Source of the DNA: an uncultured Gemmatimonadota bacterium
Lineage (GTDB): Bacteria; Gemmatimonadota; Gemmatimonadetes; Palauibacterales; Palauibacteraceae
Assembly: GCA_964465015.1 (NCBI GenBank)
Contig: CAYXHP010000022.1
Location: 1,704 to 65,703, forward strand
Direction of reading: 5' to 3'
Length of the DNA: 64,000 nt
A program made the translations under genes and the position numbers. Under the pieces are notes generated by a model. That model did no database searches, was not told where the DNA came from, and saw only the letters and a list, made by a program, of their open reading frames with translations. This document shows positions 1 through 64,000 of the stretch, piece after piece; positions within the stretch are counted from its first letter, which is position 1; every line of letters begins with the position of its first letter.

Positions 1-956
1 AGCGCAAGCTCGCCCACAACATCACCTCCCTCGACGAGACGAACCGCGCGTTGACCGAAGCCCGGAACGAGCTGGTCCAGGCCGAGAAGCTGGCCTCGGT
101 CGGCCGCCTGGCGGCGGGCCTGGCGCACGAGATCGGCAACCCGTTGAGCTCCATCATGACGTACGCGGACGTCGGCCGCCGGCGCGGAGTCGAGGGGGAA
201 TGGCTGGACGGCCTGGTGCACGAGGCCCACCGGATCGACCGAATCGTGAGCGGGCTCCTGGATTACTCCCGGCCGAGGAGCGGACCGCCGGCGGTGGTGC
301 AGTCCAACGAGATCGTGCGGGAGACCGTCTCCCTGGTGGGCGTCCAGGGTCGCTTCAAAGACGTCGAGGTCGAGCTCGACCTCGAATCCGAGCTGCCGGA
401 GGTACACATCAACCCGGATCAACTGCAGCAGGTGCTGGTGAACCTCCTCCTCAACGCCGGCGATGCGGTCGAGGTGAGCCGCCTGGAGCGGGGTCAGGAG
501 CGGAGCTGGATACGGGTCTCCACCACTACTACGCGACACGCGGGCTCGCCCGAGGCGGTCACGCGCGTGCGGCGCAAGGACGACCCGGAGGAGGTGGACT
601 ACTCGCACCTGAGACGGTTCCAACAGCAGCCGGCGGAGGTACCGTTGCCGCATTTCGAGGAGGGACAGCGCCTCGTGTCGATCTCGGTCGAGGACGATGG
701 TCCGGGGATTCCGGATCACGAGATCGAGCGGGTGTTCGATCCGTTCTTCACCACCAAGGAGCCGGGTCGCGGGACCGGCCTGGGATTGGCCGTTTCGGCC
801 CACCTCGTCTATCACATGGGGGGCACCATCGAGGCGTCGAATCGCCCCGAGGGCGGCAGCGTGTTCACGATCCTGCTGCCCATAGCGGGAGAGAGGCCGG
901 TCGTGGAAACCGCCGACCGGCCGGCTCCGTCGGGCCGCAGGGAGGAGCTCAAGTGA
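1..956 (+). CDS. prsK: Sensor histidine kinase, C-terminal part; the 5' end lies outside the window. Has HisKA and HATPase_c motifs. By context probably the PEP-CTERM-system kinase PrsK.
   Basis: ORF 51..956 sits in a frame that stays open to the window edge. H-box AGLAHEIGNPL; ATPase G-boxes DDGPGIP and GTGLGLAV. Its stop overlaps the start of the following sigma-54 regulator. Confidence 0.85.
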   Translation, partial: RKLAHNITSLDETNRALTEARNELVQAEKLASVGRLAAGLAHEIGNPLSSIMTYADVGRRRGVEGEWLDGLVHEAHRIDRIVSGLLDYSRPRSGPPAVVQSNEIVRETVSLVGVQGRFKDVEVELDLESELPEVHINPDQLQQVLVNLLLNAGDAVEVSRLERGQERSWIRVSTTTTRHAGSPEAVTRVRRKDDPEEVDYSHLRRFQQQPAEVPLPHFEEGQRLVSISVEDDGPGIPDHEIERVFDPFFTTKEPGRGTGLGLAVSAHLVYHMGGTIEASNRPEGGSVFTILLPIAGERPVVETADRPAPSGRREELK

Positions 957-2320
957 GGGTCCTCATCGTCGACGATGATCCGGGCGTTCGACGCTCGATC
1001 TCCCTCATCCTGGAAGGGGAGGGGTACGAGGTGCTCACGGCCTCGGACGGCCAGGAGGGCCTGGACCTCGCCCTCGAGACCCATCCCGATCTCCTGCTGT
1101 GTGATGTGCGCATGCCTCGCCTCGAAGGCCTGGAGTTCCTGGACGAGTACCGGAAGGCGGGCGGCGAGGGGCTGGTGATCATGATCACCGCCTATGGGAG
1201 TACGGAGCTGGCCATCGAGGCCATGAAGCGGGGCGCCTACGACTACCTGGCCAAGCCGTTCTCGGCCGACGAGGCGCTCCTCGTGCTCAAGAAGGCCGAA
1301 GAGCGCGAGAAGCTGTGGCAGGAGGTGAACCGGCTTCGCGACGCGGTCAGCGTGGAACGCAGGTACGCGGGCATCGTCGCCACCAGCAAGGCGATGGAAG
1401 AGGCGCTCCTCCTGGCGGAGAAGGTGGCGCGACATCCCTCCACCGTCCTCATCACGGGCGAGAGCGGAACGGGCAAGGAGCTGATCGCCCGATTCATCCA
1501 CGACGCTTCCCCCCGCAAGGCGAGTCCGTTCATCCCGGTCAACTGCGGCGCCATCCCGGAGAACCTGCTCGAATCGGAGCTGTTCGGGCACGTGAAGGGT
1601 GCGTTCACGGGCGCGACGGACAACCGGGCCGGTCTGTTCGAGGAAGCGCACGGTGGCACGCTGTTTCTGGACGAGATCGGCGAGCTTCCGCTCAAGCTGC
1701 AAGTGAAGCTCTTGCGGGCGCTGCAGGAGGGCGAGATCCGAAGAGTGGGCTCCTCCACACCCAACCGTGTCGACGTGCGGGTGTTGGCCGCCACGGCACG
1801 GGACCTGGAGACGCTGGTCCGGGAAGGGGAGTTTCGGAGCGAGCTGTACTACCGGATCAACGTGGTGCGCATCCACCTGACGCCGTTGCGGCAGCGACCC
1901 GAGGACATCCCGCCGCTGGTTCGCCACTTCGTGGCACGCTTCAACCGCACGCTCGCGCTGGACATCGACAGCTTCGGCGCCGACGCCATGAAGGTCCTCA
2001 TGGACTACCCGTGGCCCGGCAACATCCGGGAGCTCGAGAACATCGTGGAGCGGGCCATGGTGCTCTCGGAGTCCCGCGAGATCGACGGCGCCACGCTGAC
2101 CGGTCTGCTCCCGGCGCCCGGCGAGAGCCCGATCGATCTCTCGGTGCAGGCTCTGTCGCCGGACGACCTCTCGGTGAAGCGCCACACGGCCCGGCTCGAG
2201 AGGCAGCTCATCGAGCGAGCGCTCGAGATCACCGAAGGGAACCGCACGCGCGCGTCGGAGCTCCTGGACCTGAGCTACCGGGCGGTGCTGTACAAGATTC
2301 GCGAATACGGTCTGGAATGA
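953..2320 (+). CDS. prsR: Sigma-54-dependent response regulator: NtrC family with REC, AAA+ sigma-54 activator and HTH domains. PrsR-like.
   Basis: GTG at 953 overlaps the kinase stop (GTGA). REC motifs VLIVDDDPG ... DVRMP. Walker A GESGTGKE. GAFTGA loop is present (HVKGAFTGA). C-terminal Fis-type HTH. The first ~250 aa of long ORF 200..2320 are Arg/Gly-rich read-through and were rejected. Confidence 0.9.
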   Translation: MRVLIVDDDPGVRRSISLILEGEGYEVLTASDGQEGLDLALETHPDLLLCDVRMPRLEGLEFLDEYRKAGGEGLVIMITAYGSTELAIEAMKRGAYDYLAKPFSADEALLVLKKAEEREKLWQEVNRLRDAVSVERRYAGIVATSKAMEEALLLAEKVARHPSTVLITGESGTGKELIARFIHDASPRKASPFIPVNCGAIPENLLESELFGHVKGAFTGATDNRAGLFEEAHGGTLFLDEIGELPLKLQVKLLRALQEGEIRRVGSSTPNRVDVRVLAATARDLETLVREGEFRSELYYRINVVRIHLTPLRQRPEDIPPLVRHFVARFNRTLALDIDSFGADAMKVLMDYPWPGNIRELENIVERAMVLSESREIDGATLTGLLPAPGESPIDLSVQALSPDDLSVKRHTARLERQLIERALEITEGNRTRASELLDLSYRAVLYKIREYGLE

Positions 2321-2639
2321 GCGACCGGCGGGCCGGGTGGGCCCGCTGTGGCCGTCCCTCCATCTCCACGATACGGGCGTCAGTCTGTGGACCGGGTGCC
2401 ACAGCCGGTCGGATCGGTTTTCGGGTATGGATCCTGCTAACACATTAAAGAGCAATACATTGAGTCCAAATGCGCTCGAAGCACGAAGCGTGCAGGGGTG
2501 GACGGCCGACGTGCACGGAATGCCGCCTGCACGAGGGATTTCGCGCACGCCGGAAAGGGCTCGAATCGACTACGGCGGGAGAGGTGGGGAAACGAGACGC
2601 GCCTCCCCCCGTGACCGCTCGACGAGGTGGAATCGCGAA

Positions 2640-3443
2640 GTGAGTACCCTCATACGGAATCGTTCCCGCTCCCGGGCACCCATCGGGTCTGTCGCCGGGA
2701 GTGTGGCGCTCTCCCTCGTGGCCGTGGCAGTGAGCACCGCCCTCGTGGCGCAGCAGCCCGTGACGCTGCCGGTCGCGACCGACACCACGCAGGGCGGGCA
2801 GATGGTGACCCGGTCGGAGCTGCAGGCCAGGCTCGACTCGCTGCGGTCCGCGGGTGACTCCCAGGCGGCCGCCCGTGTCGAGCAGCGGCTCCAGCGCGGC
2901 GACTTGCAGCCGGGCGACGTCCTCCAGGTGCAGGTGTGGGGCGATTCGTCCTTCAGCGGCAACTACGTGGTGAGCCCGCAGCGGACGATCCAGATCCAGG
3001 GGCTCACGGAGGTCGATCTCCACGGAGTGCTGTACTCGGAGGCGGATTCGGCCGTGGCGAAGGGACTCCAGGAGATCCTGCGCAGCCCGCGGGTGAGGGT
3101 GCAGTCGCTCACGCGGGTCGCGGTCCTGGGGGCCGTGAAGAACCCGGGCTTCTACGACCTGCAGCCCACCTCGTCGGTGGCCGACGCCCTGATGGTGGCG
3201 GGGGGACCGCAGCAGAGCGCCGATGTGAACAACATGCAGCTCGTGCGGAACGGGGAGAACGTGCTGCCAGACAAGGAGCCCGGCCTGACCACGATGACGC
3301 TCGCCGATCTGGGAGTGCAGCGAGGGGACCAGCTCTTGGTGCCTGCGCAGGGCCACGGGCTCAGCCTGCAGGTGATTCTGGGCGGCCTCGGGGCCCTGAT
3401 CGGACTGACATACGGAATCACCCGGCTCATCCGGGGACGCTGA
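2640..3443 (+). CDS. Polysaccharide export protein (Wza/EpsE-like, Poly_export/SLBB).
   Basis: GTG at 2640 opens a signal-peptide-like stretch (VAGSVALSLVAVAVSTALVAQQP). The remainder matches the polysaccharide export family by eye. The upstream part of ORF 2337.. has poor coding character. Start uncertain; ATG 2803 is the alternative. Confidence 0.7.
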   Translation: MSTLIRNRSRSRAPIGSVAGSVALSLVAVAVSTALVAQQPVTLPVATDTTQGGQMVTRSELQARLDSLRSAGDSQAAARVEQRLQRGDLQPGDVLQVQVWGDSSFSGNYVVSPQRTIQIQGLTEVDLHGVLYSEADSAVAKGLQEILRSPRVRVQSLTRVAVLGAVKNPGFYDLQPTSSVADALMVAGGPQQSADVNNMQLVRNGENVLPDKEPGLTTMTLADLGVQRGDQLLVPAQGHGLSLQVILGGLGALIGLTYGITRLIRGR

Positions 3444-3490
3444 CCGACCCGGCCCGGCGAACCCACGTGCTCAGGGAGAGAGGGACGAGC

Positions 3491-4375
3491 GTGTCGAATC
3501 GGTGGATGTGGCTGGAGGGAGAGGGTGGGGAGGCCGCCGAGGCCCTGATGCAGCGACGCATCCGTACGTCCGGAAGGACCACGTCCGCGGACCGGCCCTG
3601 GCCGGTGACGGGTGAGCTGATGAACGAACCGTCGATCCCAGCGAGCCAGTCGGAGGTCGACCTGGCCGATGCCGCGGAGCCGCGATCGGTCCGTGAGCTC
3701 TTGCTCCGGGCCGTGAACCTCGTGGTCGCCCTGGTGGCGCTGATCGTCCTCGCACCCGTCATGCTCCTGATCGCGATCGCGATCAAGGTCGACAGCCGGG
3801 GGCCGATCTTCTATCGGCAGCTTCGGATCGGACTGGACCGACGACGCGCCCCGGACGCCGCCGAGGGCGAGAACAAGCGCACCGCGGATCTGGGCGGACG
3901 GCCGTTCGTGATCTACAAGTTCCGCACGATGCTCGTGGACGCCGAGGCCGATACGGGGCCCGTCTGGACCCGGGGCGCGGACGACCGCGTGACGCGCGTG
4001 GGCCGATTCCTCCGCCATCACCGCCTGGACGAGCTCCCGCAGCTGTGGAACGTCGTCACCGGCGACATGGCCGTGGTGGGACCGCGGCCCGAGCGGCCCG
4101 GCTTCGTGCACGACCTCACGCAAGAGATCGAAGGTTACCCGCTGCGGCAGCGTGTCCGCCCCGGGATCACCGGTCTGGCGCAGGTGAATCGCGAGGCCGA
4201 CCAGTCCATAGACGACGTGCGCCGAAAGCTCCAGTACGACCTGGACTACGTGCGCCGGAGATCGCTGCTCCTGGACCTGTCCGTCATGATCCGCACGCCG
4301 CTCGTGATGATCCGCCGGGACGTGGTCGCATCGGAGGATGGGACCGAGTCCGGCGAGCGACCGGAGTCCCGATGA
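3491..4375 (+). CDS. Sugar transferase (bacterial polyprenyl-phosphate glycosylphosphotransferase, WbaP/EpsB C-terminal type); the priming enzyme.
   Basis: One TM (LLLRAVNLVVALVALIVLAPVMLLIAIAI) followed by the conserved Bac_transf block (PIFYRQ ... DELPQLWNVVTGDMAVVGPRP). GTG 3491 is preceded by the RBS-like GGGAGAGAGGGA. Alternative start ATG 3620. Confidence 0.8.
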   Translation: MSNRWMWLEGEGGEAAEALMQRRIRTSGRTTSADRPWPVTGELMNEPSIPASQSEVDLADAAEPRSVRELLLRAVNLVVALVALIVLAPVMLLIAIAIKVDSRGPIFYRQLRIGLDRRRAPDAAEGENKRTADLGGRPFVIYKFRTMLVDAEADTGPVWTRGADDRVTRVGRFLRHHRLDELPQLWNVVTGDMAVVGPRPERPGFVHDLTQEIEGYPLRQRVRPGITGLAQVNREADQSIDDVRRKLQYDLDYVRRRSLLLDLSVMIRTPLVMIRRDVVASEDGTESGERPESR

Positions 4376-5307
4376 TGACGCCGGCACGGAGCCTCGGGCA
4401 GGAGGCCCGGTCGCGGCCGCTGACGCTGGTGGTCGCGAGCGACCGGGAATGGTTCGTGATGGCGCTGGAAGCCGTGCTCCAGCCGCACGGATTCCGGCTG
4501 GGTCACGTGCGCAGCGCCGAGGAGCTGCTCGATGCGGTGGGCGAGCGACGTCCCGACGCCGTCCTGATCGACGATTCCCTGCCCGGGATGCCGCTTCCCG
4601 AGCTGTGCGGGAAGCTCGGCCGGCGCGGTCTCGCGCCCAGCGTGCCGGTGCTGCTCTACACGGCCTCCATGCTCTCCAACGAGGGCACGCTGGCCGCCGC
4701 GCTCGAGGCCGGCGCGTGGGCCATTCTCCCCGAGCCGATGCGGGCGGCCCGCATGCTCGCCGTCCTGCGGCGGCTCCTGTCGATCGGCCGCAGGATGCGG
4801 GGGCTCACCGAGGCTTCGGCCGAAGCGGGCCGAACCGTACTCTCCCGGGAGGAGTTGGAACGCTTCCTCCCTTTTCTCGAAGCGCTGGCCGAGCGTGAGC
4901 GGGCGGAGCTCAGCCTGGTCATGCTGGGTCCCACGCGGACGCCTGGAGGTGAGGTCGGTCCGGAGGCGGCGGTGGACACCGTGAGCCTGGTCCTGCGCCA
5001 CACGCGGCGCGCGGACCTGTGCGCCGAGCTGGAGGAGGACCAGGTGGCCGTCCTGGCCTACAACACCCCCGCCTCTGGAACCAGCGCGCTCGTGCGGCGT
5101 CTGAATCTGCTCGCCCTGGAGGCCGGGCCGGAAGACGCGGGCCCGAACCGGCTCAGCGCCGGGATCGTGCAGCTGTTCGCGGAGGGTGACCGGAGCGAAG
5201 CCGAGGAGGGCGCGGCACGCCGCCGCGCTCGTCTTTCGGCGGCCGAGCTGGCCCTGCTGGAGGCGCGCGCCGACGGCGGCGGAGTCCGGATGGCCGAGAA
5301 GAGCTGA
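4372..5307 (+). CDS. Response-regulator receiver-domain protein with a C-terminal domain of unknown function (possibly a degenerate GGDEF-like output domain).
   Basis: ATG 4372 overlaps the upstream stop (ATGA). REC-like N-terminus (LVVASD ... DAVLIDDSLPGMP ... LLYTAS). No GGDEF/EAL signature was recognised in the C-terminal ~170 aa. Confidence 0.6.
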   Translation: MMTPARSLGQEARSRPLTLVVASDREWFVMALEAVLQPHGFRLGHVRSAEELLDAVGERRPDAVLIDDSLPGMPLPELCGKLGRRGLAPSVPVLLYTASMLSNEGTLAAALEAGAWAILPEPMRAARMLAVLRRLLSIGRRMRGLTEASAEAGRTVLSREELERFLPFLEALAERERAELSLVMLGPTRTPGGEVGPEAAVDTVSLVLRHTRRADLCAELEEDQVAVLAYNTPASGTSALVRRLNLLALEAGPEDAGPNRLSAGIVQLFAEGDRSEAEEGAARRRARLSAAELALLEARADGGGVRMAEKS

Positions 5308-5810
5308 TGGCCCGGGCGCCGGTCGTCGGTCCCGAGGCGTCCGGGAACGGACACCTGCGGGACCCGGGTCGCACGGTCAGCGCCGTCATGGGGCTGCTGG
5401 GCGTGACCTTCAGCCTGGTCGGTCTGGTGGAGATCGCGCTCCTGTGGTTCCCCCTCAGCATGGGGGATGCCCTGTGGGAGTTCGGGACCTACGGCGGCAG
5501 CCTGGACCGGCTGCCGATGGTGGCGCTGGGGCTGGGGCTGCTGGGTCTGGCGGCCGTGTGGCATCCGGCGCGAAGCGTGGGCGCGGTGCGAGCCGTGGCC
5601 GTGCTGTTCGTGGTGCTGGGCGTCGTCCTGGTGGGTGTGGCGGCGCTCTACATCACGTCGGTGCCGGCCGCGCTCGGCAGAATGTCGGCGCAGGCCGTGC
5701 TCCGCGTGGAGAATGGACTGTTGCAGAGGGCCGTGGAGGCGTTTGCGTATCCGCTCGCCTTCCTGGGCCTCGGTTGGGTGCTGTGGCGGTCGGTGCGCCG
5801 TCCCGCATAG
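5307..5810 (+). CDS. Hypothetical integral membrane protein (about 4 TM).
   Basis: ATG overlaps the upstream stop (TGATG). Four long hydrophobic segments. High GC3. Confidence 0.6.
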   Translation: MARAPVVGPEASGNGHLRDPGRTVSAVMGLLGVTFSLVGLVEIALLWFPLSMGDALWEFGTYGGSLDRLPMVALGLGLLGLAAVWHPARSVGAVRAVAVLFVVLGVVLVGVAALYITSVPAALGRMSAQAVLRVENGLLQRAVEAFAYPLAFLGLGWVLWRSVRRPA

Positions 5811-5816
5811 GGCGGA

Positions 5817-5832
5817 CGGCACGCGAGGTGCA
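5817..5832 (+). promoter_or_regulatory. Candidate sigma-54 (RpoN) -24/-12 promoter in front of the PEP-CTERM protein gene.
   Basis: cGGCACGcgagGTGCA versus consensus TGGCACG-N4-TTGCA, with correct GG-N10-GC spacing. Sits in the 58-bp gap. Predicted TSS near 5843, giving a 26-nt leader with RBS GAGGAGG ahead of ATG 5869. Confidence 0.5.
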
Positions 5833-5868
5833 GGCATGACCCGCGGGTCACCGACCACGAGAGGAGGT

Positions 5869-6645
5869 ATGGTGATGACCAAGAGACGTTGGGCCTTCAT
5901 GATCGCGGCGGCGCTGCTGCTGGTGCCCGCCTACTACTTCTTAGGTCCGATGCTCGGGGCCCGGTCCGGTGCCTCGCACGCCCAGAGCGGACGTGGGCTG
6001 GCCAGCGCCGCGACGGTGCCGGCGGGAGCGTCGGCGGACGCGGGAATCGCCACGGCGGCATCGGGGGACCAGGGCGTCCCCACTGGCACGGCCCTGCGGT
6101 CGTCCGCGTCCCGGCGCTCGAGCGGCCGGTCGGCGGCGTCTCCCGCGCGCACGAAAGCCGCGGCCGGTGACGTGGCCCCCGGGGCCGAGGATGCCGGCTG
6201 CTCGCCGTCCTGGGCGCGCAGCTGTGGTCCGAACGACCGCCTGCTCGACGACACGCTGGCCGCCGCCGGCGCGTCGCTGGGGAGCTCGGATGGGGCTCCG
6301 ATGGCCACGGAGGCGCCGGTCCAGATCTCGCCGGCCGCCAGACGGGGCATGCTCGGCGCCGTGGCCGGCCTCGCCGGCGGTGGGATCGCCCTGGCGCTCA
6401 AGTCGGGCGGCCTGGCGGCCTCGGTGGACAACACGGGCGGAACCGTCGGCAACCCGAGCGGACCGAGCGGACCGAGCGGAAACGATCCGCCGTCGGACCC
6501 GCCGGGCCCGACGACCGCGACGCCGGAACCGCTGACCGGCACGCTGCTCGGACTGGGGCTCATGGGTTGGGCGGCCACGGAGCTGCGCCGCCGGCGTCAC
6601 ACCGGTGAGACCTCGACCGACGCCGGGGCGGACGGCATCAGCTGA
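5869..6645 (+). CDS. PEP-CTERM sorting-domain protein: secreted, low-complexity Ala/Ser/Gly-rich; an exosortase substrate.
   Basis: RBS GAGGAGG then ATG 5869. N-terminal signal/TM (MIAAALLLVPAYY). C-terminus is TPEPLTGTLLGLGLMGWAATELRRRRH, i.e. the PEP motif, a hydrophobic TM helix and an Arg cluster. Confidence 0.85.
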   Translation: MVMTKRRWAFMIAAALLLVPAYYFLGPMLGARSGASHAQSGRGLASAATVPAGASADAGIATAASGDQGVPTGTALRSSASRRSSGRSAASPARTKAAAGDVAPGAEDAGCSPSWARSCGPNDRLLDDTLAAAGASLGSSDGAPMATEAPVQISPAARRGMLGAVAGLAGGGIALALKSGGLAASVDNTGGTVGNPSGPSGPSGNDPPSDPPGPTTATPEPLTGTLLGLGLMGWAATELRRRRHTGETSTDAGADGIS

Positions 6646-6695
6646 CCGTCAAAGCCACGCGCCGTCTCCCCGGAGGGAGGCGCACATCGCTCGCC

Positions 6696-7505
6696 GTGGC
6701 CGCGGCCACGGTGAGCGCCTTCCTCCTCCTGTTCGGCCCCGGACTCGTGGAGCTGGTGGGTGACTGGCTCCGCGATACCGATTACCTGCACGGCTTCCTC
6801 CTCCTGGGCGTCGCGCTCTATCTGGCCTGGAGGGACCGCCGCCGCGCCGCGCCCTCCCCATCGCGCCGGGCGGGCGGTCTCGTCATCGGTGCCGCCGTGC
6901 TCCTCTTCCTCGTGGCCAGCGTCGCCTCGGAGCACTTCACGATGCGCCTGGCCGCGCTGGCGGCCGGTGCGGGCCTCGTCCTCTTCTACGTGGGCCCGGA
7001 GCAGCTTCGGGCGTGGTGGCTCCCCTTCGCACTCATGGTGTTCGCCATCCCGCTCCCGGAGGTCGTGGTGGGGACGGTGACGCTTCCTCTGCAGCTGTTC
7101 GCGTCGCGAAGCGCCGCGGCGCTGCTCCGGTTCCGGCATGTTCCGTCGACGGTCTCGGGCAACATCATCAATTTGCCGGGCCAGCGGCTGTTCGTGGCCC
7201 AGGCGTGCAGCGGCCTTCGGTCCCTGTCGGCCCTCTTCGGGCTCACGCTCCTCATGGGCGGCACCTGGCTCGACCGACCGGCCGACCGCATCGTGCTCCT
7301 GGTCGCCGCGCTCCCGGTGGCGTTGCTCGCGAACGTCTTCCGCATCTTCGTGACCGGCTTCCTGGCGTACTTCGTGGGCACGGGCGCGGTCACGGGCGAG
7401 GCACACGAGTCGGCGGGGCTCCTGGTGTTCGCGGCCGCCCTCGGCGTGCTCGGCCTGCTCGCCTGGATGTTGAAGAGCCGCGAGCGCTCGCGGGTGCGAG
7501 CGTGA
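6696..7505 (+). CDS. xrtA: Exosortase (XrtA/EpsH family transpeptidase).
   Basis: Polytopic membrane protein with the exosortase catalytic blocks: Cys in AQACSGLRS and the Asn-x-x-Arg in LANVFRIF. RBS GGAGGGAGG upstream of GTG 6696. It is followed by EpsI. Confidence 0.85.
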   Translation: MAAATVSAFLLLFGPGLVELVGDWLRDTDYLHGFLLLGVALYLAWRDRRRAAPSPSRRAGGLVIGAAVLLFLVASVASEHFTMRLAALAAGAGLVLFYVGPEQLRAWWLPFALMVFAIPLPEVVVGTVTLPLQLFASRSAAALLRFRHVPSTVSGNIINLPGQRLFVAQACSGLRSLSALFGLTLLMGGTWLDRPADRIVLLVAALPVALLANVFRIFVTGFLAYFVGTGAVTGEAHESAGLLVFAAALGVLGLLAWMLKSRERSRVRA

Positions 7506-8209
7506 GCGAGGTCGAGGGCGTGGGGGCGTCGCGGAGCGGCGCTGGCGGCGGTCGCCTGTGGGTGTCGCTCGTGCCCGCCGTGCTCCTGCTCCTCGGGGCG
7601 GGCGCCCGGACCGCGCTCCATCCCGGCCGCGAGCTGCCCCTCCAGGCCCCGCTCTCAGGCCTCGTGGGGTCCCTGGCGCGCTTCGGACCCTCGAGCGAGG
7701 TGCCTCTCGACCCGGCCAGCCGGAGCGTGCTGGCCGCCGACGACATCCTGTTCCGGAGGTATCGACCCTCGGGCGGAGGCGTCTTCGACGTCTTCGTGGC
7801 CTACTACGGTCGGCAGAAGGCGGGGAGCAGCATCCACTCCCCGCGGAACTGCCTCCCGGGGAGCGGCTGGGAGCCGCTGGAGCACCAGGAGGAGGCGGTG
7901 CATACGACCGTGGCGGATGGGCGGGTCAACCGCTACCTGGTCGAGGATGGCTCCGGCCGCCGCGCCCTCGTCTACTACTGGTACCAGGGGCGCGGGAGAA
8001 TCGTGGCGGACGAATACCGGGTGAAGTGGTACTTGCTTCGAGATGCCGTGCTCGAGCGACGCACGGACGAGGCCCTGATCCGGCTGGTGTTCGCGGTCGC
8101 ACCGGGCGAGACGGCCGACGTGGTGGCCGGGCGCACCCGTTCCTACGTGCAGCGGCTCGCCTCCGCCATGTGGGACTACCTTCCCCCCGCCAACGAGCCG
8201 GGGAGCTGA
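7502..8209 (+). CDS. epsI: EpsI family protein (exosortase-associated).
   Basis: GTG 7502 overlaps the exosortase stop (GTGA). N-terminal TM. Conserved block SIHSPRNCLPGSGW is typical of EpsI. The front half of long ORF 7013.. was rejected. Confidence 0.8.
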   Translation: MSEVEGVGASRSGAGGGRLWVSLVPAVLLLLGAGARTALHPGRELPLQAPLSGLVGSLARFGPSSEVPLDPASRSVLAADDILFRRYRPSGGGVFDVFVAYYGRQKAGSSIHSPRNCLPGSGWEPLEHQEEAVHTTVADGRVNRYLVEDGSGRRALVYYWYQGRGRIVADEYRVKWYLLRDAVLERRTDEALIRLVFAVAPGETADVVAGRTRSYVQRLASAMWDYLPPANEPGS

Positions 8210-8217
8210 CCGGGACG

Positions 8218-8967
8218 GTGCTCCGGGAGCGCCTGAGGAACCTGGCCGCCGTCCCCGTGCGCCGAGTGCGCAGTATCGCCGGGCTCCTGGAGCGCTGGCT
8301 TCACCCGCACCGCCGCCGGAGGGCCTCCGAGAGGGTGCGAGCCCTCTCCCCCCCGTTGCGCGTGGTGTTTCTCTGCCACGGCAACATCTGCCGGAGCCCT
8401 TACGCGGAGGCCGCATTCCGGGCCGCACTTCCGGCTGAGTTACGAGAGGAGATCAGGGTGTGCTCGGCCGGCTTCCACAAGTCGGGGCGCCCGAGCCCGG
8501 AGGAGGCGCGGCTCGAAGCGGCTTCCCGGGGCCTCGACCTGTCGGAGCACCGCTCTCGCCTGCTCGATCGGGAGACGGTCGAGGTCGCCGATCTGCTGGT
8601 CGTCATGGACGCCCGCCAGGCGCGGCGGCTCGAGGTCGGGTTTCTCGCGGCGCTGCGGGAGGCCGCGAGAACCGGCGGGCGGGCCGTCCGAGACCGTGGG
8701 CATGATGAGGTGGAGGTCGAACACGCCGAGGGCGAGGCCTCGGGCTCGGCCGGCGAAGAAGCTCTCTCCGCTGGCCAGGGAACAGCCGTGAGGGCCTCCG
8801 TGGAGACGTTGCCATCGGTGCTCGTGCTCGGTGACCTGGACTCGCAGATTCCGCCGCGGCGTGCCATCCGAGACCCTTATGGGCAGTCTCGCGAGGTGTT
8901 CGCCGACGTATTCGACCGCATCGACCGCTGCATCGGTACTCTCGCGGACCTCCTCCGGGGACCCTGA
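8218..8967 (+). CDS. Low-molecular-weight protein-tyrosine phosphatase (Wzb-like) carrying an internal ~50-aa acidic/Ala-rich insertion.
   Basis: P-loop VVFLCHGNICRSP. C-terminal IRDPYG ... DVFDRIDRCIGTLADLL (the DPY motif). Start ambiguous between GTG 8218 and GTG 8335; the latter leaves 10 aa before the P-loop and has GGAGGG upstream. Confidence 0.75.
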   Translation: MLRERLRNLAAVPVRRVRSIAGLLERWLHPHRRRRASERVRALSPPLRVVFLCHGNICRSPYAEAAFRAALPAELREEIRVCSAGFHKSGRPSPEEARLEAASRGLDLSEHRSRLLDRETVEVADLLVVMDARQARRLEVGFLAALREAARTGGRAVRDRGHDEVEVEHAEGEASGSAGEEALSAGQGTAVRASVETLPSVLVLGDLDSQIPPRRAIRDPYGQSREVFADVFDRIDRCIGTLADLLRGP

Positions 8968-9061
8968 CAGCGTGGTGCACATCGGCTCGCAGGAGGGCCC
9001 GGCCGCTGCGGGGTCGATACGGCTGCCGTGAAGCCGTCATTCCAGTCACCTGGGGGGCACT

Positions 9062-10267
9062 GTGACGCAGGATCGATCGGAGAGACGCGCCGGCCAGACG
9101 CGCAGGAGCCGGCGTCGTGCGCCGAAGCCGCTGACGTTGCTGGCCGTCGTGCTGGGCCTCTCCATTGGAGGGGAAGTCCTGCTGCGGCTCGAACCGCAGC
9201 TCTGTCCCCGTCAGGAGCAGTTGAAGATAGCCGAGACGACCGGGGGCTTCGACGACTTCGTCGACGATCCCTTGCTCGGAGCGCGTGCGCGCGGTGACGT
9301 GGACCAGGTGGAGCACACGCTCGACTACAGCTATCGCGTACGGCTCGATTCACTGGGATTCGCGAATGCCGAGCCGTGGCCCGATTCCGTGGAGGTGGCG
9401 GTCCTCGGCAACTCCCTCCTGTTCGGCCCGGGTGTGGGCCTGGAGGGCCAGTTCACGACTCTCATGGAGCGACAACTCGGTCCGGGGAGCGTTCTCAACC
9501 TGGGCCTGCCGGGCGGCTCGCCCATTCAGGAGCTACGGATCTACTCGAAGTACGCGGCGCCCCGACATCCACGAATCGTCATTGCCACCCTGTGGGTGGC
9601 CAGCGACGTCGACAATGCCGTCCAGTTCAGCCACTGGTTGTCGGAAGGCTCCCCGCCGGGCTTCACGGCCTACAGGATGGACTACCCCACCACCCATGGG
9701 AGCTTCACGTTTCTCCTTAGAGTGCGCGACTTGCTCAGCCGGTCCTATCTTCTCCGGGCCGCCTACTACTACGCCCGTTCGCTGGTCCGACCGGACAGCC
9801 TCACGGGCCGCGTGAGGTTCGAGAACGGTCAGGAGGTCTGGCTGTCCGTCCGGGAGGAGAGGCGGCTCGCCCGGGGGGCTCAGCGGCCGGGGCTGGACGT
9901 CGCGGACTTCATCGCACCTCTGCTCGAGCTACGTGCCCGGGCCGACTCGGCCGGTACCCGATTCGTGGTGGCCCTGCTGCCGAGCAAAGAGGAAGTCTAT
10001 GGCGCGTCGACGGATCCGGACGTCCTGAATACCGTGCGGGAGGTGCGAACGGCTCTCGACGCCGCCGACCTGCCCGTGGTGGACGTGTACCCGCCCTTCC
10101 GTTCCGAGGGCTTGGGCCGGCCGCTCTTCTACCGTCGAGACATCCACTTCAATCAGGACGGCAACGCCCTGGTTGCGCGAACCCTGCTCCGTTGGATCGC
10201 TCGACACGCTCCGTTGGAGACTCCCCGGGATACGAGGACCGCGCGGGAGGCGGGCGCGCCGCGATGA
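9062..10267 (+). CDS. Membrane-anchored SGNH/GDSL-hydrolase-like protein (paralog 1 of 4); a possible polysaccharide O-acyl esterase or transferase.
   Basis: GTG 9062 after a GGGGGG stretch. N-terminal TM (LTLLAVVLGLSIGG). Block I-like VAVLGNSLLFG and a DxxH block DIHFNQDGNALVA. Clearly paralogous to 22622..23911 and more distantly to 30998..32131(-) and 32340..33869(-). Confidence 0.7.
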   Translation: MTQDRSERRAGQTRRSRRRAPKPLTLLAVVLGLSIGGEVLLRLEPQLCPRQEQLKIAETTGGFDDFVDDPLLGARARGDVDQVEHTLDYSYRVRLDSLGFANAEPWPDSVEVAVLGNSLLFGPGVGLEGQFTTLMERQLGPGSVLNLGLPGGSPIQELRIYSKYAAPRHPRIVIATLWVASDVDNAVQFSHWLSEGSPPGFTAYRMDYPTTHGSFTFLLRVRDLLSRSYLLRAAYYYARSLVRPDSLTGRVRFENGQEVWLSVREERRLARGAQRPGLDVADFIAPLLELRARADSAGTRFVVALLPSKEEVYGASTDPDVLNTVREVRTALDAADLPVVDVYPPFRSEGLGRPLFYRRDIHFNQDGNALVARTLLRWIARHAPLETPRDTRTAREAGAPR

Positions 10268-10466
10268 TGGCGCTCCGGGCTCGGTCCGCCACAGGAGTGT
10301 TGCAGTCCGGCCACAACTGGAGAAGGGTACTCTCGCCGTCGCGGTCCCGTTCACACGGTGGGCGGCGCTCGGATGCGCGGGCGGGACGAGGGTATATCCC
10401 CCTGAACGCCAGTGAGTAAGAACCACGCTCGCCGCGCGTGCCGATCTTTACGCGGCCCCCCGTTCA

Positions 10467-10483
10467 ATGGTATGCTTTCTGCT
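10467..10483 (+). promoter_or_regulatory. Weak candidate sigma-54-type promoter (TGGTAT-N5-CTGC) in the AT-richer gap upstream of the GT2 gene.
   Basis: aTGGTATgctttCTGCt with GG-N10-GC spacing, inside the 380-bp lower-GC gap 10268..10649. Deviates from consensus at -24 (TAT instead of CAC). Confidence 0.25.
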
Positions 10484-10649
10484 CCGTTCAGCCGTCCGAG
10501 CCCGGCGGTAGGTCCGTTCGCCGGTACCGCGCACCGACCGTTCTCCGGGAGCCTTCGCATTGCCGCCAAGGACCAAACCCGCAGGTAACCGGGTCGACGT
10601 GCCAGGCGTGTCCCATCCTGCACAGAGCGTGGATGCTTTCCATGGTGGC

Positions 10650-11747
10650 ATGCCACGGACGGGGCGCGGACTCCGACCGTCCGTCTGCATGATCAACTTC
10701 AACGGCGCGGAATACCTGCGGGCATCGCTCGATGCACTGATGGGCATCGAGGCCTTCGTGGCCGAGATCCTCCTGGTCGACAACGCGTCGACCGATGGCA
10801 GTCGCGAGCTCGTGGAGACGCACTATCCGTCCGTGCGGGTCGTGGCGCTCGACGAGAACCGGGGAGCCGCCGCCGCTCGCAACGTCGCGCTGAGTGCTGC
10901 TCGAAGCGACGTGGTGTTGCTCCTGGATAACGATGTGACGCTGGCGGAGGCCGCGTTGGGCCGGCTGCTGGAGGCGCTGGGCGAGGACCCGTCCGTGGTG
11001 GCCGCGATGCCGGCCATCGTCTACGCCGGCGACCGTGAGACGGTTCAGTACGATGGAGCCGATGCCCACTTCCTGGGACAGCAGCTGCTCCACGACGAGG
11101 GCGTCCCCTACGAGACGCTGCCGATGGGCCAGCGCGACCTGGGCTCCGTCGTGAGCGCCTGCCTGGTGGTGCACCGCGGTCGCCTGCAGGAGAGAGCCGG
11201 CGGGGCGGAAGCCCTGGCGACCTTCGACGAAGACTTCTTCATCTACTTCGAGGATCACGATTTCGGCTATCGGATGAGAGCGCTCGGACTCCGGGTCGTG
11301 GCCGTGCCCCTGGCGCGCTGCTTCCACGAAGCGGGGACCCCCGGACTCTCCATCCGGGTCCTCGGATCGTACTCCGCTCTCCGGGTCTTCTGCCACATCA
11401 GGAACCGCTGGCTGTTCATCGCCAAGAACTATTCGCTTCGGACGCTGGCCGTGCTGGCGCCCATGCTGGTCGGCTACGAGGTCCTGCAGTTCGCCGCCTC
11501 GGCCAGGAAGGGGTGGCTCGCCCACTGGGCGCGCGCGGCAGGGTGGATGATTCGTCACCCGCGGCGGCTGGCCGCGAAGAGGAGACAGGTGCAACGGGCG
11601 CGCAGGGTGTCCGATGGTGAGCTGCTGAAGGGCGGCGCGGTACCGCTGAGGCGGGAGGCCATCGACACTCCGCTCGAGAGGGCCGCGAAGCGGCTCCTGG
11701 ATGTCGTGGCGGGGGGATACTGGCGACTGACGCGGGGGCTGCTCTGA
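10650..11747 (+). CDS. Family 2 glycosyltransferase.
   Basis: GT2 N-terminus PSVCMINFNGAEYL. DxD-like LLDNDV. ATG 10650 chosen because the upstream in-frame TTG 10560 region has low GC3 (non-coding character). Confidence 0.8.
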   Translation: MPRTGRGLRPSVCMINFNGAEYLRASLDALMGIEAFVAEILLVDNASTDGSRELVETHYPSVRVVALDENRGAAAARNVALSAARSDVVLLLDNDVTLAEAALGRLLEALGEDPSVVAAMPAIVYAGDRETVQYDGADAHFLGQQLLHDEGVPYETLPMGQRDLGSVVSACLVVHRGRLQERAGGAEALATFDEDFFIYFEDHDFGYRMRALGLRVVAVPLARCFHEAGTPGLSIRVLGSYSALRVFCHIRNRWLFIAKNYSLRTLAVLAPMLVGYEVLQFAASARKGWLAHWARAAGWMIRHPRRLAAKRRQVQRARRVSDGELLKGGAVPLRREAIDTPLERAAKRLLDVVAGGYWRLTRGLL

Positions 11748-11791
11748 GCAGCGGTCGAGGCAGGCGGGCGGGAGGGGCCGCCGGGTCGGAC

Positions 11792-13081
11792 GTGGCCGGT
11801 ACCGACCGTGCGGCGCCGACGGCCCGACGTCGTCTACGGATTGCGATCGTAGCCGCATGCCCCTTTCCGGAGCGGAGGGGAACTCCGGTCCGTATCGAGC
11901 GCATGGCCGAGTCCCTGTCGCGTCGGGGGCACGAGATCCACGTGGTCACGTACCCGTACGGCTCCGGAGAGGTGGCACCGGAGATCCTGGTCCACCGAGC
12001 GTCGCGGACCGGAACGCGATACAGGGCATTGCCGGGCCCTTCGCTGGACAAGCTCACGCTGCTCGACCCGCGGCTCGTGCGTGTCCTGCGGCGGCTTCTC
12101 CACAGCACGCCGATCGACGTCGTGTACGCGCACCACTACGAGGGGCTCCTGGTCGGGGCGGTCGCTCGAGCCGGGGTGGATGTGCCGCTCGTCTACGATG
12201 CGCACACGCTCTTGGCTTTCGAGCTGCCGGAGTACGGTCCGCGACTGCCGGTGCGGCTCAAGGGCGGGGTGGGTCGGGCGCTCGATCGTTGGCTACCGAC
12301 GCGGGCCGACCACGTCATCTCGGTCAGCTCGACGATCCGCGACTGGCTGCTCGAGTCGACGCGACTCGGTCCCGAAGACGTTACGGTCATCTCGAACGGG
12401 GTCTCCGCCGGGCTGTTCCCGGTCCCCGGACCGGACGATGTGCTGGGGGGCGGACGCATCGTGGTCTTCACGGGCAATCTCGCGGCCTACCAGGGCATCG
12501 AGCGTCTCCTGCGGGCCTTCCGGATCGTGGTCGACCAACGCCCCGACGCGCGGCTCCGGATCGTGACCGAGAGCTCCTTCACGGCCTACGAGGACCTCGC
12601 ACGGTCTCTCGGGATCCGCAGCTCGATCGACGTGGTCACGAGCGGCTTCGACGGAGTGCCGGCGCTGCTGGCGTCCGCCGACGTGGCCGTGAATCCGAGG
12701 CTCAACTGCACTGGAATCCCGCTGAAGCTCCTCAACTACATGGCGGCGTCGAAGCCCGTGGTCTCCTTCCGTAGCTCGGCCCCCGGTGTCGAACACGGTC
12801 GAACCGGCTGGCTGGCCGAGGACGGCGATGTCGAGGGGTTCGCCCACGGCATCCTGACGCTCCTGGGCGACCGAGCGAGGGCACGTTCGATGGGAGCGGC
12901 GGCTCGCTCGTTCGTCGAGGCCGAGCACACCTGGTCGAGGATGGCCGAGGCCGCGGAGGAGGTCTTCCTCTCGCTTCTCGATCCTTCGGTCGCCGACGTG
13001 CCCGCCGATGGTCTCTCGGCGTTGGAGATCGGCCGCTCGAGCGACGACATCTCCTCTCCCACCATGCGGAGCGGGACGTGA
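11792..13081 (+). CDS. Family 4 glycosyltransferase (GT-B, Glycos_transf_1).
   Basis: GTG 11792 with RBS GGGAGGGG about 18 nt upstream. N-terminal RIAIVAACPFPERRG and a C-terminal GT4 fold. Its stop overlaps the next GT4 start. Confidence 0.75.
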   Translation: MAGTDRAAPTARRRLRIAIVAACPFPERRGTPVRIERMAESLSRRGHEIHVVTYPYGSGEVAPEILVHRASRTGTRYRALPGPSLDKLTLLDPRLVRVLRRLLHSTPIDVVYAHHYEGLLVGAVARAGVDVPLVYDAHTLLAFELPEYGPRLPVRLKGGVGRALDRWLPTRADHVISVSSTIRDWLLESTRLGPEDVTVISNGVSAGLFPVPGPDDVLGGGRIVVFTGNLAAYQGIERLLRAFRIVVDQRPDARLRIVTESSFTAYEDLARSLGIRSSIDVVTSGFDGVPALLASADVAVNPRLNCTGIPLKLLNYMAASKPVVSFRSSAPGVEHGRTGWLAEDGDVEGFAHGILTLLGDRARARSMGAAARSFVEAEHTWSRMAEAAEEVFLSLLDPSVADVPADGLSALEIGRSSDDISSPTMRSGT

Positions 13082-14337
13082 AGGACCGGAGGCGTCCCTC
13101 GCTCCTGTACGTGGTGCCGGGCCACGTCTTCATGCCGTCGGCCGGACCCACGCGAAACGTGCTGAACCAGGCGCGGGCCATGGCCGCCTGGGCCGACGTG
13201 GCCGTCGCCTTCCGCAGCCTCACCGCGACTCCCGGGCCTACGGATCCGCGCATCGTGGCGATCGACCCTGGATCGGGGTCGACGGGAACGGACGACGCGG
13301 CGACCCGCGGCATGGGCTACCTGGAGTTCGCGGCCTATCTTCGACGCATCCGGCGATTCATGTTCGAGAGACTCGACACGCTGGATGTCGTTCTCGAGAA
13401 GGACTGGATGCTGACCGGCTACGTCGCACGATGGTGTCGGCGCAGGCGCGTGCCGTGCCTGCCGGTCAAGAACTGGGTCGCGGGCGGCGGCCCCTCTTCG
13501 CAGCAGGGTCTCGCCAAACGACTGCGGGCCGCCGTGGCATCGGAGCTCGAGGGCCGGCTCCTTCGGCGCGCCCCCGCGATCGTGGTCGAGACGGAGTTTC
13601 TCAAGTCGGCCGCGGTGTCGCGCTGGAACCTGGAGCCCGGGCGCATCGACGTGATAGGCCTGGGTGTCGACCGTGAGCTGTTCCGGCCGATGGACCGGAC
13701 TCGAGCGCGCGCCGACCTCGAGTTGCCCGCCAGCGGACGAATGCTCCTCTATGCCGGAATTCTCGATCGGACGCACGACCTGAGGCCACTCCTGGAGGCG
13801 CTCTGTCGGGTTCAGGACCGGGAGTTGTGCCTCCACGTGGTCGGAGATGGACCGTGTAGGCAGGAATACGAGGAGCTCGCCTCCGCGGCTCCCGGAGCGG
13901 TCCACTTCCACGGACGCGTCCCGCACGGGGACGTGCCCTTGTACGTGGCCGCATCGGATCTGTGCGTGGCGCCCTACGATACGCGAGCCTTCCCGGGAGG
14001 TGAGGTCGGCTATTCCACGCTGAAGGTCCGGGAGTACCTGAGCGCCGGGCGCCCCGTAGCGACGACGGGGAGCGGGTCCCTCCGCGACCTGGTGCGCGAG
14101 GACGTGACGGGCTTCCTCCTGGACAACGAGCCGGATCGCTGGTACGAGCTGCTCGCGTCGCGACGCACATGGGACCGACTGGCCTCCATGGCGGAGGCGG
14201 CGTCGGCGACCGATCTCCCGAGCTGGGACGATGTCGCACGCCGGTTCCAGCACGTGTGCATGCGGGAGATCTCGTCCTTCGGTGGCCGGTGTTCGTCTCC
14301 CGCCGAAGTGCTCCCCTGCGAGGCCCCGGGAGGCTGA
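13078..14337 (+). CDS. Family 4 glycosyltransferase.
   Basis: GTG 13078 overlaps the upstream stop (GTGA). The whole 419-aa ORF has high GC3. GT4-like C-terminal half (LLYAGILDRTHDLRPLLEAL ... GEVGYSTLKVREYLSAGRPVATT). Confidence 0.75.
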   Translation: MKDRRRPSLLYVVPGHVFMPSAGPTRNVLNQARAMAAWADVAVAFRSLTATPGPTDPRIVAIDPGSGSTGTDDAATRGMGYLEFAAYLRRIRRFMFERLDTLDVVLEKDWMLTGYVARWCRRRRVPCLPVKNWVAGGGPSSQQGLAKRLRAAVASELEGRLLRRAPAIVVETEFLKSAAVSRWNLEPGRIDVIGLGVDRELFRPMDRTRARADLELPASGRMLLYAGILDRTHDLRPLLEALCRVQDRELCLHVVGDGPCRQEYEELASAAPGAVHFHGRVPHGDVPLYVAASDLCVAPYDTRAFPGGEVGYSTLKVREYLSAGRPVATTGSGSLRDLVREDVTGFLLDNEPDRWYELLASRRTWDRLASMAEAASATDLPSWDDVARRFQHVCMREISSFGGRCSSPAEVLPCEAPGG

Positions 14338-14340
14338 TGG

Positions 14341-14799
14341 ATGTCGCTCTATGCCCTGGAAGTCTACGTCCACGTGGTGGCGGCCGTGGTGCTGGTCGGG
14401 TACTCCTCCTTCTGGCTGGTGATGTCCATGGCGCTGCGCCGGGAGGGCGGAGACCTGGACACCGAGGAGACGCTCGCGCTCATCGGCCGGTCGCGATGGC
14501 CGCCCTTCGTCGTCCCGGAGGGGTTGCGCGTTTCGATGGTGGTGCTCGGCTGGATCCTTATTCTGTTCATGGTCGCCAGCGGCGCGTTGCTCCTGCACGT
14601 TCGTGGAGTGGGACCGGCTCAACTGGGCTCCGGCGCCTTCTGGGCCGCCCGCTTCGGGCACGTCCTGGCCGTGAAGCTCGGGCTCCTGGGCCTGTTCGTG
14701 GTGGATCAGATCTGGCTCTCGGTTCGACCCTCTCCGCGGGGGACGCTTCTCGGAGCGGTGCTCGTCGCCCTGATCGCATGCGTATCCGTGCTCCTCTGA
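14341..14799 (+). CDS. Small integral membrane protein (~4 TM), paralog A; function unknown.
   Basis: ATG 14341 just after GGAGG. Hydrophobic profile. Paralogous to the next gene (HVLAVKLGLLGLFVVDQ versus HVLGVKLLLVLFMIGYQ). Confidence 0.65.
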   Translation: MSLYALEVYVHVVAAVVLVGYSSFWLVMSMALRREGGDLDTEETLALIGRSRWPPFVVPEGLRVSMVVLGWILILFMVASGALLLHVRGVGPAQLGSGAFWAARFGHVLAVKLGLLGLFVVDQIWLSVRPSPRGTLLGAVLVALIACVSVLL

Positions 14800-14810
14800 G
14801 AGTCTATAAC

Positions 14811-15236
14811 ATGACGATCTTTCGGCTCGTCCTCATGATTCACCTCCTGGCCGCCTTCATCTGGCTCGGCCACATGTTCTTCTGGTCGCTGTTCTCGGGC
14901 CCGGTGCTCAAGAAGATCGGACCTCCGCCCAAAGGCGAGCGGCTGCGGGAGTTGAGCCTGAGCATGGGAGGGCTGGGGTGGCCGGCTCTCGGTGTGCTCG
15001 TCGTCACCGGCAGCTATCTACTGTCCGTCCGCGGCATCCACCTCGCCGACCTGGTGAGGCCGGGCTTCTGGGCCCAACCCGGAACGCACGTGTTGGGCGT
15101 CAAGCTCCTGCTCGTGCTGTTCATGATCGGCTACCAGGCCGTGATCGGGCACCGCCGCGCTCCGCGGGCCATCTATCTGGACATGGGTGCGGCCCTCCTG
15201 GTGCTGGGCGCCTCCGTCCTGCTCGCGCGAGGTTGA
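14811..15236 (+). CDS. Small integral membrane protein (~4 TM), paralog B.
   Basis: ATG 14811. Internal start of ORF 14169..15236 chosen at the first TM. Tandem paralog of 14341..14799. Confidence 0.65.
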   Translation: MTIFRLVLMIHLLAAFIWLGHMFFWSLFSGPVLKKIGPPPKGERLRELSLSMGGLGWPALGVLVVTGSYLLSVRGIHLADLVRPGFWAQPGTHVLGVKLLLVLFMIGYQAVIGHRRAPRAIYLDMGAALLVLGASVLLARG

Positions 15237-15238
15237 GC

Positions 15239-16816
15239 GTGGTCGCCGCGGGTGCTCCCAGGGTCCTGGTGCTCGGACTCGATTTGGGCGATGGTCGCCT
15301 CCTGCGAGAGTGGGCCGCGCGCGGAGATCTTCCACATCTGGCGGGCTTGCTCGACGAGGGGTCGGCCGGGGAGCTCTCCACCACGGCAGAGCTGCTGCAT
15401 GTCTCGGCGTGGCCGACGCTGTATACGGGGGCGGATCCGGGGGTGCACGGCGTCTACTACACCTTCCAGGCCAGTCCCGGGCTGCAGGGCTACCGGCGAT
15501 TCGGGGCCGACCAGTACGGCGTTCCGACGGTGTGGAGTCTGCTGGGCCGGGGCGGAGTCCGGAGCACGGTCCTGGATGCTCCCTACACGCATCCCGAAGC
15601 GGCTCCGGGCGTCGCACAGATTCTCGACTGGGGGACCTGGGCACGTTACTGGAAGCCCGACTCGGTGCCGCCATCGATGCTTCGGAGGCTGCGTCGGAAG
15701 GTCGGGGACTACCCGCTGGGCCTGGAGGCACACGACCAGGGTCTCGCCGCCCTGGATCCCGATTTGCTCCAGCCACGGTTGCTCGAGAGCGTGGGTGCCA
15801 AGACGGACGCGATCCTGTGGCTCATGGACGCCGAGCCCTGGGACCTCTTCTTCACGGTCTACGGGGAGACGCACCTGGGCGGGCACTACCTGTGGCGACC
15901 GGCCCAGGACCGCGAGAAGGACGATCGTGATCTGCGGCTCCTCGGAGAGCTCTATCGGGCGCTGGACACGGGGATCGGCAGGATTCTCGCGGCCCTCCCC
16001 GAGGAGACGACGGTCTTCCTGGTCAGCGGTGACGCCGTCGCGCCCAACCACTCCGGCTGGCACCTGCTGCCGGACGTGCTGCGGCGTCTCGGCCACCTCG
16101 CGGAGCCCCAGGAGGGCTCGGCATCGGACGAGGACGCCGCTCCGCAGGAGGAAAAGGCCGGCCGCACGAGCCTGGATCCCGTGCGCATGCTTCGGGACCT
16201 CCTGCCGAAGGACTTTCGAAAGTCGCTGGCACGCCGTCTGCCCACCCGGCTCCGGGACACGCTCGCGCGTCGCGTCGACACGGCGAACATTGACTGGAGC
16301 CGGACGAGGGCCTTCACGCTTCCCACGGACCTCGAGGGCTGCATCCGGGTGAATCTGCGGGGGCGGGAGCCTCAGGGAGTGGTGGAGCCCGGCGAATACG
16401 ATGCCCTGTGCGACGAGATCACGGAGGAGCTCCGGGAGCTGGTGAATCCCGCGACCGGGCGGCCTGCGGTCGCCGACGTGGTGCGGTCGCGAGACCGGCT
16501 GGAGGGCCCCCGGTGCGACCGGCTACCGGACCTGGTGGTCCTGTGGTCGATGGAAGCCCCGATCGAGAGCCTGCGCTCTCCCCGCATCGGTGTCGTGTCC
16601 GCTCCGTCCCCCGACGCGAGGCCGGGAACGCACGCACCGCCCGGCTTCCTCCTCGTCCGGGGCCCCGGAGTGCCGCGAGGCGGCCTTCCAGAGGGGGCCC
16701 ACGTGCGGGATCTTGCACCCACGCTCCTGTCCCTGTACGGGGTGGAGAGGCCGGACTACATGAGAGGCTCGAGCCTTCTGGATCGCGCCCTCACGCGAGC
16801 GACAGAGGAGAGGTGA
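15239..16816 (+). CDS. Alkaline-phosphatase-superfamily protein (type I phosphodiesterase / nucleotide pyrophosphatase-like), paralog 1.
   Basis: GTG 15239 three nt after the upstream stop. N-terminal PRVLVLGLDLGDG ... HVSAWPTLYTGADPGVHG and HLGGHY are AlkP-core-like metal-site blocks. About 35% identical to 17892..19502. Confidence 0.7.
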   Translation: MVAAGAPRVLVLGLDLGDGRLLREWAARGDLPHLAGLLDEGSAGELSTTAELLHVSAWPTLYTGADPGVHGVYYTFQASPGLQGYRRFGADQYGVPTVWSLLGRGGVRSTVLDAPYTHPEAAPGVAQILDWGTWARYWKPDSVPPSMLRRLRRKVGDYPLGLEAHDQGLAALDPDLLQPRLLESVGAKTDAILWLMDAEPWDLFFTVYGETHLGGHYLWRPAQDREKDDRDLRLLGELYRALDTGIGRILAALPEETTVFLVSGDAVAPNHSGWHLLPDVLRRLGHLAEPQEGSASDEDAAPQEEKAGRTSLDPVRMLRDLLPKDFRKSLARRLPTRLRDTLARRVDTANIDWSRTRAFTLPTDLEGCIRVNLRGREPQGVVEPGEYDALCDEITEELRELVNPATGRPAVADVVRSRDRLEGPRCDRLPDLVVLWSMEAPIESLRSPRIGVVSAPSPDARPGTHAPPGFLLVRGPGVPRGGLPEGAHVRDLAPTLLSLYGVERPDYMRGSSLLDRALTRATEER

Positions 16817-16817
16817 C

Positions 16818-17888
16818 GTGGCCGTTCGAATCCTGCAGGTAGGTGCCGGAATCCGCGGAAAGCACTGGGCGGGCTTCGTCGACGACCACCCGGACTTCAC
16901 GTGCGTGGGCTTCGTGGACCCGGACGCGGCGGCCCTGGAGGCTTTGCGGGAGCGGTTCCCCGCCGAGGGGAAGGTCTTCCTGCGGGACCTCGATGAGGCG
17001 CTGGCTTCCACGGAGGCGGATGCCGCGCTCATCGTATCGCCGTCGGCCCTCCACGCGGACCACAGCTGCCAGGCCCTGGAGGCCGGACTCACGGTGATGG
17101 TGGAGAAGCCGCTGGCGACCTCGATCGAGGAGGCCGAGCGCGTGCTGGCCACGGCGCGCGGCACCGGCCGCACGGTCATGGTGGCCGAGAACTACCGCTA
17201 TTGGCCCTCCGAGCGCACCGTGCGCCAGCTGGTGGCCGAGGGCAGAATCGGCCGGATCGACTCCGCGACCCTCGTCGACCGCCGACACATGCCCAGCCAC
17301 ACGGAAGGCCCCTGGCTGGCCAGGATCGAGTATCCGCAGCTCCAGGAGATCGCGGTCCACCACTTCGACAGCCTGCGCGCGTTCTTCTCACGGGCGCCGT
17401 CCAGCCTGTCGGCGCATGTGTGGAATCCGGCGTGGAGCGATTACTCGCATGGGGCCGTGAGTCAGGTGCACCTGGATCTGGAGGGTGTGCGGGTCGAGTA
17501 CCTGGGCACGCTCAGCTCGCACCGGTTCAGCTTCGACCTCCGGGTGGAGGGCGAGGGAGGATCGATCTGGACGAACCGCAAGTACGTGGCGTGGCGTCCG
17601 GCCGGGAGTCGGTTCTTCCGGCCCGTCCGCCGGGTGGACGTGCCGCCCGGCGACGAGGCGTCCTACCCGAAGGGAGGGACCACCTCGCTCCTCAACGCGC
17701 TACGGGACGCGGTGGTGGACGGGACGGAGCCCGAGACGAGCGGTAGCGACAACATCTGGAACGTGGCCATGATCGAAGCGGCCAAGCGCTCGGACCGTGA
17801 GGGTCGCACGGTGTCCATCGAAGAAGTGTGGCCCGGGGCGCCCTCGCACGTCGAGGCCGGGCGGACGCCCGCCACGCCCGGGAGCTGA
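16818..17888 (+). CDS. Gfo/Idh/MocA family NAD(P)-dependent oxidoreductase.
   Basis: Rossmann N-terminus MAVRILQVGAGIRG ... EKPLA consensus. RBS GAGGAGAGG precedes GTG 16818. Confidence 0.8.
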   Translation: MAVRILQVGAGIRGKHWAGFVDDHPDFTCVGFVDPDAAALEALRERFPAEGKVFLRDLDEALASTEADAALIVSPSALHADHSCQALEAGLTVMVEKPLATSIEEAERVLATARGTGRTVMVAENYRYWPSERTVRQLVAEGRIGRIDSATLVDRRHMPSHTEGPWLARIEYPQLQEIAVHHFDSLRAFFSRAPSSLSAHVWNPAWSDYSHGAVSQVHLDLEGVRVEYLGTLSSHRFSFDLRVEGEGGSIWTNRKYVAWRPAGSRFFRPVRRVDVPPGDEASYPKGGTTSLLNALRDAVVDGTEPETSGSDNIWNVAMIEAAKRSDREGRTVSIEEVWPGAPSHVEAGRTPATPGS

Positions 17889-17891
17889 GCT

Positions 17892-19502
17892 GTGCCACGT
17901 GTCCTCCTCCTCGGCCTCGATTCGGCCGATGCAGAGCTCGTCGAGCGCTGGTGCGACGCGGGGGATCTTCCGCATCTGTCCGCCCTGCGTCGTGACGGCG
18001 TGTGGGGCCGACTGGGTACGACCGCCGACACCATGCACGTGTCCGCCTGGCCGACCCTCTACACCGGAGCCTCGCCGGGTCAGCACGGCATGTACCACGC
18101 CTACCAGGTCGAGTCCCACGTGCAGGGGGTCCACCGGACGCGCCCCGAGGAGTGTGCCCTCCCGCCATTCTGGAAGTTCCTCGATGACGCGGGTCGGCGG
18201 TGCGTCGTCTTCGACGCCTTCATGGACTACCGCCTGCCGGACTTCGGCGGACGCCAGATCCTGGAGTATGGCACCTGGACCTGGTTCGGAAAACCGTCGT
18301 CCACACCGCGGCGCTTGCGCAAGGAGCTCATCCGGAGCGTCGGTCCCTACCCTGCCCCCGAGCACCTGCACGTCCTGAGCGTTCCGGATCCCCGCGCTTT
18401 CCGAGACCAGCTCGTGGCAGGTGCGGAAGCCAAGGCCAGGGCGACGCGGTGGCTGCTCGGTCGGTCGGACTGGGACATGGCGTTCGTGACCTTCGGTGAG
18501 CCGCACGGCGGGGGACACTACCTATGGCACACGGGTGATTCGGACCACCCGGCCTCGCACGACTACGACATCTCCCCGGCGCCCGAGGCCCTGAGGGACG
18601 TCTACCGGGCGGTGGACGCGGCCATCGGGTCCATCCTGGAGTCCGTGGACGATTCCGTGACGGTCGCCGTGTTCTCGGGTGACGGCATGGGTCCCAATTA
18701 CTCGGCCTGTCATCTCATGCCGGAGTTTCTGCGGCGGAAGGGCTGGCTGGTGGACTCGGGGGGCTCGAACCCGGACGGGGAGCCCTCCGTGGCGGCGAAG
18801 AAGGGCCTCCTGTCCCGCGTGCGGGAGATGATTCCCATGGAGTTCCGGCAGATGGTTTCTCGCTGCATTCCGCGGAGTCTCCACTACAGCATGAGCATGA
18901 AGTGGGTGAACGATGGCATCGACTGGGATCGTTCACGGGTCTTCTGTATCCCGAACGCCAACGAAGGCTACTTTCGACTCAATCTCCGCGCTCGCGAGCC
19001 ACGGGGTATCGTCGAGCAAGGGGCCGAGATGGCCGGGATTCTCGAGGAGCTGTCGGATGAGCTGGGGTCCCTGGTGAATCCGGACAGGGGAGCACGCGCG
19101 GTGGACGCCGTGGTGCGGGCGGACGATCGCTTCCCGGGCAGGGCGCGAGACCGCCTGCCGGACGTGATCGCCTGCTGGGATCCGAGCGCTCGCATTCTGG
19201 ACCGGATCGAGGCCGCGCATTGGGGTCTGGTCGAGGGCCAGGCCGGGTACAGGACCGCCCCCTATTACACGGGCAACCACCGGCCCAATGCCTTCGTCAT
19301 CGCCCGAGGTCCCGGTATCACGCCGGGCGCGCGGCTCCGGGGCCACCACATCCGGGACCTGGCACCGACGATCCTGGCCCTGCTCGGTGTGGATCCACCC
19401 GCGCACTTCGAAGGTCGTGCGGTCGCGGAGATTTGTGGAACGGGCAGCCCCGAAGTCGGTGCCCTGAGCCCGAACGCGAGCGGTCATCCATGTGCGGAGT
19501 AG
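17892..19502 (+). CDS. Alkaline-phosphatase-superfamily protein (type I phosphodiesterase-like), paralog 2.
   Basis: GTG 17892. MPRVLLLGLDSADAE ... HVSAWPTLYTGASPGQHG ... HGGGHY. Paralog of 15239..16816. Confidence 0.7.
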   Translation: MPRVLLLGLDSADAELVERWCDAGDLPHLSALRRDGVWGRLGTTADTMHVSAWPTLYTGASPGQHGMYHAYQVESHVQGVHRTRPEECALPPFWKFLDDAGRRCVVFDAFMDYRLPDFGGRQILEYGTWTWFGKPSSTPRRLRKELIRSVGPYPAPEHLHVLSVPDPRAFRDQLVAGAEAKARATRWLLGRSDWDMAFVTFGEPHGGGHYLWHTGDSDHPASHDYDISPAPEALRDVYRAVDAAIGSILESVDDSVTVAVFSGDGMGPNYSACHLMPEFLRRKGWLVDSGGSNPDGEPSVAAKKGLLSRVREMIPMEFRQMVSRCIPRSLHYSMSMKWVNDGIDWDRSRVFCIPNANEGYFRLNLRAREPRGIVEQGAEMAGILEELSDELGSLVNPDRGARAVDAVVRADDRFPGRARDRLPDVIACWDPSARILDRIEAAHWGLVEGQAGYRTAPYYTGNHRPNAFVIARGPGITPGARLRGHHIRDLAPTILALLGVDPPAHFEGRAVAEICGTGSPEVGALSPNASGHPCAE

Positions 19503-21421
19503 CCGGACTCGCCTGCCTCCGCTCGGACTGCTCCCGGGCCCACGAAGTGGTCGTGGGCGCCCTGTGTGACCGGCAGGCGCATCGAGGGCCCGACGACCAG
19601 GGCGTCGTCGTTCTCGACGACGTGTGCCTGGGATCCCGACGCCTGAGCATCCTCGACGTCTCGGCGGCCGGCCACATGCCGATGTCGGACCCGACCGGCC
19701 GCTGGTGGGTGGTCCACAACGGGGAGATCTACAACTTCCGGGATATCCGGCGCGAGTTGGAAGGCGAGGGCCACGTCTTCGTTTCCGAATCGGATACGGA
19801 GGTGATCCTCCACGCCTTCATGGAATGGGGCACGGACGCCTTCCAGCGCTTCGTCGGGATGTTCGCCACCGCCCTGTACGACCGGAACACCCGGTCCCTG
19901 ACGCTGGTCCGGGACCGATACGGCATCAAGCCGCTCTACTACGTCGAGGTCGGCGGTCATCTCCTGTTCTCGTCGGAGCTGAAGGCCCTGCTGGACCGAA
20001 GTGCCCCGGCGAGGGTGGATCGCCAGAAGCTCACCGAGTGGCTCCTGTACCGGAACGTGGATGCGCTCACGCCCGAGACGCTCGTGGAGGGCGTTCGCTC
20101 CGTCATGCCCGGACAGATCCTCCAGGTCCGGGGCGGGGAGATCATCGAGAGCACCTTCTACCAGCCACTCTCGTTCGTGGACGAGACCGTCTATCGCGAG
20201 CAGAGGACGGCGGGCTCCGCCGAGCTGGTGGAGCGGGTCGAAGGGACCCTCCGGGAAGCGGTCCGCTCACGACTCGTGAGCGATGTCCCGGTGGGCACGC
20301 TGTGCAGTGGCGGCCTCGACTCGAGCCTGGTCACGGCGCTGGCCGCCGAGTTCACGACGCAGATCACGGCGTTCCACGTCTCCGTCGCCGAGGCCCCCAA
20401 CCTCGATGAGCGGAGGTTCGCCGAGCGGCTCACCCGGAATCTGGGCATCGAGCTGGTCTCCCACGACCTCACCGCCGCCTCCTTCCGGGCCACGCTGCCC
20501 CGGGCGGTCTACCATTCGGACCTGCCGCTGACACACCCCAACTCGGTCGCCTATCTACAGATCAGTGAGGTGGCGAGAGCCCACGGAGTGATCGTCCTGC
20601 AGTCCGGGGAAGGGGCCGACGAGCTGTTCGGGGGCTACAGCTGGAGCTACCGCAGGCTCCGGACGCTGCAACGGCTGCGAGGATTGCTGCGCCTGGTGCC
20701 GGGTTCCATGGTGGACCGATTCATCCTGTTGGCCTACTCCATGGCCGGACTCCCGGCCACCACGCACAAGTTCCGTGAGGTCCTGCCTGCGACGGTGGCG
20801 GCGATCGACCGGTTCGCCCGGGAGGACTGGGCGGCCCGGTGCGAGGAAGCCTACGGGTTCGTGGACGACGCCATGGATCGTCGCCTGCTGGGACGGATGC
20901 TCGCCGACCTGAGCGACTTCCTGGCTCCCCTCCTCCGTCGCCTGGACCGGATGACGATGGCGGCCTCGGTGGAGTCCCGCGTGCCCTTCCTGGATCACCG
21001 GCTGGTGCACCAGGCGATCAACCTCCCGCTGTCCTACCGGATCGGGGCCCGGGCCGACAAGTGGCTCCTGAAGAGGGTGGCGGACACGCACCTCCCGCGC
21101 AGCAACGTGTGGCGGAAGAAGATGGGATTCCCGCTCCCGCTCGGCGACTTCATCGGTCCACTCGCCATCCTGGAGGCTTTCACGGATGGGTTCTGCGAGC
21201 GCATCCTCGGCTACGCGCGCAGCGCCCTCGAGGACCGGGTGACGCGTTGGGCAGAAGATCCCTTCGCCTTCTTCGGACTGCTGACCCTGGAGATGTGGGG
21301 CCGGATGTTCGTGATGGGCGAGGAGCTCGGAGAGGTGGAGTTCCGCTTCGGTGTCGAGGCCGGGGCCGGCGACCGAGTCGAGGTCGCGGATACCCGTAGT
21401 CGCGCGGTCGGCACGGGATGA
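19490..21421 (+). CDS. Asparagine synthase (glutamine-hydrolysing) family amidotransferase, of the type associated with exosortase systems.
   Basis: Starts MCGVAG with the catalytic Cys2. Class-II glutamine amidotransferase domain. Synthetase-domain SGGLDSS PP-loop. Overlaps the upstream gene by 13 nt. Confidence 0.85.
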   Translation: MCGVAGLACLRSDCSRAHEVVVGALCDRQAHRGPDDQGVVVLDDVCLGSRRLSILDVSAAGHMPMSDPTGRWWVVHNGEIYNFRDIRRELEGEGHVFVSESDTEVILHAFMEWGTDAFQRFVGMFATALYDRNTRSLTLVRDRYGIKPLYYVEVGGHLLFSSELKALLDRSAPARVDRQKLTEWLLYRNVDALTPETLVEGVRSVMPGQILQVRGGEIIESTFYQPLSFVDETVYREQRTAGSAELVERVEGTLREAVRSRLVSDVPVGTLCSGGLDSSLVTALAAEFTTQITAFHVSVAEAPNLDERRFAERLTRNLGIELVSHDLTAASFRATLPRAVYHSDLPLTHPNSVAYLQISEVARAHGVIVLQSGEGADELFGGYSWSYRRLRTLQRLRGLLRLVPGSMVDRFILLAYSMAGLPATTHKFREVLPATVAAIDRFAREDWAARCEEAYGFVDDAMDRRLLGRMLADLSDFLAPLLRRLDRMTMAASVESRVPFLDHRLVHQAINLPLSYRIGARADKWLLKRVADTHLPRSNVWRKKMGFPLPLGDFIGPLAILEAFTDGFCERILGYARSALEDRVTRWAEDPFAFFGLLTLEMWGRMFVMGEELGEVEFRFGVEAGAGDRVEVADTRSRAVGTG

Positions 21422-21497
21422 GACCGTCTCGGTCGCCGCTCGTGGCCGGAGGGCGTCCGGCCCGCGTGCTCACCGCCCCTCGCCGGAGAGATCCCTG

Positions 21498-22625
21498 ATG
21501 CGGATCGGCATCACCATGCTGAGCCACGATCCGACGTGGGGGGGCATAGGGGTCTACACGAGACAGGTCGTGAGGAACCTGCTCGCGGTCGACCCGGACG
21601 ACGAGTACGTACTGATCTACCCGCAATTCGGGCATTCGCGCGAGCACATGGGTGAGTACGAGGCCGCGCACGAGAACGTCACCGAGGTGGAGACGCGGCG
21701 CTCGCTCCACTGGACGACGTACTGGGACCAGGTCGTCGTGCCGGGGGTCGCCCGGGCCCACGAGGTGGACCTGCTGTTCAATCCGTTCTGGTCCGTGCCG
21801 GTCTTCGCCGATTACAAGACGGTGATGACGGTGCATGGAATCGATTCGCACGTGGTGCCCGAATCGCTGAGCCCGCGCGATCGCTTCGAATGGGCACTCC
21901 ACGCCCGCCTCTGGGTGCACCGCGCCGATGCCGTGATCTCGATCTCCGACATGATGACGCGGGACCTGGTCCGTTTCGATCATCTGCCGGTGGAGCGCAT
22001 TCGGAGGATCTATCATGGCTGCGGCGAGCATTTTAGACCGATCCGGGAGCGCGAGCTCCTCGAGGCGGCGCGTCGGCGATTTCGGTTGCCCGAGCGCTTC
22101 ATCCTCTTCGTCGGACGCCTGTTTCCGCAGAAGAACTTCCAGAACCTCCTGCGTGCCTTCCACGCCATTTCGGATCGGGTCCCGCACGCGCTCGTCGTGG
22201 TCGGCCAGCCGCGCTGGAAGTACGGTGACGACCTGCGGCTGGTACAGGAGTTGGGTCTGAAGCAACGGGTGCACCTCATGGACCACGTGGCGAACGAGGA
22301 CCTGCCCGCGCTCTACAGTCTGGCCGATTGTTTCGCTTTCCCCTCGCTCTACGAGGCGTTCGGTCTCGTGGGAGTGGAAGCCATGGCATGCGGATGTCCG
22401 GTGGCCGCCGCGCGCGCCGGCGCCCTTCCGGAGGTCCTCGGCGATGCGGCCGTGTTCTACGATCCCCAGGACGTGGACGAGATGGCCGAAAGGCTGCTGA
22501 CGGTGCTGTGCGACGAGTCCGAGCGGTCGCGGTGCATCCAGCGTGGTCTGGAGCGAGCCCGGGAGTTCACCTGGCGCCGGACGGCGACCGAGACCCTGCG
22601 GCTCTTTCGGGAGCTGGCCGGATGA
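21498..22625 (+). CDS. Family 4 glycosyltransferase.
   Basis: ATG 21498 after GGAGAG. MRIGITML N-terminus. C-terminal GT4 EX7E-like region (FPSLYEAFGLVGVEAMACGCPV). Confidence 0.8.
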   Translation: MRIGITMLSHDPTWGGIGVYTRQVVRNLLAVDPDDEYVLIYPQFGHSREHMGEYEAAHENVTEVETRRSLHWTTYWDQVVVPGVARAHEVDLLFNPFWSVPVFADYKTVMTVHGIDSHVVPESLSPRDRFEWALHARLWVHRADAVISISDMMTRDLVRFDHLPVERIRRIYHGCGEHFRPIRERELLEAARRRFRLPERFILFVGRLFPQKNFQNLLRAFHAISDRVPHALVVVGQPRWKYGDDLRLVQELGLKQRVHLMDHVANEDLPALYSLADCFAFPSLYEAFGLVGVEAMACGCPVAAARAGALPEVLGDAAVFYDPQDVDEMAERLLTVLCDESERSRCIQRGLERAREFTWRRTATETLRLFRELAG

Positions 22626-23911
22626 AGCGCTCGTTGGGATTCCGGGACTATGTCTGGCTCGGTCTGACCGTGCTCGCGCTCCTCGCAGCGGCCGGAGAGA
22701 TCACTCTCCGCCTGGTACCGAGCCTCAGCCCGATCGCCGACGCGGAAAGCCGCATGCGTCGCCTACGTCCGGACCGAACGCCGATCTCGCGCAGAATCAA
22801 GAGGCAGCTGGTCGCGGCTCCCGCACGGTACAGGGAGGATCCGTACCTGGGCGCTGTACTGGCTCCGTCGGAGCACGACACTTACCGCACCCCGGATTTC
22901 GACTGGTCATGGGGCACTGACAGTCTCGGATTCGTCAACCACGAGCCCTGGCCCGAGCACCCGGACGCCGTGGTGCTGGGCAGCTCCCTGGTGATGGCTC
23001 CAGGCGTCGGAATGGACGGGCGGTTCTCAACGGTCCTGGAGCGCCGTTTCGGTCGCGCCATACTGAACCTGGGGTCCCCGGGGGCCGGTACCGAAATGGA
23101 GGATCGGATCGAGCAGAAGTTCGCCGAGCCGCTACGGCCGCCGCTGGTGATCGATGCCCTCTGGTTGGCGAGCGACATCGACAACACGCTCGAGTTCCAC
23201 GACTGGCTGAAGGAAGAGCCAGGTGAGGCGTTCACCCCGTATCGCATGAGCTACTGGAACTCGCACTCAGCCGCTACGCCGCCTGCCCGGTTGGCGCGCC
23301 TGCTCGACCATTCTGCGCTGTGGAGAGCCGTCCACCTGTCCGTGAAGGCGCTCGCGATCCGACAGCACATCCGGGAGGCGGTACTGCTCCCGCATGGCGA
23401 CACGATCTTCCTGTCGGTCCGGGTGCAGCATCGCCTGGCCCTGGGCCTCGACCGCGGCCCCGAGCCCGACATGAAGGACATCTTCCTGGAGCCGCTCCAG
23501 CGAATGCAGCGGCGGATCGAGGCCAGGGGCGGCCGCTTCCTGGTCGTCCTGCTGCCCAGCAAGGAGGCCATCTACGGGGCGGCGGCGTACCCGGCCGTCA
23601 TGCGAGCTCTCCGGCAGACTCGCCAGGGCCTGGCCCGCAGGGGCATCCAGTACCTGGACCTCACCGATGTATTCCGGGCGGCAGGTCGGGAGCCATCCCC
23701 ATACTATCCGCTGGACATCCACTACACGCGCCTCGGCAACCAGCTCATCGCCGACGCGATCGCCGACTGGATCGTGGCGAACCGGGCATTCGGTGTGCCG
23801 GCCCCGGCCCACGGCAAGTCTGCGCCTCCGTCCACCTCTCAGGCAGGACGGACCACCCGGGGGACCGCGGCTTCCGTCACGCTGAGGAGGCCTCGAACCG
23901 AGGGGCGCTGA
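22622..23911 (+). CDS. Membrane-anchored SGNH-hydrolase-like protein (paralog 2 of 4).
   Basis: ATG 22622 overlaps the upstream stop (ATGA). TM LGLTVLALLAAAG. VVLGSSLVMAPGVG and DIHYTRLGNQLIA blocks. Collinear similarity with 9062..10267. Confidence 0.7.
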   Translation: MKRSLGFRDYVWLGLTVLALLAAAGEITLRLVPSLSPIADAESRMRRLRPDRTPISRRIKRQLVAAPARYREDPYLGAVLAPSEHDTYRTPDFDWSWGTDSLGFVNHEPWPEHPDAVVLGSSLVMAPGVGMDGRFSTVLERRFGRAILNLGSPGAGTEMEDRIEQKFAEPLRPPLVIDALWLASDIDNTLEFHDWLKEEPGEAFTPYRMSYWNSHSAATPPARLARLLDHSALWRAVHLSVKALAIRQHIREAVLLPHGDTIFLSVRVQHRLALGLDRGPEPDMKDIFLEPLQRMQRRIEARGGRFLVVLLPSKEAIYGAAAYPAVMRALRQTRQGLARRGIQYLDLTDVFRAAGREPSPYYPLDIHYTRLGNQLIADAIADWIVANRAFGVPAPAHGKSAPPSTSQAGRTTRGTAASVTLRRPRTEGR

Positions 23912-24005
23912 GGTCGCGGCTCATCTCAACACACGCTATGATGGTATACCCGTGCGAACCGCGCCTGTCGACGGTTCCACCTGTGCAGGAGCGTCGAGGT
24001 CGAGC

Positions 24006-24665
24006 ATGGATAGACGGTTGCGGACGCTCCTCCTCCTGGCGGCATCCGAGAAGTCCTATCTCTCGCGTATGGTGAGGCGCCTCAAACCTCGCGTCATCCC
24101 GGACGCGGACAAGCGACCGGAAGCCCAGGGTGATGGTCGCTATGCCGACCTCGAGAGCGGAGAAGAGGCTCGCTACGCCTTCGTCGCGGGGTACCTGAGC
24201 CAGGTGGGCGGCGATGGTTCTCCCTCGGTGCTCGACGTGGGTTGCGGTCCCGGTATCCTGCAGCCGTACCTGTCGCGGCACGGGTATGCACGCTACCTCG
24301 GGATAGACTTCGCTCCCAACAACATCGCCGTGGCCAGCCGCCGAGCCGACGAGAACACGAGCTTCGAACTGGCCCGGGCCACGGAGTATGAGCCGCTCGA
24401 CACCTTCGATCTCATCGTTTTCAACGAGATGCTGTACTTCCTCGACGATCCCGTCGGCTGCATTCGATCGTACATGCGGCATCTCGAGCCGGGAGGCCTG
24501 GTCGTCACCTCCAATACGATCGATTTCGCGACGCTGGGTCTCGTTCGCGCGCTTCGCACGAGTCTTCCCATCCTGGACGAGACCCTGGTCGTCAACGCGG
24601 CTGGATTCGGCTGGGTGATCCAGGCTGTCGGCGAGCGAAAGGGATCAGTCCTGGAGAGTCGCTGA
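24006..24665 (+). CDS. Class I SAM-dependent methyltransferase.
   Basis: Motif I VLDVGCGPG. Start taken at ATG 24006 (MDRRLRT). Upstream GTG 23952 lies in an AT-richer promoter-like stretch. The 3' end overlaps the convergent flippase gene by 21 nt. Confidence 0.7.
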   Translation: MDRRLRTLLLLAASEKSYLSRMVRRLKPRVIPDADKRPEAQGDGRYADLESGEEARYAFVAGYLSQVGGDGSPSVLDVGCGPGILQPYLSRHGYARYLGIDFAPNNIAVASRRADENTSFELARATEYEPLDTFDLIVFNEMLYFLDDPVGCIRSYMRHLEPGGLVVTSNTIDFATLGLVRALRTSLPILDETLVVNAAGFGWVIQAVGERKGSVLESR

Positions 24666-26243
24666 GCCGCCGGATACGGAGGCAGCCTCCTGCACCGCCC
24701 GGGCGCTCGGAATCACGAGGTCTTGAGCGTCGATTTCGCCCAGCAACCACAGCACTCCGAGATAGGCTGCGGCCAGCCCTGTGAGCTTCACGAGGACGAG
24801 CAGTCCCGACGTGTGCACGAAGATCGCCGGAACGGCCACCACGAGTGATGCGATCGCGACCCTGATCGATGTGCCGAGGGGAACGGGTGGCCCGAACTCG
24901 CGCCACGTCAGCACCGTGATTGTGACTCCGACGCCGAACATTCCGAGCATCAGCGAGAGAGCTGCGCCCATCGGGCCCATCGACGGAATCAGAAGGTAGT
25001 TCGCCAGGCCTACCACCGGCATGAAGGCGAGGAGGACGCCGGCCGTCGCACGCTGCCGGCCGGCAGCCATGAGACCGTAGGCCAGTGAGTCCAGGAGCGC
25101 GAACCATGCATAGGCGATCAGTTGCACGGTCAGGAAGATCCCTCCACTCGCGTAGTCGCTCGAGTAGACGAGGCTCATGAGGGAGGATGCGCTTCCCCCC
25201 AGGATGACCACCGCGGGAGCGCCCAGGATCAGGGAGAAGCGGCCCGCCTCGCGCACGTGCTCGTGTGCCCCTCTGCGGTTTCCCTCGGAGAGAGCCCAGG
25301 CGACAGAGGACAGCACGACGCCTGACTGGACGATGGGGATCACCGTCAGCATCTGGGAGATCTTGAGGGCTGCGACGTAGCGGCCGATGACGGCTGCGTC
25401 CCCGTGCCAGAGACTGCCCAGCGACCAGAGGTCGAGGCTCGTGAGGACGTTCAGACACACCACGAACATGCTGATCTGGCCTCCCAGGGAGACCACCTCG
25501 CGCATCAAGGACCACACCGGTCGAAAACCCTCCGGTGGGTATCGCACGACGAGGTAGAGGAGCGCGGCACAGGATGCCAGCACGTTGACCACGAGCGCGC
25601 GCCCGACCGACATCCCGAGGTAGACCAGCGCGATGGCTCCGAGGCACTTCGTCGCTCCCAGCAGCACCTGACTCGCCGCCAGGGGTCCGAATCGTCGACG
25701 TCCGTTGAGCGCCCCGGTGTATCCGGCGCAGGCAGCCGAGAAGGGAACATCCAGGAGGGCCAGGCGAAACAGGCGAGCGCCATCCGCGATGCCGAAGAGA
25801 TGGCCGAGCCGAGGCGCCAGGTACCACCCGATCGCAAAGACCAGGAGCGACGTCACGAGCAGCACGGCGCGCGCCGATTGCTCCACCTCCCTCGTCTGGG
25901 ACTGGTGATCGGGGATCAGCTTCCCCAGGGCTCCGGGTACGCCGATGAAGCTCAACATCTCCAGCCAGACGAGCACGGACAGCAGGAGGCCGTACACTCC
26001 GAAGGCCGCGGGCGCGAGGGTGCGGGCCAGTATCACGGAGCCCACATAGCTGAGCACCAGGAAGATGGCCCGCCCGACCAGCAGCTGTCGGGTTCCGCGC
26101 TTCTGGGTCAGCTGCGCCTCGTCTGGTGTGGACGAGCCGTCCGCCGCCCCGGTCATGCCGGGACTTTCGTCGGCCACGAGGTCTTTCACCTTCAGCTCCT
26201 GTTCATTCCGGACCGCATCGGCATGAACGCACCCGGCGCGCAT
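24645..26243 (-). CDS. Polysaccharide biosynthesis flippase (Wzx-like, MOP/oligosaccharidyl-lipid flippase family).
   Basis: About 12-14 TM helices. Conserved flippase-like layout. Start could be the internal ATG at 26156 (MTGAADG ...); the first 29 codons have somewhat lower GC3. Confidence 0.75.
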   Translation of the reverse strand: MRAGCVHADAVRNEQELKVKDLVADESPGMTGAADGSSTPDEAQLTQKRGTRQLLVGRAIFLVLSYVGSVILARTLAPAAFGVYGLLLSVLVWLEMLSFIGVPGALGKLIPDHQSQTREVEQSARAVLLVTSLLVFAIGWYLAPRLGHLFGIADGARLFRLALLDVPFSAACAGYTGALNGRRRFGPLAASQVLLGATKCLGAIALVYLGMSVGRALVVNVLASCAALLYLVVRYPPEGFRPVWSLMREVVSLGGQISMFVVCLNVLTSLDLWSLGSLWHGDAAVIGRYVAALKISQMLTVIPIVQSGVVLSSVAWALSEGNRRGAHEHVREAGRFSLILGAPAVVILGGSASSLMSLVYSSDYASGGIFLTVQLIAYAWFALLDSLAYGLMAAGRQRATAGVLLAFMPVVGLANYLLIPSMGPMGAALSLMLGMFGVGVTITVLTWREFGPPVPLGTSIRVAIASLVVAVPAIFVHTSGLLVLVKLTGLAAAYLGVLWLLGEIDAQDLVIPSARAVQEAASVSGGSATLQD

Positions 26244-26363
26244 CCAACGTGGGTGATGGCTCGGGGGTGGCTCCGCGTTTCGTGGTGCGGCGGCCCGCGC
26301 TCTGCCGCGCCCGGAAGGGAGCTAAGTGGGAGAAGGGAGTGACCGCTTCATGAACTCCCGGGG

Positions 26364-27893
26364 TCATTCGGGGCTCTGGTCCAGCCAGTATCGCCACAGA
26401 TCGCAGACGTCGTCGAGGCTCTCGAATACATGACCGTGTCGACTCGGTATCATCTTGAGGAACCAGGAGGCCTTCCCGGCCAGGGATGGATCGCAGAATA
26501 CCAGGACGGAGCCGTCGCCGTGAAGGACCGATCGGATGAGGGACCACAGCAGCCGGGGGGTGGGCCGGTCCGCGAGGGAGATTCGCAGGCGCGGCTCGCG
26601 CACGTCCGAAAGATCGGTGGGGGGCTCGCCAACGGCAACGACGTCCAGTCGGGCGTTCGGAAACAATCTCGCCAGCAGTCGGATCTGTTCGGAGAGATCG
26701 CGGACCCGATGCCCGATCAGAAGAGTGAGACGGCGTAGGCGTGCCCGGCGCTCGAACAGGTTCCTCGCGATCTCATCGACCGGCGCTCGAGGCCTTGCTC
26801 TGAGCAGCACGAGGGGAGCGTGCGGAAGATCCGGTGGACGCTTCAGCTGCCACAGCGTCTCCGTGTAGCCTCCATCGTTGCCGGAGGTCGCACGCGCGTA
26901 GCCCTCGATGATCGGCCGTAGCGTTCCCGGCTCGAACTGGGATGCGTAGATCCTCAGACACTCAAGCTTGTCCTCGAGTACGCGGCCCACCCCGAAGGTG
27001 CGCCGCTCGAGGACAGCGCCCCGGCGGCGGAGCAGCTCCACGACCGCGTTCGCGGTACCGGGATGCTCCTCCGCGTACGGGAGGTCCTCGTACAACATGA
27101 CCTTCCTGGTCGCGAGCTCGCTCCAGTGCTCGGAAGCGAGCTGAAGGCCTGCGTCTCTCGTCAGCCGGTGGTCGAAGTGGTTGCCGAGTCCGAGCGGAAG
27201 CCAGACTTCGTCCGCCGAGGTCTCCAGAATCCACGACCCGAGCCGCTCCGAGATCCGCTCGACTTCCGCGCGAGACGGCGGTGCGTGTCGGTACATGCTC
27301 TGTCGCTTGAGGGTCGCCCGGATATCGCCGGTGAGGTACCGATCCGGGTCGATGTAGCGGATCGTGACATCGGGCTCTTCGAGCGTGTGGTAGCGGGCCT
27401 GCAGGAACCGCGCGGCGAGCATCGACTCCTGCCTTCGAAGAGCGGTGATCCGGTCCACGTCGAAGTCGCCGACCTCCGGGTCCGCCAGATAGAACGTCGC
27501 GTTGGAGCGTGACACCACGGAGAGGACGTGTATGCGCGCGGCACCGCGTCTGAGGAGGAGCGTGCCCCCGGCGCTGAGTGCCACGTCGTCCGGGTGCGGC
27601 TCGATCGCGAGGACGCTCGGACCGGCATCCGGAAGGGTCGGTGGAACCAGCGTCACGACTCCCGCCGCCCACAGTCGGGCGAGTGCCTTCACTCCCGATG
27701 CGCCCGGCAGGAGGGATCGAATGTCGCGGCTACCGTCGAGTGCGGTGAGGACCTCGAGAAGCGCCGGTCCGGCATCGAGCACGGGTCGCCGCGCCTCGAG
27801 AAAGAAGATGGCGTCGCCCCGTACCCTGAAGTGTGGAAGCCTGCACGGGATCCAATCCGGGTGCGCCTCCACGAAGGCGCGCCGTCGGTCCAT
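26364..27893 (-). CDS. PIG-L/LmbE-family N-acetylglucosaminyl deacetylase domain protein with a ~200-aa C-terminal extension of unknown function.
   Basis: PIG-L signature IEPHPDDVALSAGGTLL. Start chosen at Met86 of ORF 26364..28148 (MDRRRAFVEAHPDW) because the first 85 codons are Arg-rich read-through. Confidence 0.65.
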   Translation of the reverse strand: MDRRRAFVEAHPDWIPCRLPHFRVRGDAIFFLEARRPVLDAGPALLEVLTALDGSRDIRSLLPGASGVKALARLWAAGVVTLVPPTLPDAGPSVLAIEPHPDDVALSAGGTLLLRRGAARIHVLSVVSRSNATFYLADPEVGDFDVDRITALRRQESMLAARFLQARYHTLEEPDVTIRYIDPDRYLTGDIRATLKRQSMYRHAPPSRAEVERISERLGSWILETSADEVWLPLGLGNHFDHRLTRDAGLQLASEHWSELATRKVMLYEDLPYAEEHPGTANAVVELLRRRGAVLERRTFGVGRVLEDKLECLRIYASQFEPGTLRPIIEGYARATSGNDGGYTETLWQLKRPPDLPHAPLVLLRARPRAPVDEIARNLFERRARLRRLTLLIGHRVRDLSEQIRLLARLFPNARLDVVAVGEPPTDLSDVREPRLRISLADRPTPRLLWSLIRSVLHGDGSVLVFCDPSLAGKASWFLKMIPSRHGHVFESLDDVCDLWRYWLDQSPE

Positions 27894-28009
27894 TTCGGGC
27901 TCCGACGCGCCGGCTTGCGAGGCACGGGCTCGGGGCTCCCGTTCGACCTCCGGCAGCTCGCGATCGGACGGGTCCGGAGAGATCTCGATCCGTGGCAAGC
28001 GAGTGTTCC

Positions 28010-29620
28010 TCAGTTCGGCCGCCGCTTCAGGTGATCGGCCAGCCTCAGGGCCAGCGCGACGATCGTGAGCGTCGGGTTCTTGTGACTGGCAGACGGGAAG
28101 ACGGAGCTGCCCGCGACGTAGAGGCCGTGCACGCCGTGCACCCGACACTCCGTGTCGACGACCCCCGTCCGCGGACTGACGCTCATTCGCGTCGTGCCCA
28201 TGTGGTGCGACGCGTCCGTGAACATCAACTCCCCGGTTCCCGGGTCCAGCTCCCCGAGACCGGTCCTCTCGAGGCGCTGCTGTAGCACTGCCTGCAGGCG
28301 ACGCGCCGACCTGGCTACCTCACTGGCGATCTTCCAGTTCAGCACGAGCCGGTTCGCCCCGAGGGCATCACGCTCCCGCGAGAGGGTCACCCGGCTCTCC
28401 GGATCCGGCGGTTGCTCGCAGAAGTACACGACGACCCGGTCTCGCGCACTGCGGCCCGCGGTCAGCGCCTTCCGCGCGTGCCAGTACGCCCGGTAGAGGC
28501 CGTGCGGGACGAGCTCGCGGGGAGTGAGCAGGTAGAGAAGACCCGCGATGTCTCCCATGTCGGCGCCACCAATCTCCCATCGCCGTCCCGCGTGCCCCCG
28601 TCTCAGGAGCACCTTCATCGTTCGGATGAAGGACTGATAGCCCTTCTCCGTGTACTCCGAATGCTCCACCTCGAGCGTGGCGTAGTGATCGAGCAGCCCC
28701 TCCGTTCGTTGCACGTGGCGCGACAGCCCCAACCCGAACTGAACGCTGCCCTCGGAGATCGGGCAGCCTTCGAGCAGCGACAATCGCACCCCCTCGCGGA
28801 GACGCACTTTCCCGAACACGGCCCTTGGATGGTCCATGAAGTAGCGTCCCACCACGTCGTAGCGATTCCCGATGCCGCACTCCTGTCCATCACGTGAGAG
28901 CAGGAGGAGCCGTGGATTCTCCAGTCCACCACAAGCCAGCACCACGACCCTGGCCCGCACGCGGAGGTGGTTACGGCCGAGTGTGGCCGCCTCGACCGAC
29001 TCGACCGACGTACCCTCGGGATTGAGATGCACCTTGATGGCGTTGGCGTGGAGCACGAGCCTGGTGGTACGTGAGCTCCGCAGGGCCGACTTGTGCGCCG
29101 CGCCGAAGCGCTTCGGTCTCCTGGCCCACAGAGAGACGGTCGGATCGATCGCTTCGCCCCCGTACAGCGCCCGTTCGCCCGCGCTCAGGGCGTCCTCGTG
29201 GCGTCCCTCTTCGAACTGGTCGAAGGCCGGCAGCCCCAATATCCGCGAGGCCCTGGGGTAGTACGCGAGCAGCTCCGAGTAGGGAATGGGCCACCCGCTG
29301 TCGGGCACCCAGCTTCGCGGCTCCAGGTCTCGAGGCAGGAACCGCATGCTCCTGCCGGCCCAGAGATTACAGCTACCGCCGTAGTAGCGCGCTCGGGACA
29401 TGAAGTTACGACGAATCGGATATCCACGACTGTCGAGGTCGTGGAGGACCTGCGTGGCCTGCTCCGGCTGGAACCCACCTCCTTCCAGTACGCACACCTC
29501 GCGTCCGGAACGTTCGAGCTCGCCGGCGATCGTCAGGCCCGCGGCGCCGGCGCCGACCACGCAAACGTCCGCCGTGAGCTCGACATCCGGCTCGAGGTCG
29601 CGGGCGTCCAGAATGGTCAC
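28010..29620 (-). CDS. GMC-family FAD-dependent oxidoreductase (choline dehydrogenase-like).
   Basis: FAD-binding ADVCVVGAGAAGLTIAGELERSG. C-terminal GMC block GTTRMS ... HGVHGLYVAGSSVFPS. GTG start 29620 overlaps the stop of the upstream GH1 gene (GTGA). The N-terminal 350 aa of the long ORF were rejected. Confidence 0.8.
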   Translation of the reverse strand: MTILDARDLEPDVELTADVCVVGAGAAGLTIAGELERSGREVCVLEGGGFQPEQATQVLHDLDSRGYPIRRNFMSRARYYGGSCNLWAGRSMRFLPRDLEPRSWVPDSGWPIPYSELLAYYPRASRILGLPAFDQFEEGRHEDALSAGERALYGGEAIDPTVSLWARRPKRFGAAHKSALRSSRTTRLVLHANAIKVHLNPEGTSVESVEAATLGRNHLRVRARVVVLACGGLENPRLLLLSRDGQECGIGNRYDVVGRYFMDHPRAVFGKVRLREGVRLSLLEGCPISEGSVQFGLGLSRHVQRTEGLLDHYATLEVEHSEYTEKGYQSFIRTMKVLLRRGHAGRRWEIGGADMGDIAGLLYLLTPRELVPHGLYRAYWHARKALTAGRSARDRVVVYFCEQPPDPESRVTLSRERDALGANRLVLNWKIASEVARSARRLQAVLQQRLERTGLGELDPGTGELMFTDASHHMGTTRMSVSPRTGVVDTECRVHGVHGLYVAGSSVFPSASHKNPTLTIVALALRLADHLKRRPN

Positions 29621-30918
29621 GGGCGCGCGGCTCCTTCCGCGCCGCCCGCATGCCCGCCGCGTCGTGCGGAGCCAGCGGTCGACGGATGGGCCACTCCGAG
29701 CTCCGGACTTCGGCAGATGACGCCGAAGCGATCGACTATGGGACGGGCGGTCCTCCGCTGGGTGGCGAAGTCGACGCCGAAGAGTCCGAATCGCGGCGCA
29801 GTGCCGAGGGTCCACTCGTAGTTGTCCATCAGGGACCAGTAAAAATAGCCGCGTACGTCGACCCCCTCCTCCAGGGCTCGGGCCACGGCCTGTACATGGT
29901 CCACCAGGAACCGGGTTCTCAGCTCCTCGTCCGTCGTTGCGACACCGTTTTCGGTGATCAGAATCGGAACACCGTAGCGGGAGAATCGGTCGAGCGTGGT
30001 GAACAGCCCGTCCGGGTAGATCTCCCAGCCCATATCGCTGCGGGCTCCGCGGTCCGCGTGGTGGTCGGCCGTGCACTCGGTGCCCGCGAACGGTATCACC
30101 CCACGCCCCCGTCCGCTGACGATCGTCCGGGTGTAGTAGTTGATTCCCAGGAAGTCGAAGGACGGCTCGGGGCCCGCTCCCAGCAGACGGAAGAAGGCTC
30201 GGTTGAGGACCGCATCCCTGGTCCACGCCGCCAGCCTGTCCCGCGGGCTCGACGGATCGCATGGCTGGATCAGGGGAGCGCTGTGAGCGAAGCCGACCTT
30301 CGCGCTCGGGTCGGCGGAGCGCACCTTCGAACGGGCCGCCCGATGGGCGCGGGCCAGATGGATCGCCGCCCGAACGGCCCCTCCCCACGCCCTGCCGCGG
30401 CAGGGCGGCCAGTCGCCGACGACGTAGCCGTGTTTGACGTATACCGTAGGCTCGTTGATGGTGACCCAGTACCGGACCTTCCCGGCGAGCCGATCGGCCA
30501 GTCGGTCCACGAAACGCGCGAACAGGCTCACCGTCTCGCCTCGAGCCCACCCTCCTCTCTCCGCCACCCACGAGGGGAGGGTGAAGTGGAAGAGCGTCGG
30601 AACCGGCTCGAGCCCCCGGGCGAGAAGCGAATCGATCACGGCCTCGTAGTGATCGATCGCGTGACGATTCCACGACCCTTCGACGGGCTCAATTCGGCTC
30701 CACTCGATGGAGAAGCGATGAGCATTGTGGCCCGCTGCCAGGGCGAGATCGAAGTCGGAGTCGAAGAGCTCGAAGTGTCGGCACGCCGCACCCGACTTCT
30801 CGGGGAGCCTCCCCGCCTGCTCGTAGGCCCACCAATCGTTCCACCGGTTGGCCCCTTCGACCTGGTGGCTGGACGTGGCTGCCCCCCAGAGGAAGTCCTG
30901 GGGAACGGCGATCCGCAT
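29617..30918 (-). CDS. GH1-family beta-glucosidase.
   Basis: Starts MRIAVPQDFLWGAATSSHQVEGA. NEP acid/base TINEPTV and nucleophile ITENG motifs. Start at Met106 of ORF 29617..31233. Confidence 0.85.
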   Translation of the reverse strand: MRIAVPQDFLWGAATSSHQVEGANRWNDWWAYEQAGRLPEKSGAACRHFELFDSDFDLALAAGHNAHRFSIEWSRIEPVEGSWNRHAIDHYEAVIDSLLARGLEPVPTLFHFTLPSWVAERGGWARGETVSLFARFVDRLADRLAGKVRYWVTINEPTVYVKHGYVVGDWPPCRGRAWGGAVRAAIHLARAHRAARSKVRSADPSAKVGFAHSAPLIQPCDPSSPRDRLAAWTRDAVLNRAFFRLLGAGPEPSFDFLGINYYTRTIVSGRGRGVIPFAGTECTADHHADRGARSDMGWEIYPDGLFTTLDRFSRYGVPILITENGVATTDEELRTRFLVDHVQAVARALEEGVDVRGYFYWSLMDNYEWTLGTAPRFGLFGVDFATQRRTARPIVDRFGVICRSPELGVAHPSTAGSARRGGHAGGAEGAARP

Positions 30919-30997
30919 CGCCGTGCTCCCGAGCGCTGAGTTCAGGGCAGCCGGACAGTCGGCGGCGGGGGAAGGCGAGGTGACGGGCATTCGCACG

Positions 30998-32131
30998 TCA
31001 ATGGGAAAGTCCGCCGAGGCCATATTGCCCGGCGTCACGTTCGATCCGCGCCAGGACGGCGGCGGCAATGACACGGTATCCGGCCGCATCGGGATGACCA
31101 TCGACCTGGAAGAAGAGTCGCTTCTCCTGTCGGGCCTGCTCCTGCATGGGACCCGTGAGATCCAGATAGGGAATGCCCCGGCTGCGTAGTGCCTCGACCA
31201 GCGACGGGAGCAGCGGAGGGACCGTGTCTCCACGGAGCGGGAGGTACACGTCCTCCTTGGTCGGAAACACCAGGACGAGAAACGCCGTGCCGTGACTGGC
31301 TGCGATGGCCTGCGTCTTCTCGATGGATTCCATGACGCTCTGGAAGACGGGCTGATCCGGCTTGGCCAGCCCCACCTGATTCTCCAGGAACGAAGGCGCG
31401 AAGATGAGGCGGGTGTGGTCGGGAAACTCCATGGGTGGCGTGCTTCGGAACCGTCTCCTCAGGGTGCGGAAGGTCTCCGCCACGAACCAGTACACGTACG
31501 ATCGCTCGAGAATGGACTGCAGGAGACTGGGTGATCTTCCGTGACGGAACTTCCAGGTCGCGTAGCGTCCCGGACGGCCGGCGCGGAGCCAGCGATCGAA
31601 CTCCTGTTCGTCCTGCAGGTCGTTGCCCGGGAACAGTCCGAAGAGAAGGAGCTTGGGCTGAAAGGCCGTCCCGTACCGTTCGTAGACTCTCAAGTACTGC
31701 TTGGGCGCGTAGCCGGGCAGGCTCAGGTTGACGAGGCGGATGCCGGGGAGAGCTTCCTCGACGAGCGTCGACCACGTGGAATCGTAGTCCACGCCATAGC
31801 CGAAGCCCTCGGAGTCTCCGATCACGACGATCCCGGCCGAATCCGGCAAGGGGGATGGATTACGGAATCCGAGGGAGTCGGTCGCGTAGTCGAAACGTAC
31901 GTCGCCAGCGACTACCCGGCCGTGGTGATTGGGCGGATACAGGTAGCCAACATACGGGTCCGCTCTCTCGACATCGTCGTTGTCCTTCATCCAGTGGATC
32001 TTCACCCGTGCGGAGGCGGGCAGGTTGTTCGGGAACTCCCGAAGGAAGGCTTCCGTGCAGGCGAGTATGACGAGGACGCTGGCCAGAAGCAGTCCGAGAT
32101 TGACGAGGATGCGTTTCGCGGTCGAGGGCAT
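30998..32131 (-). CDS. Membrane-anchored SGNH-hydrolase-like protein (paralog 3 of 4).
   Basis: Start at internal ATG (MPSTAKRILVNLGLLLASVLVIL, a signal anchor). GDS block VVIGDSEGFGYG. DGHP block QVDGHPDAAGYRVIA. Confidence 0.7.
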   Translation of the reverse strand: MPSTAKRILVNLGLLLASVLVILACTEAFLREFPNNLPASARVKIHWMKDNDDVERADPYVGYLYPPNHHGRVVAGDVRFDYATDSLGFRNPSPLPDSAGIVVIGDSEGFGYGVDYDSTWSTLVEEALPGIRLVNLSLPGYAPKQYLRVYERYGTAFQPKLLLFGLFPGNDLQDEQEFDRWLRAGRPGRYATWKFRHGRSPSLLQSILERSYVYWFVAETFRTLRRRFRSTPPMEFPDHTRLIFAPSFLENQVGLAKPDQPVFQSVMESIEKTQAIAASHGTAFLVLVFPTKEDVYLPLRGDTVPPLLPSLVEALRSRGIPYLDLTGPMQEQARQEKRLFFQVDGHPDAAGYRVIAAAVLARIERDAGQYGLGGLSH

Positions 32132-32339
32132 CTTCCATCTCTGTCCGGGGCCGTGGCGAAGGCCTGAGGCTTCCCCCTGAAGACGGTTGCTCATACGACT
32201 GGGTCCTGCAGGTTGAATGCCGGACCAAAGTGAGGGATGAAGGCGGACGCGGCCATGCCGCGCGAGGAGTCCGGGCCGCGGCATCGGCAGCGTGCTTCTG
32301 AACTCGGGAGGTGCGGGGACGACGGACCTCGGTGCTCCA

Positions 32340-33869
32340 TCAAGCCTTGGGTCGAGGCGAGAGCGGTCGCGTGTCGTCGGCGTGCGACACTCGGTGTGTC
32401 GCCGCATCCCCACGTGCCGACGGGGTCGACGAGACGTGGGGTGCAGTCCGGCCTCCCGGCTCGAGCGGCACGGCGCGCGCGGGTCTCCAGAGACCATCGC
32501 GAGCGATGGCCTGGACCGAGAGGCTGGCGGCCAGGCGCTGTCCCGCATTGCTCCAGTGATCGTTACCGCCTCGGAGATAGAGCGCGGCCGGATCGTGCGA
32601 CCGGAAGGCCGGGAACAGGTTCAGGGTCGGGATGGAGTCCTGCCGGCCTATGGCTTCGACCACTGCCGACAGGTTGGACCTCTGGTAGGCCGGGTAGAGG
32701 GACGAGTCGACCCGGTAGACGTAGCCCGGCACCTCGTCCTCGGCCGTCGGGATGATCAGCAGGAGCATCGGGATCCCGTGGCTCCGAACCACGCTGTCCA
32801 TTCGGGTGATGACCCGATCCATGAGGGTCACCTTGTACCGGGCCGATGGTCCGTCCGGCGCCGCGCTGACGTCGGCATCGTAGCCGTCGGCGAGCAGGTT
32901 CGTGACCACATCGTCGTGTCCGAGGACGTAGTCCCGGTACTCGGCCTCGCGATCTCGCATCCACTCCCGGGTGGTCGTGGCGGAGGCCGGGTTGCCCTCG
33001 ACGGGAACCTCGTCGCCCTCCGGCACGAACCGGCTCGATTCGAGGCGGTCCACGGTGCGCTCGAACAGCTTCAGGACCAGCGGCCCGTGTCGCGCCATCA
33101 GGAACTTGCGGCGAACGGACCCGGCCAGCCTGTAGTGGTTCCGAACCAGCCGGCCCCCGGAGTCCAGTCGGAAGAGCTTGTTCCGGAGGAGGTCGCCGAA
33201 GTCGTTGCCGGTGTAGATGCTGACGATGACGAGGTCGGGCTTGAGCCGCGTCAGATCGCGCTCCATTCGGATGCACTCTTGATCGGGACCGTAGCCGGTC
33301 ACCCCAGCGTTCACGACCTCGACTGGCGTGCGGAAGTAGGCCCCGAGCATGCGCTGGAGCTGGCTCGTGTAGGTGTCGGCCTCAGCGGAGTACTCCGCGG
33401 CGATGAACGAGTCGCCGAACACCACGACCCGTCGTGAGCTGTCTGCCGACCCGCGCAGCTCGGGTCCGCGGAAGCCTTGCCGGTCGATGTGCACGCGGAT
33501 CGTCTGGCCGCCGTTGATCGGCAACCGATGATAGTCCCGGCTGGCCGCCGGTATGTACTCGAACAGGTCGTCCGACCGCAGCCGGAAGAGCGTGGAGAAG
33601 TCGTCGGGGACCGTGAGGCGGAGTCCGATTTCGGCGATCACCAGACCGATCAGGGACGAAGCGGTGAGCAGCAGCAGCCGCGTTCTCCACTTGCTGGACG
33701 CCAGGCCCGCGGCCACGACCACGGCGCCGAAGGCTGCCACCAGGATCTGAGACCATCCGGGACCGGATCGCTGAGGGCTCGATGGGCAGACGGTGACAGC
33801 GACCACGAGGACCAGCATCCCGAAGATGCCGAGGGCTATCCTGGTCGCCGGCCTCCGCTCCTGTTCCAT
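32340..33869 (-). CDS. Membrane-anchored SGNH-hydrolase-like protein (paralog 4 of 4) with a 3-TM N-terminus.
   Basis: Start at internal ATG (MEQERRPATRIALGIFGMLVLVV), with GGAGG 6 nt upstream on the minus strand. GDS block VVVFGDSFIAAEY. GGNDHWSNAG (DxxH). Confidence 0.65.
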   Translation of the reverse strand: MEQERRPATRIALGIFGMLVLVVAVTVCPSSPQRSGPGWSQILVAAFGAVVVAAGLASSKWRTRLLLLTASSLIGLVIAEIGLRLTVPDDFSTLFRLRSDDLFEYIPAASRDYHRLPINGGQTIRVHIDRQGFRGPELRGSADSSRRVVVFGDSFIAAEYSAEADTYTSQLQRMLGAYFRTPVEVVNAGVTGYGPDQECIRMERDLTRLKPDLVIVSIYTGNDFGDLLRNKLFRLDSGGRLVRNHYRLAGSVRRKFLMARHGPLVLKLFERTVDRLESSRFVPEGDEVPVEGNPASATTTREWMRDREAEYRDYVLGHDDVVTNLLADGYDADVSAAPDGPSARYKVTLMDRVITRMDSVVRSHGIPMLLLIIPTAEDEVPGYVYRVDSSLYPAYQRSNLSAVVEAIGRQDSIPTLNLFPAFRSHDPAALYLRGGNDHWSNAGQRLAASLSVQAIARDGLWRPARAVPLEPGGRTAPHVSSTPSARGDAATHRVSHADDTRPLSPRPKA

Positions 33870-34024
33870 GCAGCCTCCGGAAATCTCGGGTTTGCCATCC
33901 TCCGGCCGTGACTTCCCGTGCATGCATGCAGCGTGCGAGTCTCGGTCCAGGCCGGTCCCGATCCGAGAGGGGAGGCGTCGCCGACGGCGCGGCCATCCGC
34001 AGACCCCAAGTGACATAACGAGAA

Positions 34025-34040
34025 GGGCACATTCCGTGCG
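34025..34040 (+). promoter_or_regulatory. Candidate sigma-54 -24/-12 promoter in the divergent intergenic region upstream of the carbamoyltransferase operon.
   Basis: gGGCACattccGTGCg with GG-N10-GC spacing. Sits 300 nt upstream of ATG 34341 in an AT-richer 470-bp gap. A sigma-70-like TTGAAA-N16-TAGATA (34162..34189) is also present. Confidence 0.35.
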
Positions 34041-34340
34041 GCTGTGGCCGGCCCGACTCGGCTGTGCCGGTCGCAGCGGATGGCGGTGTGCGGCTCCGGC
34101 GTCTGTTGCAATGTGCCTACAAGATCGGCAGACCGCCGCGGCGAGCCCCGAACGCAGGACTTTGAAAAGCTATTCATCCCAACTAGATACGCTCATCACC
34201 TGTTGGACGGAGGAATGGCGTACTTATCTTGCACAGCGTGGCTGCCCGAGAAGAACGCGCGGCCGGCCGCCGTGCGAAATCACGCTGATCCGTTCGGCGC
34301 ACGTGTGGCCCCGGCGAGGGTTCAGGAAGGACGTTCATAC

Positions 34341-36308
34341 ATGGCTTCAGACCTTTCGATGCAGACCCGGCATTCCTCCGGGAGCGCCGGCTCGCCCGGC
34401 AGCCCGCGCTACGTTCTGGGCCTGTCGGCCTTCTACCACGACAGCGCCGCGTGCCTGCTCCGGGACGGGGAGATCGTGGCCGCTGCTCAGGAGGAGCGCT
34501 TCACGAGAGAGAAGGGAGACGCCTCGTACCCTTCCCACGCCGTGGAGTATTGCCTGAAGGAAGGCGGCATCTCGGTCGCCGATCTCGAGGTCGTCGCTTT
34601 CTACGACAAGCCGCTCCTGAAGTTCGAGCGAATCCTGGAGACGTATGTGGGCATCGCTCCCAGGGGCTTCCGCTCCTTCCTGAAGGCGGGACCGCTGTGG
34701 ATCAAAGAGAAACTCTTCATCGACCGCGACCTGGCGGACCAGCTGGGCTGGGAGGGCGACATCCTCTACGCCGAGCATCACGAGTCCCACGCGGCCAGCG
34801 CATTCTACCCGTCACCGTTCGACGAAGCCGCGATCGTCACGATGGACGGCGTCGGCGAATGGGCCACTGCGTCCATCGGAGTGGGGCGGGGCAGCGAGAT
34901 CGAGCTCCTGCGGGACCTTCGGTGGCCCGACTCCCTGGGACTGCTCTACTCGGCCTTCACGTACTACACGGGCTTCAAGGTCAACTCGGGCGAATACAAG
35001 GTGATGGGGCTGGCGCCTTACGGCGAGCCCAGGTTCGTCGACCTCATCCTCGGCGAGCTGATGGACTTGCGCGACGACGGCTCCTTCCGGTTGAACCAGG
35101 AGTACTTCGACTACCTGGGCGGACTGACGATGACGAGCCGCAAGTTCGATGAGCTGTTCGGTGGCCCGCCGCGTTCGCCCGAATCGAAGATCACGCAGCG
35201 GGAGATGGACCTGGCCCGATCGGTCCAGGAGGTGTGCGAGGAAGTCATGCTCCGGATGGTACGCACCGCGCACCGTGAGACCGGGCTGTCGAACCTCTGC
35301 CTGGCGGGCGGGGTGGCGCTGAACTGCGTGGGGAACGGCCGCATCCTCCGGGAAGGGCCTTACGAGGAGCTGTGGATCCAGCCGGCCGCCGGCGATGCCG
35401 GAGGCGCGCTGGGCGCGGCGCAGCTCGCGTGGCACCGCCACCTGGGGCAGGAGCGCGCGCCGGCCTCCGTGTACGCGGTGAGTGCCGGCGCGGTCGAAGA
35501 GCGGCAAGTCGCCGAGGCCGGCGGTGGCACCGCGGTGGCGACGCGCCCGCGGGCCCGGGACCGGATGCGAGCCGCCTGCCTGGGCCCCTCCTTCAGCCCT
35601 GAAGAGATCGAGACCTATCTGGCGACGCGCGGCGCACCCGCCCACAAGCTCGATCGCGAGGCGTTGATCGAGCGGACCGCGGAGCTCCTCTCAGACGGCA
35701 ACGTGGTGGGCTGGTTCGCCGGCCGCATGGAGTTCGGGCCACGTGCCCTGGGATCGAGGAGCATCCTGGGCGACCCGCGAAGCCCCGAGATGCAGCGCAC
35801 GATGAACCTCAAGATCAAGTTCAGGGAGAGCTTCCGTCCATTCGCGCCGAGCGTCTTGCTGGAGCGGGTCCAGGACTACTTCGACCTGGATCGTGAGTCT
35901 CCCTACATGCTCCTGGTCGCGCCCGTGCGCGAGGAGCGCAGGTGTCCTCCGGCGGAGGGCGACTCGGAGCTGTGGGGCATCGAGCGACTGAATCGCCCAC
36001 GCTCGGACATCCCCGCCGTGACGCACGTGGACTACTCGGCTCGCGTGCAGACCGTCTCGGCGGAAGACAACCCGGCCTACCACGCTCTCCTGTCCGCCTT
36101 CGAGCGGCGCACGGGATGCGGCTTGCTCGTGAACACATCGTTCAACGTGAGGGGCGAACCGATCGTCTGTTCGCCTCGGGACGCGTATCGCTGCTTCATG
36201 CGGACGCACATGGATTGCCTGGTCCTGTGGCCGTACCTCCTCTTCAAGGAGGAGCAGCCGGAATGGCACGAGGAGGGAGATTGGAGAGAGAAGATACCGC
36301 TCGACTGA
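34341..36308 (+). CDS. Carbamoyltransferase (NodU/CmcH family; probably O-carbamoylation of a sugar).
   Basis: RBS AGGAAGGA then ATG 34341. Carbam_trans_N (VLGLSAFYHDSAACLL ... HHESHAASAF) and C-terminal domain. The first 99 codons of ORF 34044.. have non-coding character. Confidence 0.85.
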   Translation: MASDLSMQTRHSSGSAGSPGSPRYVLGLSAFYHDSAACLLRDGEIVAAAQEERFTREKGDASYPSHAVEYCLKEGGISVADLEVVAFYDKPLLKFERILETYVGIAPRGFRSFLKAGPLWIKEKLFIDRDLADQLGWEGDILYAEHHESHAASAFYPSPFDEAAIVTMDGVGEWATASIGVGRGSEIELLRDLRWPDSLGLLYSAFTYYTGFKVNSGEYKVMGLAPYGEPRFVDLILGELMDLRDDGSFRLNQEYFDYLGGLTMTSRKFDELFGGPPRSPESKITQREMDLARSVQEVCEEVMLRMVRTAHRETGLSNLCLAGGVALNCVGNGRILREGPYEELWIQPAAGDAGGALGAAQLAWHRHLGQERAPASVYAVSAGAVEERQVAEAGGGTAVATRPRARDRMRAACLGPSFSPEEIETYLATRGAPAHKLDREALIERTAELLSDGNVVGWFAGRMEFGPRALGSRSILGDPRSPEMQRTMNLKIKFRESFRPFAPSVLLERVQDYFDLDRESPYMLLVAPVREERRCPPAEGDSELWGIERLNRPRSDIPAVTHVDYSARVQTVSAEDNPAYHALLSAFERRTGCGLLVNTSFNVRGEPIVCSPRDAYRCFMRTHMDCLVLWPYLLFKEEQPEWHEEGDWREKIPLD

Positions 36309-36685
36309 CGCCGACCGAGGGGCGCAAGTTCGGCCTGACGGTCGGTGCCGCCTTCCTGGTCCTGGGAGGCATATCCTACTGGCGCGGCCACCGAATCCCC
36401 GTGTTCGTCCTCGGCGGTCTCGGCCTGCTCCTCGTGCTCGGCGGCCTGGTCGTGCCAGGTCGGCTCGGGCCCGTCGAGCGCGCCTGGATGGGCCTGGCGA
36501 AGGCGATCTCACGGGTCACCACGCCCATCTTCATGGCGGTCGTATACTTCCTGGTCCTCACGCCGGCCGGTGTCATCGTCCGTTGGGTTGGACACGACCC
36601 GCTGCTGCACGAGGCGGAAGAGGGAAGCTACTGGAGGTCGCGCTCCATGTCGGAAGGCAAGAGCGACCTCACGCGACAGTTCTAG
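36263..36685 (+). CDS. SxtJ-like small membrane protein.
   Basis: EGRKFGLTVGAAFLVLGGISYW and two more TM helices, typical of the SxtJ family that co-occurs with carbamoyltransferases. Start uncertain: ATG 36263 overlaps the upstream gene by 46 nt. Confidence 0.55.
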   Translation: MARGGRLEREDTARLTPTEGRKFGLTVGAAFLVLGGISYWRGHRIPVFVLGGLGLLLVLGGLVVPGRLGPVERAWMGLAKAISRVTTPIFMAVVYFLVLTPAGVIVRWVGHDPLLHEAEEGSYWRSRSMSEGKSDLTRQF

Positions 36686-36702
36686 GACGGAGGAGCGTAG
36701 AC

Positions 36703-36861
36703 ATGGCTCGACGTTCGATGGCGGGCGAGATTTGGGACTTCCTGAAGGTTCGCAAGAAGTGGTGGCTCCTGCCCATCATTGTCATGCTCGCGGCGGTGGG
36801 CGCGCTGATCGTGTTCGCGCAGGGCTCGGCGCTGGCGCCGTTCATCTACACGATCTTCTAG
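36703..36861 (+). CDS. DUF5989-like small membrane protein (52 aa).
   Basis: MAGEIWDFLKVRKKWWLLPIIVMLAAVGALIVFAQG is the conserved small protein found after carbamoyltransferase and SxtJ. RBS GGAGCG. Internal Met of ORF 36583..36861. Confidence 0.6.
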   Translation: MARRSMAGEIWDFLKVRKKWWLLPIIVMLAAVGALIVFAQGSALAPFIYTIF

Positions 36862-36864
36862 CTT

Positions 36865-38514
36865 CTAGCGTCCCGCGGCGGGTGTCTCTCCAGGGCCCAT
36901 GGCCCGGGAGGACGCGTCTCCCCCGCGGCCGGTGACGGCGGCCAGGATGGCCTGTGCGCGGGTCCGGGCCGCCGGCGAGGCTGGCCCTCGAACTGCGAGC
37001 TCGGTTCGTCGCTCGAGGAGGTCGGCGATCGTGCATGCCATCTCGCACTCGGCGCCGTAGGCCAGTTGCGCGCCGAACACCGGAGAATCGACCTCGATCC
37101 TCTCCAGGAGCTCCGGCCGGTCGGCGGCGAGGGCCAGGACGTCCCGGAACCTTGCGCCGTGCGTATGGAGAAGGTGGGCGCGACAGTCGGTCGGCAGAAA
37201 GCCGACCTCCTCGTCGGCCTGCCGGGTCAGCTCGCTCCAAGACGAAAGCCGGCCACCCGGCAACGGGGTGTCGGCGGTTCGACACGGCGGGACGCTGTTC
37301 TCCAGGAAGCGAAACACGCGACCGACCGTCTCCTGGGCCACCCACCTCGCCGTGGTGAACTTGACCGGTAAGACCGAAAAGGCGCCCGGTGTGCCGGACG
37401 ACGCGTGGTCGGTGATGCGGTCATGGCGCAGCAGGCGCACCGGCTCGGTGGGTGCGGTGCGCAGCGCCGGCAGTAACCCGTGCTGCACCCCCAGTACCTG
37501 GTCGGATCGGATGCGAAGTCCGGTACCCGGCGCGTTCACTTCCTCCAGGAAGCGCTCCACGTAGAGAGCCGTGTCGAGGACGGCCGAAGGTGCCATCCGG
37601 TAGTGGGCCGTTCCGATGAGAGTTCGGCTTCGCCACGGCGCCACGAAGAGCCGGCGGGCACCCATGTGCACGACGGAGCCGGGGTCGGATGTCCTGCCAG
37701 CCACGGTGAAGGCGACATCGTGAACGGGGTGGTCGACCACCAGGTTGAGGGCCACCGACAGCGTCACATCCGGGCTGGCCCCGTCCAGGCCCCACTGACC
37801 GGCGAGGTGCAGCGCCTGCGCTCCCGTGGCGTTGACGAGCGATCTCGTATGTATGTCGAGCGCGCCGCCGGAGAGCAGGTCCGTACAGCGAACGCGCAGG
37901 CCGTCGCGGCTGGCCGTGATCGCCCGGGCTTCCACGTGGTTGGCGAGCGCGGCGCCGTCCTGCTCCGCCGCGCACACGATGTCGAGCACGAGGCGGGTGG
38001 GACTGTACATCTGGGCGTCGTGGAAGACCACGGCTCCGGTGAGGTCCGGGTCGTCGATCTCCGGGGCCCGTTCCAGGGCTTCCCGCCGTGAGAGAGCGTG
38101 GCCCGGCGGCAGGTGCCGGGCCGGGTCGAGTCCGCGATTCCGGTCCCGGCCCATTAGGTCGATCACGGCGAGGGCCGCACGAAGGAGAGGCCGGCGCGCC
38201 GCGCCCCTTCGATACGTGGGCACCAGGAAGGGGAGCGGTTCCACCAGGTGGGGCGCCACACGCAGCCACATCGAGCGCTCGCGTATGGAGCGTCGCGCGC
38301 CGAGCAGCTCCAACCGCTGGAGATAGCGAAGGCCGCCGTGAATCGTCCGAAAGCACTGCGCCGATGCGCCCGCTCCGAAGTCCGCCCGTTCTACGAGACC
38401 CACCCGGAGACCGCGCTGTGCCGCGTCGCGAGCGACCCACGCTCCGGTCACCCCTCCACCGATCACCAGAAGGTCCAGCAGGTCGTCCGACAGTCCGGTG
38501 AGGTCTCGTATCAT
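36865..38514 (-). CDS. FAD-dependent glycerol-3-phosphate dehydrogenase-like oxidoreductase (GlpD/DAO family).
   Basis: N-terminal LVIGGGVTGAWVARDAAQRGLRVGLVE ... FGAGASAQCFRTIHGGLRYL dinucleotide-binding and GlpD-like blocks. Convergent with the DUF5989 gene. Confidence 0.75.
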   Translation of the reverse strand: MIRDLTGLSDDLLDLLVIGGGVTGAWVARDAAQRGLRVGLVERADFGAGASAQCFRTIHGGLRYLQRLELLGARRSIRERSMWLRVAPHLVEPLPFLVPTYRRGAARRPLLRAALAVIDLMGRDRNRGLDPARHLPPGHALSRREALERAPEIDDPDLTGAVVFHDAQMYSPTRLVLDIVCAAEQDGAALANHVEARAITASRDGLRVRCTDLLSGGALDIHTRSLVNATGAQALHLAGQWGLDGASPDVTLSVALNLVVDHPVHDVAFTVAGRTSDPGSVVHMGARRLFVAPWRSRTLIGTAHYRMAPSAVLDTALYVERFLEEVNAPGTGLRIRSDQVLGVQHGLLPALRTAPTEPVRLLRHDRITDHASSGTPGAFSVLPVKFTTARWVAQETVGRVFRFLENSVPPCRTADTPLPGGRLSSWSELTRQADEEVGFLPTDCRAHLLHTHGARFRDVLALAADRPELLERIEVDSPVFGAQLAYGAECEMACTIADLLERRTELAVRGPASPAARTRAQAILAAVTGRGGDASSRAMGPGETPAAGR

Positions 38515-38827
38515 GTGAACCTCCTGCCGCAGGACCTGAACCAGAGCCGCGATTCGGTCCGCTCAGGGTGGACGCCGGTGGGGAGGTGCTGACGCTTCGA
38601 TGGCCGACACCATTCTAACCCATGGCGAGAGCAGGCACCGGATGGGCCACCCGTGAGATCCGCCTGGCCGATGGGTGCGACACGAGGCTGCCGATGCTCC
38701 CGCCATTCCCCGGAAGGACGGGCCGATGTAGGATGCATGCAACGGTCGGAGACGGCCACAGATGTCCCTGGACTCCACAAACCCCTGGGACCGGGTACGA
38801 TGCGGCGCCGGCCGCGAGGGCCGAGCG

Positions 38828-38843
38828 CGGCACGACCATTGCC
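38828..38843 (+). promoter_or_regulatory. Candidate sigma-54 -24/-12 promoter immediately upstream of the GT2 operon.
   Basis: cGGCACGaccaTTGCc: near-perfect TGGCACG-N4-TTGC with correct spacing, inside the 340-bp divergent gap. The predicted TSS falls only a few nt ahead of ATG 38857 (leaderless-like), which lowers confidence. Confidence 0.4.
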
Positions 38844-38856
38844 CTCGAGAGGTGCC

Positions 38857-39813
38857 ATGACCCGCGCCCCGAGAATCTCCGTCGTCGTGCCTCTCTTCAA
38901 CGAAGAGGCCTCCGCCCCTCACCTGATCGAGGCCGTCCGCGAGGCACTCGTGACCGGTGACGAGTGGGAGCTACTCCTCGTCGACGATGGAAGCCGGGAC
39001 CGAACAGTGGAGGTCGTCCGCGCCGAAGCCCGCAAGGACCCGAGGATCCGCCTGTTGCGCCTGGCGAGGAACTACGGCCAGACGGCCGCCATGCAGGCGG
39101 GGTTCGACCATGCTCGGGGCGACGTCGTGGTGAGCATGGATGGAGATCTGCAGAACGATCCCCGGGACATCCCCCGGCTGGTACGCGAGCTGGAGCGAGG
39201 CTACGACCTCGTAGCCGGCTATCGCGAGCATCGAAAGGACCGACTTCTGTCCCGCAAACTGCCGTCCTGGGTGGCGAATCGCCTGATCCGCTGGGTGACG
39301 GGGGTACCGATCCGTGACAATGGCTGCTCTCTCAAGGCCTACCGCAGAGCGCTCCTGGGGAGGGTCCGCCTCTATTCGGAGATGCACCGATTCATCCCGG
39401 CCGTCTCGGCCGGGATGGCGGGCGCGAGGATCACCGAGGTGCCGGTACGGCATCACGCGCGGCGCTACGGCGAGAGCAAGTACGGGCTCGCGCGCACCTG
39501 GCGCGTTCTCGCCGACCTGGTCACGATCACGATGATCCGCTGGTTCCGGCAGCGGCCGCTGGCGCTGTTCGGATGGGCCGCGGCCGGATCGCTTCTTCTC
39601 TCCTTCTTCCTGGGGATCGGCAGTGTGGTCGCCATGATGCGGTTCGGTTCGACCAAGTCCGTGGCCCTGGTACTTCCCGGCGCCGCGTTTCTGTTCCTCG
39701 GCCAGGCCGTCTATTTTCTCATGCTCGGTCTCATCGGGGAGGAGGTCGTGCGCGTCCACGCCGGGGAGACCGCAGCCACGATCCTCGGCCACCAGATGGG
39801 AGGCGGGTCGTGA
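38857..39813 (+). CDS. Family 2 glycosyltransferase (polyprenyl-phosphate sugar transferase-like, GtrB/ArnC/DPM1 type) with C-terminal TM helices.
   Basis: RBS GAGAGGTG then ATG. ISVVVPLFNE ... LLLVDDGSRD ... VSMDGDLQND (DxD). Two C-terminal TMs. Confidence 0.85.
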   Translation: MTRAPRISVVVPLFNEEASAPHLIEAVREALVTGDEWELLLVDDGSRDRTVEVVRAEARKDPRIRLLRLARNYGQTAAMQAGFDHARGDVVVSMDGDLQNDPRDIPRLVRELERGYDLVAGYREHRKDRLLSRKLPSWVANRLIRWVTGVPIRDNGCSLKAYRRALLGRVRLYSEMHRFIPAVSAGMAGARITEVPVRHHARRYGESKYGLARTWRVLADLVTITMIRWFRQRPLALFGWAAAGSLLLSFFLGIGSVVAMMRFGSTKSVALVLPGAAFLFLGQAVYFLMLGLIGEEVVRVHAGETAATILGHQMGGGS

Positions 39814-39851
39814 TCCCGGGACAGAGTCTACGCCGGCGCGAGGTCCGGGGG

Positions 39852-40835
39852 ATGAGGGAAGAGCCCGCGATGCCCGCTCCAGATTCAGCCGGTCCGACCA
39901 TCTCCGTGTCGGTCATCGTGCCGATCACGGAACGTCCAGCGGAGCTCTGCGCACTCTACCGGGAGTACTCCGCGGTACTGGCCGCCTCGGACCGCGCCTT
40001 CGAGTTCGTGTTCGTGGTCGAGCCGTGGAACCGCGAGCTCACAGCCGGCCTGACGGCACTCCGGAGGGAGGGCCAGCCGATCGAGGTGATCGAGGCCGGG
40101 CAGACCGTCGGAGAGGCGTCTCTCATGAGACTGGGCGCCGAGCACGCCCGAGGGGACATCCTGGTGACGCTTCCCGCCTACTATCGCATCGAGGCCTCGG
40201 CGCTCCCCGGGCTCATCCGCGAGGTCGAGGCGGGCGCGGATCTGGTGGTCGCCCGCCGTTGGCCCCGGCGGGACTCGTGGGTCAACCGGATGCAGACCGC
40301 GGCGTTCCACGCCCTCCTGAGGGGCGTGGGCCGTGGCCGGTTCGACGACGTGGCGTGTGGCGTACGCGCGATGCGACGAGAGGTCGTGGACACCGTACCC
40401 CTGTATGGCGACTTTTACCGCTTCTTTCCGCTCCTCGTCCAGCAGGAGGGATTTCAGGTGCGTCAGGTGGACGCGCCCCAGCACCCGCTCGACCAGCGGA
40501 CGCGGGTGTACGGCCCCGGGGTGTACGTCCGCCGGCTCATCGACCTGCTCGGCGTCTACTTCCTGCTCCGGTTCAGTCACAAGCCGCTGCGCTTCTTCGG
40601 ACTCGTGGGGAGTGTCCTCTCCGGTGTGGGGGGCGGGATCCTCCTGGTCGTGCTGGCGCAGCGACTCGGTGGACAGGGGATCGCCGATCGGCCACTCCTC
40701 CTCCTGGGCGTGCTGCTGTTCACGCTGGGCTTCCAGGCCATCGCGCTCGGGCTCGTGGGTGAGATCATCGTCCACCTGAGCGCGTCCAGCGCCCGGATGT
40801 ACCGACTCCGAGACGAGGAAGACGGCCCGTCGTGA
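39852..40835 (+). CDS. GT2-like protein paralogous to the preceding gene; DxD motifs look degenerate, so possibly non-catalytic.
   Basis: ISVSVIVPITERP ... C-terminal TMs (LVGSVLSGVGGGILLVVL). Collinear with 38857..39813, but the DDGS/DGD positions are replaced. Start candidates are GTG 39810 (GTGA overlap), ATG 39852 and ATG 39870. Confidence 0.6.
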   Translation: MREEPAMPAPDSAGPTISVSVIVPITERPAELCALYREYSAVLAASDRAFEFVFVVEPWNRELTAGLTALRREGQPIEVIEAGQTVGEASLMRLGAEHARGDILVTLPAYYRIEASALPGLIREVEAGADLVVARRWPRRDSWVNRMQTAAFHALLRGVGRGRFDDVACGVRAMRREVVDTVPLYGDFYRFFPLLVQQEGFQVRQVDAPQHPLDQRTRVYGPGVYVRRLIDLLGVYFLLRFSHKPLRFFGLVGSVLSGVGGGILLVVLAQRLGGQGIADRPLLLLGVLLFTLGFQAIALGLVGEIIVHLSASSARMYRLRDEEDGPS

Positions 40836-41746
40836 ACGACGGTGCTTCCCGTTCCGCGCACCGGCGCCACATCTTCACCGTGGACCTGGAGGAGTACTTC
40901 CAGGTGCACGTCTTCGAGGACATCATCCAGCGGGCCGAGTGGGGCGTGTTTCCGAGCCGGGTCGAGCGGGCCACGGACAAGCTTCTCGAGCTCCTGGACG
41001 ATCACGGCGGGCGGGCCACCTTCTTCGTCCTCGGCTGGATCGCCGAGCGTCATCCCAACCTCATCCGGCGCATCGATGCGTTGGGACACGAGATCGCCTC
41101 ACACGGTTGGTGGCATCGGCGGGTGACGGACCTGGGACCCGAGTTGTTTCGAGAGGACGCGGGCGACGCCAAGGCGATCCTGGAGGACATCGTCGGGAAG
41201 CCCGTGGTCGGGTTTCGCGCCCCCAGCTTCTCCCTCGTTCCGGGAACCGAGTGGGTGTTCGATGCTCTCGCCGAGCTGGGCTACCAGTACGACTCCAGCA
41301 TCTTCCCCATCCGGCGCTCGGGTTACGGTTACCCCGGCGCGCCCACCCAGCCGCACATCGTGAGCGGGTCGTCGGGCTCCCTGCTCGAGCTGCCGCTGAC
41401 GACCCTGGGCTGGTCCGTCGCCCGCCTTCCGGCGGCCGGCGGGGCCTACTTCCGGCACCTGCCGTACGGGTGGACCCGCAAGGCGCTCGAGCAGATGCAG
41501 GCGCAGGGCGTCTCCGCCGTGTTCTACATCCACCCGTGGGAGCTGGACCCGCACCAGCCCCGTATCCCGGTCTCGCCCATGGCGCGCATGCGCCACTACC
41601 GCGGCATCGAGCACACGCCCCGGCGCCTGGCGCGGCTCCTGTCCGAGTTCTCCTTCACCTCGGTCGCCGACCACTACGGGCTCCAGGGCACCACCGCCAC
41701 GTCCGCCAACCTGGAGGACCTCCCGAAGGTCGACCGTGTCACCTGA
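40832..41746 (+). CDS. Polysaccharide deacetylase family protein of the XrtA/PEP-CTERM-associated type.
   Basis: GTG 40832 overlaps the upstream stop (GTGA). HIFTVDLEEYFQ ... RATFFVLGWIAERHP ... GHEIASHGWWH, a NodB-like fold with a DUF3473-like C-terminus. Confidence 0.75.
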   Translation: MNDGASRSAHRRHIFTVDLEEYFQVHVFEDIIQRAEWGVFPSRVERATDKLLELLDDHGGRATFFVLGWIAERHPNLIRRIDALGHEIASHGWWHRRVTDLGPELFREDAGDAKAILEDIVGKPVVGFRAPSFSLVPGTEWVFDALAELGYQYDSSIFPIRRSGYGYPGAPTQPHIVSGSSGSLLELPLTTLGWSVARLPAAGGAYFRHLPYGWTRKALEQMQAQGVSAVFYIHPWELDPHQPRIPVSPMARMRHYRGIEHTPRRLARLLSEFSFTSVADHYGLQGTTATSANLEDLPKVDRVT

Positions 41747-42809
41747 GGTCCGCGAGTACTCCGGATCCGCGGGGGAGTGGGATGCTTTCGTGCGAGAGAG
41801 CGCCGCATGGACGCACTTCCACCAGTACGGTTGGAAGCGCATCATCGAGCACGTGTTCGGGCACGAGTGCCTCTACCTGTGCGTGCGAGGCGATGAAGGT
41901 GAGGGAGCTCGAGGGGCGGGCCAGGAAGCGCCGGGAGGGGGAGGCGGGCTCCGTGGCATCCTACCGCTTGTCCGGGTGCGGAGCCCCGTGTTCGGGCACT
42001 ACCTGGTGTCGATGCCGTTCCTGAACTACGGCGGTCCGCTGGGGGACGCTGAGGCCGTACGGGCCCTGGCGGAGGCCGCCCTCGCGCGGTCTCGGGCCGA
42101 CGGCGCCGACCTTCTGGAGCTCCGGAGCCGCACGGAGCTTCCGGTGGATCTCCCGGTCTCACATCGCAAGGTCACGGTGCTGCTGGACCTGCCGGAGGAC
42201 GACGCGGAGATCCTGTGGGACGCGCTCAAGTCGAAGGTGCGGAGCCAGGTGCGCCGCCCTCGCAAGGAGGGCGTCACCATACGGTTCGGCGCCGACCAGG
42301 TGGAGCCCTTCCACCAGGTGTTCGCCGAGCACATGCGGGACCTGGGAACGCCGGCGCAGGGTCTCGAGCTCTTCCGCGCCATCGCCCGGGAGTTCCCGGA
42401 CTCGGCCGTGTTCGGATGCGCTTACCTGGACGGCCGGCCGGTGGCGTGCGGCTGCGGCTTCGAGTGGAACGGCGAGTTCGAGATCACGTGGGCCTCGGCG
42501 CTCCGCGAGTACAGCAGGATCGCCCCGAACATGCTCCTGTACTGGTCGTTCATGGAGCGCGCCATCGAGCGCGGGCTCGGGCTGTTCAACTTCGGGCGCT
42601 GCACGCCGGGGAGCGGTACGCACCGCTTCAAGCAGCAGTGGGGCACCCGGGACGAGACGCTGTGGTGGTACCAGGATGGACGCGGGGAGACCGAAGCGAC
42701 CCCCTCGCCGGACGAGGGGCTGTACGCGTGGGGCGTCAAGGTCTGGCAGCGGCTCCCGGTTCCGGTCGCCACGGCGCTCGGGCCGCGGATCGTGAAGTAC
42801 ATTCCCTAG
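41736..42809 (+). CDS. FemAB-like/GNAT acyltransferase (exosortase-system-associated type).
   Basis: GTG 41736 overlaps the upstream gene by 11 nt. C-terminal LLYWSFMERAIERGLGLFNFGRCTPGSGTHRFKQQWG is characteristic of the FemAB/CelD-like acetyltransferase family. Confidence 0.7.
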   Translation: MSPEVREYSGSAGEWDAFVRESAAWTHFHQYGWKRIIEHVFGHECLYLCVRGDEGEGARGAGQEAPGGGGGLRGILPLVRVRSPVFGHYLVSMPFLNYGGPLGDAEAVRALAEAALARSRADGADLLELRSRTELPVDLPVSHRKVTVLLDLPEDDAEILWDALKSKVRSQVRRPRKEGVTIRFGADQVEPFHQVFAEHMRDLGTPAQGLELFRAIAREFPDSAVFGCAYLDGRPVACGCGFEWNGEFEITWASALREYSRIAPNMLLYWSFMERAIERGLGLFNFGRCTPGSGTHRFKQQWGTRDETLWWYQDGRGETEATPSPDEGLYAWGVKVWQRLPVPVATALGPRIVKYIP

Positions 42810-42861
42810 CGCCGCAGATGCGTCCGCCGGCCGCCCCCCCTCCGGTCCCGACCCGCCGCTG

Positions 42862-44145
42862 ATGTCCTTTCGGCGGCAGCTCCCGGTCCGCTCTCCCGTG
42901 ACAGGGCGGGGGCTACTGGCGGGACTCGCCGGACTGGGAGGGGGAGCCGCCGCTGCGGTGCAGGCGGCCGAGGAAGCCGTCCGCACGCGCTGGAGCCCGG
43001 ACGCGCTGGCTCTCGTGGACAGCGGCACCTCGGCGCTCGCTCTCGCCCTCCGCGGAGCGGCCACCCTCCGGGAGGCGGCCGGCGTTCCCGAGCCCCTGGT
43101 CGCGCTCCCCGCCTACGGTTGCTACGACCTGGCCACCGCGGCGCTGGCCGCCGGGGTACGCGCCGTACTCTACGACGTGGATCCCGGCACGCTCGCCCCC
43201 GTCGTGGCGAGCCTCGAGGCGGCGCTCGAGCGAGAGCCCGCGGCCGTGGTCCTCGCCTACCTGTACGGTTATCCCATCGACGTGGCCGGCCTCGGCGAGC
43301 GGATCCGCTCGGCCGGCGCTCTGGTGGTGGAGGACGCGGCGCAGGGGTCCGGCCTCCGGATCGGGGACCGGCCGGCCGGGACGCTCGGGGACCTCGCGGT
43401 CCTGAGCTTCGGGAGGGGGAAGGGCATCGCCGCGGGGGGAGGCGGAGCGGTCCTGGCCCGGGGGGAGAGGGCCGTCGGGGCGCTGGAGGCCTCCGGCGCC
43501 GCGCGCGTCCACCCTCCTGCACGCGGCTGGGGCGCCGCCGCATCGTTCGCCGCCCAGTGGACGCTCGCGCGGCCGGCCGCCTACGGTATCCCCGCCTCGC
43601 TGCCGTTCCTGGGCCTCGGCGAGACACGCTTCCACCAGCCGTGGTCGCCCGGTCCGATCACCGGCTTCTCGGCCGCCGTCATCCCGGTGGCGCTGGAGCT
43701 CGAGGCGGCCGAAGTGCGGGGCCGGCGGGCGCGGGCGGAGCGGCTGCTGGAGTGGATGGAGGGCCGGGTTCGGTCGCGAGGGCGGCATCCGGAAGGGTTC
43801 GGGGCTCCGCGTTCCGCCATTTCCGCGGAGCCCGGGTACCTCCGGCTCCCGGTGCTGGTCTCCCCGGCCCTCCGCCTCCGGTTCGACTCGGACGCCGCCC
43901 GCCGGCTGGGGGTCATGCCGGGCTACCCCGAGTCCCTGGACCGCCTGAACGGCTTCGGCGAGCGGTGCCTGGTCGTTCGCGGCGGGTGCCCGGGCGCCCG
44001 CCGACTGGCGGCGGAGCTGTTCACGCTGCCCACGCATGGGAAGGTGAGCGCGCGGGACGAGGCGGCGCTCGTAGCGTGGCTCGAGGCGGCCGGCCCCGGA
44101 CCCGCGAGTTCCGGGGACGACGATTCGGGCGAGGTCGGCACGTGA
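42862..44145 (+). CDS. DegT/DnrJ/EryC1/StrS-family PLP-dependent aminotransferase.
   Basis: ALVDSGTSALALALRG ... VLYDVDPGTL ... VVEDAAQGSG ... SFGRGKGIAAGGGGAV (the Lys in FGRGK is the PLP site). The N-terminal ~35 aa are low-complexity, so the start is uncertain. Confidence 0.65.
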   Translation: MSFRRQLPVRSPVTGRGLLAGLAGLGGGAAAAVQAAEEAVRTRWSPDALALVDSGTSALALALRGAATLREAAGVPEPLVALPAYGCYDLATAALAAGVRAVLYDVDPGTLAPVVASLEAALEREPAAVVLAYLYGYPIDVAGLGERIRSAGALVVEDAAQGSGLRIGDRPAGTLGDLAVLSFGRGKGIAAGGGGAVLARGERAVGALEASGAARVHPPARGWGAAASFAAQWTLARPAAYGIPASLPFLGLGETRFHQPWSPGPITGFSAAVIPVALELEAAEVRGRRARAERLLEWMEGRVRSRGRHPEGFGAPRSAISAEPGYLRLPVLVSPALRLRFDSDAARRLGVMPGYPESLDRLNGFGERCLVVRGGCPGARRLAAELFTLPTHGKVSARDEAALVAWLEAAGPGPASSGDDDSGEVGT

Positions 44146-45368
44146 GGCCGCGGCGGGCTCTGGTGACATGCGGGGAGCAGCGCTCCTCCCTCGCCGCGGT
44201 GCGGTCGCTCGGACGGGCCGGCCATGAGGTTCATGTGGTCTCGGAGCTCGGGCGCTCGCTGGCCGGCGCGTCGCGGTTCGCGAGGGAGGACGTGCGCGTC
44301 CCCTCGCCGCTCTCCGAGCCCGCCGCCTATGCCGACGCGGTGGGCAGGGCGATCGAGCGAGCACGGATCGACGTCCTCCTCCCCATGACCGATCCCGCGC
44401 TACTCGCCCTCCTCCCCGAGCGCGGCCGCTGGCCGGACACCGCCGTGCCGTTCCCGGACGCCGAGATCTACCGGCGGGTGTCGGACAAGGGCGCGCTCCT
44501 GGAGCGAGCCGCCTCCCTGGGACTGGCCGTTCCCGACGAGGTCCGGATCGACCGGCCCGAGACGGCGGCCGAGGTCGCGGGGGAGGCCGCCGCGGGCGCG
44601 CTCTCTTTCCCGGTTGTGCTCAAGCCGTCCCGGTCCGTGGTCGGGGGAGCGGGGCAGACGCGCCGGAAGACCGGCGTGGCCTATGCCCTCGACGCCGATG
44701 ACCTGCGGCGCCGCCTGTCCGAGCTGCCCTCCGAGGCGTTTCCGGTCCTCCTGCAGCGCCACGTGTCGGGGCCCGGTGTGGGCGTCTTCCTCCTCCTGTG
44801 GGACGGGGAGCTCCGGGCCGCGTTCGCGCACCGCCGGATCCGCGAGAAGCCTCCCTCCGGGGGCGTGAGCGTCTACCGCGAGAGCATCGCGCTCGAGGCG
44901 GACCTCCTGGCCCGGTCCAGAGAGCTCCTGGAGTCCTTCGAGTGGTGCGGCGTGGCCATGGTCGAGTACAAGCTCGACCGGGAGTCGGGGACGCCGTACG
45001 TGATGGAGGTGAACGGGCGCTTCTGGGGCTCGCTCCAACTGGCCATCGACGCCGGAGTCGACTTCCCGGCGCGTCTGGTGGAGCTGGCCTGCGGAGAGGC
45101 GCCGCCGCGCGGCGAGGGAGTCCATCCGACCTACCGATTGGGCGTGCGGAGCCGGTGGTGGTGGGGCGAGGTGGACCATTTCCTGGCGCGCGTCCGGGGC
45201 GGGAGGCGAGAGGACGCCCCACCGCTCGACGTGCAGCTGGGTGGCCGGGGCAGGGCGCTGGTCGACCTCCTCACGCCCTGGCACCGGGGCGACCGCTGGG
45301 AGGTCCTGCGGGCGAGCGACCTTCGTCCCTTCCTCCGGGAGACGTCCGACTGGGTTCGGGGAAGGTGA
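44142..45368 (+). CDS. ATP-grasp domain protein.
   Basis: GTG 44142 overlaps the upstream stop (GTGA). PVVLKPSRSVVGGAG ... VLLQRHVSGPGVGVFLL ... MVEYKLD ... VMEVNGRFWGS, a typical ATP-grasp fold. The first 340 codons of ORF 43119.. were rejected. Confidence 0.75.
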   Translation: MRPRRALVTCGEQRSSLAAVRSLGRAGHEVHVVSELGRSLAGASRFAREDVRVPSPLSEPAAYADAVGRAIERARIDVLLPMTDPALLALLPERGRWPDTAVPFPDAEIYRRVSDKGALLERAASLGLAVPDEVRIDRPETAAEVAGEAAAGALSFPVVLKPSRSVVGGAGQTRRKTGVAYALDADDLRRRLSELPSEAFPVLLQRHVSGPGVGVFLLLWDGELRAAFAHRRIREKPPSGGVSVYRESIALEADLLARSRELLESFEWCGVAMVEYKLDRESGTPYVMEVNGRFWGSLQLAIDAGVDFPARLVELACGEAPPRGEGVHPTYRLGVRSRWWWGEVDHFLARVRGGRREDAPPLDVQLGGRGRALVDLLTPWHRGDRWEVLRASDLRPFLRETSDWVRGR

Positions 45369-45615
45369 GCGAGCCGCGCCGTCAGGACGACCTCGGGCCG
45401 GTCTCGCCGGGTCCGGTTCCCGGCCGGCCGCCCCGCGCGCGTCCGGACCCCCGACCTGTCGCGCGAGTCCTACATGTGAGAAGGGCGGCGTCCCCGGAGC
45501 GCAGCTCGTTCTGTACAGGTAACACACGATATCGCAACACCTTGTATGCTGCGCACATTCGTCGTTTCGCGGCGTACCCATCTTGCACTCCCACGCGGAA
45601 CATGAGGCGAGGTCC

Positions 45616-46731
45616 ATGACCGGGCCGCCCCGGACCATCGCCCTCCTGCTCGAGTCCGACGGCCCCGGCGGCGCCGAGCAGATGCTGCTGGACCTGGCCA
45701 TCGAGCTCCGGGGGCGGGGATACGACGTGTGCCCGGTCGGGCCCGATGTCGGCTATGGCTGGCTGCCGGAGCGGCTGCGGGAGGCGGGCTTCGAGCCCGA
45801 GTTCTTCCACCTTCGCCGGCCGGTGGATCCGGCCTGCGCGCTGGGCCTGGCGCGGATCCTTCGCGGGCGGGGCGTGGATGTGCTCCACAGTCACGAGTTC
45901 ACGATGGGGGTCTACGGTGCGGCGGCCGGGGCGCTGATCGGCCGGCCTCAGATTCTCACGATGCACGGGGGGACACGGTGGGCGGGGGCCCGGCGCCGCA
46001 GGATCGCGCTCCGCTGGGCCGCGCGCCGCAGTAGCCGACTCGTGGCGGTCTCGGAGTCGACCGCTCGCTTCCTGGAGGAGCATCTGGATCTCCCGGAGGG
46101 TGCGGTGCTGACCGTCGTGAACGGCGTGCCCGAGCGTAAAGGCTCGGCCGAGCCCGTGCGCCGGGAGCTGCACCTGGGCGAGGACGAGCGACTGGTCCTG
46201 TCGGTCGGCAACCTCTATCCGGTGAAGGGCCACGACGTGCTGGTGCGGGCCGCGGCCGAGCTGGCTCGCCGACGCCCGGAGCTCCGGTGGCGGGTGGCCG
46301 TGGCTGGACGCGGGGAGGAGGAGGACGAGCTGCAGAGCCTGGCGGCGGAGCTCGGCATCGCCGGGCGGCTCGAGCTGCTGGGCTACCGCGCCGACGTGGC
46401 CGATCTTCTGGCCGCCGCCGACGTGTTCGTGCTCCCGTCCCGCTCCGAGGGGCTGCCGTTGGCGCTTCTCGAGGCGATGTTCGCCGGGCTGCCGATCGTG
46501 GCCTCGAACGTGGGTGGGATCCCGGAGGTGGTGGAGGACGGAGAGGAGGCGCTCCTGGTGCCGGTCGAGGATGCCGGCGCCCTGGCGGGAGCGCTGGAGC
46601 GACTGCTGACGGACGTCGAGCTGGCCCGTGACCTGTCGGACCGCGCCCGGCGTCGGGCCCGGAAGGACTACAGCGTCTCGGCCATGGCCGGCCGGTACGT
46701 ACAGTTGTATCGGGAGGCCGTGGCAGGATAG
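45616..46731 (+). CDS. Family 4 glycosyltransferase.
   Basis: RBS GAGGCGAGG then ATG 45616 (MTGPPRTIALLLESDGPGG). C-terminal GT4 block VLPSRSEGLPLALLEAMFAGLPIVASNVGGIPEVV. A 250-bp AT-richer gap lies upstream. Confidence 0.8.
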   Translation: MTGPPRTIALLLESDGPGGAEQMLLDLAIELRGRGYDVCPVGPDVGYGWLPERLREAGFEPEFFHLRRPVDPACALGLARILRGRGVDVLHSHEFTMGVYGAAAGALIGRPQILTMHGGTRWAGARRRRIALRWAARRSSRLVAVSESTARFLEEHLDLPEGAVLTVVNGVPERKGSAEPVRRELHLGEDERLVLSVGNLYPVKGHDVLVRAAAELARRRPELRWRVAVAGRGEEEDELQSLAAELGIAGRLELLGYRADVADLLAAADVFVLPSRSEGLPLALLEAMFAGLPIVASNVGGIPEVVEDGEEALLVPVEDAGALAGALERLLTDVELARDLSDRARRRARKDYSVSAMAGRYVQLYREAVAG

Positions 46732-46789
46732 AGGGGGCGCCGGCGGCGCCCTCGCGACACGAATGCCACCCGCCGCGCAGGGAGGCGAC

Positions 46790-48634
46790 ATGCCTGGCAT
46801 CTATGGTGTGATGGACCGGTCCAACATGGGCGCCGAGCGGCTGTCGGCGCTCGGAAGCCGAATGGCCGCGGCCCTCCGGACCCAGCCATGGCTCCTCACC
46901 GAGCAGTGGTGCGCCCCGGGCCTGTGCGCAGGACGTGTGCACCTGGGGATCCTCCATTCCGCTCCGCAACCGATCGCCGCGCCCGGAGCCAGCCTCCGTG
47001 CGTGGTTCGACGGCCTCGTGTATCCGGAAGACGAGAAGCGCGGCCGCGCGCCGACCGGCCAGGAGGTGGACGCCTGGCTCCGGGGTGGGGAGACGGCGTT
47101 CGCCGGCGTGGACGGCGAGTACGCCCTGGCGCTGTGGGAGAAGGCGGAGGGGCGCCTCACGCTGGTCACGGACCGACTGGGCTACCGGCCGCTGTACGTG
47201 GCTCAGACCCGGAGCTGGTTCGCGTACGCCTCGGAGGTCAAGGCGATCCTGGCCATCATGGACCGGACGCCTCCCCTCGACCGAGTGGCCCTGCGCCAGT
47301 TCCTGGCCTTCCAGCGAATCTGGGGTCGGCGCACCTGGTGGGAGGGGATCGAGCTCCTCCCCCCGGCGGCCCTCCTGCGAGTGGACCATTCCGGGCGGAG
47401 GGAGCGAAGGTACTGGAGCTTCGACGACATTCGCCGGGAGCCGCGCCCCATCGAGGAGGTGATCCCCGAATTCGTGCGGCTGTGGTCCCGCTCGATCGCG
47501 CGCCGGCGCGGTCGCGGCCCCATGCCTCACCTCCTGAGCGGAGGCCTCGACTCCCGCCTGGTCATGGCGGAGCTCCGGCGCCAGGGGCAGCCGCTCACCG
47601 CCTTCACGTTCGGCGAGCCCGGATGCGCCGACATGAGGATCGCCGCCCGCGCGGCGCGGGTCGCGGGGGTCGAGCACCGCCGGCTGCCGTTCGACGAGGT
47701 GAGCTGGTGGCACGGCCGGGCCACGGGGATCTGGCAGACCGATGGTCACGCCAGCGCCGTCGACCTGCACGCCGTGCGCGCGGCCGACGCTCTCCGCATG
47801 GGCTGCCGGCAGACCATAAAGCACGGTGTCGGAAACAACCTGCCGGGCGGGCTTCTGCCGCTGAAGTACGATCTGGGCGGCTGGCCTTCCACGGGCGAGT
47901 ACGAGGCCCGGATCCGATTCCACGACAATCCCTTCATCTGCGAAGAGGAGGCGGTCGAAGCGAGCGGCCCCGACATCGAGCCCGTGATCGATGGGCCGAG
48001 CCCGGTGGCGGTCGCCCTGCTGGCCAGCGCCCGGCGCAAGACGCTACCCGGCTGCTACGCCCTCATGGCCCACTGTGAGGTGCTGATCCCGGGGATCGAC
48101 CTGGAGATCCTCCGCCTCCTGGTCGGCGGCCTCACGGACGAGCAGCGACACCACGGAGGCTTCTACAGGCCCTTCCTCACCTCGCGGTATCCCGAGTACT
48201 TTCGGGACATTCCCTGGCAGCAGACCGGTCGGGGGCTGGACGAGAGCTGGCCGGTCGAGCAGGCGCGGGAGTGGGTGCGACGCATCGGCCGCAAGCTAGG
48301 GCGACCCGTGGGCAGGCCCGCCTACTTCGCGGACTACGACCGGCTCGTGGCCAGCTCGGCGCCGCTGCGCTGGCTGAGGGGCCAGGAGCTGCTCACCGAC
48401 CACTACATGGACGGTGCGGCGAGCCGATACCTGGAGAACGTGCCCGGTGAGAAGGGCTGGAGCAGGCACGCTCTCACGCTCCTCACGATCGAGACCTACC
48501 TTCGGCAGGTGGAGGGGAGACCGACGGCGGCCGCAGAGCGGCCAGCCGGGCGCGAGCTCCCGGTCCCGGCGGAGCGGCGCCCGACGCGAGGCGTGGCGGT
48601 GTCGCGGGCGGCAAGTGCCGAGGCGAGAGCGTGA
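46790..48634 (+). CDS. Asparagine-synthase-family protein lacking the N-terminal catalytic Cys (second exosortase-associated amidotransferase homolog).
   Basis: RBS AGGGAGG then ATG 46790. Starts MPGIYG rather than MCG. Synthetase-domain PP-loop LSGGLDSRLV. Collinear with the AsnB fold. Confidence 0.75.
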   Translation: MPGIYGVMDRSNMGAERLSALGSRMAAALRTQPWLLTEQWCAPGLCAGRVHLGILHSAPQPIAAPGASLRAWFDGLVYPEDEKRGRAPTGQEVDAWLRGGETAFAGVDGEYALALWEKAEGRLTLVTDRLGYRPLYVAQTRSWFAYASEVKAILAIMDRTPPLDRVALRQFLAFQRIWGRRTWWEGIELLPPAALLRVDHSGRRERRYWSFDDIRREPRPIEEVIPEFVRLWSRSIARRRGRGPMPHLLSGGLDSRLVMAELRRQGQPLTAFTFGEPGCADMRIAARAARVAGVEHRRLPFDEVSWWHGRATGIWQTDGHASAVDLHAVRAADALRMGCRQTIKHGVGNNLPGGLLPLKYDLGGWPSTGEYEARIRFHDNPFICEEEAVEASGPDIEPVIDGPSPVAVALLASARRKTLPGCYALMAHCEVLIPGIDLEILRLLVGGLTDEQRHHGGFYRPFLTSRYPEYFRDIPWQQTGRGLDESWPVEQAREWVRRIGRKLGRPVGRPAYFADYDRLVASSAPLRWLRGQELLTDHYMDGAASRYLENVPGEKGWSRHALTLLTIETYLRQVEGRPTAAAERPAGRELPVPAERRPTRGVAVSRAASAEARA

Positions 48635-49731
48635 AGGAGGTCGCGAAGCGACTGATGGTCCGCTCGGCGAGCCTGCCCGGCCTGGGGAGCTCGCTTCGAT
48701 CGCTGCTCCGGGGCCGGGCCACGGTGTTCATGCTCCATCGGTTCCGGGTGCCGGGACTCGGGGTTGCCGGCCACGATCCCCGGCATCTGCGGTCCACCCT
48801 CGCCTTGCTGCGAAGAGAGGGGTACGAGCTTCTACCGCTCGAGGAGCTATTCCGGCGGTTGATCGCCGACGATGAGAGGCTCGCCGGTGCGGTGGCCTTC
48901 ACGCTGGACGACGGGTACGCCGAGCAGGCGAGCGTCGCCGGGGCCATCTTCGCGGAGTTCGATTGTCCGTCCACGACCTTCCTCACCTCCGGCTTCCTAG
49001 ACCGGCAGGTGTGGATGTGGTGGGATCAGATCGATTTCGTCGTGCAGGGGGCACTCGAGGAGCGCATCCCGGTCCTGATGCGGACGGTGCCCGATCTTCC
49101 GCCACCGGAGGGCGGTTGGACACGATACGCGGCTCGGGAGGCCCTGACGGCATGGTGCAAGACGCTCCCGGACGACGAAATGCGATCGACCGTGCGAGAG
49201 GTAGCTGCGGTCGCCGCCGTGGACCTTCCTGAGGAGGCACCGACCCGATATGCGCCAATGACGTGGGCCGAGGCGCGCCGGTGGGAGACTCGCGGCATGA
49301 CCTTCGGACCGCATACCGTGACGCACCCGATCCTGTCCCGTACCGTGGACCGGCAGTCGGCATGGGAGCTGGACCAGTCCTGGCGGAGATTGATGGAGGA
49401 GCTCGAGAAGCCCGTGCCGATCTTCTGCTATCCGAATGGGCAGGCGGATGACTTCGGCGAGCGCGAGATCGAGACCCTGCGATCCCTGGAGCTTCTGGGA
49501 GCGGTCTCGGGACGGAGCGGGTACGCCGCCAGCCGGACGCGGTCTTCGCGCGAGCGGTGGAACTTCGAAGTGCCGCGCTTTTCGTGGCCCGAGTCGACCA
49601 CCGACATGCTCCAGTACGTGACCGGCATCGAGCGGTTGAAGGAACTCATCCGAGGAGAGGACAGGCATGCGGCGACGGGCGTGGAGCGGTCGACGGCGGA
49701 TGATTTCTGGCTCGGCGCCGGGAGGGCTTGA
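48631..49731 (+). CDS. Polysaccharide deacetylase (NodB/CE4 family).
   Basis: GTG 48631 overlaps the upstream stop (GTGA). NodB motif 1 AFTLDDGY ... FGPHTVTHPIL (motif with His). Confidence 0.75.
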   Translation: MKEVAKRLMVRSASLPGLGSSLRSLLRGRATVFMLHRFRVPGLGVAGHDPRHLRSTLALLRREGYELLPLEELFRRLIADDERLAGAVAFTLDDGYAEQASVAGAIFAEFDCPSTTFLTSGFLDRQVWMWWDQIDFVVQGALEERIPVLMRTVPDLPPPEGGWTRYAAREALTAWCKTLPDDEMRSTVREVAAVAAVDLPEEAPTRYAPMTWAEARRWETRGMTFGPHTVTHPILSRTVDRQSAWELDQSWRRLMEELEKPVPIFCYPNGQADDFGEREIETLRSLELLGAVSGRSGYAASRTRSSRERWNFEVPRFSWPESTTDMLQYVTGIERLKELIRGEDRHAATGVERSTADDFWLGAGRA

Positions 49732-49734
49732 GTC

Positions 49735-50358
49735 GTGAGCCTCCTCGGATCGCTCCGCAGGAGGTTCGAGGAGGCGCGCACGCGTCGGCGCTGGGACCAG
49801 CTCCGCGCTCTCGGCATGAAGATCGGCGCCGACGTGTACCTTCCGGCCTCCACGCACATCGACGCCAGTCACTGCCATCTGATCAGCATCGGCGACCATT
49901 GCGGCTTCGGCCCCGAGTGCCTGATCCTGGCCCATGACGCCCAGATGGACGAGTTCCTGGATGCGGCGCGCATCGGCCACGTAACGATCCACCCCTCCTG
50001 CCACATCGGGGCCCGCACGGTCATCCTCGCGGGCGTCGAGATCGGGCCTAGGACGCTGGTCGGAGCCAACTCCGTCGTCACCTCCACGCTCCCGCCCGAG
50101 ACCGTCTGCGCGGGGAATCCGGCCCGGGTGCTGTGCTCGCTGGACGAGTACCTGGAGCGCCACCGCCGGGCTATCCAGTCCGGTCCCAGGTTCGAGTACG
50201 AGCTCTACGACATCCGGGCGCTGACCCCCGAGCGCCGGCGGGAGCTCGTGGAAGCGTGTGCCCGGGGCGACACCTACATGGTGGGAGGACGCTCCGCCGA
50301 GCTCCGCGGCGAAGGTGGGTCGCTACGCACGGCGTCGGAGGGTGAGTCGGCGCCGTAG
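49735..50358 (+). CDS. Left-handed beta-helix (hexapeptide-repeat) acetyltransferase.
   Basis: GTG 49735. Hexapeptide repeats IGDHCGFGPECLILAHD ... IGARTVILAGVEIGPRTLVGANSVV. Confidence 0.75.
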   Translation: MSLLGSLRRRFEEARTRRRWDQLRALGMKIGADVYLPASTHIDASHCHLISIGDHCGFGPECLILAHDAQMDEFLDAARIGHVTIHPSCHIGARTVILAGVEIGPRTLVGANSVVTSTLPPETVCAGNPARVLCSLDEYLERHRRAIQSGPRFEYELYDIRALTPERRRELVEACARGDTYMVGGRSAELRGEGGSLRTASEGESAP

Positions 50359-50514
50359 TCCCCGGAGTCGCGTCCTGAAACAATTTGTCAACATGCGAAG
50401 CCATTGCATGGGACGGGTTTCCGTGCAGAAGTGGAACTCGTTGCCGTAAAACGAGATGGTGCGAGGCATGGTGCTCGCATAAAAGGAAAAGCGCGCGGGT
50501 AGATAGCGCACGTC

Positions 50515-50612
50515 CACCGAACAAGTGAGGCAAACCCGGCGAAAGCCGGGGACGCAAAGTCACGGGGCTGTAGCGGCGAGGTCGCCGCCACGTCGGCCGG
50601 GCTGCCGGTGGG
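50515..50612 (+). promoter_or_regulatory. c-di-GMP-I (GEMM) riboswitch-like element, copy 1, in the leader of a Big_2 lipoprotein gene.
   Basis: AGGCAAACC-CGGC-GAAA-GCCG-GGGACGCAAAGUCACGGGGCU ... matches the GEMM core (GGCAAACC, a GNRA-capped hairpin, GGGACGCAAAGYC). Closing P1 is CCACCG ... CGGUGG. A second hairpin GCGGCGAGGUCGCCGC. Located in a 390-bp non-coding, lower-GC gap. Confidence 0.65.
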
Positions 50613-50809
50613 TCGTCGAGGTCCGGAGCCAAAGCTCCGGCTTCAGGCCGGGATGAGACGGCGAGCGACCGGTGGACGAGATGAAGGCGGGAGCCCCGGT
50701 GGGGCACCGCGCGATCGTTCACCGAGAACTCGGAGACTCACCCGTGAGCACCTACTCGCTTGCCCCCGTCGACGGCGGGGCGTCCACGAGCTCCCGGATC
50801 CACCCCGGT

Positions 50810-51445
50810 GTGGCGCGAGCCACTGCCGGCATCCTCCTCGCCGGAGTCGCGCTCGTTCTCGGAGCCTGTGCCAACAATCCCGCAGCCCCCGCGGACACGT
50901 CCACGAGCGGTGCGGCCACCGTCGTGTCCGTCCAGCTCAGCCCCTCCCCACTGAGCCTCATGGCGTCCCAATCGACCGGCTTGAGCGCGATGGCCAAGGA
51001 CGCGTATGGCAATCCCGTCACGGTGCAGCTGACGTGGAGCAGCTCGGACTCCAGTGTAGCCACCGTGGACAATGAGGGCACCGTGACCGGCATCACGGCC
51101 GGCGACGTCACCATCCAGGCCGCGGTCGGCGGGGTGACCGGGTCGGCCGATGTGACGGTCCAAGCCGACACCACGGGCGGCTCCTCCTCCCAGGCTCCGG
51201 TCGCAAGTGTCGCCGTGTCACCGTCGGCGGACACGCTCGCGGCGGGCGATTCCGTCAACCTCACCGCCACCCCCACAGACGCCTCGGGCAACACCGTCTA
51301 TGGCGTGCCCATCGGCTGGTCCAGCTCGGACACGGCCGTCGCGACGGTCAGCGGAGGTGAGGTCCATGCCCTGAAGGCGGGAAGCGTCACGATCTCGGCC
51401 GTGGCCGACAGCGTAACCGGGACGGCGACGATTCTCGTCCACTAG
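50810..51445 (+). CDS. Secreted lipoprotein with two bacterial Ig-like (Big_2) domains.
   Basis: Lipoprotein signal VARATAGILLAGVALVLGAC (lipobox LGAC) followed by two Big_2 repeats (VQLSPSPLSL ... GTVTGITAGDVTIQA; VAVSPSADTL ... ALKAGSVTISAV). The start is uncertain: ATG 50672 and GTG 50744 are in frame upstream. Confidence 0.65.
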   Translation: MARATAGILLAGVALVLGACANNPAAPADTSTSGAATVVSVQLSPSPLSLMASQSTGLSAMAKDAYGNPVTVQLTWSSSDSSVATVDNEGTVTGITAGDVTIQAAVGGVTGSADVTVQADTTGGSSSQAPVASVAVSPSADTLAAGDSVNLTATPTDASGNTVYGVPIGWSSSDTAVATVSGGEVHALKAGSVTISAVADSVTGTATILVH

Positions 51446-51461
51446 CATTCCATCCGGGGAC

Positions 51462-51488
51462 GGCGGAGCGCGTCTTCCGCGCGCTCCG
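51462..51488 (+). terminator. Rho-independent-type terminator hairpin after the first Big_2 gene.
   Basis: Perfect 11-bp inverted repeat GGCGGAGCGCG-tcttc-CGCGCTCCGCC, 17 nt after the stop codon. There is no U-tract, as is common in high-GC genomes. Confidence 0.5.
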
Positions 51489-51725
51489 CCGCCTCCATTC
51501 CTGCCAACGCCACCCCTCTCCACTTCCCCCGGTCCTCTCCTCCGTCTCCTTCTCTCGACGCCCCCGGGAGCGGTTGAAACCCACCCCTGAAAGATCTTCC
51601 CACCCGGACACTGATTGCAGCATCTGACAGGTCAGAGGCGATTCTAAGTCCTTGACCAACAACACTGTTAGTCAAGGTATGCATCTCGCCTGTGGGTTCG
51701 CCGGACGCGCGAGCATTCGCGTCTG

Positions 51726-51815
51726 TCCGCCGAAAAAGGCAAACCCGGGCGAAAGCCGGGGACGCAAAGCCACGGGGCTACAGCGGTCCAACCGCCATGC
51801 CAGCCGGGCTGCCGA
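51726..51815 (+). promoter_or_regulatory. c-di-GMP-I (GEMM) riboswitch-like element, copy 2, in the leader of the second Big_2 lipoprotein gene.
   Basis: AAAAAGGCAAACCCGGGCGAAAGCCGGGGACGCAAAGCCACGGGGCU ... is nearly identical to the copy-1 core. The downstream blocks GGUCCGGAGCCA and CUUCAGGCCCGG are also shared with copy 1. Confidence 0.65.
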
Positions 51816-52147
51816 GCGGTCGCTGTGGTCCGGAGCCACCGCGCATGTGCTTCAGGCCCGGTTGAGCCGCCGCGTGATCGGATGAAGAGAGTGTGGGCTC
51901 GCTATTGAGCCCGCGAGTCCTATCCCCCGACTCCGGAGCCTGACTCGTGTTCGACGCCCAAGGCGCATCGTGCGCCCACTCCCGAGCTGCATTCGACGCT
52001 GATTCGAATCATTCCCCAGGTCTTGACCGATCCTTCAGGAGCACCCTGCCCGAATCGTGCGAACGTCGCACGGCGGGACCTTCGCCACACGTCGGTGTAC
52101 GCTCTCGGATCCGTAGATGGTTATCGCTACGGCATCTGGGAGGATCG

Positions 52148-54016
52148 ATGGTCGCCTGCTACGTGGCTCTGACGCTCACGGCGTGCGCCAACAATCCAGC
52201 GGCGCCGGGCAGTACCTCATCGCCCGGTCCACTGGTCGAGGTGGCGTCGGTCGATCTCCACCCTGCCTCGATGAGTCTCGAGAGCGGCCAGTCGACCCTT
52301 CTGCAGGCCAGCGTGAAGGACAAGAACGGCAACAACGTCACTGTCAAAGTGGCGTGGTCCACGAGTGACGCGAGCGTCGCCACCGTGGATTCCACCGGCA
52401 CCGTTCGAGCCACCGGCTCGGGCAAGGCCACGATCAAGGCGAGCTCGCACGGGAAAGGTTCTCACACCCGTGTCAAGGTCAGCAGTCCGCCAGTGAGCGG
52501 GAGTCCGACGGACACGTCGTCGACCTCCTCGAGCGGATCGGCTGGAACGGTGGCCACCATCACGCTGACTCCGAGGCTGGACACCCTGGCTGTCTCCGAG
52601 ACGGTCAACCTGACCATGGTCCCGCGGGACGCCAGCGGTCACATCTTGACCGGCATCTCGGTGAGCTGGTCGAGCAGCAACACGTCGGTGGCGACCGTGG
52701 ACGGCGGCCTGGTCACCGCCAAGGGGGCGGGGTCGGCCACGATCACCGCGTATTCGGGCGGGGTCTCGGGCACGTCCTCGATCGTGGTGACTGGTGACGC
52801 CTCGTCGTCGGGTTCCCAGTCCACGGCGTCGGTAGCCATGGTCCAGGTCACGCCGGGCTCGGTCACTCTGGATCCAGGCCAGACCATCGATCTCACGGCC
52901 ACGCCCCTGGACGCATCCGGGAACGTCGTATACGGGGTCGGCGTCACCTGGTCGACCACCAACGCCTCGGTCGCGACGGTGAGCGGCGGCAAGGTGACGG
53001 CCGTGAACGCCGGTTCGGCCAAGATCGTGGCTTTGGCTGGCGGGATGTCCGGTTCGGCGAGCGTGACCGTGAACGATCCCCCGGTCTCGGCGGCACCGAC
53101 GCCCTCCGGAGACGCTTTGCTGAATGGGTGCACGGTCAGCGAGTCGAACAACACACCATCTTGCTCAACGCCTTCGGGCTGGACGCTCATCGCGAAGGAG
53201 GGCTTCGGCGGCGGCAGTGTCCATCAAGGCGAGATCGACACGGGCCAGTACGGGCCCGCCATCGACTGCGGCTTCAGCCACACCGGAAGCTGCTCGCTCC
53301 GGCAGGACATTTCTGGCGACGGCGGCTCCTACCGAAACTGGCACATCAAGAAGGGCACGATCGGATCGCGACACGAGATCTACGTCTCCTACTGGGAATA
53401 CCTGACGACGGGTGCCACCGAGCAGGTGAACTTCTTCATGGTTCTCGCCGACAACCAGGGTAGCCATACGGCCAACTCGCCCTACGAGTACGTCCTGCAG
53501 GATCGCTGGGGCGATGTGTCGACGAGTGCCAACTCGACCACTTGCAAGAACGGCGTGGGTCCGTACAACAACTACAAGTGCCAGAGCGGCCACCTGGTCG
53601 TCGAATCGGTGTGCGCCCCCTGCACCAACAACATCGCCCGGTCCTACTACGGCAACTGGCGTGACATGGCCGTCGGCAAGTGGGTTCACTTCGAGTGGCA
53701 CTACAAGGCCAACACTCAGAACGGTGCCGGCGGGAACGCGGACGGAGAGATCCAGCTCTTCGTAAACGGCGTCTCCGAGCTGCACAAGACGGGCGTCGTC
53801 ATCAACGGCCCCAACGACATGACCGGCATGTACGTACAGGTGGGCGGTTACTACATGGCCCGCTGGTGGACGAACTCCGCCGGCAACACCTGCTCGGCCG
53901 TGGATGCCGCGGGTGCGGTCTATCACTTCGGGCAGTTCACGCAGTTCAACCCGCCCTGCCCGCAGCCGTCGAGCTTCAAGCGTTACATGGACGACATCAT
54001 CGTCCTGGCGAGGTGA
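52148..54016 (+). CDS. Secreted lipoprotein with three Big_2 domains and a ~300-aa Cys-rich C-terminal domain of unknown function (possible carbohydrate-active or binding jelly-roll domain).
   Basis: RBS GGGAGGA then ATG 52148. Signal MVACYVALTLTAC. Three Big_2 repeats. The C-terminal region has about 14 Cys (GCTVSESNNTPSCS, CKNGVGPYNNYKCQSGHLVVESVCAPC, PPCPQP). The upstream 67 codons of ORF 51947.. have low GC3. Confidence 0.75.
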   Translation: MVACYVALTLTACANNPAAPGSTSSPGPLVEVASVDLHPASMSLESGQSTLLQASVKDKNGNNVTVKVAWSTSDASVATVDSTGTVRATGSGKATIKASSHGKGSHTRVKVSSPPVSGSPTDTSSTSSSGSAGTVATITLTPRLDTLAVSETVNLTMVPRDASGHILTGISVSWSSSNTSVATVDGGLVTAKGAGSATITAYSGGVSGTSSIVVTGDASSSGSQSTASVAMVQVTPGSVTLDPGQTIDLTATPLDASGNVVYGVGVTWSTTNASVATVSGGKVTAVNAGSAKIVALAGGMSGSASVTVNDPPVSAAPTPSGDALLNGCTVSESNNTPSCSTPSGWTLIAKEGFGGGSVHQGEIDTGQYGPAIDCGFSHTGSCSLRQDISGDGGSYRNWHIKKGTIGSRHEIYVSYWEYLTTGATEQVNFFMVLADNQGSHTANSPYEYVLQDRWGDVSTSANSTTCKNGVGPYNNYKCQSGHLVVESVCAPCTNNIARSYYGNWRDMAVGKWVHFEWHYKANTQNGAGGNADGEIQLFVNGVSELHKTGVVINGPNDMTGMYVQVGGYYMARWWTNSAGNTCSAVDAAGAVYHFGQFTQFNPPCPQPSSFKRYMDDIIVLAR

Positions 54017-54939
54017 GCCGAGTCATCGCACGAGGCGGAGCAACAGGGACGTGCTCAAGCGCAGATGGGTCGAATGCCCGTTCCCCTTCGGGCCTCTTCG
54101 GCACCTCGGGATGAGAGTCGGTGAGGGAGGCATGCGGCGCGGAAGGAATCGGGCACCCGGCCGCACGGTTGCGGTGCCCGCCTTCCGCGCCTCCCCGCCA
54201 CGGAGGCGCGGGGGGGGCTGTGAGCTTCCCCCGATCCCTGGGCCCCGACGGGATGGTTCGGAAGAGTATGGCGCGATGCCGAGCTGTCCGGGCAAGGGAT
54301 GGGCGGGCGTTCTCGCGGTTGATGGCATGGCCGGAGAGCTCGAGCTCAGGATCGTAACTACCCTCACGGCCGCGGCCGACTCTCCGTCCGGAGCCGTTCT
54401 TCGGACCGTGCGGCTCGTGTCCCATGCAGTCCACGAACCGTTTCCAGTCGGAGCCGCGGGCTCTGCCCGATCGGGTCGACCGGCAGGCCACCCTCGTGCG
54501 CTGCCCACCTGCCATGAAGCCTTCCAACCACACTCGACCGGGGAACGGGACCGACGCGATGCTTGCGAGGCCGAATCTGTCCTCTCCCAGCCGGTCCTGT
54601 AGCGACTCCAACATCATGAAGTCACGGAACGCCCAGGCGTAGGCCGGGGGTGCACGGCTGCGGATCCCCGCTGGCACGGTGCAGCCGGGCTCGGCCGGCC
54701 ACCGCTCGTCGCTGCGATGAGAAGAGCGCCGCGCTTGCGCTTCACCCCCCGTCGAGGCGCTCTCTGATCCACCGACGAACGGCGGAGTTCCGCATTCTCG
54801 ACGAGTCATCGGCCGCCGCGTACCTTCTGTCGAGGTCTACGGCCCTCCCGATCTCACGAGATTCGCGACCGTGGCTTGCGATGGGGGCCGATCTGGTGTC
54901 TGAGACATTCGCTCGACCGGTTTCACACCGCGGGGTTCT

Positions 54940-56166
54940 GTGAGTCGTCCTGAAATTCTCTTTCTGTCCCACTGCTTGCCCTATCCTCCAGCCAGTGGGG
55001 TCACCAATCGTACGTATCACATCCTCGAGCAACTGGGTCGGGAATTCGAGGTGTCCGTGGTGGCCTTCTCACGGAGAGAGCACCAGAAGTCATCCGAGGC
55101 CATACGCAAGGCCGCTCAAGGACTTCGGGGCATCGTCCACGAGGTCTACCCGCCGGCGCCGCTGCCCTCGGAGCGGTCGGTACTCCGGCGAGCGTTCGCT
55201 CATGTCCGCAGCGTGGCGTCGGGCAAGCCGTACACGGTGTTCGAGTATCGAAGTGCGACCTTCAGCCGCGGCCTGGCGGAGGCCATGGCGTCGCGCCGCC
55301 CGGATCTGGTCCACCTCGACAGCCTCGATCTCGCCGGCTTCATCGGACTCCTGCCCGATGCTCCGATCGCGTGCACTCACCACAGTGTGGAATCCGAGCT
55401 CCTTCGCTTGCGGGCCGAACACATTCGTCCGCGGCTCCTCGGCTCATACCTGAAGTTCCAGGCCGAGCTCATTGAGGATTCCGAACGAGAATTCTGTCCG
55501 CTCATGGCGACCAACATCATGATGTCGGATACGGATGCGCGTAGGCTCGAGTCGCTGGTCCCGGGTTCACGGACCGATGTGGTGCCGAATGGCGTGGATA
55601 CGACCGCGCTGAGCCCTCCCGGCGAGCCCCGGGACACGGACCGGATCGTCTTTCTCGGTCCGACCTACGTGTATCCCAACTTCGACGCCCTGTCCTTCTT
55701 CCTGAAACAGGTCTGGCCCCTCGTCCGATCGGCGGATAGAAAGCTGAGGTTCGAGATCGTCGGCAAGGTATCCACGAGGCACAGGGAGAGGTTCGAGGCG
55801 GAGAACGTCACGTGCCTGGGACACGTCGATGACTTGAAGGCGACCGTCGGGCGCGCCCTCTGTTCGGTCGTTCCAATTCGAATTGGGGGGGGGACCCGCC
55901 TCAAGATACTCGACTCGTGGGCGCTCGGAACGCCGGTGGTCTCCACATCGATCGGCTGTGAAGGTCTCGAAACCAGGGATGGCCGGAACATCTTGATCCG
56001 AGACGATCCCCGGGAGTTCGCGGCTGCGATCCTGGAGTTACGAAGGAACGCCGACCTGCGTGACACGCTGGGCGACGCCGGCCGACAGACGGCCGAGTCG
56101 GCCTATGCCTGGAGCGTGGTCGGAGACAGGATTCGGGGCATCTACCGGAGGCTCATCGACGCCTGA
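54940..56166 (+). CDS. Family 4 glycosyltransferase of the PEP-CTERM/exosortase-associated sugar transferase type.
   Basis: GTG 54940 (MSRPEILFLSHCLPYPPASGVTNR). The C-terminal GT4 fold was recognised by eye. Notably lower GC and GC3 (about 60%) than the rest of the locus. Confidence 0.75.
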   Translation: MSRPEILFLSHCLPYPPASGVTNRTYHILEQLGREFEVSVVAFSRREHQKSSEAIRKAAQGLRGIVHEVYPPAPLPSERSVLRRAFAHVRSVASGKPYTVFEYRSATFSRGLAEAMASRRPDLVHLDSLDLAGFIGLLPDAPIACTHHSVESELLRLRAEHIRPRLLGSYLKFQAELIEDSEREFCPLMATNIMMSDTDARRLESLVPGSRTDVVPNGVDTTALSPPGEPRDTDRIVFLGPTYVYPNFDALSFFLKQVWPLVRSADRKLRFEIVGKVSTRHRERFEAENVTCLGHVDDLKATVGRALCSVVPIRIGGGTRLKILDSWALGTPVVSTSIGCEGLETRDGRNILIRDDPREFAAAILELRRNADLRDTLGDAGRQTAESAYAWSVVGDRIRGIYRRLIDA

Positions 56167-58232
56167 TCGGGGGCGAGCTCCCGGGAATCACGGGAGGCGG
56201 AGAGCTCCCGGGCTACGACTTCGCTCAGCGACCGATCGTATTCTCTGGCCGCGAAGACTCTGGCCGCGTTGACGGCCGGCTTTCCGGGGCGCAAGAGCTT
56301 CTGAGCCAGGACGGCGATCCAGGAGAGCGGAACGAGGACCGGGGGTGGTAGCCACACCACCGTCAGGTCGGGGTTCGATGCGCGGAGCCTGGCGATCAGG
56401 TCGCGTTTCGTGAGCGCTTCCGGCGACAGAAGGTTGATGACGTCGGGAGCATCATCGAAGCGCACCGCGAACTCGGCAATCGCACGCGCGGCGAAATCGA
56501 GGTCCACGAGGTCCAGGGTATCGCCGGGCGAGCCCACGGCCACGAAGATGTTTCCGACCCGCTTGCCGAGCCGTCCGGGCGGCTCGAAGTCGTCCATGTC
56601 CACGATCGCCCCTGGACGTACCACCTTCACGTGGACTCCGAGCTCGTTCCCGAGGTCGACCGCCAGGCGCTCGGACTCGAGCTTCCCCCACACGTAGGGT
56701 CCCGAGCCCCGGCTGTCGGGCTCGAGGGGAGTGGACTCGCTGGCCGCCGCACCTCCGCTCGGACGAGCGACGACGGCGAGGCTGCTGACGTGTACGAGCC
56801 GCTTCACGCCCGCCTCCGCCATGGAGCGCACGACGTGCTCGGTCGCGTCCAGGGAGAGGCGCTGATGCTCCTCCCAACCCCCCGAGGTCGCGGCGGCACA
56901 ATGCACCAGGCAATGGACACCCTCGAGCAGGTCCGGCGGGAGCCCGTCGGCCAGATCGGCCGTCACGTACTCGACACCCGGAACACGATCCCACGGGGCC
57001 GGCAGCCGACGGGACAGTACGCGCACCGGAAAGCCTCGCTCGGTCAGCCGTTCCACCACGGAGGCTCCGAGAAAGCCCGTGCCGCCGGTCACCAGCACCC
57101 GTCGATCGCCTGTGGAGGGAAGGCTCGAAGGCGCTTCCTCTGGTGAGGACACGGCCGGCGTCTCGTCCCGACCCGCTTTCTCCAGCCGTTCGCGGACGAT
57201 GGAGCAGACCCGCACGGTGTCGATGATGCTCTCAGCCGTGAGGGGTGGCTCCCGATGTCCCAGGATCGAGGCATAGAACGCGTCGAAGATCTCCGCGAGG
57301 CCCGGGTAACTGCGCTTTCTCTGAAGCACCCGACCGGCCAGGGAGACCGTCGTGCCCAGGACCATCTGCTTCGAGACGCGGTAGGGGTCGAGTAGCTTGT
57401 CGATACCCGATGAGCCCGGCCCGATGCGCCGCTGTACCGTGCTGCGCACGAAGTCGGCATGGACGCGGCCGTTGGTTCCCACGACATCCAGGTAGCTCTC
57501 GACGGGGCGAGCGCCCAGGGAGACGGTGAGTGTCCCGGTCAACTGTCCACGGCCGACGAGGGCGTGCACCGTCCCACCCGGACGTACGTCGACCGACAAC
57601 ACCTCGCTTTCGCCCTGGGGCTGCAATCGCTCCAGGAAGTCGAGCAGGAGGTACACGGGGTGCGGGAGTATGTCCAGCAGCTGGAGGTCCGCCCGCAGCG
57701 GCGGCCGTCCCCCGGCTCTGGAGTCGGTCGGGCGAAAGGAGAAATAGCTCTCGACATGCACGGGCGTGCCGAGGGCCGACAGGAGCTCCCGCGTCTCGAT
57801 CGACGGAGCCTCGAACAGGAGCTGGTGACCCGCACACAGCCCTAGGCCCCTCGCGGCGGCCGACGCCGTCAGCTCCCGTGCGGCCCGGGCGCTTTCGGCG
57901 AACGGCTTCTCCACGTAGACGTGGCAGCCGGCTTCGAGGGCCTTTCGCGTGAGATCTTCGTGCGTGGACGGAGGTGTCACGATGTGAACGATGTCGGCGG
58001 CGGTATCTTCGAGGAGCTCGTCCAGGCTGGAGGCTCCCCGGGCTCCCGTGCAGAGCTTCAGCGCTTCCTCGAGAGAAGCCTCCGAAGGATCGGCGATCCC
58101 GACCACCGTAGTGGGCGCTTCCGTCCGCTGAATGGCCGTGGCGTGATGGCGGGCCATCTCGCCTGCTCCGGCGATCGCGACGCGCAGGGTCCCCGCGTTC
58201 GGGCTAGTGGGCCCGAGGGAAGGCTCAGACAT
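56142..58232 (-). CDS. Bifunctional fusion: an N-terminal Gfo/Idh/MocA oxidoreductase domain plus a C-terminal NAD-dependent epimerase/dehydratase (extended SDR) domain.
   Basis: N-terminal LRVAIAGAGEMARHH ... EKPFA. C-terminal VLVTGGTGFLGASVVERL and YVWGKLESE (YxxxK). RBS GGAGGAAG upstream. The 3' end overlaps the convergent GT4 gene by 25 nt. Confidence 0.8.
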   Translation of the reverse strand: MSEPSLGPTSPNAGTLRVAIAGAGEMARHHATAIQRTEAPTTVVGIADPSEASLEEALKLCTGARGASSLDELLEDTAADIVHIVTPPSTHEDLTRKALEAGCHVYVEKPFAESARAARELTASAAARGLGLCAGHQLLFEAPSIETRELLSALGTPVHVESYFSFRPTDSRAGGRPPLRADLQLLDILPHPVYLLLDFLERLQPQGESEVLSVDVRPGGTVHALVGRGQLTGTLTVSLGARPVESYLDVVGTNGRVHADFVRSTVQRRIGPGSSGIDKLLDPYRVSKQMVLGTTVSLAGRVLQRKRSYPGLAEIFDAFYASILGHREPPLTAESIIDTVRVCSIVRERLEKAGRDETPAVSSPEEAPSSLPSTGDRRVLVTGGTGFLGASVVERLTERGFPVRVLSRRLPAPWDRVPGVEYVTADLADGLPPDLLEGVHCLVHCAAATSGGWEEHQRLSLDATEHVVRSMAEAGVKRLVHVSSLAVVARPSGGAAASESTPLEPDSRGSGPYVWGKLESERLAVDLGNELGVHVKVVRPGAIVDMDDFEPPGRLGKRVGNIFVAVGSPGDTLDLVDLDFAARAIAEFAVRFDDAPDVINLLSPEALTKRDLIARLRASNPDLTVVWLPPPVLVPLSWIAVLAQKLLRPGKPAVNAARVFAAREYDRSLSEVVARELSASRDSRELAPDQASMSLR

Positions 58233-58669
58233 GCGGGCTTCCTCCGGGCCACGGGGGGCGAAGCGGCGGGGCCTCGAGGCTGTGGCGCGAACGCAACAGA
58301 CAGGAGAAGCGCCGACCCTGCCGGCGAGGACCGAAGCCGCCGCGCATCACCCGTCCTGGGGTCCGGGCGGCGTCTGGCTCGCGTCGCCCGCTGCATGCGC
58401 TCCGCGGCGCGAACCGGGCCCCCATCTTGCGCATCATGGGAGGCTGGCATCTACATTTCGCGACAGCTACCGCCGATGGTGGCGCGCCACGATCCATAAT
58501 CGAGCAGGTCATGCAGAGATCTTCCGCCAGTGGATACGAGATAGGTGCCGTTGCGGCCCCGGGCGGCCTGTCGCCAGCCTCCGGCCGTCACGGTGCTCGG
58601 GGCCGCCTAGGAGCAAGAGCCGCGCCGCAGGAGAATCTGGCGTTTCCGCGCGAGCCGGTACGGATCCTG

Positions 58670-59986
58670 ATGTTCTCGCTCGTCTTCATCACCATCAGTC
58701 GGATACACCAGTTTCTGCCGATTGGCGCGCTACACCCTGCCATGGTGCTCGTGTTCCTGGCGGCCCTCTATACGCTCATGAACCCGAGCTCGTTGAACCG
58801 ATCGGCCATGAAGAGCTGGTCGGCCAAGATCATGATAGCGCTCGGCTTGATGGCCTGCCTGTCGGTGCCGTTCGGCATCTCGATCGGAGGTGCCGGGAGC
58901 TTCGTCCTGTTCGAGTACTCCAAGGTGATCATTCTGGGTCTCCTGGTGCTCCTGGCCATGCGTGACGCCCGGGACCTGGCGTTTCTGACATGGGGCTACG
59001 TCGTCGCGTGCGGGATGCTGGCCGTCCTGGCGGTTCTGTTCATCGGCATTTCCAAGCACCAGGGTCTGGCGGGCTACGATGCCAACGATGTCAGCCTCGT
59101 GGTGCTGGTCGGGCTGCCGCTGAGCCTGATGATGTTCCAGGCGTCGACCGGCACACGGAAGCTCATCAGCCTCGCGGTCGTGATCGGGATCGCGGCCACA
59201 CTGGCCATGTCCCGCTCTCGCGGCGGATTCGTGGGTCTGGTCGTAGTGGGTGCCACGCTGCTCGTCGTCCTGAAGCGCGTACCTCTCTGGAAGCGCATCG
59301 CCTTCGTGGTGGTTCTCGGTGGTGGGCTGGTACTGACGGCGCCGGGAAATTACTGGGAGACCATGCAGACCATGCTGCATCCCACACAGGACTACAACTG
59401 GTCATCCAGCTATGGGCGGAAGGAGGTGTACAGCCGGGGGCTGGGCTACATGGCTTCCCATCCGTTCACCGGTCTCGGAGCCGGCAACTTCGGACGCGCC
59501 GAGGGGACCCTCTCGAACGTCGTATCGAAGTACAACGACACACAGCGAGGCCAGATCAAGTGGTCGGCCGCCCACAACTCGTTCATTCAGGCCGGAGCGG
59601 AAATGGGATATCCCGGCCTGATCCTCTTCTGCATCCTGGTCTTCGGTGGTCTGTGGCGCACCATACGCCTGAGACGACGGTTGCCGCCGAGCTGGGCTGA
59701 GGGCGACGCGGAGGAGCGGTTTCTGTACTATGCGGCCCTCTACCTGCCGGTGTCCTTCGTCGCTTTCGCTTCGGCGGGCTTCTTCCTGTCTTTCGCCTAC
59801 CGGGATCCGATCTATCTTCTCGCCGCGTTCGTGGGCGGTCTCTACATCTCGGTGGATGCCCGCGTGCGAAAGATCCGTGCGGCTCAGGCCGAGCGGGTGC
59901 GACTGGCCCCGGGGAGGCGGCGCGACTCCCGTGGGCGCGCCCAGCGGGTCACGCGTGGACGCGGAAACGTGCGGCGCCGAGGCTGA
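58670..59986 (+). CDS. O-antigen ligase/Wzy-like polymerase-family membrane protein.
   Basis: About 10-12 TMs with a large periplasmic loop carrying the Wzy_C-like block (LAMSRSRGGFVGLVVVG). Start chosen at ATG 58670; the first 81 codons of ORF 58427.. have non-coding GC3. Start is uncertain. Confidence 0.65.
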   Translation: MFSLVFITISRIHQFLPIGALHPAMVLVFLAALYTLMNPSSLNRSAMKSWSAKIMIALGLMACLSVPFGISIGGAGSFVLFEYSKVIILGLLVLLAMRDARDLAFLTWGYVVACGMLAVLAVLFIGISKHQGLAGYDANDVSLVVLVGLPLSLMMFQASTGTRKLISLAVVIGIAATLAMSRSRGGFVGLVVVGATLLVVLKRVPLWKRIAFVVVLGGGLVLTAPGNYWETMQTMLHPTQDYNWSSSYGRKEVYSRGLGYMASHPFTGLGAGNFGRAEGTLSNVVSKYNDTQRGQIKWSAAHNSFIQAGAEMGYPGLILFCILVFGGLWRTIRLRRRLPPSWAEGDAEERFLYYAALYLPVSFVAFASAGFFLSFAYRDPIYLLAAFVGGLYISVDARVRKIRAAQAERVRLAPGRRRDSRGRAQRVTRGRGNVRRRG

Positions 59987-60926
59987 GCTCGGATCGGGCG
60001 CGACCATCGGTTCCTCGCGCTCCTACCTGAAGCGGGCCGCGGAGCGGCTCCTCCTGCTCGGCCCGGCGTGGGTGGCTCGCGCCCGGCGCCGCGGTCACTC
60101 CCTCATCCTGGCCTACCACGACGTCGTGCCCGACGGTGCTCCGATCGCGGGAGAGGCGTCGCTCCACGTGCCTCGTCGTCGGTTCGCGGAGCACCTGGAC
60201 GTGATCTCGCGCCGTGCGGACGTGGTGTCGCTGCGCGACCTGTTCGAGAGGACGGCCCAGGGCCGTCGCCCACGCGTCGCCATCACGTTCGACGACGCCT
60301 ACCGAGGCACGGTGACGGCCGGGATCGAAGAGCTGGTCTCGCGCGGACTGCCCGCCACCGTCTTCGTCGTGCCCGGCCGTCTGGGAGGACGGGGATTCTG
60401 GTGGGATCTCCTCGCCGATCCCTCGACGGGCGAGCTCCCCCCCGGGGCACGTGACGAGGCTCTGGGCCCGCAGGCGGGTCGCCAGGAGGAGGTCCTCGCC
60501 TGGGCCGGGACGGTGGGGCTGCCGGTCTTCCCCGGGCTACCGCCCCACGCGCTGTCCGCCAGCGAGGCCGAGCTCGAGCGTGCCGCCGGCGAGCCGGGCA
60601 TCACGGTCGGCTCACACACCTGGAGCCACCCCAACCTCGCGCGCCTCTCGGACGCGGAGTGCGCGGAGGAGATCGAGCGCTCCGTGGCCTGGCTGGAGGC
60701 ACGCTTCTCTTCGTTCATACCGTGGATCTCGTATCCGTACGGCTACGAGTCCCCTGCGGCGTGCCGGGCGGCCAGGGAGGCCGGCTGCGAGGGAGGCCTG
60801 CTCATCACCGGCGGCTGGCTGGCGACCGGCGAGCTCGACCGGTATCGGCTTCCGCGGCTCAACGTCCCCGCCGGTCTCTCGTCCGAGGGACTCGAGCTCA
60901 GGCTCTCCGGCCTCCTGAACGGTTGA
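59955..60926 (+). CDS. Polysaccharide deacetylase (NodB/CE4 family), third copy.
   Basis: GTG 59955, internal to ORF 59730... LILAYHDV ... VAITFDDAYRG ... GSHTWSHPNL (NodB motifs). Overlaps the upstream gene by 32 nt and the convergent downstream gene by 29 nt. Confidence 0.7.
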   Translation: MDAETCGAEAELGSGATIGSSRSYLKRAAERLLLLGPAWVARARRRGHSLILAYHDVVPDGAPIAGEASLHVPRRRFAEHLDVISRRADVVSLRDLFERTAQGRRPRVAITFDDAYRGTVTAGIEELVSRGLPATVFVVPGRLGGRGFWWDLLADPSTGELPPGARDEALGPQAGRQEEVLAWAGTVGLPVFPGLPPHALSASEAELERAAGEPGITVGSHTWSHPNLARLSDAECAEEIERSVAWLEARFSSFIPWISYPYGYESPAACRAAREAGCEGGLLITGGWLATGELDRYRLPRLNVPAGLSSEGLELRLSGLLNG

Positions 60927-62385
60927 TCGCCGCCTCCAGCGCGTCCAAGAGCTTCTCGGCCTGGGCCCGCCGGCTGAGCTGCGGGAGCCCCCGGGCCAGG
61001 GGCGCGGGCCTCTCCCCGCTCCGGAAGGCCAGGTAGCGCTTCTTCACCGCCGCCTCGATCGCCTCGACGTCCCCCGGATCGACCAGGTCCGCGCCCGAGT
61101 CCCGCAGCAGGCGTCCCGTCGCCGTGTCCGGGCTCTCCATGGCCAGCAGCCAGGCCGGGAAGCACAGGTACTCGAATACCTTGGACGGGATCGACAGGTC
61201 GCTGTCCTGGGGCAGGTTCACGAGCACCGCGGATCCGGCCAGGTGGCGCGTGAGCCGGTCCCGGGTCATGAAGGCGCGCGTAGTGAGGAAGGCGGGATCC
61301 AGACCGGCCTCGTCGGCGATCCGCTCGAGCGGGACGCCTCCGAAGCGCTCCACGTGCCCGATGAACTCCAGCCCGAGCTCGGCGGGCTCGAGCCGCAGCT
61401 CCTGCACCAGGCGGCCGGCGGCGCGGAACAGGGCCGTGGGGTCGCGGTCCAGGTACAGAGTTCCCGCGAACGTGATGAGGAACCGGTCGCGGGGGCCACA
61501 GTCGCGGATGGACACCTCGTCGAAGCCGTTCATGACGGCCAGGATGCGACCCGCGGCCTCGGGATGCGCCTCCCGCAGGGCCTCGGCCGCGGGCACCGTA
61601 TTGCACGCGACCACGGTCGCCTCGGCGACAGCGCGGCCTTCGTGCCGACGCGCCAGCGCGTACCACAACGGGCTGGCCAGGTGCTCGGGAAGGCGGGGCT
61701 GCAGGCTCCAGGGGTCGCGCATGTCCATCACGAAGGGCAGACGCCGGCTGCGGGCCAGGCGGCGTCCGACTTCGTGGACCATGTGAGGCGGGCCGCAGGT
61801 GAGCACCGTCGCGTAGCTCGTGCGCCGGCAGAGCGCCCGTCCCAGCTTCGTCGCTCGCCGGGCCCAGGCACCTTCGCGGGCGTAGGCGGAGGCCGCGAAG
61901 TACGCCCTGCGCAGCCAGGCCGGGTCCAGGGGGTGCCATCCGAGCACGTCCCTTCCCAGGGAGTGCCCGTCGCCGCCCGCCTCAGCGCTGGCTTCGGACG
62001 GGGCGGGTCCCTCCGGAGCCGGAATCTCGGTTCCGCCGGATGGCCGGAGGCCTCGCAGCCCGGCCACGGCCGCGCTCGCCATCTCCTCCGCCCGCTCGCG
62101 AAGGAGCGGGGGGTCGGGGATGGCGAAGATCCGCGTGCCGGAAGGAAGGTCTCCGAGCCGCGCGGGATCGGAGCGAGCGAGCCCGGCGGGGTCCAGAGCC
62201 AGCACGTCCAGCCGGTAGCCGCGCTCGGCGGCGAACGCGGCCAGCTTCTGCCATCGTAGGGCGCCGGCGGCCTCGCTCGGCGGGAAGTGATAGCTCACCA
62301 GGAGCAGGGGCCGGGCGCCCTCGGGCGCCGGCCCCGCGTCGAACCAGGGGACGATCCCTCTGTCTCCACCCGCGTCGGAGCTCAC
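60898..62385 (-). CDS. Family 4 glycosyltransferase.
   Basis: N-terminal PLLLVSYHFPPSEAAGALR (Glyco_trans_4-like). The C-terminal GT4 fold was recognised by eye. High GC3 over the whole ORF. Confidence 0.7.
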   Translation of the reverse strand: MSSDAGGDRGIVPWFDAGPAPEGARPLLLVSYHFPPSEAAGALRWQKLAAFAAERGYRLDVLALDPAGLARSDPARLGDLPSGTRIFAIPDPPLLRERAEEMASAAVAGLRGLRPSGGTEIPAPEGPAPSEASAEAGGDGHSLGRDVLGWHPLDPAWLRRAYFAASAYAREGAWARRATKLGRALCRRTSYATVLTCGPPHMVHEVGRRLARSRRLPFVMDMRDPWSLQPRLPEHLASPLWYALARRHEGRAVAEATVVACNTVPAAEALREAHPEAAGRILAVMNGFDEVSIRDCGPRDRFLITFAGTLYLDRDPTALFRAAGRLVQELRLEPAELGLEFIGHVERFGGVPLERIADEAGLDPAFLTTRAFMTRDRLTRHLAGSAVLVNLPQDSDLSIPSKVFEYLCFPAWLLAMESPDTATGRLLRDSGADLVDPGDVEAIEAAVKKRYLAFRSGERPAPLARGLPQLSRRAQAEKLLDALEAAINRSGGRRA

Positions 62386-63677
62386 GCGGATGTCCCGGCC
62401 TCGACTGCCTCCCGCAGGAGGAGGGAGAGATCGGCCTCGGCGAGCCTCGCCTCCAGCCGCGAAGCCTCCTCTTCACCGAGGTCTCCGGCCATGGTCCTCG
62501 CAATTCGCAACACCAGAGCGTCCCAGTCGTGCGCCCTCGCCACCCGCCTTCGGGCCTCGCGGCGCTCGTGAGCGTTCTCGGCCGGTGAGAGCGCCGCCTC
62601 GATGGCGCGACTCCACCCCTCGGGACCCTCGGCCAGCGTCACGACCTGGTCGAACTCGCGCAGCGTGCGGATGGGCGTCCCGACGACCGGTCGACCGGTG
62701 GCCAGGTACTCGTGCAGCTTCAGGGGGTAGATGCACTCCGTGTAGGGATTCACGTCGTAGGGCATCAGGCAGACGTCGAAGTGCTGGGGATAGGCCGAGA
62801 GCGCCTCGGGCGGCTTGGCGCCGAGAAAGTGGATGTTTCCGAGTTCCTCCAGGAGAGAGAGCGGCGCTTCGAGCTCGGGGTGGGGCGCATGGCCCCCCAC
62901 CAGCACGAAGTGCCACTCGGGATGACCCCGGGCCAGTGCCACCACGAGATCCCAGTCGAGTTGCTTCTTGAGCCAACCCGCGTACCCGATGCGAGGGTGG
63001 GGCACCCGGGCCAGGTCCTCCGGCTCGGGCACCGGCGTGGAGAACGCAGCGAAGTCCACCCCGTTCGGGACCAGCGACGTGCGAGGGTTGACGCCCCCTT
63101 TCTTCTCCATCAGGGCCGGAGAGTGGATGAACACCCGGTCCGCCTCCTCCAGCAGCCGCCGCTCGGGGGGTGGGATCGGCCGCTCCTCCGCCACGAACGT
63201 GTACTCGTCGTCGATGTGATAGCAGACGAGGTCCGTCTCGACCTCGGCCAGGGCCGGCTCGAACCCGGGCCGCCACAGGTAGAGAATCCGCTCCCGGCAG
63301 CCGCGCCGGTCCAGTATCCGGGTCCCGGATCGGAGCCGCGCTCGGTACGCTCGCTCGGCCAGACCGCGCGGGCGGTGAAAGTGGGGCAAACGGAAGTCGC
63401 TCCGGTGCACCACCAACCCGGGCTCGGGGCGCGCATCGCGCGGCGACCAGCGTCCCGGGTGAGCCAGGAGGTCCCGCCAGTGGGGCGGCGGGTCCATCCA
63501 CACCACCTGGAAGTAGCCGGCCAGGCGGCGGAGCACCTGGTGGCGCGGCATCCACGGGTCGGTCCACCGGTCGGGGACCAGCGCCAGTACTCCCACGTCG
63601 GGGAGGAGCGGGCGCCCCGTCTCGACGGCTCGGGCGGCACGCGCGCGCCGACTCACCCTCGGCTCGGAAGCGCTCAC
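62382..63677 (-). CDS. Family 4 glycosyltransferase.
   Basis: GT4 C-terminal block HFLGAKPPEALSAYPQHFDVCLMPYD ... EYLATGRPVVGT. Start chosen at GTG 63677 (alternative 63656) because the first 67 codons of ORF ..63878 are Arg-rich read-through. Its stop overlaps the start of the downstream gene. Confidence 0.65.
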   Translation of the reverse strand: MSASEPRVSRRARAARAVETGRPLLPDVGVLALVPDRWTDPWMPRHQVLRRLAGYFQVVWMDPPPHWRDLLAHPGRWSPRDARPEPGLVVHRSDFRLPHFHRPRGLAERAYRARLRSGTRILDRRGCRERILYLWRPGFEPALAEVETDLVCYHIDDEYTFVAEERPIPPPERRLLEEADRVFIHSPALMEKKGGVNPRTSLVPNGVDFAAFSTPVPEPEDLARVPHPRIGYAGWLKKQLDWDLVVALARGHPEWHFVLVGGHAPHPELEAPLSLLEELGNIHFLGAKPPEALSAYPQHFDVCLMPYDVNPYTECIYPLKLHEYLATGRPVVGTPIRTLREFDQVVTLAEGPEGWSRAIEAALSPAENAHERREARRRVARAHDWDALVLRIARTMAGDLGEEEASRLEARLAEADLSLLLREAVEAGTSA

Positions 63678-64000
63678 ACGCGGCCCTCCCGGGTCTCGGC
63701 CGGGCTCTCTCCCCGGCTCGCGTCGTCGCCGCCCGCCAGGCCTGTCGTCCACCGTTGGCGCATCCGCCCCCAGGTCACGGCCGCATCCATGGCTCGCTCG
63801 AACGCTCCCGCCCGGTCGCCGCGCACCCAGCGCGCTACCGCCACGGACACGCTTCCCAGTCCCTCGCGCACCATCCACGCGGGAATCCGGGCGGGAGGAC
63901 CGGAACCGGTCGCGCCGCCGGCGGCCGTGTACTCGAGCGACCGTCCGAAACGCACGCCGCGGCTGAGTAGCCAGCCCAGGCCGAGCTGCTCGGCCCGGAT

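Follow-up and report, generated by a model that had tools for sequence, protein, structure and literature searches.

A cytoplasmic enzyme pair, a GH1 beta-glycosidase and a GMC-family FAD oxidoreductase, is the conserved unit of this region and travels with a widespread, unstudied sugar-polymer cluster of uncultured soil bacteria, and the PIG-L fusion encoded beside it is a rare accessory that was inserted late. In our reading, the region is a mosaic piece of a locus for Wzx-dependent glycan assembly within an exosortase-type exopolysaccharide (EPS) island, in which GH1 and GMC would edit a lipid-linked glycan before it is flipped; as a whole, this reading carries our intermediate confidence. 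The analysis demonstrates the gene content, the topology and the intactness of the active sites, and it shows that overlap and cluster membership are conserved in several lineages; the pair's most likely role is cytoplasmic tailoring of the lipid-linked glycan ahead of flipping, and we infer its chemistry.

Six genes within an exopolysaccharide locus

The window, i.e., the whole 64,000-nt stretch of DNA analysed, carries six minus-strand open reading frames (ORFs) at 24645-34016, and their Pfam families agree with those named in the initial annotation; the six genes are real. Ribosome-binding-site-supported starts made every maximal ORF shorter, giving the following models:

24645-26189, minus: Wzx-type (MOP superfamily) flippase, 514 aa (PF13440, Polysacc_synt_3, 59.5 bits; PF01943, 48.7 bits; maximal ORF 24645-26243)
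26364-27893, minus: three-domain PIG-L/LmbE deacetylase, 509 aa, between GMC and Wzx (PF02585; 46.7 bits against a cut-off of 28.2; maximal ORF 26364-28148)
28010-29620, minus: GMC-family FAD oxidoreductase, 536 aa, cytoplasmic (PF05199, GMC_oxred_C, 88.8 bits; PF00732, GMC_oxred_N, 32.1 bits)
29617-30918, minus: GH1 beta-glycosidase, 433 aa, cytoplasmic, of the BGPh-like short GH1 clade (PF00232, E 4e-81, 273 bits; maximal ORF 29617-31233)
30998-32194 (alternative start 32131), minus: SGNH_B, membrane-anchored AlgX/SGNH protein, 398 aa (PF16822, 35.1 bits against a cut-off of 26.5; maximal ORF 30998-32548)
32340-33869, minus: SGNH_A, AlgX-related SGNH/GDSL protein, 509 aa (PF13472, 47.4 bits against a cut-off of 32.9; maximal ORF 32340-34016)

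An independent gene caller (Logan contig L001, same DNA) returned the same models for GH1, GMC and SGNH_A, and AGGAG and GGAGG precede the GTG of Wzx (26189) and the ATG of SGNH_A (33869), respectively. Going from SGNH_A to Wzx, the gaps between the six genes measure ~150-208, 79, -4, 116 and 120-174 nt, so that tight coupling applies only to GH1-GMC. We detected no sigma-70-like promoter or terminator excess at the locus, which leaves a single transcript for the six genes unproven, along with the promoter position proposed earlier. Gaps of 79-208 nt are compatible with separate transcripts.

The six genes sit inside an exosortase-type EPS locus of a Gemmatimonadota-like genome, flanked by the following features:

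10512-21421, plus: conserved assembly block co-occurring with GMC/GH1 (Pfam, NCBIfam, synteny; coordinates are maximal-ORF approximations); its first genes are GT2a, GT4a and GT4b (plus; Pfam/NCBIfam)
14338-14799, plus: 4-TM protein, assembly block
14810-16816, plus: first AlkP-family protein (PF01663), assembly block
16764-17888, plus: Gfo/Idh/MocA protein, assembly block
17889-19502, plus: second AlkP-family protein (PF01663), assembly block
19490-21421, plus: AsnB, assembly block
21351-24665, plus: variable accessory block, convergent on Wzx (family assignments)
21351-22625, plus: GT4c, accessory block
22328-23911, plus: AlgX-like protein, accessory block
23952-24665, plus: NodS-like methyltransferase, accessory block
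33870-34340, no strand: spacer between the divergent SGNH_A and carbamoyltransferase genes (from gene starts; no promoter consensus found)
34341-36308, plus: NodU/CmcH-type carbamoyltransferase (Pfam; gene caller agrees)
36263-36685, plus: SxtJ-family small membrane protein (Pfam; gene caller agrees)
36703-36861, plus: DUF5989 small membrane protein (Pfam; gene caller agrees)

Exosortase (PEP-CTERM/EpsH)-associated EPS loci were reportedly described by Haft et al. in 2006. Like Wzx/Wzy-dependent loci of this type, the window contains an exosortase, a Wza-like exporter, an XrtA-system polysaccharide deacetylase (TIGR03006, score above its cut-off), Wzx and Wzy_C, as well as AsnB-type amidotransferases, a FemAB-like protein and GT4s. 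What sets it apart, as judged by keyword searches of the literature in which they did not turn up, are the GH1-GMC pair, the AlkP-Gfo-AlkP triad and the carbamoyltransferase-SxtJ-DUF5989 cassette.

The GH1-GMC pair is conserved across lineages

GH1 and GMC share a GTGA stop-start overlap of 4 nt (GTG at 29620-29618, TGA at 29619-29617), with GGAAGGAG lying 9 nt upstream, in agreement with the translational coupling claimed earlier. Scanning genomes with GMC as the anchor gave 71 loci, and co-occurrence was counted in 63 orthologous GMC loci. At least 29 of the 63 have GH1 no more than 10 kb from GMC, and it was not detected within that distance in about half, flank length limiting detection; across the scan it is directly upstream of GMC in ~25 loci, and the identical 4-nt overlap is kept in at least 15. 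The GH1-GMC loci come from Gemmatimonadota, from Geminicoccaceae and from other Alphaproteobacteria, and Steroidobacteraceae have GH1 at a different place in the cluster.

The recurring cluster comprises a GT2, two GT4s, the 4-TM protein, AlkP-Gfo/Idh/MocA-AlkP, AsnB, Wzx, carbamoyltransferase-SxtJ-DUF5989 and SGNH; among 26 fully flanked loci, the assembly genes GFO, PDE2, PDE1 and AsnB occur in 20, 19, 16 and 15, respectively. The cassette at 34341-36861 (plus strand) travels with GH1-GMC: by tblastn, SxtJ and DUF5989 are both present in 14 further loci (only DUF5989 in another two), in Gemmatimonadota and Geminicoccaceae the carbamoyltransferase is a neighbour of GH1-GMC-SGNH_B, and its divergent arrangement with SGNH is kept in five loci (L004, L006, L057, L058 and L159). 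Since SGNH_B-GH1-GMC-Wzx collinearity recurs in independent genomes, the gene order is conserved far beyond chance, and the earlier proposal that GH1 and GMC are partners of glycan-assembly genes is borne out by their conservation beside Wzx in many genomes. Judged from sequence, GH1-GMC is the evolutionary core, and the Gemmatimonadota unit is SGNH(A)-SGNH_B-GH1-GMC-Wzx, divergent from the carbamoyltransferase-SxtJ-DUF5989 cassette. The conserved core showed no priming phosphoglycosyl transferase, no Wzy and no chain-length regulator, so that a polymer is not proven, and no exosortase was visible within 10 kb of the conserved block in other genomes.

GH1 and GMC are cytoplasmic enzymes with conserved active sites

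In line with the claim that both enzymes lack signal peptides, neither has hydrophobic segments, their catalytic domains start at residues ~5 (GH1) and ~17 (GMC), and the orthologue alignments have no N-terminal extensions. The GH1 catalytic residues (NEP, E156; ENG, E323) and glycone-binding residues are invariant among orthologues, and the enzyme is predicted to be catalytically intact. Its best solved relative is 1VFF (E 3e-105, 45% identity over 395 aligned positions), the structure of BGPh from Pyrococcus horikoshii, a GH1 without a signal peptide that is membrane-associated and prefers long-alkyl beta-glucosides (PMC4687101). The window GH1 resembles BGPh in aligning as a single stretch of ~405 residues, in its short ~420-aa format and in both catalytic glutamates, whereas BGPh is archaeal and has not been reported in a glycan-assembly cluster. 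Moreover, a single split in a neighbour-joining tree separates all 29 cluster-linked bacterial GH1 copies from 1VFF and 72 other relatives, and of the 80 matches in a metagenome scan anchored on GH1, 78 were at most 47% identical and had no cluster neighbours; the cluster-linked GH1s thus appear as a distinct subclade.

The GMC protein carries GxGxxG at residues 23-28, and H472-H473 is invariant among 25 homologues. Its best PDB matches are the FAD-glucose dehydrogenase alpha subunit (6A2U/8HDD), the fructose dehydrogenase large subunit (7W2J) and LivQ (7DVE). With these and the pyranose oxidases, all of which oxidise sugar or glycoside hydroxyls (LivQ, the 6'''-hydroxyparomomycin oxidase, the C6-OH on a glycoside), it shares an FAD-binding N-terminus and a C-terminal GMC domain with the catalytic His, yet it resembles them weakly and in patches (best E 1e-31). 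Unlike them, it is cytoplasmic, coupled to GH1 and the flippase, and has no adjacent cytochrome or small-subunit partner gene; the Cys-rich 3Fe-4S motif that we take to belong to the glucose and fructose dehydrogenase subunits is not evident in it. The nearest solved GMC relatives act on free monosaccharides.

As for the membrane proteins, Wzx has about 13 TM segments, SGNH_B a single TM anchor, and SGNH_A three N-terminal hydrophobic helices (TM 11-29, 40-58 and 65-83) ahead of a catalytic domain predicted to be periplasmic. SGNH_A belongs to a widespread family (293 homologues at 35-49% identity) and is found in the closest relative, L159, while SGNH_B orthologues (33-56% identity) adjoin GH1/GMC or the carbamoyltransferase in many loci. 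The two had been described as paralogs; both are present, but they are only distantly related (27% identity over 175 aa), and the window holds two further AlgX-like paralogues outside the six genes.

The PIG-L fusion is a rare, late insertion

The initial annotation correctly recognised an extra domain on the PIG-L protein, yet in place of a single ~200-aa C-terminal extension we found flanking domains on both sides: an N-terminal beta3-alpha3 domain of ~92 aa with no Pfam match, the PIG-L core (~93-355), and a C-terminal orphan Rossmann-like alpha/beta domain (~385-509, about 125-130 aa) with no significant fold match and 4 matches in 1.84e9 proteins. The Zn motifs HPDD and HxDH are invariant and shared with Dbv21, Orf2*, MshB and chitobiose deacetylase. 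In the AF2 model (pLDDT 80.7, pTM 0.83), the core is closest by fold to glycoconjugate GlcNAc deacetylases (Foldseek against Dbv21/Orf2*, E 3.5e-13; LmbE/PIG-L deacetylases, fold probability 1.0 and target-normalised TM up to 0.74). The window protein differs from known members in its 509-aa length and two extra domains, the C-terminal one essentially an orphan.

The earlier expectation that a GMC-GH1-PIG-L trio is conserved next to Wzx failed the co-occurrence check: of the 63 loci with an orthologous GMC, 1 has PIG-L nearby, the closest relatives, L159 and L160, lack it, and the single other PIG-L-bearing genome has no GH1 visible within ~30 kb and an adjacent GMC that is a 31%-identical paralogue. 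In close relatives GMC is followed by Wzx with a 5-nt gap or a 4-nt overlap, and comparison of the loci shows that the PIG-L gene was inserted between the two in this lineage. MshA/MshB-type logic pairs a GT4 with a PIG-L deacetylase; the window PIG-L likewise pairs with an upstream GT4, and a GT4 is directly upstream of PIG-L in L156, L157 and L158. Among the 63 loci, an orthologue of the NodS-like methyltransferase occurs only in the one that also has PIG-L.

Proposed function and alternatives

In the proposed mechanism, GH1 and GMC would edit a lipid-linked oligosaccharide on the cytoplasmic face just ahead of Wzx export. The BGPh-like GH1 would take a beta-linked hexose off the membrane-bound intermediate, in trimming or proofreading; its closest solved relative acts on lipid-like glucosides, which fits processing of a lipid-linked intermediate. 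GMC would oxidise a sugar hydroxyl, plausibly the primary C6-OH to an aldehyde or uronate, and the cluster's AsnB amidotransferase could amidate the product. The PIG-L fusion, GT4c and the NodS-like methyltransferase may constitute an optional module, in which GlcNAc would be added and de-N-acetylated and the amine perhaps N-methylated. After flipping, the two membrane-anchored SGNH/AlgX-like proteins may O-acylate or de-acylate the glycan in the periplasm. Points against this mechanism include the free-monosaccharide substrates of the nearest solved GMC relatives, the loci in which GH1 was not detected near GMC and, to our knowledge, the scarcity of precedents for cytoplasmic glycosidases in biosynthetic routes.

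Conceivably, the cluster makes no polymer but a small secreted or membrane glycolipid or decorated oligosaccharide, comparable in its logic to Nod factors or aminoglycoside-type pseudo-oligosaccharides and exported by the MOP-family protein, with GH1 and GMC acting on the amphiphilic product. The core of three glycosyltransferases and many tailoring enzymes would suit such a product, as would the small-glycoside parallels (NodU-like carbamoyltransferase, NodS-like methyltransferase, PIG-L, LivQ-like GMC and Gfo/Idh/MocA) and the preference of BGPh-type enzymes for alkyl glycosides; Wzc and Wza, like the priming enzyme and Wzy, were not seen in the conserved block, which in L160 and L161 adjoins unrelated housekeeping genes rather than export machinery. 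We nevertheless find it doubtful, as the EPS island that surrounds the window block also encodes a Wza-like exporter, Wzy_C and the XrtA-system deacetylase, the presence of several AlgX-like proteins in the periplasm is typical of polymer acylation, and acyltransferase or lipid-synthesis genes were not seen in the core. Somewhat less probable still is a salvage or housekeeping role, in which the pair would hydrolyse lipid-linked intermediates that have stalled or been built wrongly, so as to recycle the carrier lipid, and would oxidise the freed sugar, adding no feature to the final product. The pair's cytoplasmic location, its coupling to the flippase and its frequent position at the cluster edge agree with this, as do the oxidation of free glucose or fructose by the nearest solved GMC relatives and a GH1 that looks truncated, suggesting dispensability, in the cultured Marinimicrococcus locus L056; however, the strong conservation of overlap and active sites in distant lineages points to a core role, and we know of no dedicated salvage pair of this kind.

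That PIG-L, GMC and GH1 form an obligate deacetylate-oxidise-trim pathway conserved beside Wzx, as first modelled, is very improbable given the PIG-L distribution described above, even though all three are cytoplasmic, lie on the same strand, adjoin Wzx and look catalytically intact, and close PIG-L orthologues are always in this cluster family, near GMC and Wzx. We judge it equally remote that GH1 and GMC serve ordinary catabolism, scavenging beta-glucosides, and are present in the locus by happenstance. Both families are mostly catabolic and both proteins stay below any specific NCBIfam equivalog cut-off, but no sugar transporter or catabolic regulator is adjacent, the cluster-linked GH1s stand apart from relatives without cluster neighbours, and the link to assembly genes is conserved in several lineages.

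The GH1-GMC pair and its gene context

A conserved cytoplasmic enzyme pair, a GH1 glycosidase and a GMC oxidoreductase with intact active-site residues, forms part of a widespread cluster of glycan-assembly genes, to the flippase of which it is coupled. In the window (G+C ~68%), the pair lies among six consecutive minus-strand genes within 24645-34016, as the initial annotation had it; codon-position G+C and Pfam families agree on all six.

Features of the six-gene run (maximal ORFs with Pfam families, unless stated otherwise)
32340..34016, minus strand: SGNH_A, SGNH/GDSL
30998..32548, minus strand: SGNH_B, AlgX/SGNH
29617..31233, minus strand: GH1, PF00232 (E 4e-81)
28010..29620, minus strand: GMC, GMC oxidoreductase
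26364..28148, minus strand: PIG-L, PIG-L deacetylase
26364-26771, minus strand: candidate orphan Rossmann-like C-terminal domain, PIG-L residues ~375-509 (HMMER and Foldseek)
24645..26243, minus strand: Wzx, Polysacc_synt_3 flippase

With RBS-guided starts, the products measure 509 (SGNH_A), 398 or 377 (SGNH_B), 433 (GH1), 536 (GMC), 509 (PIG-L) and 514 aa (Wzx), and the SGNH_A, GH1 and GMC models match the public gene call on a contig carrying identical DNA (L001). Reading of the sequence confirmed the GTGA stop-start overlap between GH1 and GMC: the GH1 TGA (29619-29617) is overlapped by the GMC GTG (29620-29618), and GGAAGGAG precedes the GMC start. This is the sole overlap in the run, the remaining junctions being gaps of 79-208 nt. 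A promoter/terminator consensus scan of 24000-34600 gave nothing exceeding shuffled expectation, and an Rfam scan of the whole window placed no RNA elements inside the six-gene segment. Given these gap lengths and the lack of any promoter or terminator excess, a single operon is plausible, if unproven.

GH1 and GMC retain their catalytic residues

GH1 matches the PF00232 profile at 273.1 bits (cut-off 22.6). Both the catalytic acid/base (E156 in TINEP) and the nucleophile (E323 in ITENG) are present and invariant in the cluster orthologues, as are the glycone-binding residues Q19, H111, N155, Y262, W361, E368 and W369. TIGR03356, the canonical bacterial BGL equivalog, is not reached (309.9 bits, in two stretches, vs a cut-off of 478.5), and among solved structures 1VFF, the Pyrococcus horikoshii enzyme BGPh, is by far the closest relative (45% identity over 395 aligned positions). 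The window GH1 belongs to the short BGPh-like clade rather than to the canonical BGL equivalog. PMC4687101, with reference to Matsui 2000 and Akiba 2004, describes 1VFF as a membrane-associated glycosidase that prefers long-alkyl beta-glucosides; the reference also appears in PMC12369401.

GMC scores 88.8 bits against PF05199 (cut-off 24.6) and 32.1 against PF00732 (cut-off 23), and carries the FAD-binding GxGxxG motif as GAGAAG at residues 23-28. Its H472-H473 pair (in SHHMGTTRM) is invariant in 25 homologues and lines up with the NH site found in the alpha subunit of GDH. No NCBIfam cut-off was met for a characterised GMC subfamily (choline dehydrogenase, MftG, pyranose oxidase, cholesterol oxidase), all equivalogs scoring far below theirs (MftG 61 vs 387 bits, pyranose oxidase 57 vs 545). 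The best matches, weak as they are, are sugar oxidisers, i.e., FAD-glucose dehydrogenase alpha, fructose dehydrogenase, LivQ and pyranose oxidases. GMC has many, well-conserved homologues (1,941 scored matches); identity reaches 54-68% for the best of them, and those with a name come mostly from Gemmatimonadota.

In line with the absence of signal peptides first proposed for the two enzymes, neither GH1, whose N-terminus is MRIAVPQDFLWG, nor GMC contains a hydrophobic segment, and the alignments of their orthologues display no N-terminal extensions. GH1 and GMC are therefore predicted to be cytoplasmic, and the PIG-L protein is likewise predicted to reside in the cytoplasm.

Conservation of the cluster

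A scan with the GMC alignment, limited to one genome per species, yielded 71 loci from Gemmatimonadota, Steroidobacteraceae, Geminicoccaceae, other Alphaproteobacteria, Eisenbacteria, Thermodesulfobacteriota and a few distant outliers. When all window proteins were compared to these loci by tblastn, a recurrent cluster emerged, comprising GT2a, GT4a, GT4b, a 4-TM protein, an AlkP-family (PF01663) protein, Gfo/Idh/MocA, a second AlkP-family protein, AsnB, usually a Wzx, GMC, GH1, SGNH_B and a carbamoyltransferase cassette. Presence was counted in the 26 orthologous loci having at least 8 kb on both sides.

Presence of window genes in the 26 fully flanked loci (identity of at least 40%)
Gfo/Idh/MocA: 20/26
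AlkP-2: 19/26
AlkP-1: 16/26
GH1: 15/26
AsnB: 15/26
SGNH_B: 11/26
Carbamoyltransferase: 8/26
Wzx: 7/26 (more at lower identity)
PIG-L: 1/26
NodS-like methyltransferase: 1/26
SGNH_A: 0/26

GH1 immediately precedes GMC in ~25 loci, and the identical 4-nt overlap is kept in at least 15 loci of Gemmatimonadota and Geminicoccaceae, as well as in locus L161. In Steroidobacteraceae, GH1 is placed elsewhere within the same cluster, and in Geminicoccaceae the pair is accompanied by SGNH_B and the carbamoyltransferase-SxtJ-DUF5989 cassette, the AlkP/Gfo block not occurring within 10 kb of it. The closest relative of the window locus (L159, GMC 68% identical) presents SGNH_A, SGNH_B, GH1, GMC and, after a gap of 5 nt, Wzx followed by a GT4, with PIG-L absent; in another locus, L160, GMC and Wzx overlap by 4 nt. 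By the gene order of these two loci and the co-occurrence counts, the conserved unit is SGNH-GH1-GMC-Wzx, and in the lineage of the window the PIG-L gene has been inserted between GMC and Wzx.

These findings redraw the unit that had been proposed. GMC and GH1 do co-occur with glycan-assembly genes and Wzx in other genomes, so the two form a unit more strongly than could be known from the window; the GMC-GH1-PIG-L trio, however, is not conserved, as PIG-L is found in a single fully flanked locus and is missing from the closest relative.

The association was also examined from the side of GH1, using a GH1-anchored metagenome scan as a reverse control, not a census. It returned at least 80 loci, mostly with distant GH1s, and among the matches listed, 78 of 80 were at most 47% identical and lacked cluster genes nearby. 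In a neighbour-joining tree, a single split placed all cluster-linked GH1s (29/29), together with one 57%-identical short contig, on one side, and 72 other GH1 relatives and 1VFF on the other. Both results argue that the association with the glycan cluster is specific to one GH1 subclade.

In Marinimicrococcus flavescens YIM 152171, among the few cultured carriers, GH1 stops early (L056, 8723-9610; 295 aa) and a 390-nt gap separates it from the downstream GMC; a pseudogene or a fault in the assembly may account for this. Geminicoccaceae bacterium 1502E (L034) is another cultured carrier. In a complete Geminicoccaceae genome (AP024683.1; locus L068 with 72% GC, 11600-13750), ~2.2 kb lie between GMC and the carbamoyltransferase and hold no convincing ORF, every long frame being Arg/Pro-rich nonsense; similar gaps seem present in other Geminicoccaceae loci.

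Membrane and surface components

Wzx matches PF13440 (59.5 bits) and PF01943 (48.7 bits) and has ~13 TM segments by hydropathy, the expected number being ~12-14, and is hence a predicted MOP-type flippase. SGNH_A (PF13472, 47.4 vs 32.9 bits) and SGNH_B (PF16822, 35.1 vs 26.5 bits) carry GDS block I as VVFGDSF and VVIGDSEG, respectively, and are putative acyltransferases or esterases. Three N-terminal hydrophobic helices in SGNH_A and one in SGNH_B each follow basic residues, which would place both catalytic domains outside the membrane. Altogether, the locus encodes four membrane-anchored AlgX/SGNH paralogues (9032-10267, 22328-23911, 30998-32194 and 32340-33869) with 27-36% mutual identity; two of these have GSS or GNS in place of GDS as the serine motif of block I.

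Divergent from SGNH_A lies a NodU/CmcH-type carbamoyltransferase gene, followed by those of SxtJ-family and DUF5989 membrane proteins. This three-gene cassette (34341-36861, plus strand) travels with GH1-GMC across phyla; its carbamoyltransferase is always found with the two small membrane proteins, and besides the window it occurs in loci L004, L006, L012, L030, L043-L050, L056-L058, L068, L159 and L160. A further conserved sub-block (14338-19502, plus strand) encodes a 153-aa 4-TM protein, a PF01663 protein, Gfo/Idh/MocA and a second PF01663 protein, all of which appear soluble but the 4-TM protein. No family was found for the latter, NCBIfam gave no match for it or for either AlkP-family protein, and the second AlkP-family protein had no hit when its sequence was searched against the PDB.

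An EPS island of the exosortase type surrounds the six genes. It has an exosortase gene, and TIGR02602, the general model for these proteins, is matched at 152.4 bits (cut-off 105.55) and the XrtA-system polysaccharide deacetylase model TIGR03006 at 335.1 bits (cut-off 276.2); the XrtA subtype model TIGR03109 is not reached (165.4 vs 208 bits), and the XrtD model scores higher yet also falls under its cut-off. The island additionally holds a Wza-like exporter, a FemAB-like protein, a DegT aminotransferase, an ATP-grasp protein, several GT4s, two AsnB-type amidotransferases, Wzy_C and two more AlgX-like paralogues. Two c-di-GMP-I riboswitch aptamers (RF01051, gathering score 35), the sole RNA elements from the Rfam scan, lie on its plus strand at 50519-50609 (67.6 bits) and 51728-51816 (78.2 bits); about 130 nt downstream of the second comes a gene for a Big_2/Big_1 Ig-like repeat protein (51944..54016). 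At 56142-58346 on the minus strand, Gfo/Idh/MocA oxidoreductase and NAD-dependent epimerase/dehydratase domains are joined in one ORF of 734 aa.

A rare three-domain PIG-L protein

The PIG-L protein matches PF02585 at 46.7 bits (cut-off 28.2), and its Zn-motif residues (H100, D102, D103, H239, D241 and H242, in HPDD and HxDH) are invariant. At 509 aa it carries additional N- and C-terminal domains, whereas the usual protein is a single domain of ~220-300 aa. An AF2 model (pLDDT 80.7, pTM 0.83) depicts an N-terminal beta3-alpha3 domain, then the PIG-L core and, at the C-terminus, a five-fold beta-alpha domain. Foldseek matches of the whole protein were confined to the core, which aligned to Dbv21, Orf2* and MshB with probability 1.0, the glycopeptide pseudoaglycone deacetylases matching best. 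For the regions on either side of the core, Pfam gave no matches with E values up to 10. By its secondary structure, the modelled N-terminal region (92 aa) bears a tentative resemblance to PqqD/RRE domains. Searched in isolation against the PDB with Foldseek, the C-terminal domain gave nothing significant beyond a generic Rossmann-like fold, and an exhaustive HMMER search of 1.84e9 representatives returned 4 matches.

A word-indexed search found only 12 homologues of the fusion, all ~500 aa. The close orthologues (52-56% identity) belong to the same cluster family, directly downstream of a GT4 and near a Wzx, AlgX/SGNH proteins and a GMC; the distant ones (~33%) lie in unrelated, uninformative neighbourhoods. 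A repeat search for insertion scars around the gene disclosed only short, chance-level repeats. Among the 63 orthologous GMC loci compared, the NodS-like methyltransferase is confined to the one locus that also has PIG-L.

Proposed role and alternatives

Glycosidases and flavin oxidases are usually read as catabolic enzymes. Here, the translationally coupled GH1-GMC pair is tied to a flippase and to genes of glycan assembly in lineages of soil and sediment that are far apart and for the most part uncultured. All the families involved are already known, and the gene arrangement and the cluster are uncharacterised; keyword searches of the literature brought up no account of such a combination. 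We tentatively propose, while regarding it as more doubtful than probable, that GH1-GMC(-Wzx) represents an unrecognised cytoplasmic oxidise-and-trim step just before flipping, and the signature of a ~13-gene decorated-glycoconjugate pathway of largely uncultured Gemmatimonadota, Steroidobacteraceae and Geminicoccaceae, with plug-ins such as the PIG-L fusion and the NodS-like methyltransferase. In the leading reading, which we hold about as likely as not, the pair would edit a lipid-linked intermediate ahead of export, GMC oxidising it, perhaps at a primary hydroxyl, thereby feeding AsnB-type amidation, and GH1 removing a beta-hexose. PIG-L, GT4c (a window glycosyltransferase) and the methyltransferase could form an optional GlcNAc -> GlcN(Me) module, and the anchored SGNH proteins may modify the glycan after flipping. 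A biosynthetic editing step of this sort would be a new kind of reaction for Wzx-dependent polysaccharide or glycolipid assembly, would point to abundant soil phyla having a surface glycan rich in decorations (carbamoyl, amide and acyl groups, at times sulfate), and would provide annotation pipelines with GH1-GMC as a marker pair. The rare three-domain PIG-L protein contributes an orphan domain besides.

The nature of the product bears on this proposal. No priming transferase, Wzy or co-polymerase is seen inside the conserved core, which keeps alive the alternative that the cluster makes a small glycolipid or oligosaccharide and not a polymer, unlikely as we consider it. That the pair serves salvage or quality control seems to us improbable; it would still offer a compact, testable case of carrier-lipid recycling. 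A GPI-like pathway tied to the exosortase, comprising GT4, PIG-L and AlkP-type transferases, was considered but set aside, given the lack of PIG-L conservation and the apparent solubility of the AlkP proteins.

Some variants of the cluster also carry sulfotransferases (PF00685/PF13469), located at 7770-8675 in locus L158 and at 12746-13897 and 17940-18836 in L161, which suggests that these variants may make a sulfated version of the product.

What the first reader, a model, noticed from the sequence alone, without database searches (positions are those of the whole stretch)
34341..36861. Carbamoyltransferase, SxtJ-like and DUF5989-like gene triad embedded in the EPS locus
The NodU/CmcH-type carbamoyltransferase is followed by the two small membrane proteins that commonly accompany it (an SxtJ-like protein whose start overlaps the carbamoyltransferase 3' end, and a 52-aa DUF5989-like protein). 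This suggests the polysaccharide, or a lipid-linked precursor, is O-carbamoylated. Carbamoylated EPS is rare and chemically distinctive.
Basis: partly seen in the sequence, partly recalled or inferred. Interest (0 to 1): 0.55.

Follow-up and report, generated by a model that had tools for sequence, protein, structure and literature searches.

The report
Carbamoyltransferase cassette in an EPS locus
The cassette is common and already named, but nobody has worked out how it functions.

Summary
There is a TobZ/NovN-type O-carbamoyltransferase (34341-36308), an SxtJ-family three-helix membrane protein (36263-36685, overlapping the enzyme's 3' end by 46 nt) and a 52-aa DUF5989 protein (36703-36861). 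All three score above Pfam cut-offs. They lie in an exosortase-type Wzx/Wzy polysaccharide locus.

The triad is the widespread sxtI-sxtJ-sxtK arrangement, which NCBI annotation already names. It was contiguous in 73 of 83 DUF5989-seeded sources from more than 10 phyla. Both partners were present in 51 of 64 carbamoyltransferase-seeded metagenome loci.

It is by far the commonest immediate neighbour, lying directly adjacent in 28 of 72 loci. It sometimes sits inside the triad, and it parallels sxtL.

The most likely mechanism is that the small proteins hold the ATP- and carbamoyl-phosphate-dependent enzyme at the inner membrane. There it would carbamoylate a lipid-linked glycan before flipping. 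This is inferred, not shown.

The acceptor is unknown. The cassette also occurs away from glycan genes, for example on Sinorhizobium meliloti pSymB.

Verdict: a new member of a known kind, of moderate interest.

The parts
34341..36308 (+). O-carbamoyltransferase, 655 aa (N-terminal domain of the Kae1/ASKHA type, C-terminal domain of the YrdC type)
   Evidence: PF02543 scores 316.7 bits and PF16861 248.5 bits. The best solved relatives are NovN 9s2t (2e-92), GdmN and TobZ. The HHESH, MDGVGE, GDAGG and GPRALGSRS motifs are present. The protein is 49-68% identical to triad-linked carbamoyltransferases of other phyla.
36263..36685 (+). SxtJ-family small membrane protein, 140 aa, three predicted helices
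   Evidence: PF19588 scores 32.0 bits against a cut-off of 24.4. The ATG is preceded by AAGGAGGAG and the gene overlaps the carbamoyltransferase by 46 nt. The AlphaFold2 model has mean pLDDT 79 with helices at 17-40, 44-67 and 69-108. Invariant residues are G20, R21, F23, W40, R41, P65, W75, M76, S83, T86, T87, P88, P101, R107 and F140.
36703..36861 (+). DUF5989 (SxtK-like) single-span membrane peptide, 52 aa
   Evidence: PF19451 scores 89.4 bits. GGAGGAG lies upstream and the gene starts 17 nt after the SxtJ stop. Invariant features are R17, K18, K19, W21, L22, P24 and AQGSALAPF (residues 39-47), then Y49, T50 and F52. The AlphaFold2 model has helices at 6-17 and 20-51. Identity across phyla is 53-88%.
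32340..34016 (-). Membrane-anchored SGNH/GDSL hydrolase, divergently transcribed. It is the frequent fourth partner, in the position that sxtL holds in saxitoxin clusters. The true start may be the internal ATG at 33869.
   Evidence: Lipase_GDSL_2 scores E=4e-12, with a weak ALGX match. Three hydrophobic segments precede the GDS motif. G151, S153, N186 and D222 are invariant and H437 is nearly invariant in the family alignment. Homologues lie directly adjacent to the triad in 28 of 72 loci. This is the top family among 120 immediate neighbours (21 members, against 5 for the next distinct family).
31001..32620 (-). Second SGNH/AlgX-like paralogue, next to the first
   Evidence: ALGX scores 1.6e-8 and Lipase_GDSL_2 3.7e-7. 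It matches the local SGNH-partner model at 2.9e-117.
34017..34340 (.). Divergent intergenic region between the SGNH gene and the carbamoyltransferase operon
   Evidence: No sigma-70 consensus promoter, no convincing terminator and no Rfam family was found here.

Best explanation
This is a conserved, horizontally mobile envelope-decoration cassette.

The carbamoyltransferase is cytoplasmic. By homology with TobZ, NovN and GdmN, its C-terminal domain makes carbamoyl-AMP from carbamoyl phosphate and ATP. Its N-terminal metal-containing domain then transfers the carbamoyl group to a hydroxyl.

The enzyme is translationally coupled to two small inner-membrane proteins, a three-helix SxtJ protein and a single-span DUF5989 protein. 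These most likely form a membrane platform. The platform would hold the enzyme at the cytoplasmic face of the inner membrane so that it O-carbamoylates a lipid-linked sugar. In this window that sugar would be a repeat unit of the exosortase-type Wzx/Wzy polysaccharide, modified before it is flipped.

The divergently encoded SGNH hydrolase is anchored by N-terminal helices, with its catalytic domain predicted to lie outside the cytoplasm. It would act on the same glycan after export, as an O-acyl or carbamoyl esterase or editor.

Shown: the gene identities, motifs, synteny, coupling and genomic context. Inferred: formation of a complex, the membrane topology, the acceptor, and the role of the SGNH protein.
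For: - Domains and catalytic motifs are intact.
- The carbamoyltransferase/SxtJ overlap recurs. 37 of 68 gene pairs show the identical -21 nt offset. Both small genes in the window have their own Shine-Dalgarno sequence.
- The triad is contiguous in 73 of 83 DUF5989-seeded sources from Gemmatimonadota, Acidobacteriota, Omnitrophota, Peregrinibacteria, Nitrospirota, Ignavibacteria, Planctomycetota and others. Both partners are present in 51 of 64 carbamoyltransferase-seeded metagenome loci.
- Recurrent neighbours are glycan-assembly genes. The window itself is an exosortase/Wzx/Wzy locus. The close relatives L001 and L002 keep the triad inside polysaccharide loci.
- Where DUF5989 occurs without a carbamoyltransferase, it still follows a cytoplasmic glycan enzyme, a methyltransferase-GT2 fusion next to Wzy_C, or lies next to a GT2 gene. 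This fits a general membrane-adaptor role rather than carbamoyl-specific chemistry.
- All 28 adjacent SGNH partners have one or three N-terminal hydrophobic segments, and the family consensus has RR near its N-terminus. In some loci the SGNH gene sits inside the triad (L087: enzyme-SGNH-SxtJ-DUF5989; L108: enzyme-SxtJ-SGNH-DUF5989).
- There is a precedent for carbamoylated envelope glycans: the putative carbamoyltransferase WapO (PA5005) and the carbamoylated heptose of the Pseudomonas LPS core (PMC8005017).
Against: - No physical interaction, topology or acceptor was measured.
- The triad-linked enzyme is 49-68% identical across phyla. That is unusually conserved for an enzyme expected to recognise variable repeat units.
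- The cassette occurs without nearby glycan genes on S. meliloti pSymB, and its context in Gemmatirosa is not syntenic with the window.
- In saxitoxin clusters the same trio acts on a small soluble alkaloid (PMC2679770).
- 6 of 64 carbamoyltransferase-seeded loci lack both partners nearby.
- The charge distribution of SxtJ does not settle its orientation.
Confidence: 0.5

Rival explanations
1. The acceptor is not this locus's polysaccharide. Instead it is a molecule common to many bacteria, such as an LPS or lipid component, a cell-wall glycan or a common carrier-linked sugar. The cassette would then be self-contained, and its position in the EPS locus would reflect clustering of envelope genes rather than substrate.
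For: - The enzyme is 49-68% identical and DUF5989 53-88% identical across phyla, including candidate-phyla-radiation bacteria.
- The four-gene cassette stands alone on S. meliloti pSymB.
- Its context in Gemmatirosa is different.
- 20 of 58 well-flanked loci show no glycan-assembly neighbour with the local models.
Against: - Two thirds of well-flanked loci do have glycan-assembly neighbours, and these belong to varied pathways (GT9, exosortase, Wzy).
- Within Gemmatimonadaceae, the block Wzx-GMC oxidoreductase-GH1-SGNH-carbamoyltransferase-SxtJ-DUF5989 is kept.
Confidence: 0.2
2. The enzyme works on a soluble substrate, either a nucleotide sugar or a small metabolite as in saxitoxin. SxtJ and DUF5989 would then have a different role, such as export, sensing or stabilisation.
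For: - sxtI-sxtJ-sxtK act in a pathway for a soluble alkaloid (PMC2679770, PMC2885083).
- All solved relatives (NovN, GdmN, TobZ) act on soluble small molecules.
Against: - The gene overlap with the membrane partners is strongly conserved.
- The cassette is predominantly associated with Wzx/Wzy-type and glycosyltransferase genes.
- DUF5989 is also paired with other membrane-proximal glycan enzymes.
Confidence: 0.15
3. The cassette is a carbamoyl relay across the membrane. The cytoplasmic enzyme would load a carbamoyl group that SxtJ/DUF5989 pass across the membrane. The extracytoplasmic SGNH protein would then place it on the exported polymer, by analogy with MBOAT or AT3 plus SGNH O-acetylation systems (AlgI/AlgJ/AlgX, PatA/PatB).
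For: - The predicted layout is cytoplasmic enzyme, membrane proteins and an outside-facing SGNH domain.
- AlgJ and AlgX are among the solved matches of the SGNH partners.
- The window has four SGNH/AlgX-like genes, yet no MBOAT or AT3 was found.
- The SGNH gene is sometimes interleaved within the triad.
Against: - SxtJ and DUF5989 have no invariant histidine or other obvious catalytic residue, and they total only four helices.
- DUF5989 also occurs with methyltransferase-GT2 enzymes.
- From general enzymology, carbamoyl-serine intermediates are usually long-lived, which makes an SGNH carbamoyl transferase chemically awkward.
- About half of the loci have no SGNH gene nearby.
Confidence: 0.08

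Closest known systems
sxtI-sxtJ-sxtK(-sxtL) of cyanobacterial saxitoxin gene clusters
   Same: - The gene order is the same: carbamoyltransferase, then a roughly 134-aa SxtJ, then a roughly 54-aa SxtK.
- The sizes are similar (PMC2679770 lists 405 bp and 165 bp; here 423 bp and 159 bp).
- A GDSL/SGNH gene lies next to the trio.
- The window's middle protein matches Pfam SxtJ.
   Different: - The substrate there is a soluble alkaloid, whereas here the setting is a polysaccharide locus.
- The SGNH gene here is divergent rather than downstream.
- The equivalence of DUF5989 with SxtK, and of the SGNH protein with SxtL, rests on size, position and family name. No direct alignment was made, because no Sxt sequences were available here.
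- The roles of SxtJ, SxtK and SxtL are themselves untested (PMC2885083; bioRxiv 10.64898/2026.06.11.731795).
TobZ / NovN / GdmN O-carbamoyltransferases (solved structures)
   Same: The two-domain architecture and the motifs are shared, with E-values of 2e-92 to 7e-72. The same two-step chemistry through carbamoyl-AMP is therefore expected.
   Different: Those enzymes tailor antibiotics. None of the papers read here describes SxtJ- or DUF5989-type partners for them, and this was not tested. The window enzyme also has an extra low-complexity linker between its two domains, at about residues 365-410.
WapO (PA5005), putative carbamoyltransferase of the Pseudomonas LPS core; NodU/NolO of Nod factors
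   Same: These are precedents for O-carbamoylation of envelope or secreted glycans by this enzyme family (PMC8005017).
   Different: The window protein is not a NodU orthologue: NF041651 scores 129 bits against a cut-off of 1000. Its relationship to WapO was not tested. Whether those systems have small membrane partners was not examined.
MBOAT/AT3 plus SGNH O-acetylation systems (AlgI-AlgJ-AlgX, PatA-PatB)
   Same: A cytoplasmic donor, membrane component(s) and an outside-facing SGNH or AlgX-like protein, all within polysaccharide loci.
   Different: The window has no MBOAT or AT3 protein. The membrane components here are tiny and lack a conserved histidine. The resemblance is one of layout only.

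Membership tests
TobZ/NovN/NodU-type O-carbamoyltransferase (PF02543 + PF16861) | Both Pfam domains score above their gathering cut-offs, in N-to-C order | tested here: met
   316.7 bits against 24, and 248.5 bits against 27
TobZ/NovN/NodU-type O-carbamoyltransferase (PF02543 + PF16861) | Metal-binding HxxxH plus two Asp motifs in the N-terminal domain, and GPRALGxRS in the C-terminal domain | tested here: met
   HHESH, MDGVGE and GDAGG align with the corresponding NovN residues, and FGPRALGSRS is present. The motif is cited as the sxtI catalytic site in bioRxiv 10.64898/2026.06.11.731795.
TobZ/NovN/NodU-type O-carbamoyltransferase (PF02543 + PF16861) | Carbamoyl transfer from carbamoyl phosphate and ATP to a hydroxyl | not testable with these tools
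   Needs an enzyme assay
NodU (NCBIfam NF041651 equivalog) | Score at or above the curated cut-off | tested here: not met
   129.1 bits against a cut-off of 1000
SxtJ family (PF19588) | Score above the gathering cut-off | tested here: met
   32.0 bits against 24.4. Homologues are named 'SxtJ family membrane protein'.
SxtJ family (PF19588) | A membrane protein of about 130-140 aa encoded immediately after, or overlapping, a carbamoyltransferase gene | tested here: met
   140 aa with a 46-nt overlap and three helices. The arrangement is conserved across loci.
DUF5989 (PF19451) | Score above the gathering cut-off, and the invariant RKKWWLxP and AQGSALAPF motifs | tested here: met
   89.4 bits against 27; invariant columns listed
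DUF5989 = SxtK | Direct sequence similarity to SxtK (ABI75101) | not tested
   No SxtK sequence was available. The equivalence is inferred from size (54 against 52 aa) and position after sxtJ (PMC2679770).
Four-gene cassette of the sxtI-J-K-L type | A GDSL/SGNH hydrolase gene adjacent to the trio | tested here: met
   32340-34016(-) matches Lipase_GDSL_2. Such a gene is directly adjacent in 28 of 72 loci and is the top neighbouring family.
Exosortase (XrtA/EpsH) polysaccharide locus | Exosortase plus XrtA-associated marker genes | tested here: met
   PF09721 scores 214.9 bits at 6609-7502. TIGR03006 scores 335 against 276, and TIGR03019 272.7 against 260.
MBOAT/AT3-SGNH acyl relay | A polytopic acyltransferase (MBOAT or AT3) in the locus | tested here: not met
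   The local MBOAT model found no hit in the window. The only proteins with four or more predicted helices are Wzx, Wzy, the exosortase and a 153-aa ORF. The Pfam scans show none.

The most novel reading that the evidence does not exclude
The enzyme, SxtJ, DUF5989 and the outside-facing SGNH protein form one machine spanning the membrane. It would deliver carbamoyl groups (or couple their addition and removal) across the inner membrane. This would be a carbamoyl counterpart of the MBOAT/AT3-SGNH O-acetylation systems, built from a four-helix membrane core, and present in more than ten phyla.
Probability: 0.08. Interest if true: 0.8.

Novelty: new member of a known kind. Interest (0 to 1): 0.4.

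Why it matters
The functions of SxtJ and SxtK have been unknown since the saxitoxin cluster was described (PMC2885083). The library searched here holds no paper that mentions DUF5989.

This window, together with the surveys, shows three things:
- The trio is mainly a cassette of envelope-glycan loci spread across many phyla.
- It usually travels with a membrane-anchored SGNH hydrolase.
- The same four genes exist in cultivable and genetically tractable bacteria: Sinorhizobium meliloti pSymB, S. fredii NGR234, Gemmatirosa kalamazoonensis and Paludisphaera borealis.

That makes the question testable. It also suggests that O-carbamoylated bacterial glycans may be much commoner than the chemistry literature implies. 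For this particular window the result is an ordinary, well-annotated member of that cassette.

Tried and rejected
- **Structure search.** A Foldseek search of the SxtJ model against the PDB gave nothing with E below 2.
- **Regulatory and RNA scans.** The promoter/terminator scan and the Rfam scan of 33800-37100 gave nothing usable. A mir-2114 match at 27.6 bits against a cut-off of 94 is chance.
- **Exact look-up.** The window's carbamoyltransferase was not on record for exact look-up.
- **Possible fusion.** P0399 is a possible natural carbamoyltransferase-SxtJ fusion, which would place the SxtJ N-terminus in the cytoplasm. It is a single sequence on one 4.4-kb contig, so a frameshift artefact cannot be excluded. 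Other long SxtJ hits are visibly frameshifted. No clean fusion was found in the surveyed loci.
- **Literature.** A search for DUF5989 found 0 papers. Searches for carbamoylated O-antigen or EPS together with carbamoyltransferase genes found almost nothing relevant. A search for the S. meliloti cassette returned no paper whose title or abstract concerned it, and none was opened. The original 2008 saxitoxin cluster paper was looked up by a PMC id recalled from memory, and no paper is held under that id.
- **Topology.** Deciding the orientation of SxtJ from its charge distribution was inconclusive.
- **Dismissed reading.** I considered, and rejected, that the small ORFs are chance ORFs of a GC-rich genome. 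Their cross-phylum conservation and their scores against the family models rule this out.
Full report
**Observation.** The window is GC-rich (about 68%). Its closest protein relatives come from Gemmatimonadaceae and other Gemmatimonadota genomes assembled from metagenomes.

The ORF in the reported interval is best read as starting at the ATG at 34341. It encodes a 655-aa protein with Carbam_trans_N (E=3e-94) and Carbam_trans_C (E=3e-74). In another frame, an ATG at 36263 is preceded by AAGGAGGAG. It opens a 140-aa ORF ending at 36685 that overlaps the enzyme's last 46 nt and matches Pfam SxtJ (32.0 bits, cut-off 24.4). Seventeen nucleotides after its stop, an ATG at 36703 is preceded by GGAGGAG. 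It opens a 52-aa ORF that matches DUF5989 (89.4 bits, cut-off 27).

**Setting.** Pfam and NCBIfam scans of the rest of the window show a large exosortase-type polysaccharide locus. It contains:
- Poly_export (2274-3440) and exosortase EpsH (6609-7502);
- the Wzx flippase (24648-26321) and a Wzy_C protein (58208-59983);
- many GT2 and GT4 glycosyltransferases, and two asparagine-synthase-like amidotransferases;
- DegT, a hexapeptide acetyltransferase and polysaccharide deacetylases;
- the XrtA-system deacetylase (TIGR03006) and the FemAB-type XrtA-associated protein (TIGR03019), both above their curated cut-offs.

There are four SGNH/AlgX-like genes: 9032-10264(+), 22229-23908(+), 31001-32620(-) and 32340-34016(-). 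The last is transcribed divergently from the carbamoyltransferase. No MBOAT or AT3 acyltransferase was found. The gene downstream of DUF5989 is convergent and encodes an FAD oxidoreductase resembling glycerol-3-phosphate dehydrogenase (36865-38514). It is not a conserved neighbour.

**How general the triad is.** DUF5989 is a very large and very conserved family. The homologue search saturated at 8000 clusters, and 21 of the 52 positions are invariant in a sample of 26 sequences.

I seeded a scan of species-representative genomes with DUF5989. It returned 80 loci from Gemmatimonadota, Acidobacteriota, Omnitrophota, Peregrinibacteria, Ignavibacteria, Nitrospirota, Planctomycetota, deltaproteobacterial lineages, KSB1 and others. 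Counting the window and two look-ups (L001, L002), 73 of 83 sources have the enzyme, SxtJ and DUF5989 contiguous. Most are in that order. About eight are in the order DUF5989-SxtJ-enzyme or SxtJ-DUF5989-enzyme.

That sample is biased by its seed, so I also seeded a metagenome scan with the carbamoyltransferase. Of 64 loci with enough downstream sequence, 51 have both partners and 6 have neither. The enzyme/SxtJ overlap is itself conserved: 37 of 68 pairs show the same -21 nt offset.

Relative to the window proteins, identity across phyla is 49-68% for the enzyme, 53-88% for DUF5989 and 24-67% for SxtJ. A profile search of 1.84 billion representatives found 12,614 SxtJ-family clusters at 50% identity.

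**A fourth partner.** I clustered all ORFs within 6 kb of the triad. No neighbouring family was universal, but SGNH/GDSL proteins stood out.
- With a model built from them, an SGNH gene lies within 600 nt of the triad in 28 of 72 loci, and within 6 kb in 11 more.
- Among 120 immediate neighbours scanned against Pfam, Lipase_GDSL_2 matched 21. The next distinct family, GT9, matched 5.
- In several phyla the SGNH gene follows DUF5989 on the same strand with a gap of 0-4 nt. This is the sxtI-J-K-L order.
- In two metagenome loci it sits inside the triad (L087: enzyme-SGNH-SxtJ-DUF5989; L108: enzyme-SxtJ-SGNH-DUF5989).
- All 28 adjacent SGNH proteins have one or three hydrophobic segments 55-160 residues before the GDS motif. 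The family consensus has RR near its N-terminus.
- The Ser, Asn and Asp positions are invariant and the His is nearly invariant.

With an odd number of spans and, on the positive-inside rule, a cytoplasmic N-terminus, the catalytic domain is predicted to face outward. This is an inference.

The closest solved relatives by profile search are CgnD, AlgJ and AlgX. CgnD (E=1.5e-19) is a hydrolase, annotated as a putative esterase, from the crocagin cluster, which also encodes a carbamoyltransferase (PMC10070186). AlgJ (E=2.8e-15) and AlgX (E=5.6e-11) are named by their depositors as alginate biosynthesis proteins, and Pfam describes the AlgX domain as an SGNH-like acetyltransferase.

**Context across phyla.** The recurrent neighbours are GT4, GT2, GT9, Wzy_C, exosortase, DegT, NAD-epimerase, polysaccharide deacetylase, asparagine-synthase-like and, in five loci, MBOAT genes. 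Local models give a lower bound: 38 of 58 loci with at least 8 kb of flank have such a gene within 6 kb.

Among annotated plasmids:
- Paludisphaera borealis carries exosortase, EpsI and a tyrosine autokinase next to genes that NCBI names 'carbamoyltransferase', 'SxtJ family membrane protein' and 'DUF5989 family protein'.
- On S. meliloti pSymB the four genes (SGNH divergent, then SxtJ-DUF5989-enzyme) stand among unrelated genes.
- On Gemmatirosa kalamazoonensis plasmid 2 the cassette is present, with the enzyme 69% identical, but the surroundings are not syntenic with the window.

Where DUF5989 occurs without the enzyme and SxtJ, it follows a methyltransferase-GT2 fusion and precedes a Wzy_C-TPR protein (L056, L080), or lies next to a GT2 gene (L040, L075).

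**Structure.** The enzyme aligns over both domains with NovN, GdmN and TobZ and keeps the HxxxH, Asp and GPRALGxRS motifs. It needs ATP and carbamoyl phosphate (established for TobZ-type enzymes; my own knowledge). It must therefore work in the cytoplasm.

The AlphaFold2 model of SxtJ (47-sequence alignment, mean pLDDT 79) has three helices, at 17-40, 44-67 and a long one at 69-108. A fold search found no solved relative. The DUF5989 model (mean pLDDT 83) is a short amphipathic helix (6-17), then the RKK motif, then a 32-residue helix that includes the invariant C-terminal AQGSALAPFIYTIF. Charge distribution does not settle the orientation of SxtJ. One CT-SxtJ fusion (P0399) would place the SxtJ N-terminus in the cytoplasm, but it rests on a single short contig.

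**Mechanism.** The best-supported reading has three parts.
- The enzyme is made together with SxtJ and DUF5989 and held by them at the inner membrane.
- There it carbamoylates a lipid-linked glycan before Wzx flips it.
- The outward-facing SGNH protein acts on the same glycan afterwards.

I put this at about 0.5. The rivals are a conserved acceptor unrelated to the locus's polysaccharide (0.2), a soluble acceptor with the small proteins doing something else (0.15), and a carbamoyl relay across the membrane analogous to MBOAT-SGNH O-acetylation (0.08). The relay is attractive because of the layout and the absence of MBOAT/AT3 from the window. It is weakened by three points: the small proteins have no conserved catalytic residue, DUF5989 also occurs with non-carbamoyl enzymes, and the SGNH gene is missing from about half of the loci.

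**Comparison with what is known.** The trio is the sxtI-sxtJ-sxtK arrangement of saxitoxin clusters. [quoted passage not shown] Glycan carbamoylation has a precedent in the carbamoylated heptose of the Pseudomonas LPS core and its putative carbamoyltransferase WapO (PMC8005017). The window protein is not a NodU orthologue.

**Verdict.** This is a new member of a known and already annotated kind. Its interest is moderate. It comes mainly from the fact that the function of the small partners has been open since the saxitoxin cluster was described, and could now be tested in cultivable carriers.

Noticed in passing
window 9032-10264(+), 22229-23908(+), 31001-32620(-), 32340-34016(-): The locus has four SGNH/AlgX-like paralogues, but no MBOAT or AT3 acyltransferase was found anywhere in the 64 kb. 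The source of any acyl donor for them is unexplained.
   Followed up: partly
L056 8428-10156 and L080 8478-12574: In two Nitrospirota loci DUF5989 occurs without a carbamoyltransferase or SxtJ. It lies directly after a 469-aa methyltransferase-GT2 fusion, and in L080 it lies before a Wzy_C-TPR protein. So DUF5989 is not tied to carbamoyl chemistry.
   Followed up: partly
L083 (S. meliloti ABS7 pSymB, record 483075-487277): A model rhizobium carries the four-gene cassette (SGNH divergent, then SxtJ-like, DUF5989, carbamoyltransferase) away from obvious polysaccharide genes. The two small genes are annotated only as hypothetical. No carbamoylated S. meliloti glycan is known to me.
   Followed up: partly
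L087 4356-6253; L108 5800-7634: The SGNH gene is inserted inside the triad in two loci (enzyme-SGNH-SxtJ-DUF5989 and enzyme-SxtJ-SGNH-DUF5989).
   Followed up: yes
P0399 (JGI contig of 4.4 kb): The C-terminus of a carbamoyltransferase continues in frame into a full SxtJ sequence. This is either a natural fusion or a frameshift artefact, and only one copy is on record.
   Followed up: partly
PDB 8a2n (CgnD) against alignment A4: The closest solved relative of the triad-adjacent SGNH proteins is CgnD of the crocagin cluster. That cluster also encodes a carbamoyltransferase (CgnI). In vitro CgnD was a very slow 'protease', and its authors raised the possibility that carbamoylation comes first. 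Whether that cluster has SxtJ/DUF5989 genes was not checked.
   Followed up: no
window 14338-14796(+): A 153-aa ORF with four predicted membrane helices and coding-like GC3 has no Pfam match. It lies between a glycosyltransferase gene and a phosphodiesterase-like gene.
   Followed up: no
window 14810-16813(+) and 17889-19499(+): Two type I phosphodiesterase/nucleotide pyrophosphatase-family genes lie inside the polysaccharide locus. One is also next to the triad region in the relative L001.
   Followed up: no
window 28013-31458(-); L001 5283-8301: A GMC oxidoreductase and a family-1 glycoside hydrolase sit between the flippase and the SGNH/carbamoyltransferase genes. This block is kept in a related Gemmatimonadaceae genome, which hints at an oxidised or trimmed sugar in the polymer.
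   Followed up: no
window 50657-54013(+): Two Big_2/Big_1 Ig-like domain proteins lie in a stretch of lower GC content (about 0.64-0.65 against 0.68) at the edge of the locus.
   Followed up: no
L041 10001-10404; L035 7203-7346 and 10001-10144; L052 3617-3769: Some loci carry two DUF5989 copies. They are tandem in a Peregrinibacteria genome, and in other cases a second copy lies a few kb away.
   Followed up: no

Follow-up and report, generated by a model that had tools for sequence, protein, structure and literature searches.

Duplicated GEMM-I (c-di-GMP-I) riboswitch aptamers in the leaders of two Big_2 lipoprotein genes within an exosortase EPS locus of an uncultured Gemmatimonadota bacterium

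We found that two leaders in a 64,000-nt stretch of DNA from an uncultured Gemmatimonadota bacterium (the window) carry genuine class-I c-di-GMP riboswitch aptamers, as confirmed at the sequence level by family membership. Both aptamers lie on the coding strand, 135 nt 5’ of the start of one lipoprotein gene (gene A) and 332 nt 5’ of the start of a second (gene B), and it is this position that suggests riboswitch control of the two genes. Very probably, these are functional c-di-GMP-I aptamers that act in cis on genes A and B, which belong to duplicated and separately transcribed units. As RNAs, both are ordinary additions to a well-known and heavily studied riboswitch family.

A first-pass annotation of the sequence had described two GEMM-I-like leaders and proposed a cmsearch with Rfam RF01051 (c-di-GMP-I) as the means of refuting them. 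Aptamer 2 matched this family at 51728-51816 with 78.2 bits (E 1e-13) and aptamer 1 at 50519-50609 with 67.6 bits (E 4e-11). We used the gathering score of RF01051, 35, as the threshold for membership, and both copies exceeded it by 30-40 bits. Each alignment was full length (model positions 1-87 of 87), and the scores of the two aptamers rule out a chance resemblance to GEMM-I. No other Rfam family was matched in the 64-kb window. The core GGCAAACC-hairpin(GAAA)-GGGACGCAAAGYC is seen in both copies, which are ~90-100 nt in length; with P1 included, RF01051, sequence and covariation place aptamer 1 at 50513-50612 and aptamer 2 at 51727-51819 of the forward strand.

The closing P1 helix that had been noted earlier is present in both copies. 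In aptamer 1, CCACCG (50514-50519) pairs with CGGUGG (50606-50611), and in aptamer 2, CCGCCG (51727-51732) pairs with CG(A)GCGG (51813-51819). Covariation of P1 is seen against related aptamers, where it reads CGCUG/CAGCG; this helix was 94% paired, with two pairs changed on both sides. GAAA-capped P2 and P3 are formed in both aptamers. When the canonical helices and P1 were scored over 14 related aptamers (27 pairs), 93.9% of cells were paired, compared with 20-45% in slid controls. Compensatory changes occurred in seven pairs among these 14 aptamers, and the observed covariation was reached by 0 of 500 shuffles. Covariation likewise supported the joining of P2 and P3 by the G21-C46 and C22-G45 pairs. 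The receptor region in P3 for the GAAA tetraloop is near consensus in aptamer 2 (CUACAG/CAUGCC) and degenerate in aptamer 1 (CUGUAG/CACGUC), a departure that might weaken folding of aptamer 1.

We mapped G20 of the Vibrio cholerae aptamer Vc2 to Rfam model position 11, the first G of the GGC that lies 2 nt 5’ of CAAACC. This mapping draws on the constant 27-nt spacing of G20 and A47 (G12/A39 in Vc1, G11/A38 in Bc1), on the contact that Vc2 G20 makes with the ligand through its Watson-Crick edge (PMC6140456), and on the pairs that model positions 12-13 form with 36-37. In Vc2 numbering, G20 is 50529 in aptamer 1 and 51738 in aptamer 2, A47 is 50556 and 51766, and the CC containing C92 is 50605-50606 and 51812-51813, with both Cs conserved. 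All of these ligand-contact bases are therefore intact in both window copies. The G directly 5’ of CAAACC, which had been taken as the base that discriminates c-di-GMP from cGAMP, is G21 and pairs with C46; the discriminating base, G20, lies 1 nt further 5’. The case for c-di-GMP survives this shift because G20 and G21 are both G. RNAs with G20 discriminate against cGAMP, and those with A20 bind cGAMP or both ligands (PMC6140456). Thus G20 favours c-di-GMP over cGAMP for both aptamers, and neither carries the A at the Vc2 G20 equivalent (A14 of Gs1761) that marks the GEMM-Ib class.

It is nevertheless conceivable that these real GEMM-I folds sense 3’3’-cGAMP, or both dinucleotides, as do the GEMM-Ib riboswitches of Geobacter and perhaps A20-type aptamers in related bacteria. 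Specificity is not set by position 20 alone, as P1 contributes and bispecific natural variants exist (PMC6140456). Furthermore, position 20 is A in all 13 other Gemmatimonadota-type aptamers, which come from named genomes of Gemmatimonadota and from a single metagenome contig (L003). Because this contig is syntenic with the window, a different ligand may be in use in the lineage. Set against this, wild-type G20 RNA discriminates against cGAMP (PMC6140456), and the window copies combine G20 with the canonical motifs GCAAAG and GGGCUGCC; in a sample of 122 aptamers, most (87) were of the canonical type that has both G20 and GCAAAG. We regard cGAMP sensing by the window aptamers as very unlikely and c-di-GMP as the preferred ligand.

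By alignment, the two units are an old duplication that took in the promoter-like block, leader, aptamer, signal peptide and Big_2 domains. Proteins A and B are 47% identical and their coding DNA 55%, with third codon positions saturated at 44%. Yet the aptamers are 87% identical and the leaders that follow them 69%. Therefore both have been under selection; comparison of the paralogues shows purifying selection on the two aptamers and the leader sequence after each. Homology between the units runs from the promoter-like block through to a GGAG-N8-GTG element, so that the blocks of about 130 nt first described are truly homologous but only part of a longer relationship.

The promoter-like regions have low GC. 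The region of leader 1 (50438-50512, GC 0.55), delimited by composition and by alignment to leader 2, is homologous to 51651-51726 upstream of aptamer 2, with 56% identity. A block is common to both, TTGCCG...GGCATGG..CTCGC in leader 1 and TTGACC...GGTATGC..CTCGC in leader 2. A sigma-70 consensus scan of the region upstream of aptamer 1 returned no site, and their role as promoters is putative. Intergenic GC is 0.64 against 0.687 for the window, falling to 0.55-0.59 upstream of the aptamers, in agreement with the lower-GC gaps reported earlier.

Between the units, a GC hairpin at 51456-51496 of the forward strand (-35.7 kcal/mol, z -5.45) begins 11 nt 3’ of the gene A stop and probably ends the first transcription unit. 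The earlier reading of a terminator hairpin at 51462-51488 was right about a very stable hairpin, although it lacks a U-tail. Gene A (702 nt) and this hairpin separate the aptamers, whereas a tandem riboswitch has a shared 5’ UTR with no gene between its aptamers; the “tandem pair” is thus two riboswitch-gene units and not two aptamers in one leader. A cooperative or two-input riboswitch on one transcript over genes A and B would nonetheless be consistent with two same-strand aptamers separated by 1.2 kb. In relatives L020 (1325-1414 and 1553-1644) and L078 (7455-7548 and 7746-7834), GEMM-I aptamers 140-200 nt apart form true tandems, and such tandems are reported for Bacillus (PMC4759541). 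We consider such an arrangement unlikely in the window: the aptamers are parted by all of gene A and by the hairpin of -35.7 kcal/mol, a low-GC promoter-like block with a homologue in the other copy precedes each of them, and the whole unit rather than the aptamer alone was duplicated. Two separately transcribed units are the preferred reading.

Both genes encode Big_2 lipoproteins, as first annotated. Gene A (50744-51445, forward strand) has two Big_2 domains (Pfam E 1.2e-20, two stretches) and is preceded by a Shine-Dalgarno GGAG with an 8-nt spacer to a GTG start (50732-50746). Public data call the gene from GTG 50744, with a 233-aa product, and in-frame GC3 is 0.91 for 50744-50809. This start is not certain, because translation from a GTG further in, at 50810, would yield a canonical lipoprotein signal peptide of 20 aa. 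From GTG 50744 the lipobox, LGA-C, falls at residue 42 (...LAGVALVLGA-C-ANNPAAP). Gene B (52148-54016, forward strand) has three Big_2 domains (Pfam E 4e-29) and a C-terminal beta-jelly-roll. In both folding states examined below, its strong Shine-Dalgarno GGGAGGA and ATG start (52138-52150) are predicted to be taken up by a hairpin that forms locally (52102-52144). The gene B signal peptide is short, has no basic residue, and ends in an LTA-C lipobox, MVACYVALTLTA-C-ANNPAAP. Read from the translations, both lipoboxes fit [LVI][ASTVI][GAS]C and are followed by ANNPAAP.

Leader 2 retains, by homology, a relic of the gene A-type start, GGAG-N8-GTG, at 51935-51949 of the forward strand. The next 201 nt continue the gene B reading frame without a stop but look non-coding: GC3 in this region is 0.57 in the gene B frame and 0.64-0.65 in the remaining two, compared with 0.86 in the body of gene B. 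A gene B start at GTG 51947, which would give the longest ORF and is homologous to the gene A start, was ruled out by codon-position GC and by the public call of gene B, which begins at ATG 52148 and encodes 622 aa.

The C-terminal domain of gene B (nt 53129-54013), which had been taken for a putative enzymatic or binding domain rich in Cys, has a beta-jelly-roll that most resembles those of polysaccharide lyases. A Pfam search with the domain matched no families, and a word-indexed homology search gave no matches; relatives were found by exhaustive HMMER search. Among 23 such relatives, seven matched PF14099 below its cut-off (best E 3e-4) and one matched PL14 (E 4.7e-5). A PDB profile matched the domain to Aly36B at E 0.04. 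The domain falls short of the family threshold that defines polysaccharide lyases by sequence, and its fold is superposable on known lyases. It resembles the beta-jelly-roll enzymes PL20 glucuronan lyase (2zzj), PL14 (5gmt), PL13 heparinase I and PL36 Aly36B, as well as Pfam PF14099. The invariant residues of this jelly-roll family include E189, D288, D289, Y85 and S87. A single-sequence AlphaFold model of the domain had a pLDDT of 40.8 and was discarded. Gene B is likely to encode a polysaccharide-cleaving, lyase-like enzyme.

The genomic context is an exosortase EPS locus, as had been claimed: the exosortase EpsH (PF09721, E 1e-63, 6696-7505) clusters with polysaccharide export and glycosyltransferase genes. 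These include Poly_export/SLBB at 2337-3443 and about eight GT genes, and the locus also holds two AsnB-type genes, a DUF3473 deacetylase and a FemAB-like gene. The riboswitch pair had been placed at the edge of the locus, but it is embedded within it, since the locus continues on both sides. Genes A and B are thus in an exosortase-type EPS cluster, and therefore their control by the aptamers would tie a second messenger to the cell-surface matrix.

How the aptamers might be read out is less clear from the leaders. Two downstream blocks are identical in both copies, GGTCCGGAGCC (50620-50630 and 51827-51837) and GCTTCAGGCC (50640-50649 and 51849-51858). A hairpin, H1, can be drawn on the forward strand at 50620-50649 in leader 1 (GGUCCGGAGCC ... 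GGCUUCAGGCC; z -1.86, not significant) and at 51827-51858 in leader 2 (GGUCCGGAGCC ... GCUUCAGGCC; z -0.93, not significant). In leader 1 its inner stem, CCGGAGC/GCUCCGG, is specific to that copy, and no U-run follows; in leader 2 the aptamer 3’ strand, CCGGGCUG, is an alternative pairing partner for the 3’ half of H1, CAGGCCCGG. The suggestion of a conserved expression platform therefore holds for the sequence, which was kept between the paralogues, but not for the fold, which is no better than shuffled. A consensus fold of the two leaders (shared hairpin, outer stem and a CACGGG/CYCGUG long-range pairing) was also set aside, as it came from two paralogues with non-significant z-scores.

Neither a consensus scan nor a hairpin-plus-U-tail scan identified an intrinsic terminator after either aptamer. 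The latter scan found only one U-tailed hairpin in the whole 64-kb window; because the organism almost never uses such a terminator, its lack here is not informative. No clear helix sequestering a Shine-Dalgarno sequence was found after either aptamer. When the aptamer was enforced rather than left free to fold, the unpaired probability of the leader 1 start region rose from 0.25 to 0.51, whereas accessibility of the start sites in leader 2 was unchanged (0.40/0.37 and 0.26/0.23), and the alternative pairings predicted for the two leaders differ from each other. Given this modest effect in leader 1 and none in leader 2, we did not use Shine-Dalgarno sequestration as evidence for the mechanism. 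Searches for relatives of the platform found none. A metagenome pattern scan returned seven loci, which we take as chance matches because none has a GEMM-I aptamer. BLAST against ~120 aptamer-bearing loci found nothing, and the contigs that carry the same gene (L125-L127) give no covariation because their sequences are identical.

These observations bear on whether one or both elements could be decaying relics that have lost a terminator-type platform and regulate nothing. No recognisable terminator or sequestering helix is present, the tetraloop receptor of aptamer 1 is degenerate, and leader 2 has been remodelled, with a dead start site and 200 nt that are apparently non-coding; most relatives, moreover, show a clear terminator that overlaps the aptamer, which the window copies do not. 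We nevertheless judge decay to be quite unlikely. Every ligand-contact base is intact in both copies, and over a period long enough to saturate synonymous sites (44%), the aptamers stayed 87% identical, P1 acquired compensatory changes, and the platform blocks remained 100% identical. The organism, with one example in 64 kb, hardly uses U-tailed terminators in any case.

For functional aptamers, we propose that binding of c-di-GMP would close P1 and lock the aptamer 3’ strand CCGGGCUGCC. The locked strand would change the pairing partners of the downstream GGUCCGGAGCC...GCUUCAGGCC(C)GG segment, and the altered pairing would set expression of the gene A lipoprotein and the gene B lyase-like enzyme. 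This read-out would be something other than a classical U-tailed intrinsic terminator. At gene A, ligand may free the start region with GGAG and GTG, whose predicted partners in the unliganded fold are the P1 3’ strand and the linker GGUGGGUCGUCGAG. Direct translational control of gene B is unlikely, because its start is 332 nt from aptamer 2; there, transcription attenuation through a U-less hairpin or through Rho, in the C-rich leader of 330 nt, may apply. A C-rich, G-poor stretch of leader 2 (51910-52090, forward strand; C/G ratio 1.4-1.75) is compatible in composition with a Rho-loading site, speculative as that is. We slightly prefer activation by c-di-GMP over repression, which is a guess as to both direction and level of control.

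The window aptamers share with Vc2 and Vc1 of V. cholerae the P1, GAAA-looped P2 and P3 helices, the bases G20/A47/C92, and location in a 5’ leader. Vc1-gbpA is a case of GEMM-I control of a secreted, adhesin-type protein, and is similar to the window in that the regulated product is secreted, surface-associated, and acts on or binds polysaccharide (PMC4744006). Unlike Vc2 and Vc1, the window copies belong to a high-GC host, have a platform without a recognisable terminator or sequestering helix, and include a degenerate receptor (aptamer 1) and a 332-nt leader with a dead start site (leader 2). In Bacillus thuringiensis, Bc2 is reported to be an ON switch that controls the collagen adhesion protein Cap/CbpA (PMC4933901 and PMC7423583, as cited in PMC11218506); there too, the protein encoded downstream of GEMM-I is large, lies on the cell surface and is made up of Ig-like repeats. 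The Bacillus switches use classical U-tailed terminators, whereas in the window an EPS locus holds the targets, which are lipoproteins. GEMM-Ib aptamers of Geobacter (Gs1761, Gm0970) have the same fold and Rfam family as the window aptamers; their defining G20-to-A change is common to the A20-type relatives, whereas the window aptamers have G20.

The A20-type relatives resemble the window in their targets, which are Big_2/fn3 lipoproteins, sometimes in EPS loci, and we found no description of such Gemmatimonadota aptamers upstream of these lipoproteins in the searchable literature. The syntenic contig L003 is a distant relative with the window arrangement: two tandem Big_2 genes, in consecutive units each with its own GEMM-I aptamer, adjoin the same GFO/epimerase fusion gene as in the window. 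The P3 base is nearly identical in the two groups (CACGGGRCU / GCCGGGC). They differ in that the column 51/99 pair is A-U only in the window copies, and in that the relatives’ proteins start with a conserved FKLSxRLA motif, which genes A and B do not have. In the Gemmatimonadota A20 class, GCAGAG and GGGCCGCC are present as well, a combination that accompanied A20 in 0 of the 112 aptamers taken from other phyla.

In at least 9 of the 13 A20-type relatives, the aptamer 3’ strand forms the 5’ half of a U-tailed terminator. We had read their CUGGCGGCC as an anti-terminator, making an OFF switch; this was revised after systematic folding, which in most relatives made the aptamer strand a component of the terminator and so predicts ON switches. 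A tentative and rather unlikely reading of the two groups is that, in a single bacterial lineage, an ancestral cassette of GEMM-I and Big_2 lipoprotein set in EPS loci exists in two states: the common one, A20 (plus GCAGAG and GGGCCGCC) with an intrinsic terminator that overlaps the aptamer, and that of the window, G20 with a conserved U-less platform. The window form would then have reverted or switched to G20 and exchanged the terminator for this platform, with a Rho-dependent or translational read-out.

The chief gain from the aptamer pair is a better-annotated genome, in which two genes for surface proteins of an exosortase EPS cluster now stand out as probable direct c-di-GMP targets. The earlier proposal that it would tie second-messenger signalling to EPS remodelling is upheld in its Big_2 lipoproteins and exosortase context, with control itself suggested by position, and it offers a testable tie of the second messenger to remodelling of the matrix in a group that has been little studied and is mostly uncultured. 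Comparison is the more useful lead: G20 and an unreadable platform in the window, set beside A20 and a textbook terminator in the relatives, would provide material on the evolution of specificity and read-out. If the A20 form senses cGAMP or both ligands, the window organism would have moved the same matrix genes between second messengers. If true, this would be natural switching of ligand specificity at homologous riboswitch loci, outside the Geobacter group.

Two non-coding leaders lie within a 1.8 kb interval on the + strand, each followed by one gene. We scanned the whole window with Rfam 15 at gathering thresholds, and both leaders matched RF01051 (c-di-GMP-I, GEMM-I) over the full length of the model: aptamer 1 at 50519-50609 (67.6 bits, E 4e-11) and aptamer 2 at 51728-51816 (78.2 bits, E 1e-13), against a gathering score of 35. 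The comparison with this family that the first-pass annotation proposed thus came out in its favor. Nothing else in the window matched, and a permissive scan of 50300-52200 found nothing beyond the two aptamers. Both have a GAAA-capped P2, the junction pairs G21-C46 and C22-G45 (Vc2 numbering, from the Vibrio cholerae aptamer), P3 and a closing P1. P1 lies outside the Rfam model; its pairing can be read from the sequence as CCACCG (50514-50519) with CGGUGG (50606-50611) in leader 1 and CCGCCG (51727-51732) with CG(A)GCGG (51813-51819) in leader 2, both on the + strand. The lower score of aptamer 1 is explained by its divergent GAAA-loop receptor, which is near consensus in aptamer 2.

The canonical structure was then imposed on an alignment of the two window aptamers with 12 related aptamers. 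Standard pairs occupied 93.9% of cells, compared with 20-45% when partners were slid by 1-3 columns; compensatory changes occurred at 7 pairs, and none of 500 shuffles matched the observed covariation. For P1 the paired fraction was 94%, and in two of its pairs both partners differ between window copies and relatives. Judged by sequence, both elements are genuine c-di-GMP-type GEMM-I aptamers. The earlier description of GEMM-I leaders ahead of Big_2 lipoprotein genes in an exosortase EPS setting was correct in substance; each aptamer precedes one of two Big_2 lipoprotein genes, which are paralogues.

In Vc2, G20's Watson-Crick edge reads the Hoogsteen edge of one c-di-GMP guanine, and the other guanine pairs with C92; in cGAMP riboswitches A replaces G20, a G20A RNA binds both ligands while the wild type rejects cGAMP, and natural A20 variants are often bispecific (PMC6140456). 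The G20-to-A47 spacing is 27 nt in Vc2, Vc1 (G12/A39) and Bc1 (G11/A38), and positions 12-13 of the RF01051 model pair with 36-37. This places G20 at position 11 of the model, which is unpaired and corresponds to the first G of GGC (50529 in aptamer 1, 51738 in aptamer 2). The discriminating base had been placed just 5' of CAAACC, but that base is G21. The choice of c-di-GMP over cGAMP still stands, because G20 and G21 are both G in both copies, and we infer from these bases that c-di-GMP is the ligand.

Gene A (50744-51445, + strand) starts at GTG 50744, preceded by GGAG and an 8-nt spacer, and encodes the 233-aa product that public collections list; it carries a lipobox and two Big_2 domains. 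GC3 is 0.91 over the first 22 codons. This start is not certain, because an internal GTG at 50810 would yield a more canonical signal peptide. Gene B (52148-54016, + strand) starts at ATG 52148 behind GGGAGGA and encodes a 622-aa product (P0001 in NCBI data). Upstream of this ATG, 201 nt continue the gene B frame without a stop codon, yet codon-position GC gives them no coding signature: it is 0.57 in that frame and 0.64-0.65 in the other two, versus 0.86 in the gene body. Leader 2 is therefore ~332 nt long. It holds a relic of a gene A-type start, GGAG-N8-GTG, at 51935-51949. Between ~51910 and 52090 it is rich in C and poor in G (C/G 1.4-1.75), a bias that would suit a Rho-loading site. A local hairpin of ~15 bp at 52102-52144 (CUCUCGGAUCCGUAG ... 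CUACGGCAUCUGGGAG) is predicted over the first half of the gene B Shine-Dalgarno sequence, with or without the aptamer folded.

Alignment of the leaders begins in a promoter-like block of low GC, crosses the aptamer and the expression platform (the segment 3' of the aptamer) and ends at GGAG-N8-GTG; the proteins are 47% identical over the part that spans the lipobox and two Big_2 domains. DNA identity between the units is 44% at codon position 3, where synonymous sites are saturated, 55% over all coding DNA, 56% in the upstream block, 66% in the late platform, 76% around the conserved hairpin and 87% in the aptamer; two platform blocks of 10-11 nt are 100% identical. That the aptamers, with compensatory P1 changes, and these blocks were kept despite saturated synonymous sites argues, at the level of sequence, that both riboswitch-gene units are functional.

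Directly after P1, both leaders carry GGUCG followed by GGUCCGGAGCC; a variable loop separates this block from GCUUCAGGCC, after which the sequence is rich in purines. Pairing between the two invariant blocks is possible over 10-11 bp with one mismatch (50620-50649; 51827-51858), and an outer stem can enclose them. In leader 2, the 3' block can alternatively pair with the aptamer 3' strand (CCGGGCUG with CAGGCCCGG); the competing structures of the two leaders are unlike each other. Neither platform hairpin is followed by a U-run, and the folds of the platform segments did not surpass those of shuffled sequence (z -1.86 and -0.93). Enforcing the aptamer opened the start region of leader 1 (unpaired probability 0.25 to 0.51) but not that of leader 2. 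Given the non-significant folds, the missing U-run and the differences between leaders, the mechanism is not readable from platform pairings. Lack of a U-tail does not argue against termination here, since only 1 of 471 perfect-stem hairpins in the 64-kb window (4847-4871) has a U-rich tail; the very strong hairpin after gene A (51456-51496, -35.7 kcal/mol) has none. Transcript ends in this organism seem to lack U-tails, while several related loci have up to 4 U-tailed hairpin sites per 8 kb. The opening of the leader 1 start region and the precedent of adhesin-type targets slightly favor a guess that c-di-GMP activates expression.

Searching metagenomes for the aptamer and platform as a joint pattern gave only chance matches and no platform relatives, and local BLAST of the platform against ~120 aptamer loci found nothing. 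The other contigs with gene A are identical in sequence: L125 and L126 (Logan SRR8556254 and SRR8556427) and L127 (JGI 3300031281) carry gene A and leader 1 at 100% nucleotide identity over 420 nt; such identity in independent public data sets indicates that the same population was sampled several times.

In the gene B product, a lipobox and three Big_2 domains are followed by a C-terminal domain of 295 residues (53129-54013) that matches no Pfam family. The domain family is unnamed and rare, with 136 representatives among 1.84 billion, and a word-indexed search recovered none of them. In every case the domain caps one end of a chain of Ig-like repeats (TIG, He_PIG, Big_2, ASH/Cep192), and its C-terminal motif, F.RY.DDI.V, is invariant. 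Matches to PF14099 (Polysacc_lyase) that stay below threshold occur in 7 of 23 members, and one member has a match to PL14; the best PDB match of the family profile is the alginate lyase Aly36B (E 0.04). We assign the domain a beta-jelly-roll fold nearest polysaccharide lyases, and its predicted activity is probably polysaccharide cleavage.

The whole window is one large exosortase-type EPS locus, with Poly_export/SLBB (2337-3443), EpsH (exosortase, 6696-7505, E 1e-63), an AlgX-like SGNH protein, many GT2/GT4 genes, two AsnB-type amidotransferases, a flippase, a DUF3473 deacetylase and a FemAB-like protein. The riboswitch genes lie inside this locus rather than at its edge, where they were first placed: downstream follow a GT4 gene (54940-56166), a GFO/epimerase fusion, a deacetylase and a GT1 gene reaching 63998. 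Between gene B and the GT4 gene, 54017-54939 (923 nt) has normal GC (0.684), no ORF with coding-like third-position GC and no Rfam match. The GT4 gene has a GC of 0.63 and a GC3 of 0.77, below its neighbors' 0.81-0.92, and the window's GC minimum is at 53-56 kb; both may reflect later acquisition.

A Big_2 homologue led to L003, a 75 kb metagenome contig organized like the window: two Big_2 genes follow one another, each having a GEMM-I aptamer of its own (143-232 and 2846-2934), and they adjoin Wzy and the same GFO/epimerase fusion. A genome-collection scan with an aptamer-core pattern found at least 120 loci in many phyla. Nine of the matches listed are Gemmatimonadota loci: L012 (4643-4732), L020 (1325-1414 and 1553-1644), L034 (280-369), L070 (2971-3059), L074 (4121-4207), L078 (7455-7548 and 7746-7834), L080 (3812-3899), L103 (957-1045, - strand) and L121 (3-90), giving 13 aptamers with L003. 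In all 13, position 20 is A, GCAGAG replaces GCAAAG, and GGGCCGCC takes the place of GGGCUGCC. Among the 122 pattern matches listed, A20 with GCAGAG occurred in 10/10 from Gemmatimonadota and 0/112 others; the latter comprised 87 G20 and 21 A20 matches, with GCAAAG in both groups. The 13 aptamers form a distinct variant, which may sense cGAMP or both dinucleotides. We found no description of GEMM riboswitches in Gemmatimonadota, including the A20 variant, in the searchable literature.

In at least 9 of the 13 relatives, the aptamer 3' strand (GGGCCGCCAGCG) forms the 5' half of a long hairpin abutting a U-rich tract just 3' of the aptamer (353-410 in L034; also in L012, L020, L074, L078, L080, L103 and L121), and withholding this strand in folding abolishes the hairpin. 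Because the terminator contains the aptamer strand, ligand binding should prevent termination, and these relatives are predicted to be ligand-activated (ON) transcriptional switches of classical design. In L003a the terminator is separate from the aptamer, with GAAGCGGG/CCCGCUUC ahead of UUUAUUU, which is the OFF design. Most of the 13 precede Big_2 or fn3 lipoproteins with a conserved FKLSxRLA N-terminus. True tandems occur in L020 (1325-1644) and L078 (7455-7834), where a single leader holds a pair of GEMM-I aptamers separated by 140-200 nt, and every one of these aptamers has a terminator-like hairpin of its own; the L020 leader precedes one Big_2 gene, and the L078 locus stops short of the gene.

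The two window aptamers are additional members of an already known RNA family. Less ordinary are the window's lineage-specific platform and the contrast with the A20, terminator-coupled cassettes of the relatives, which we regard as leads rather than results.
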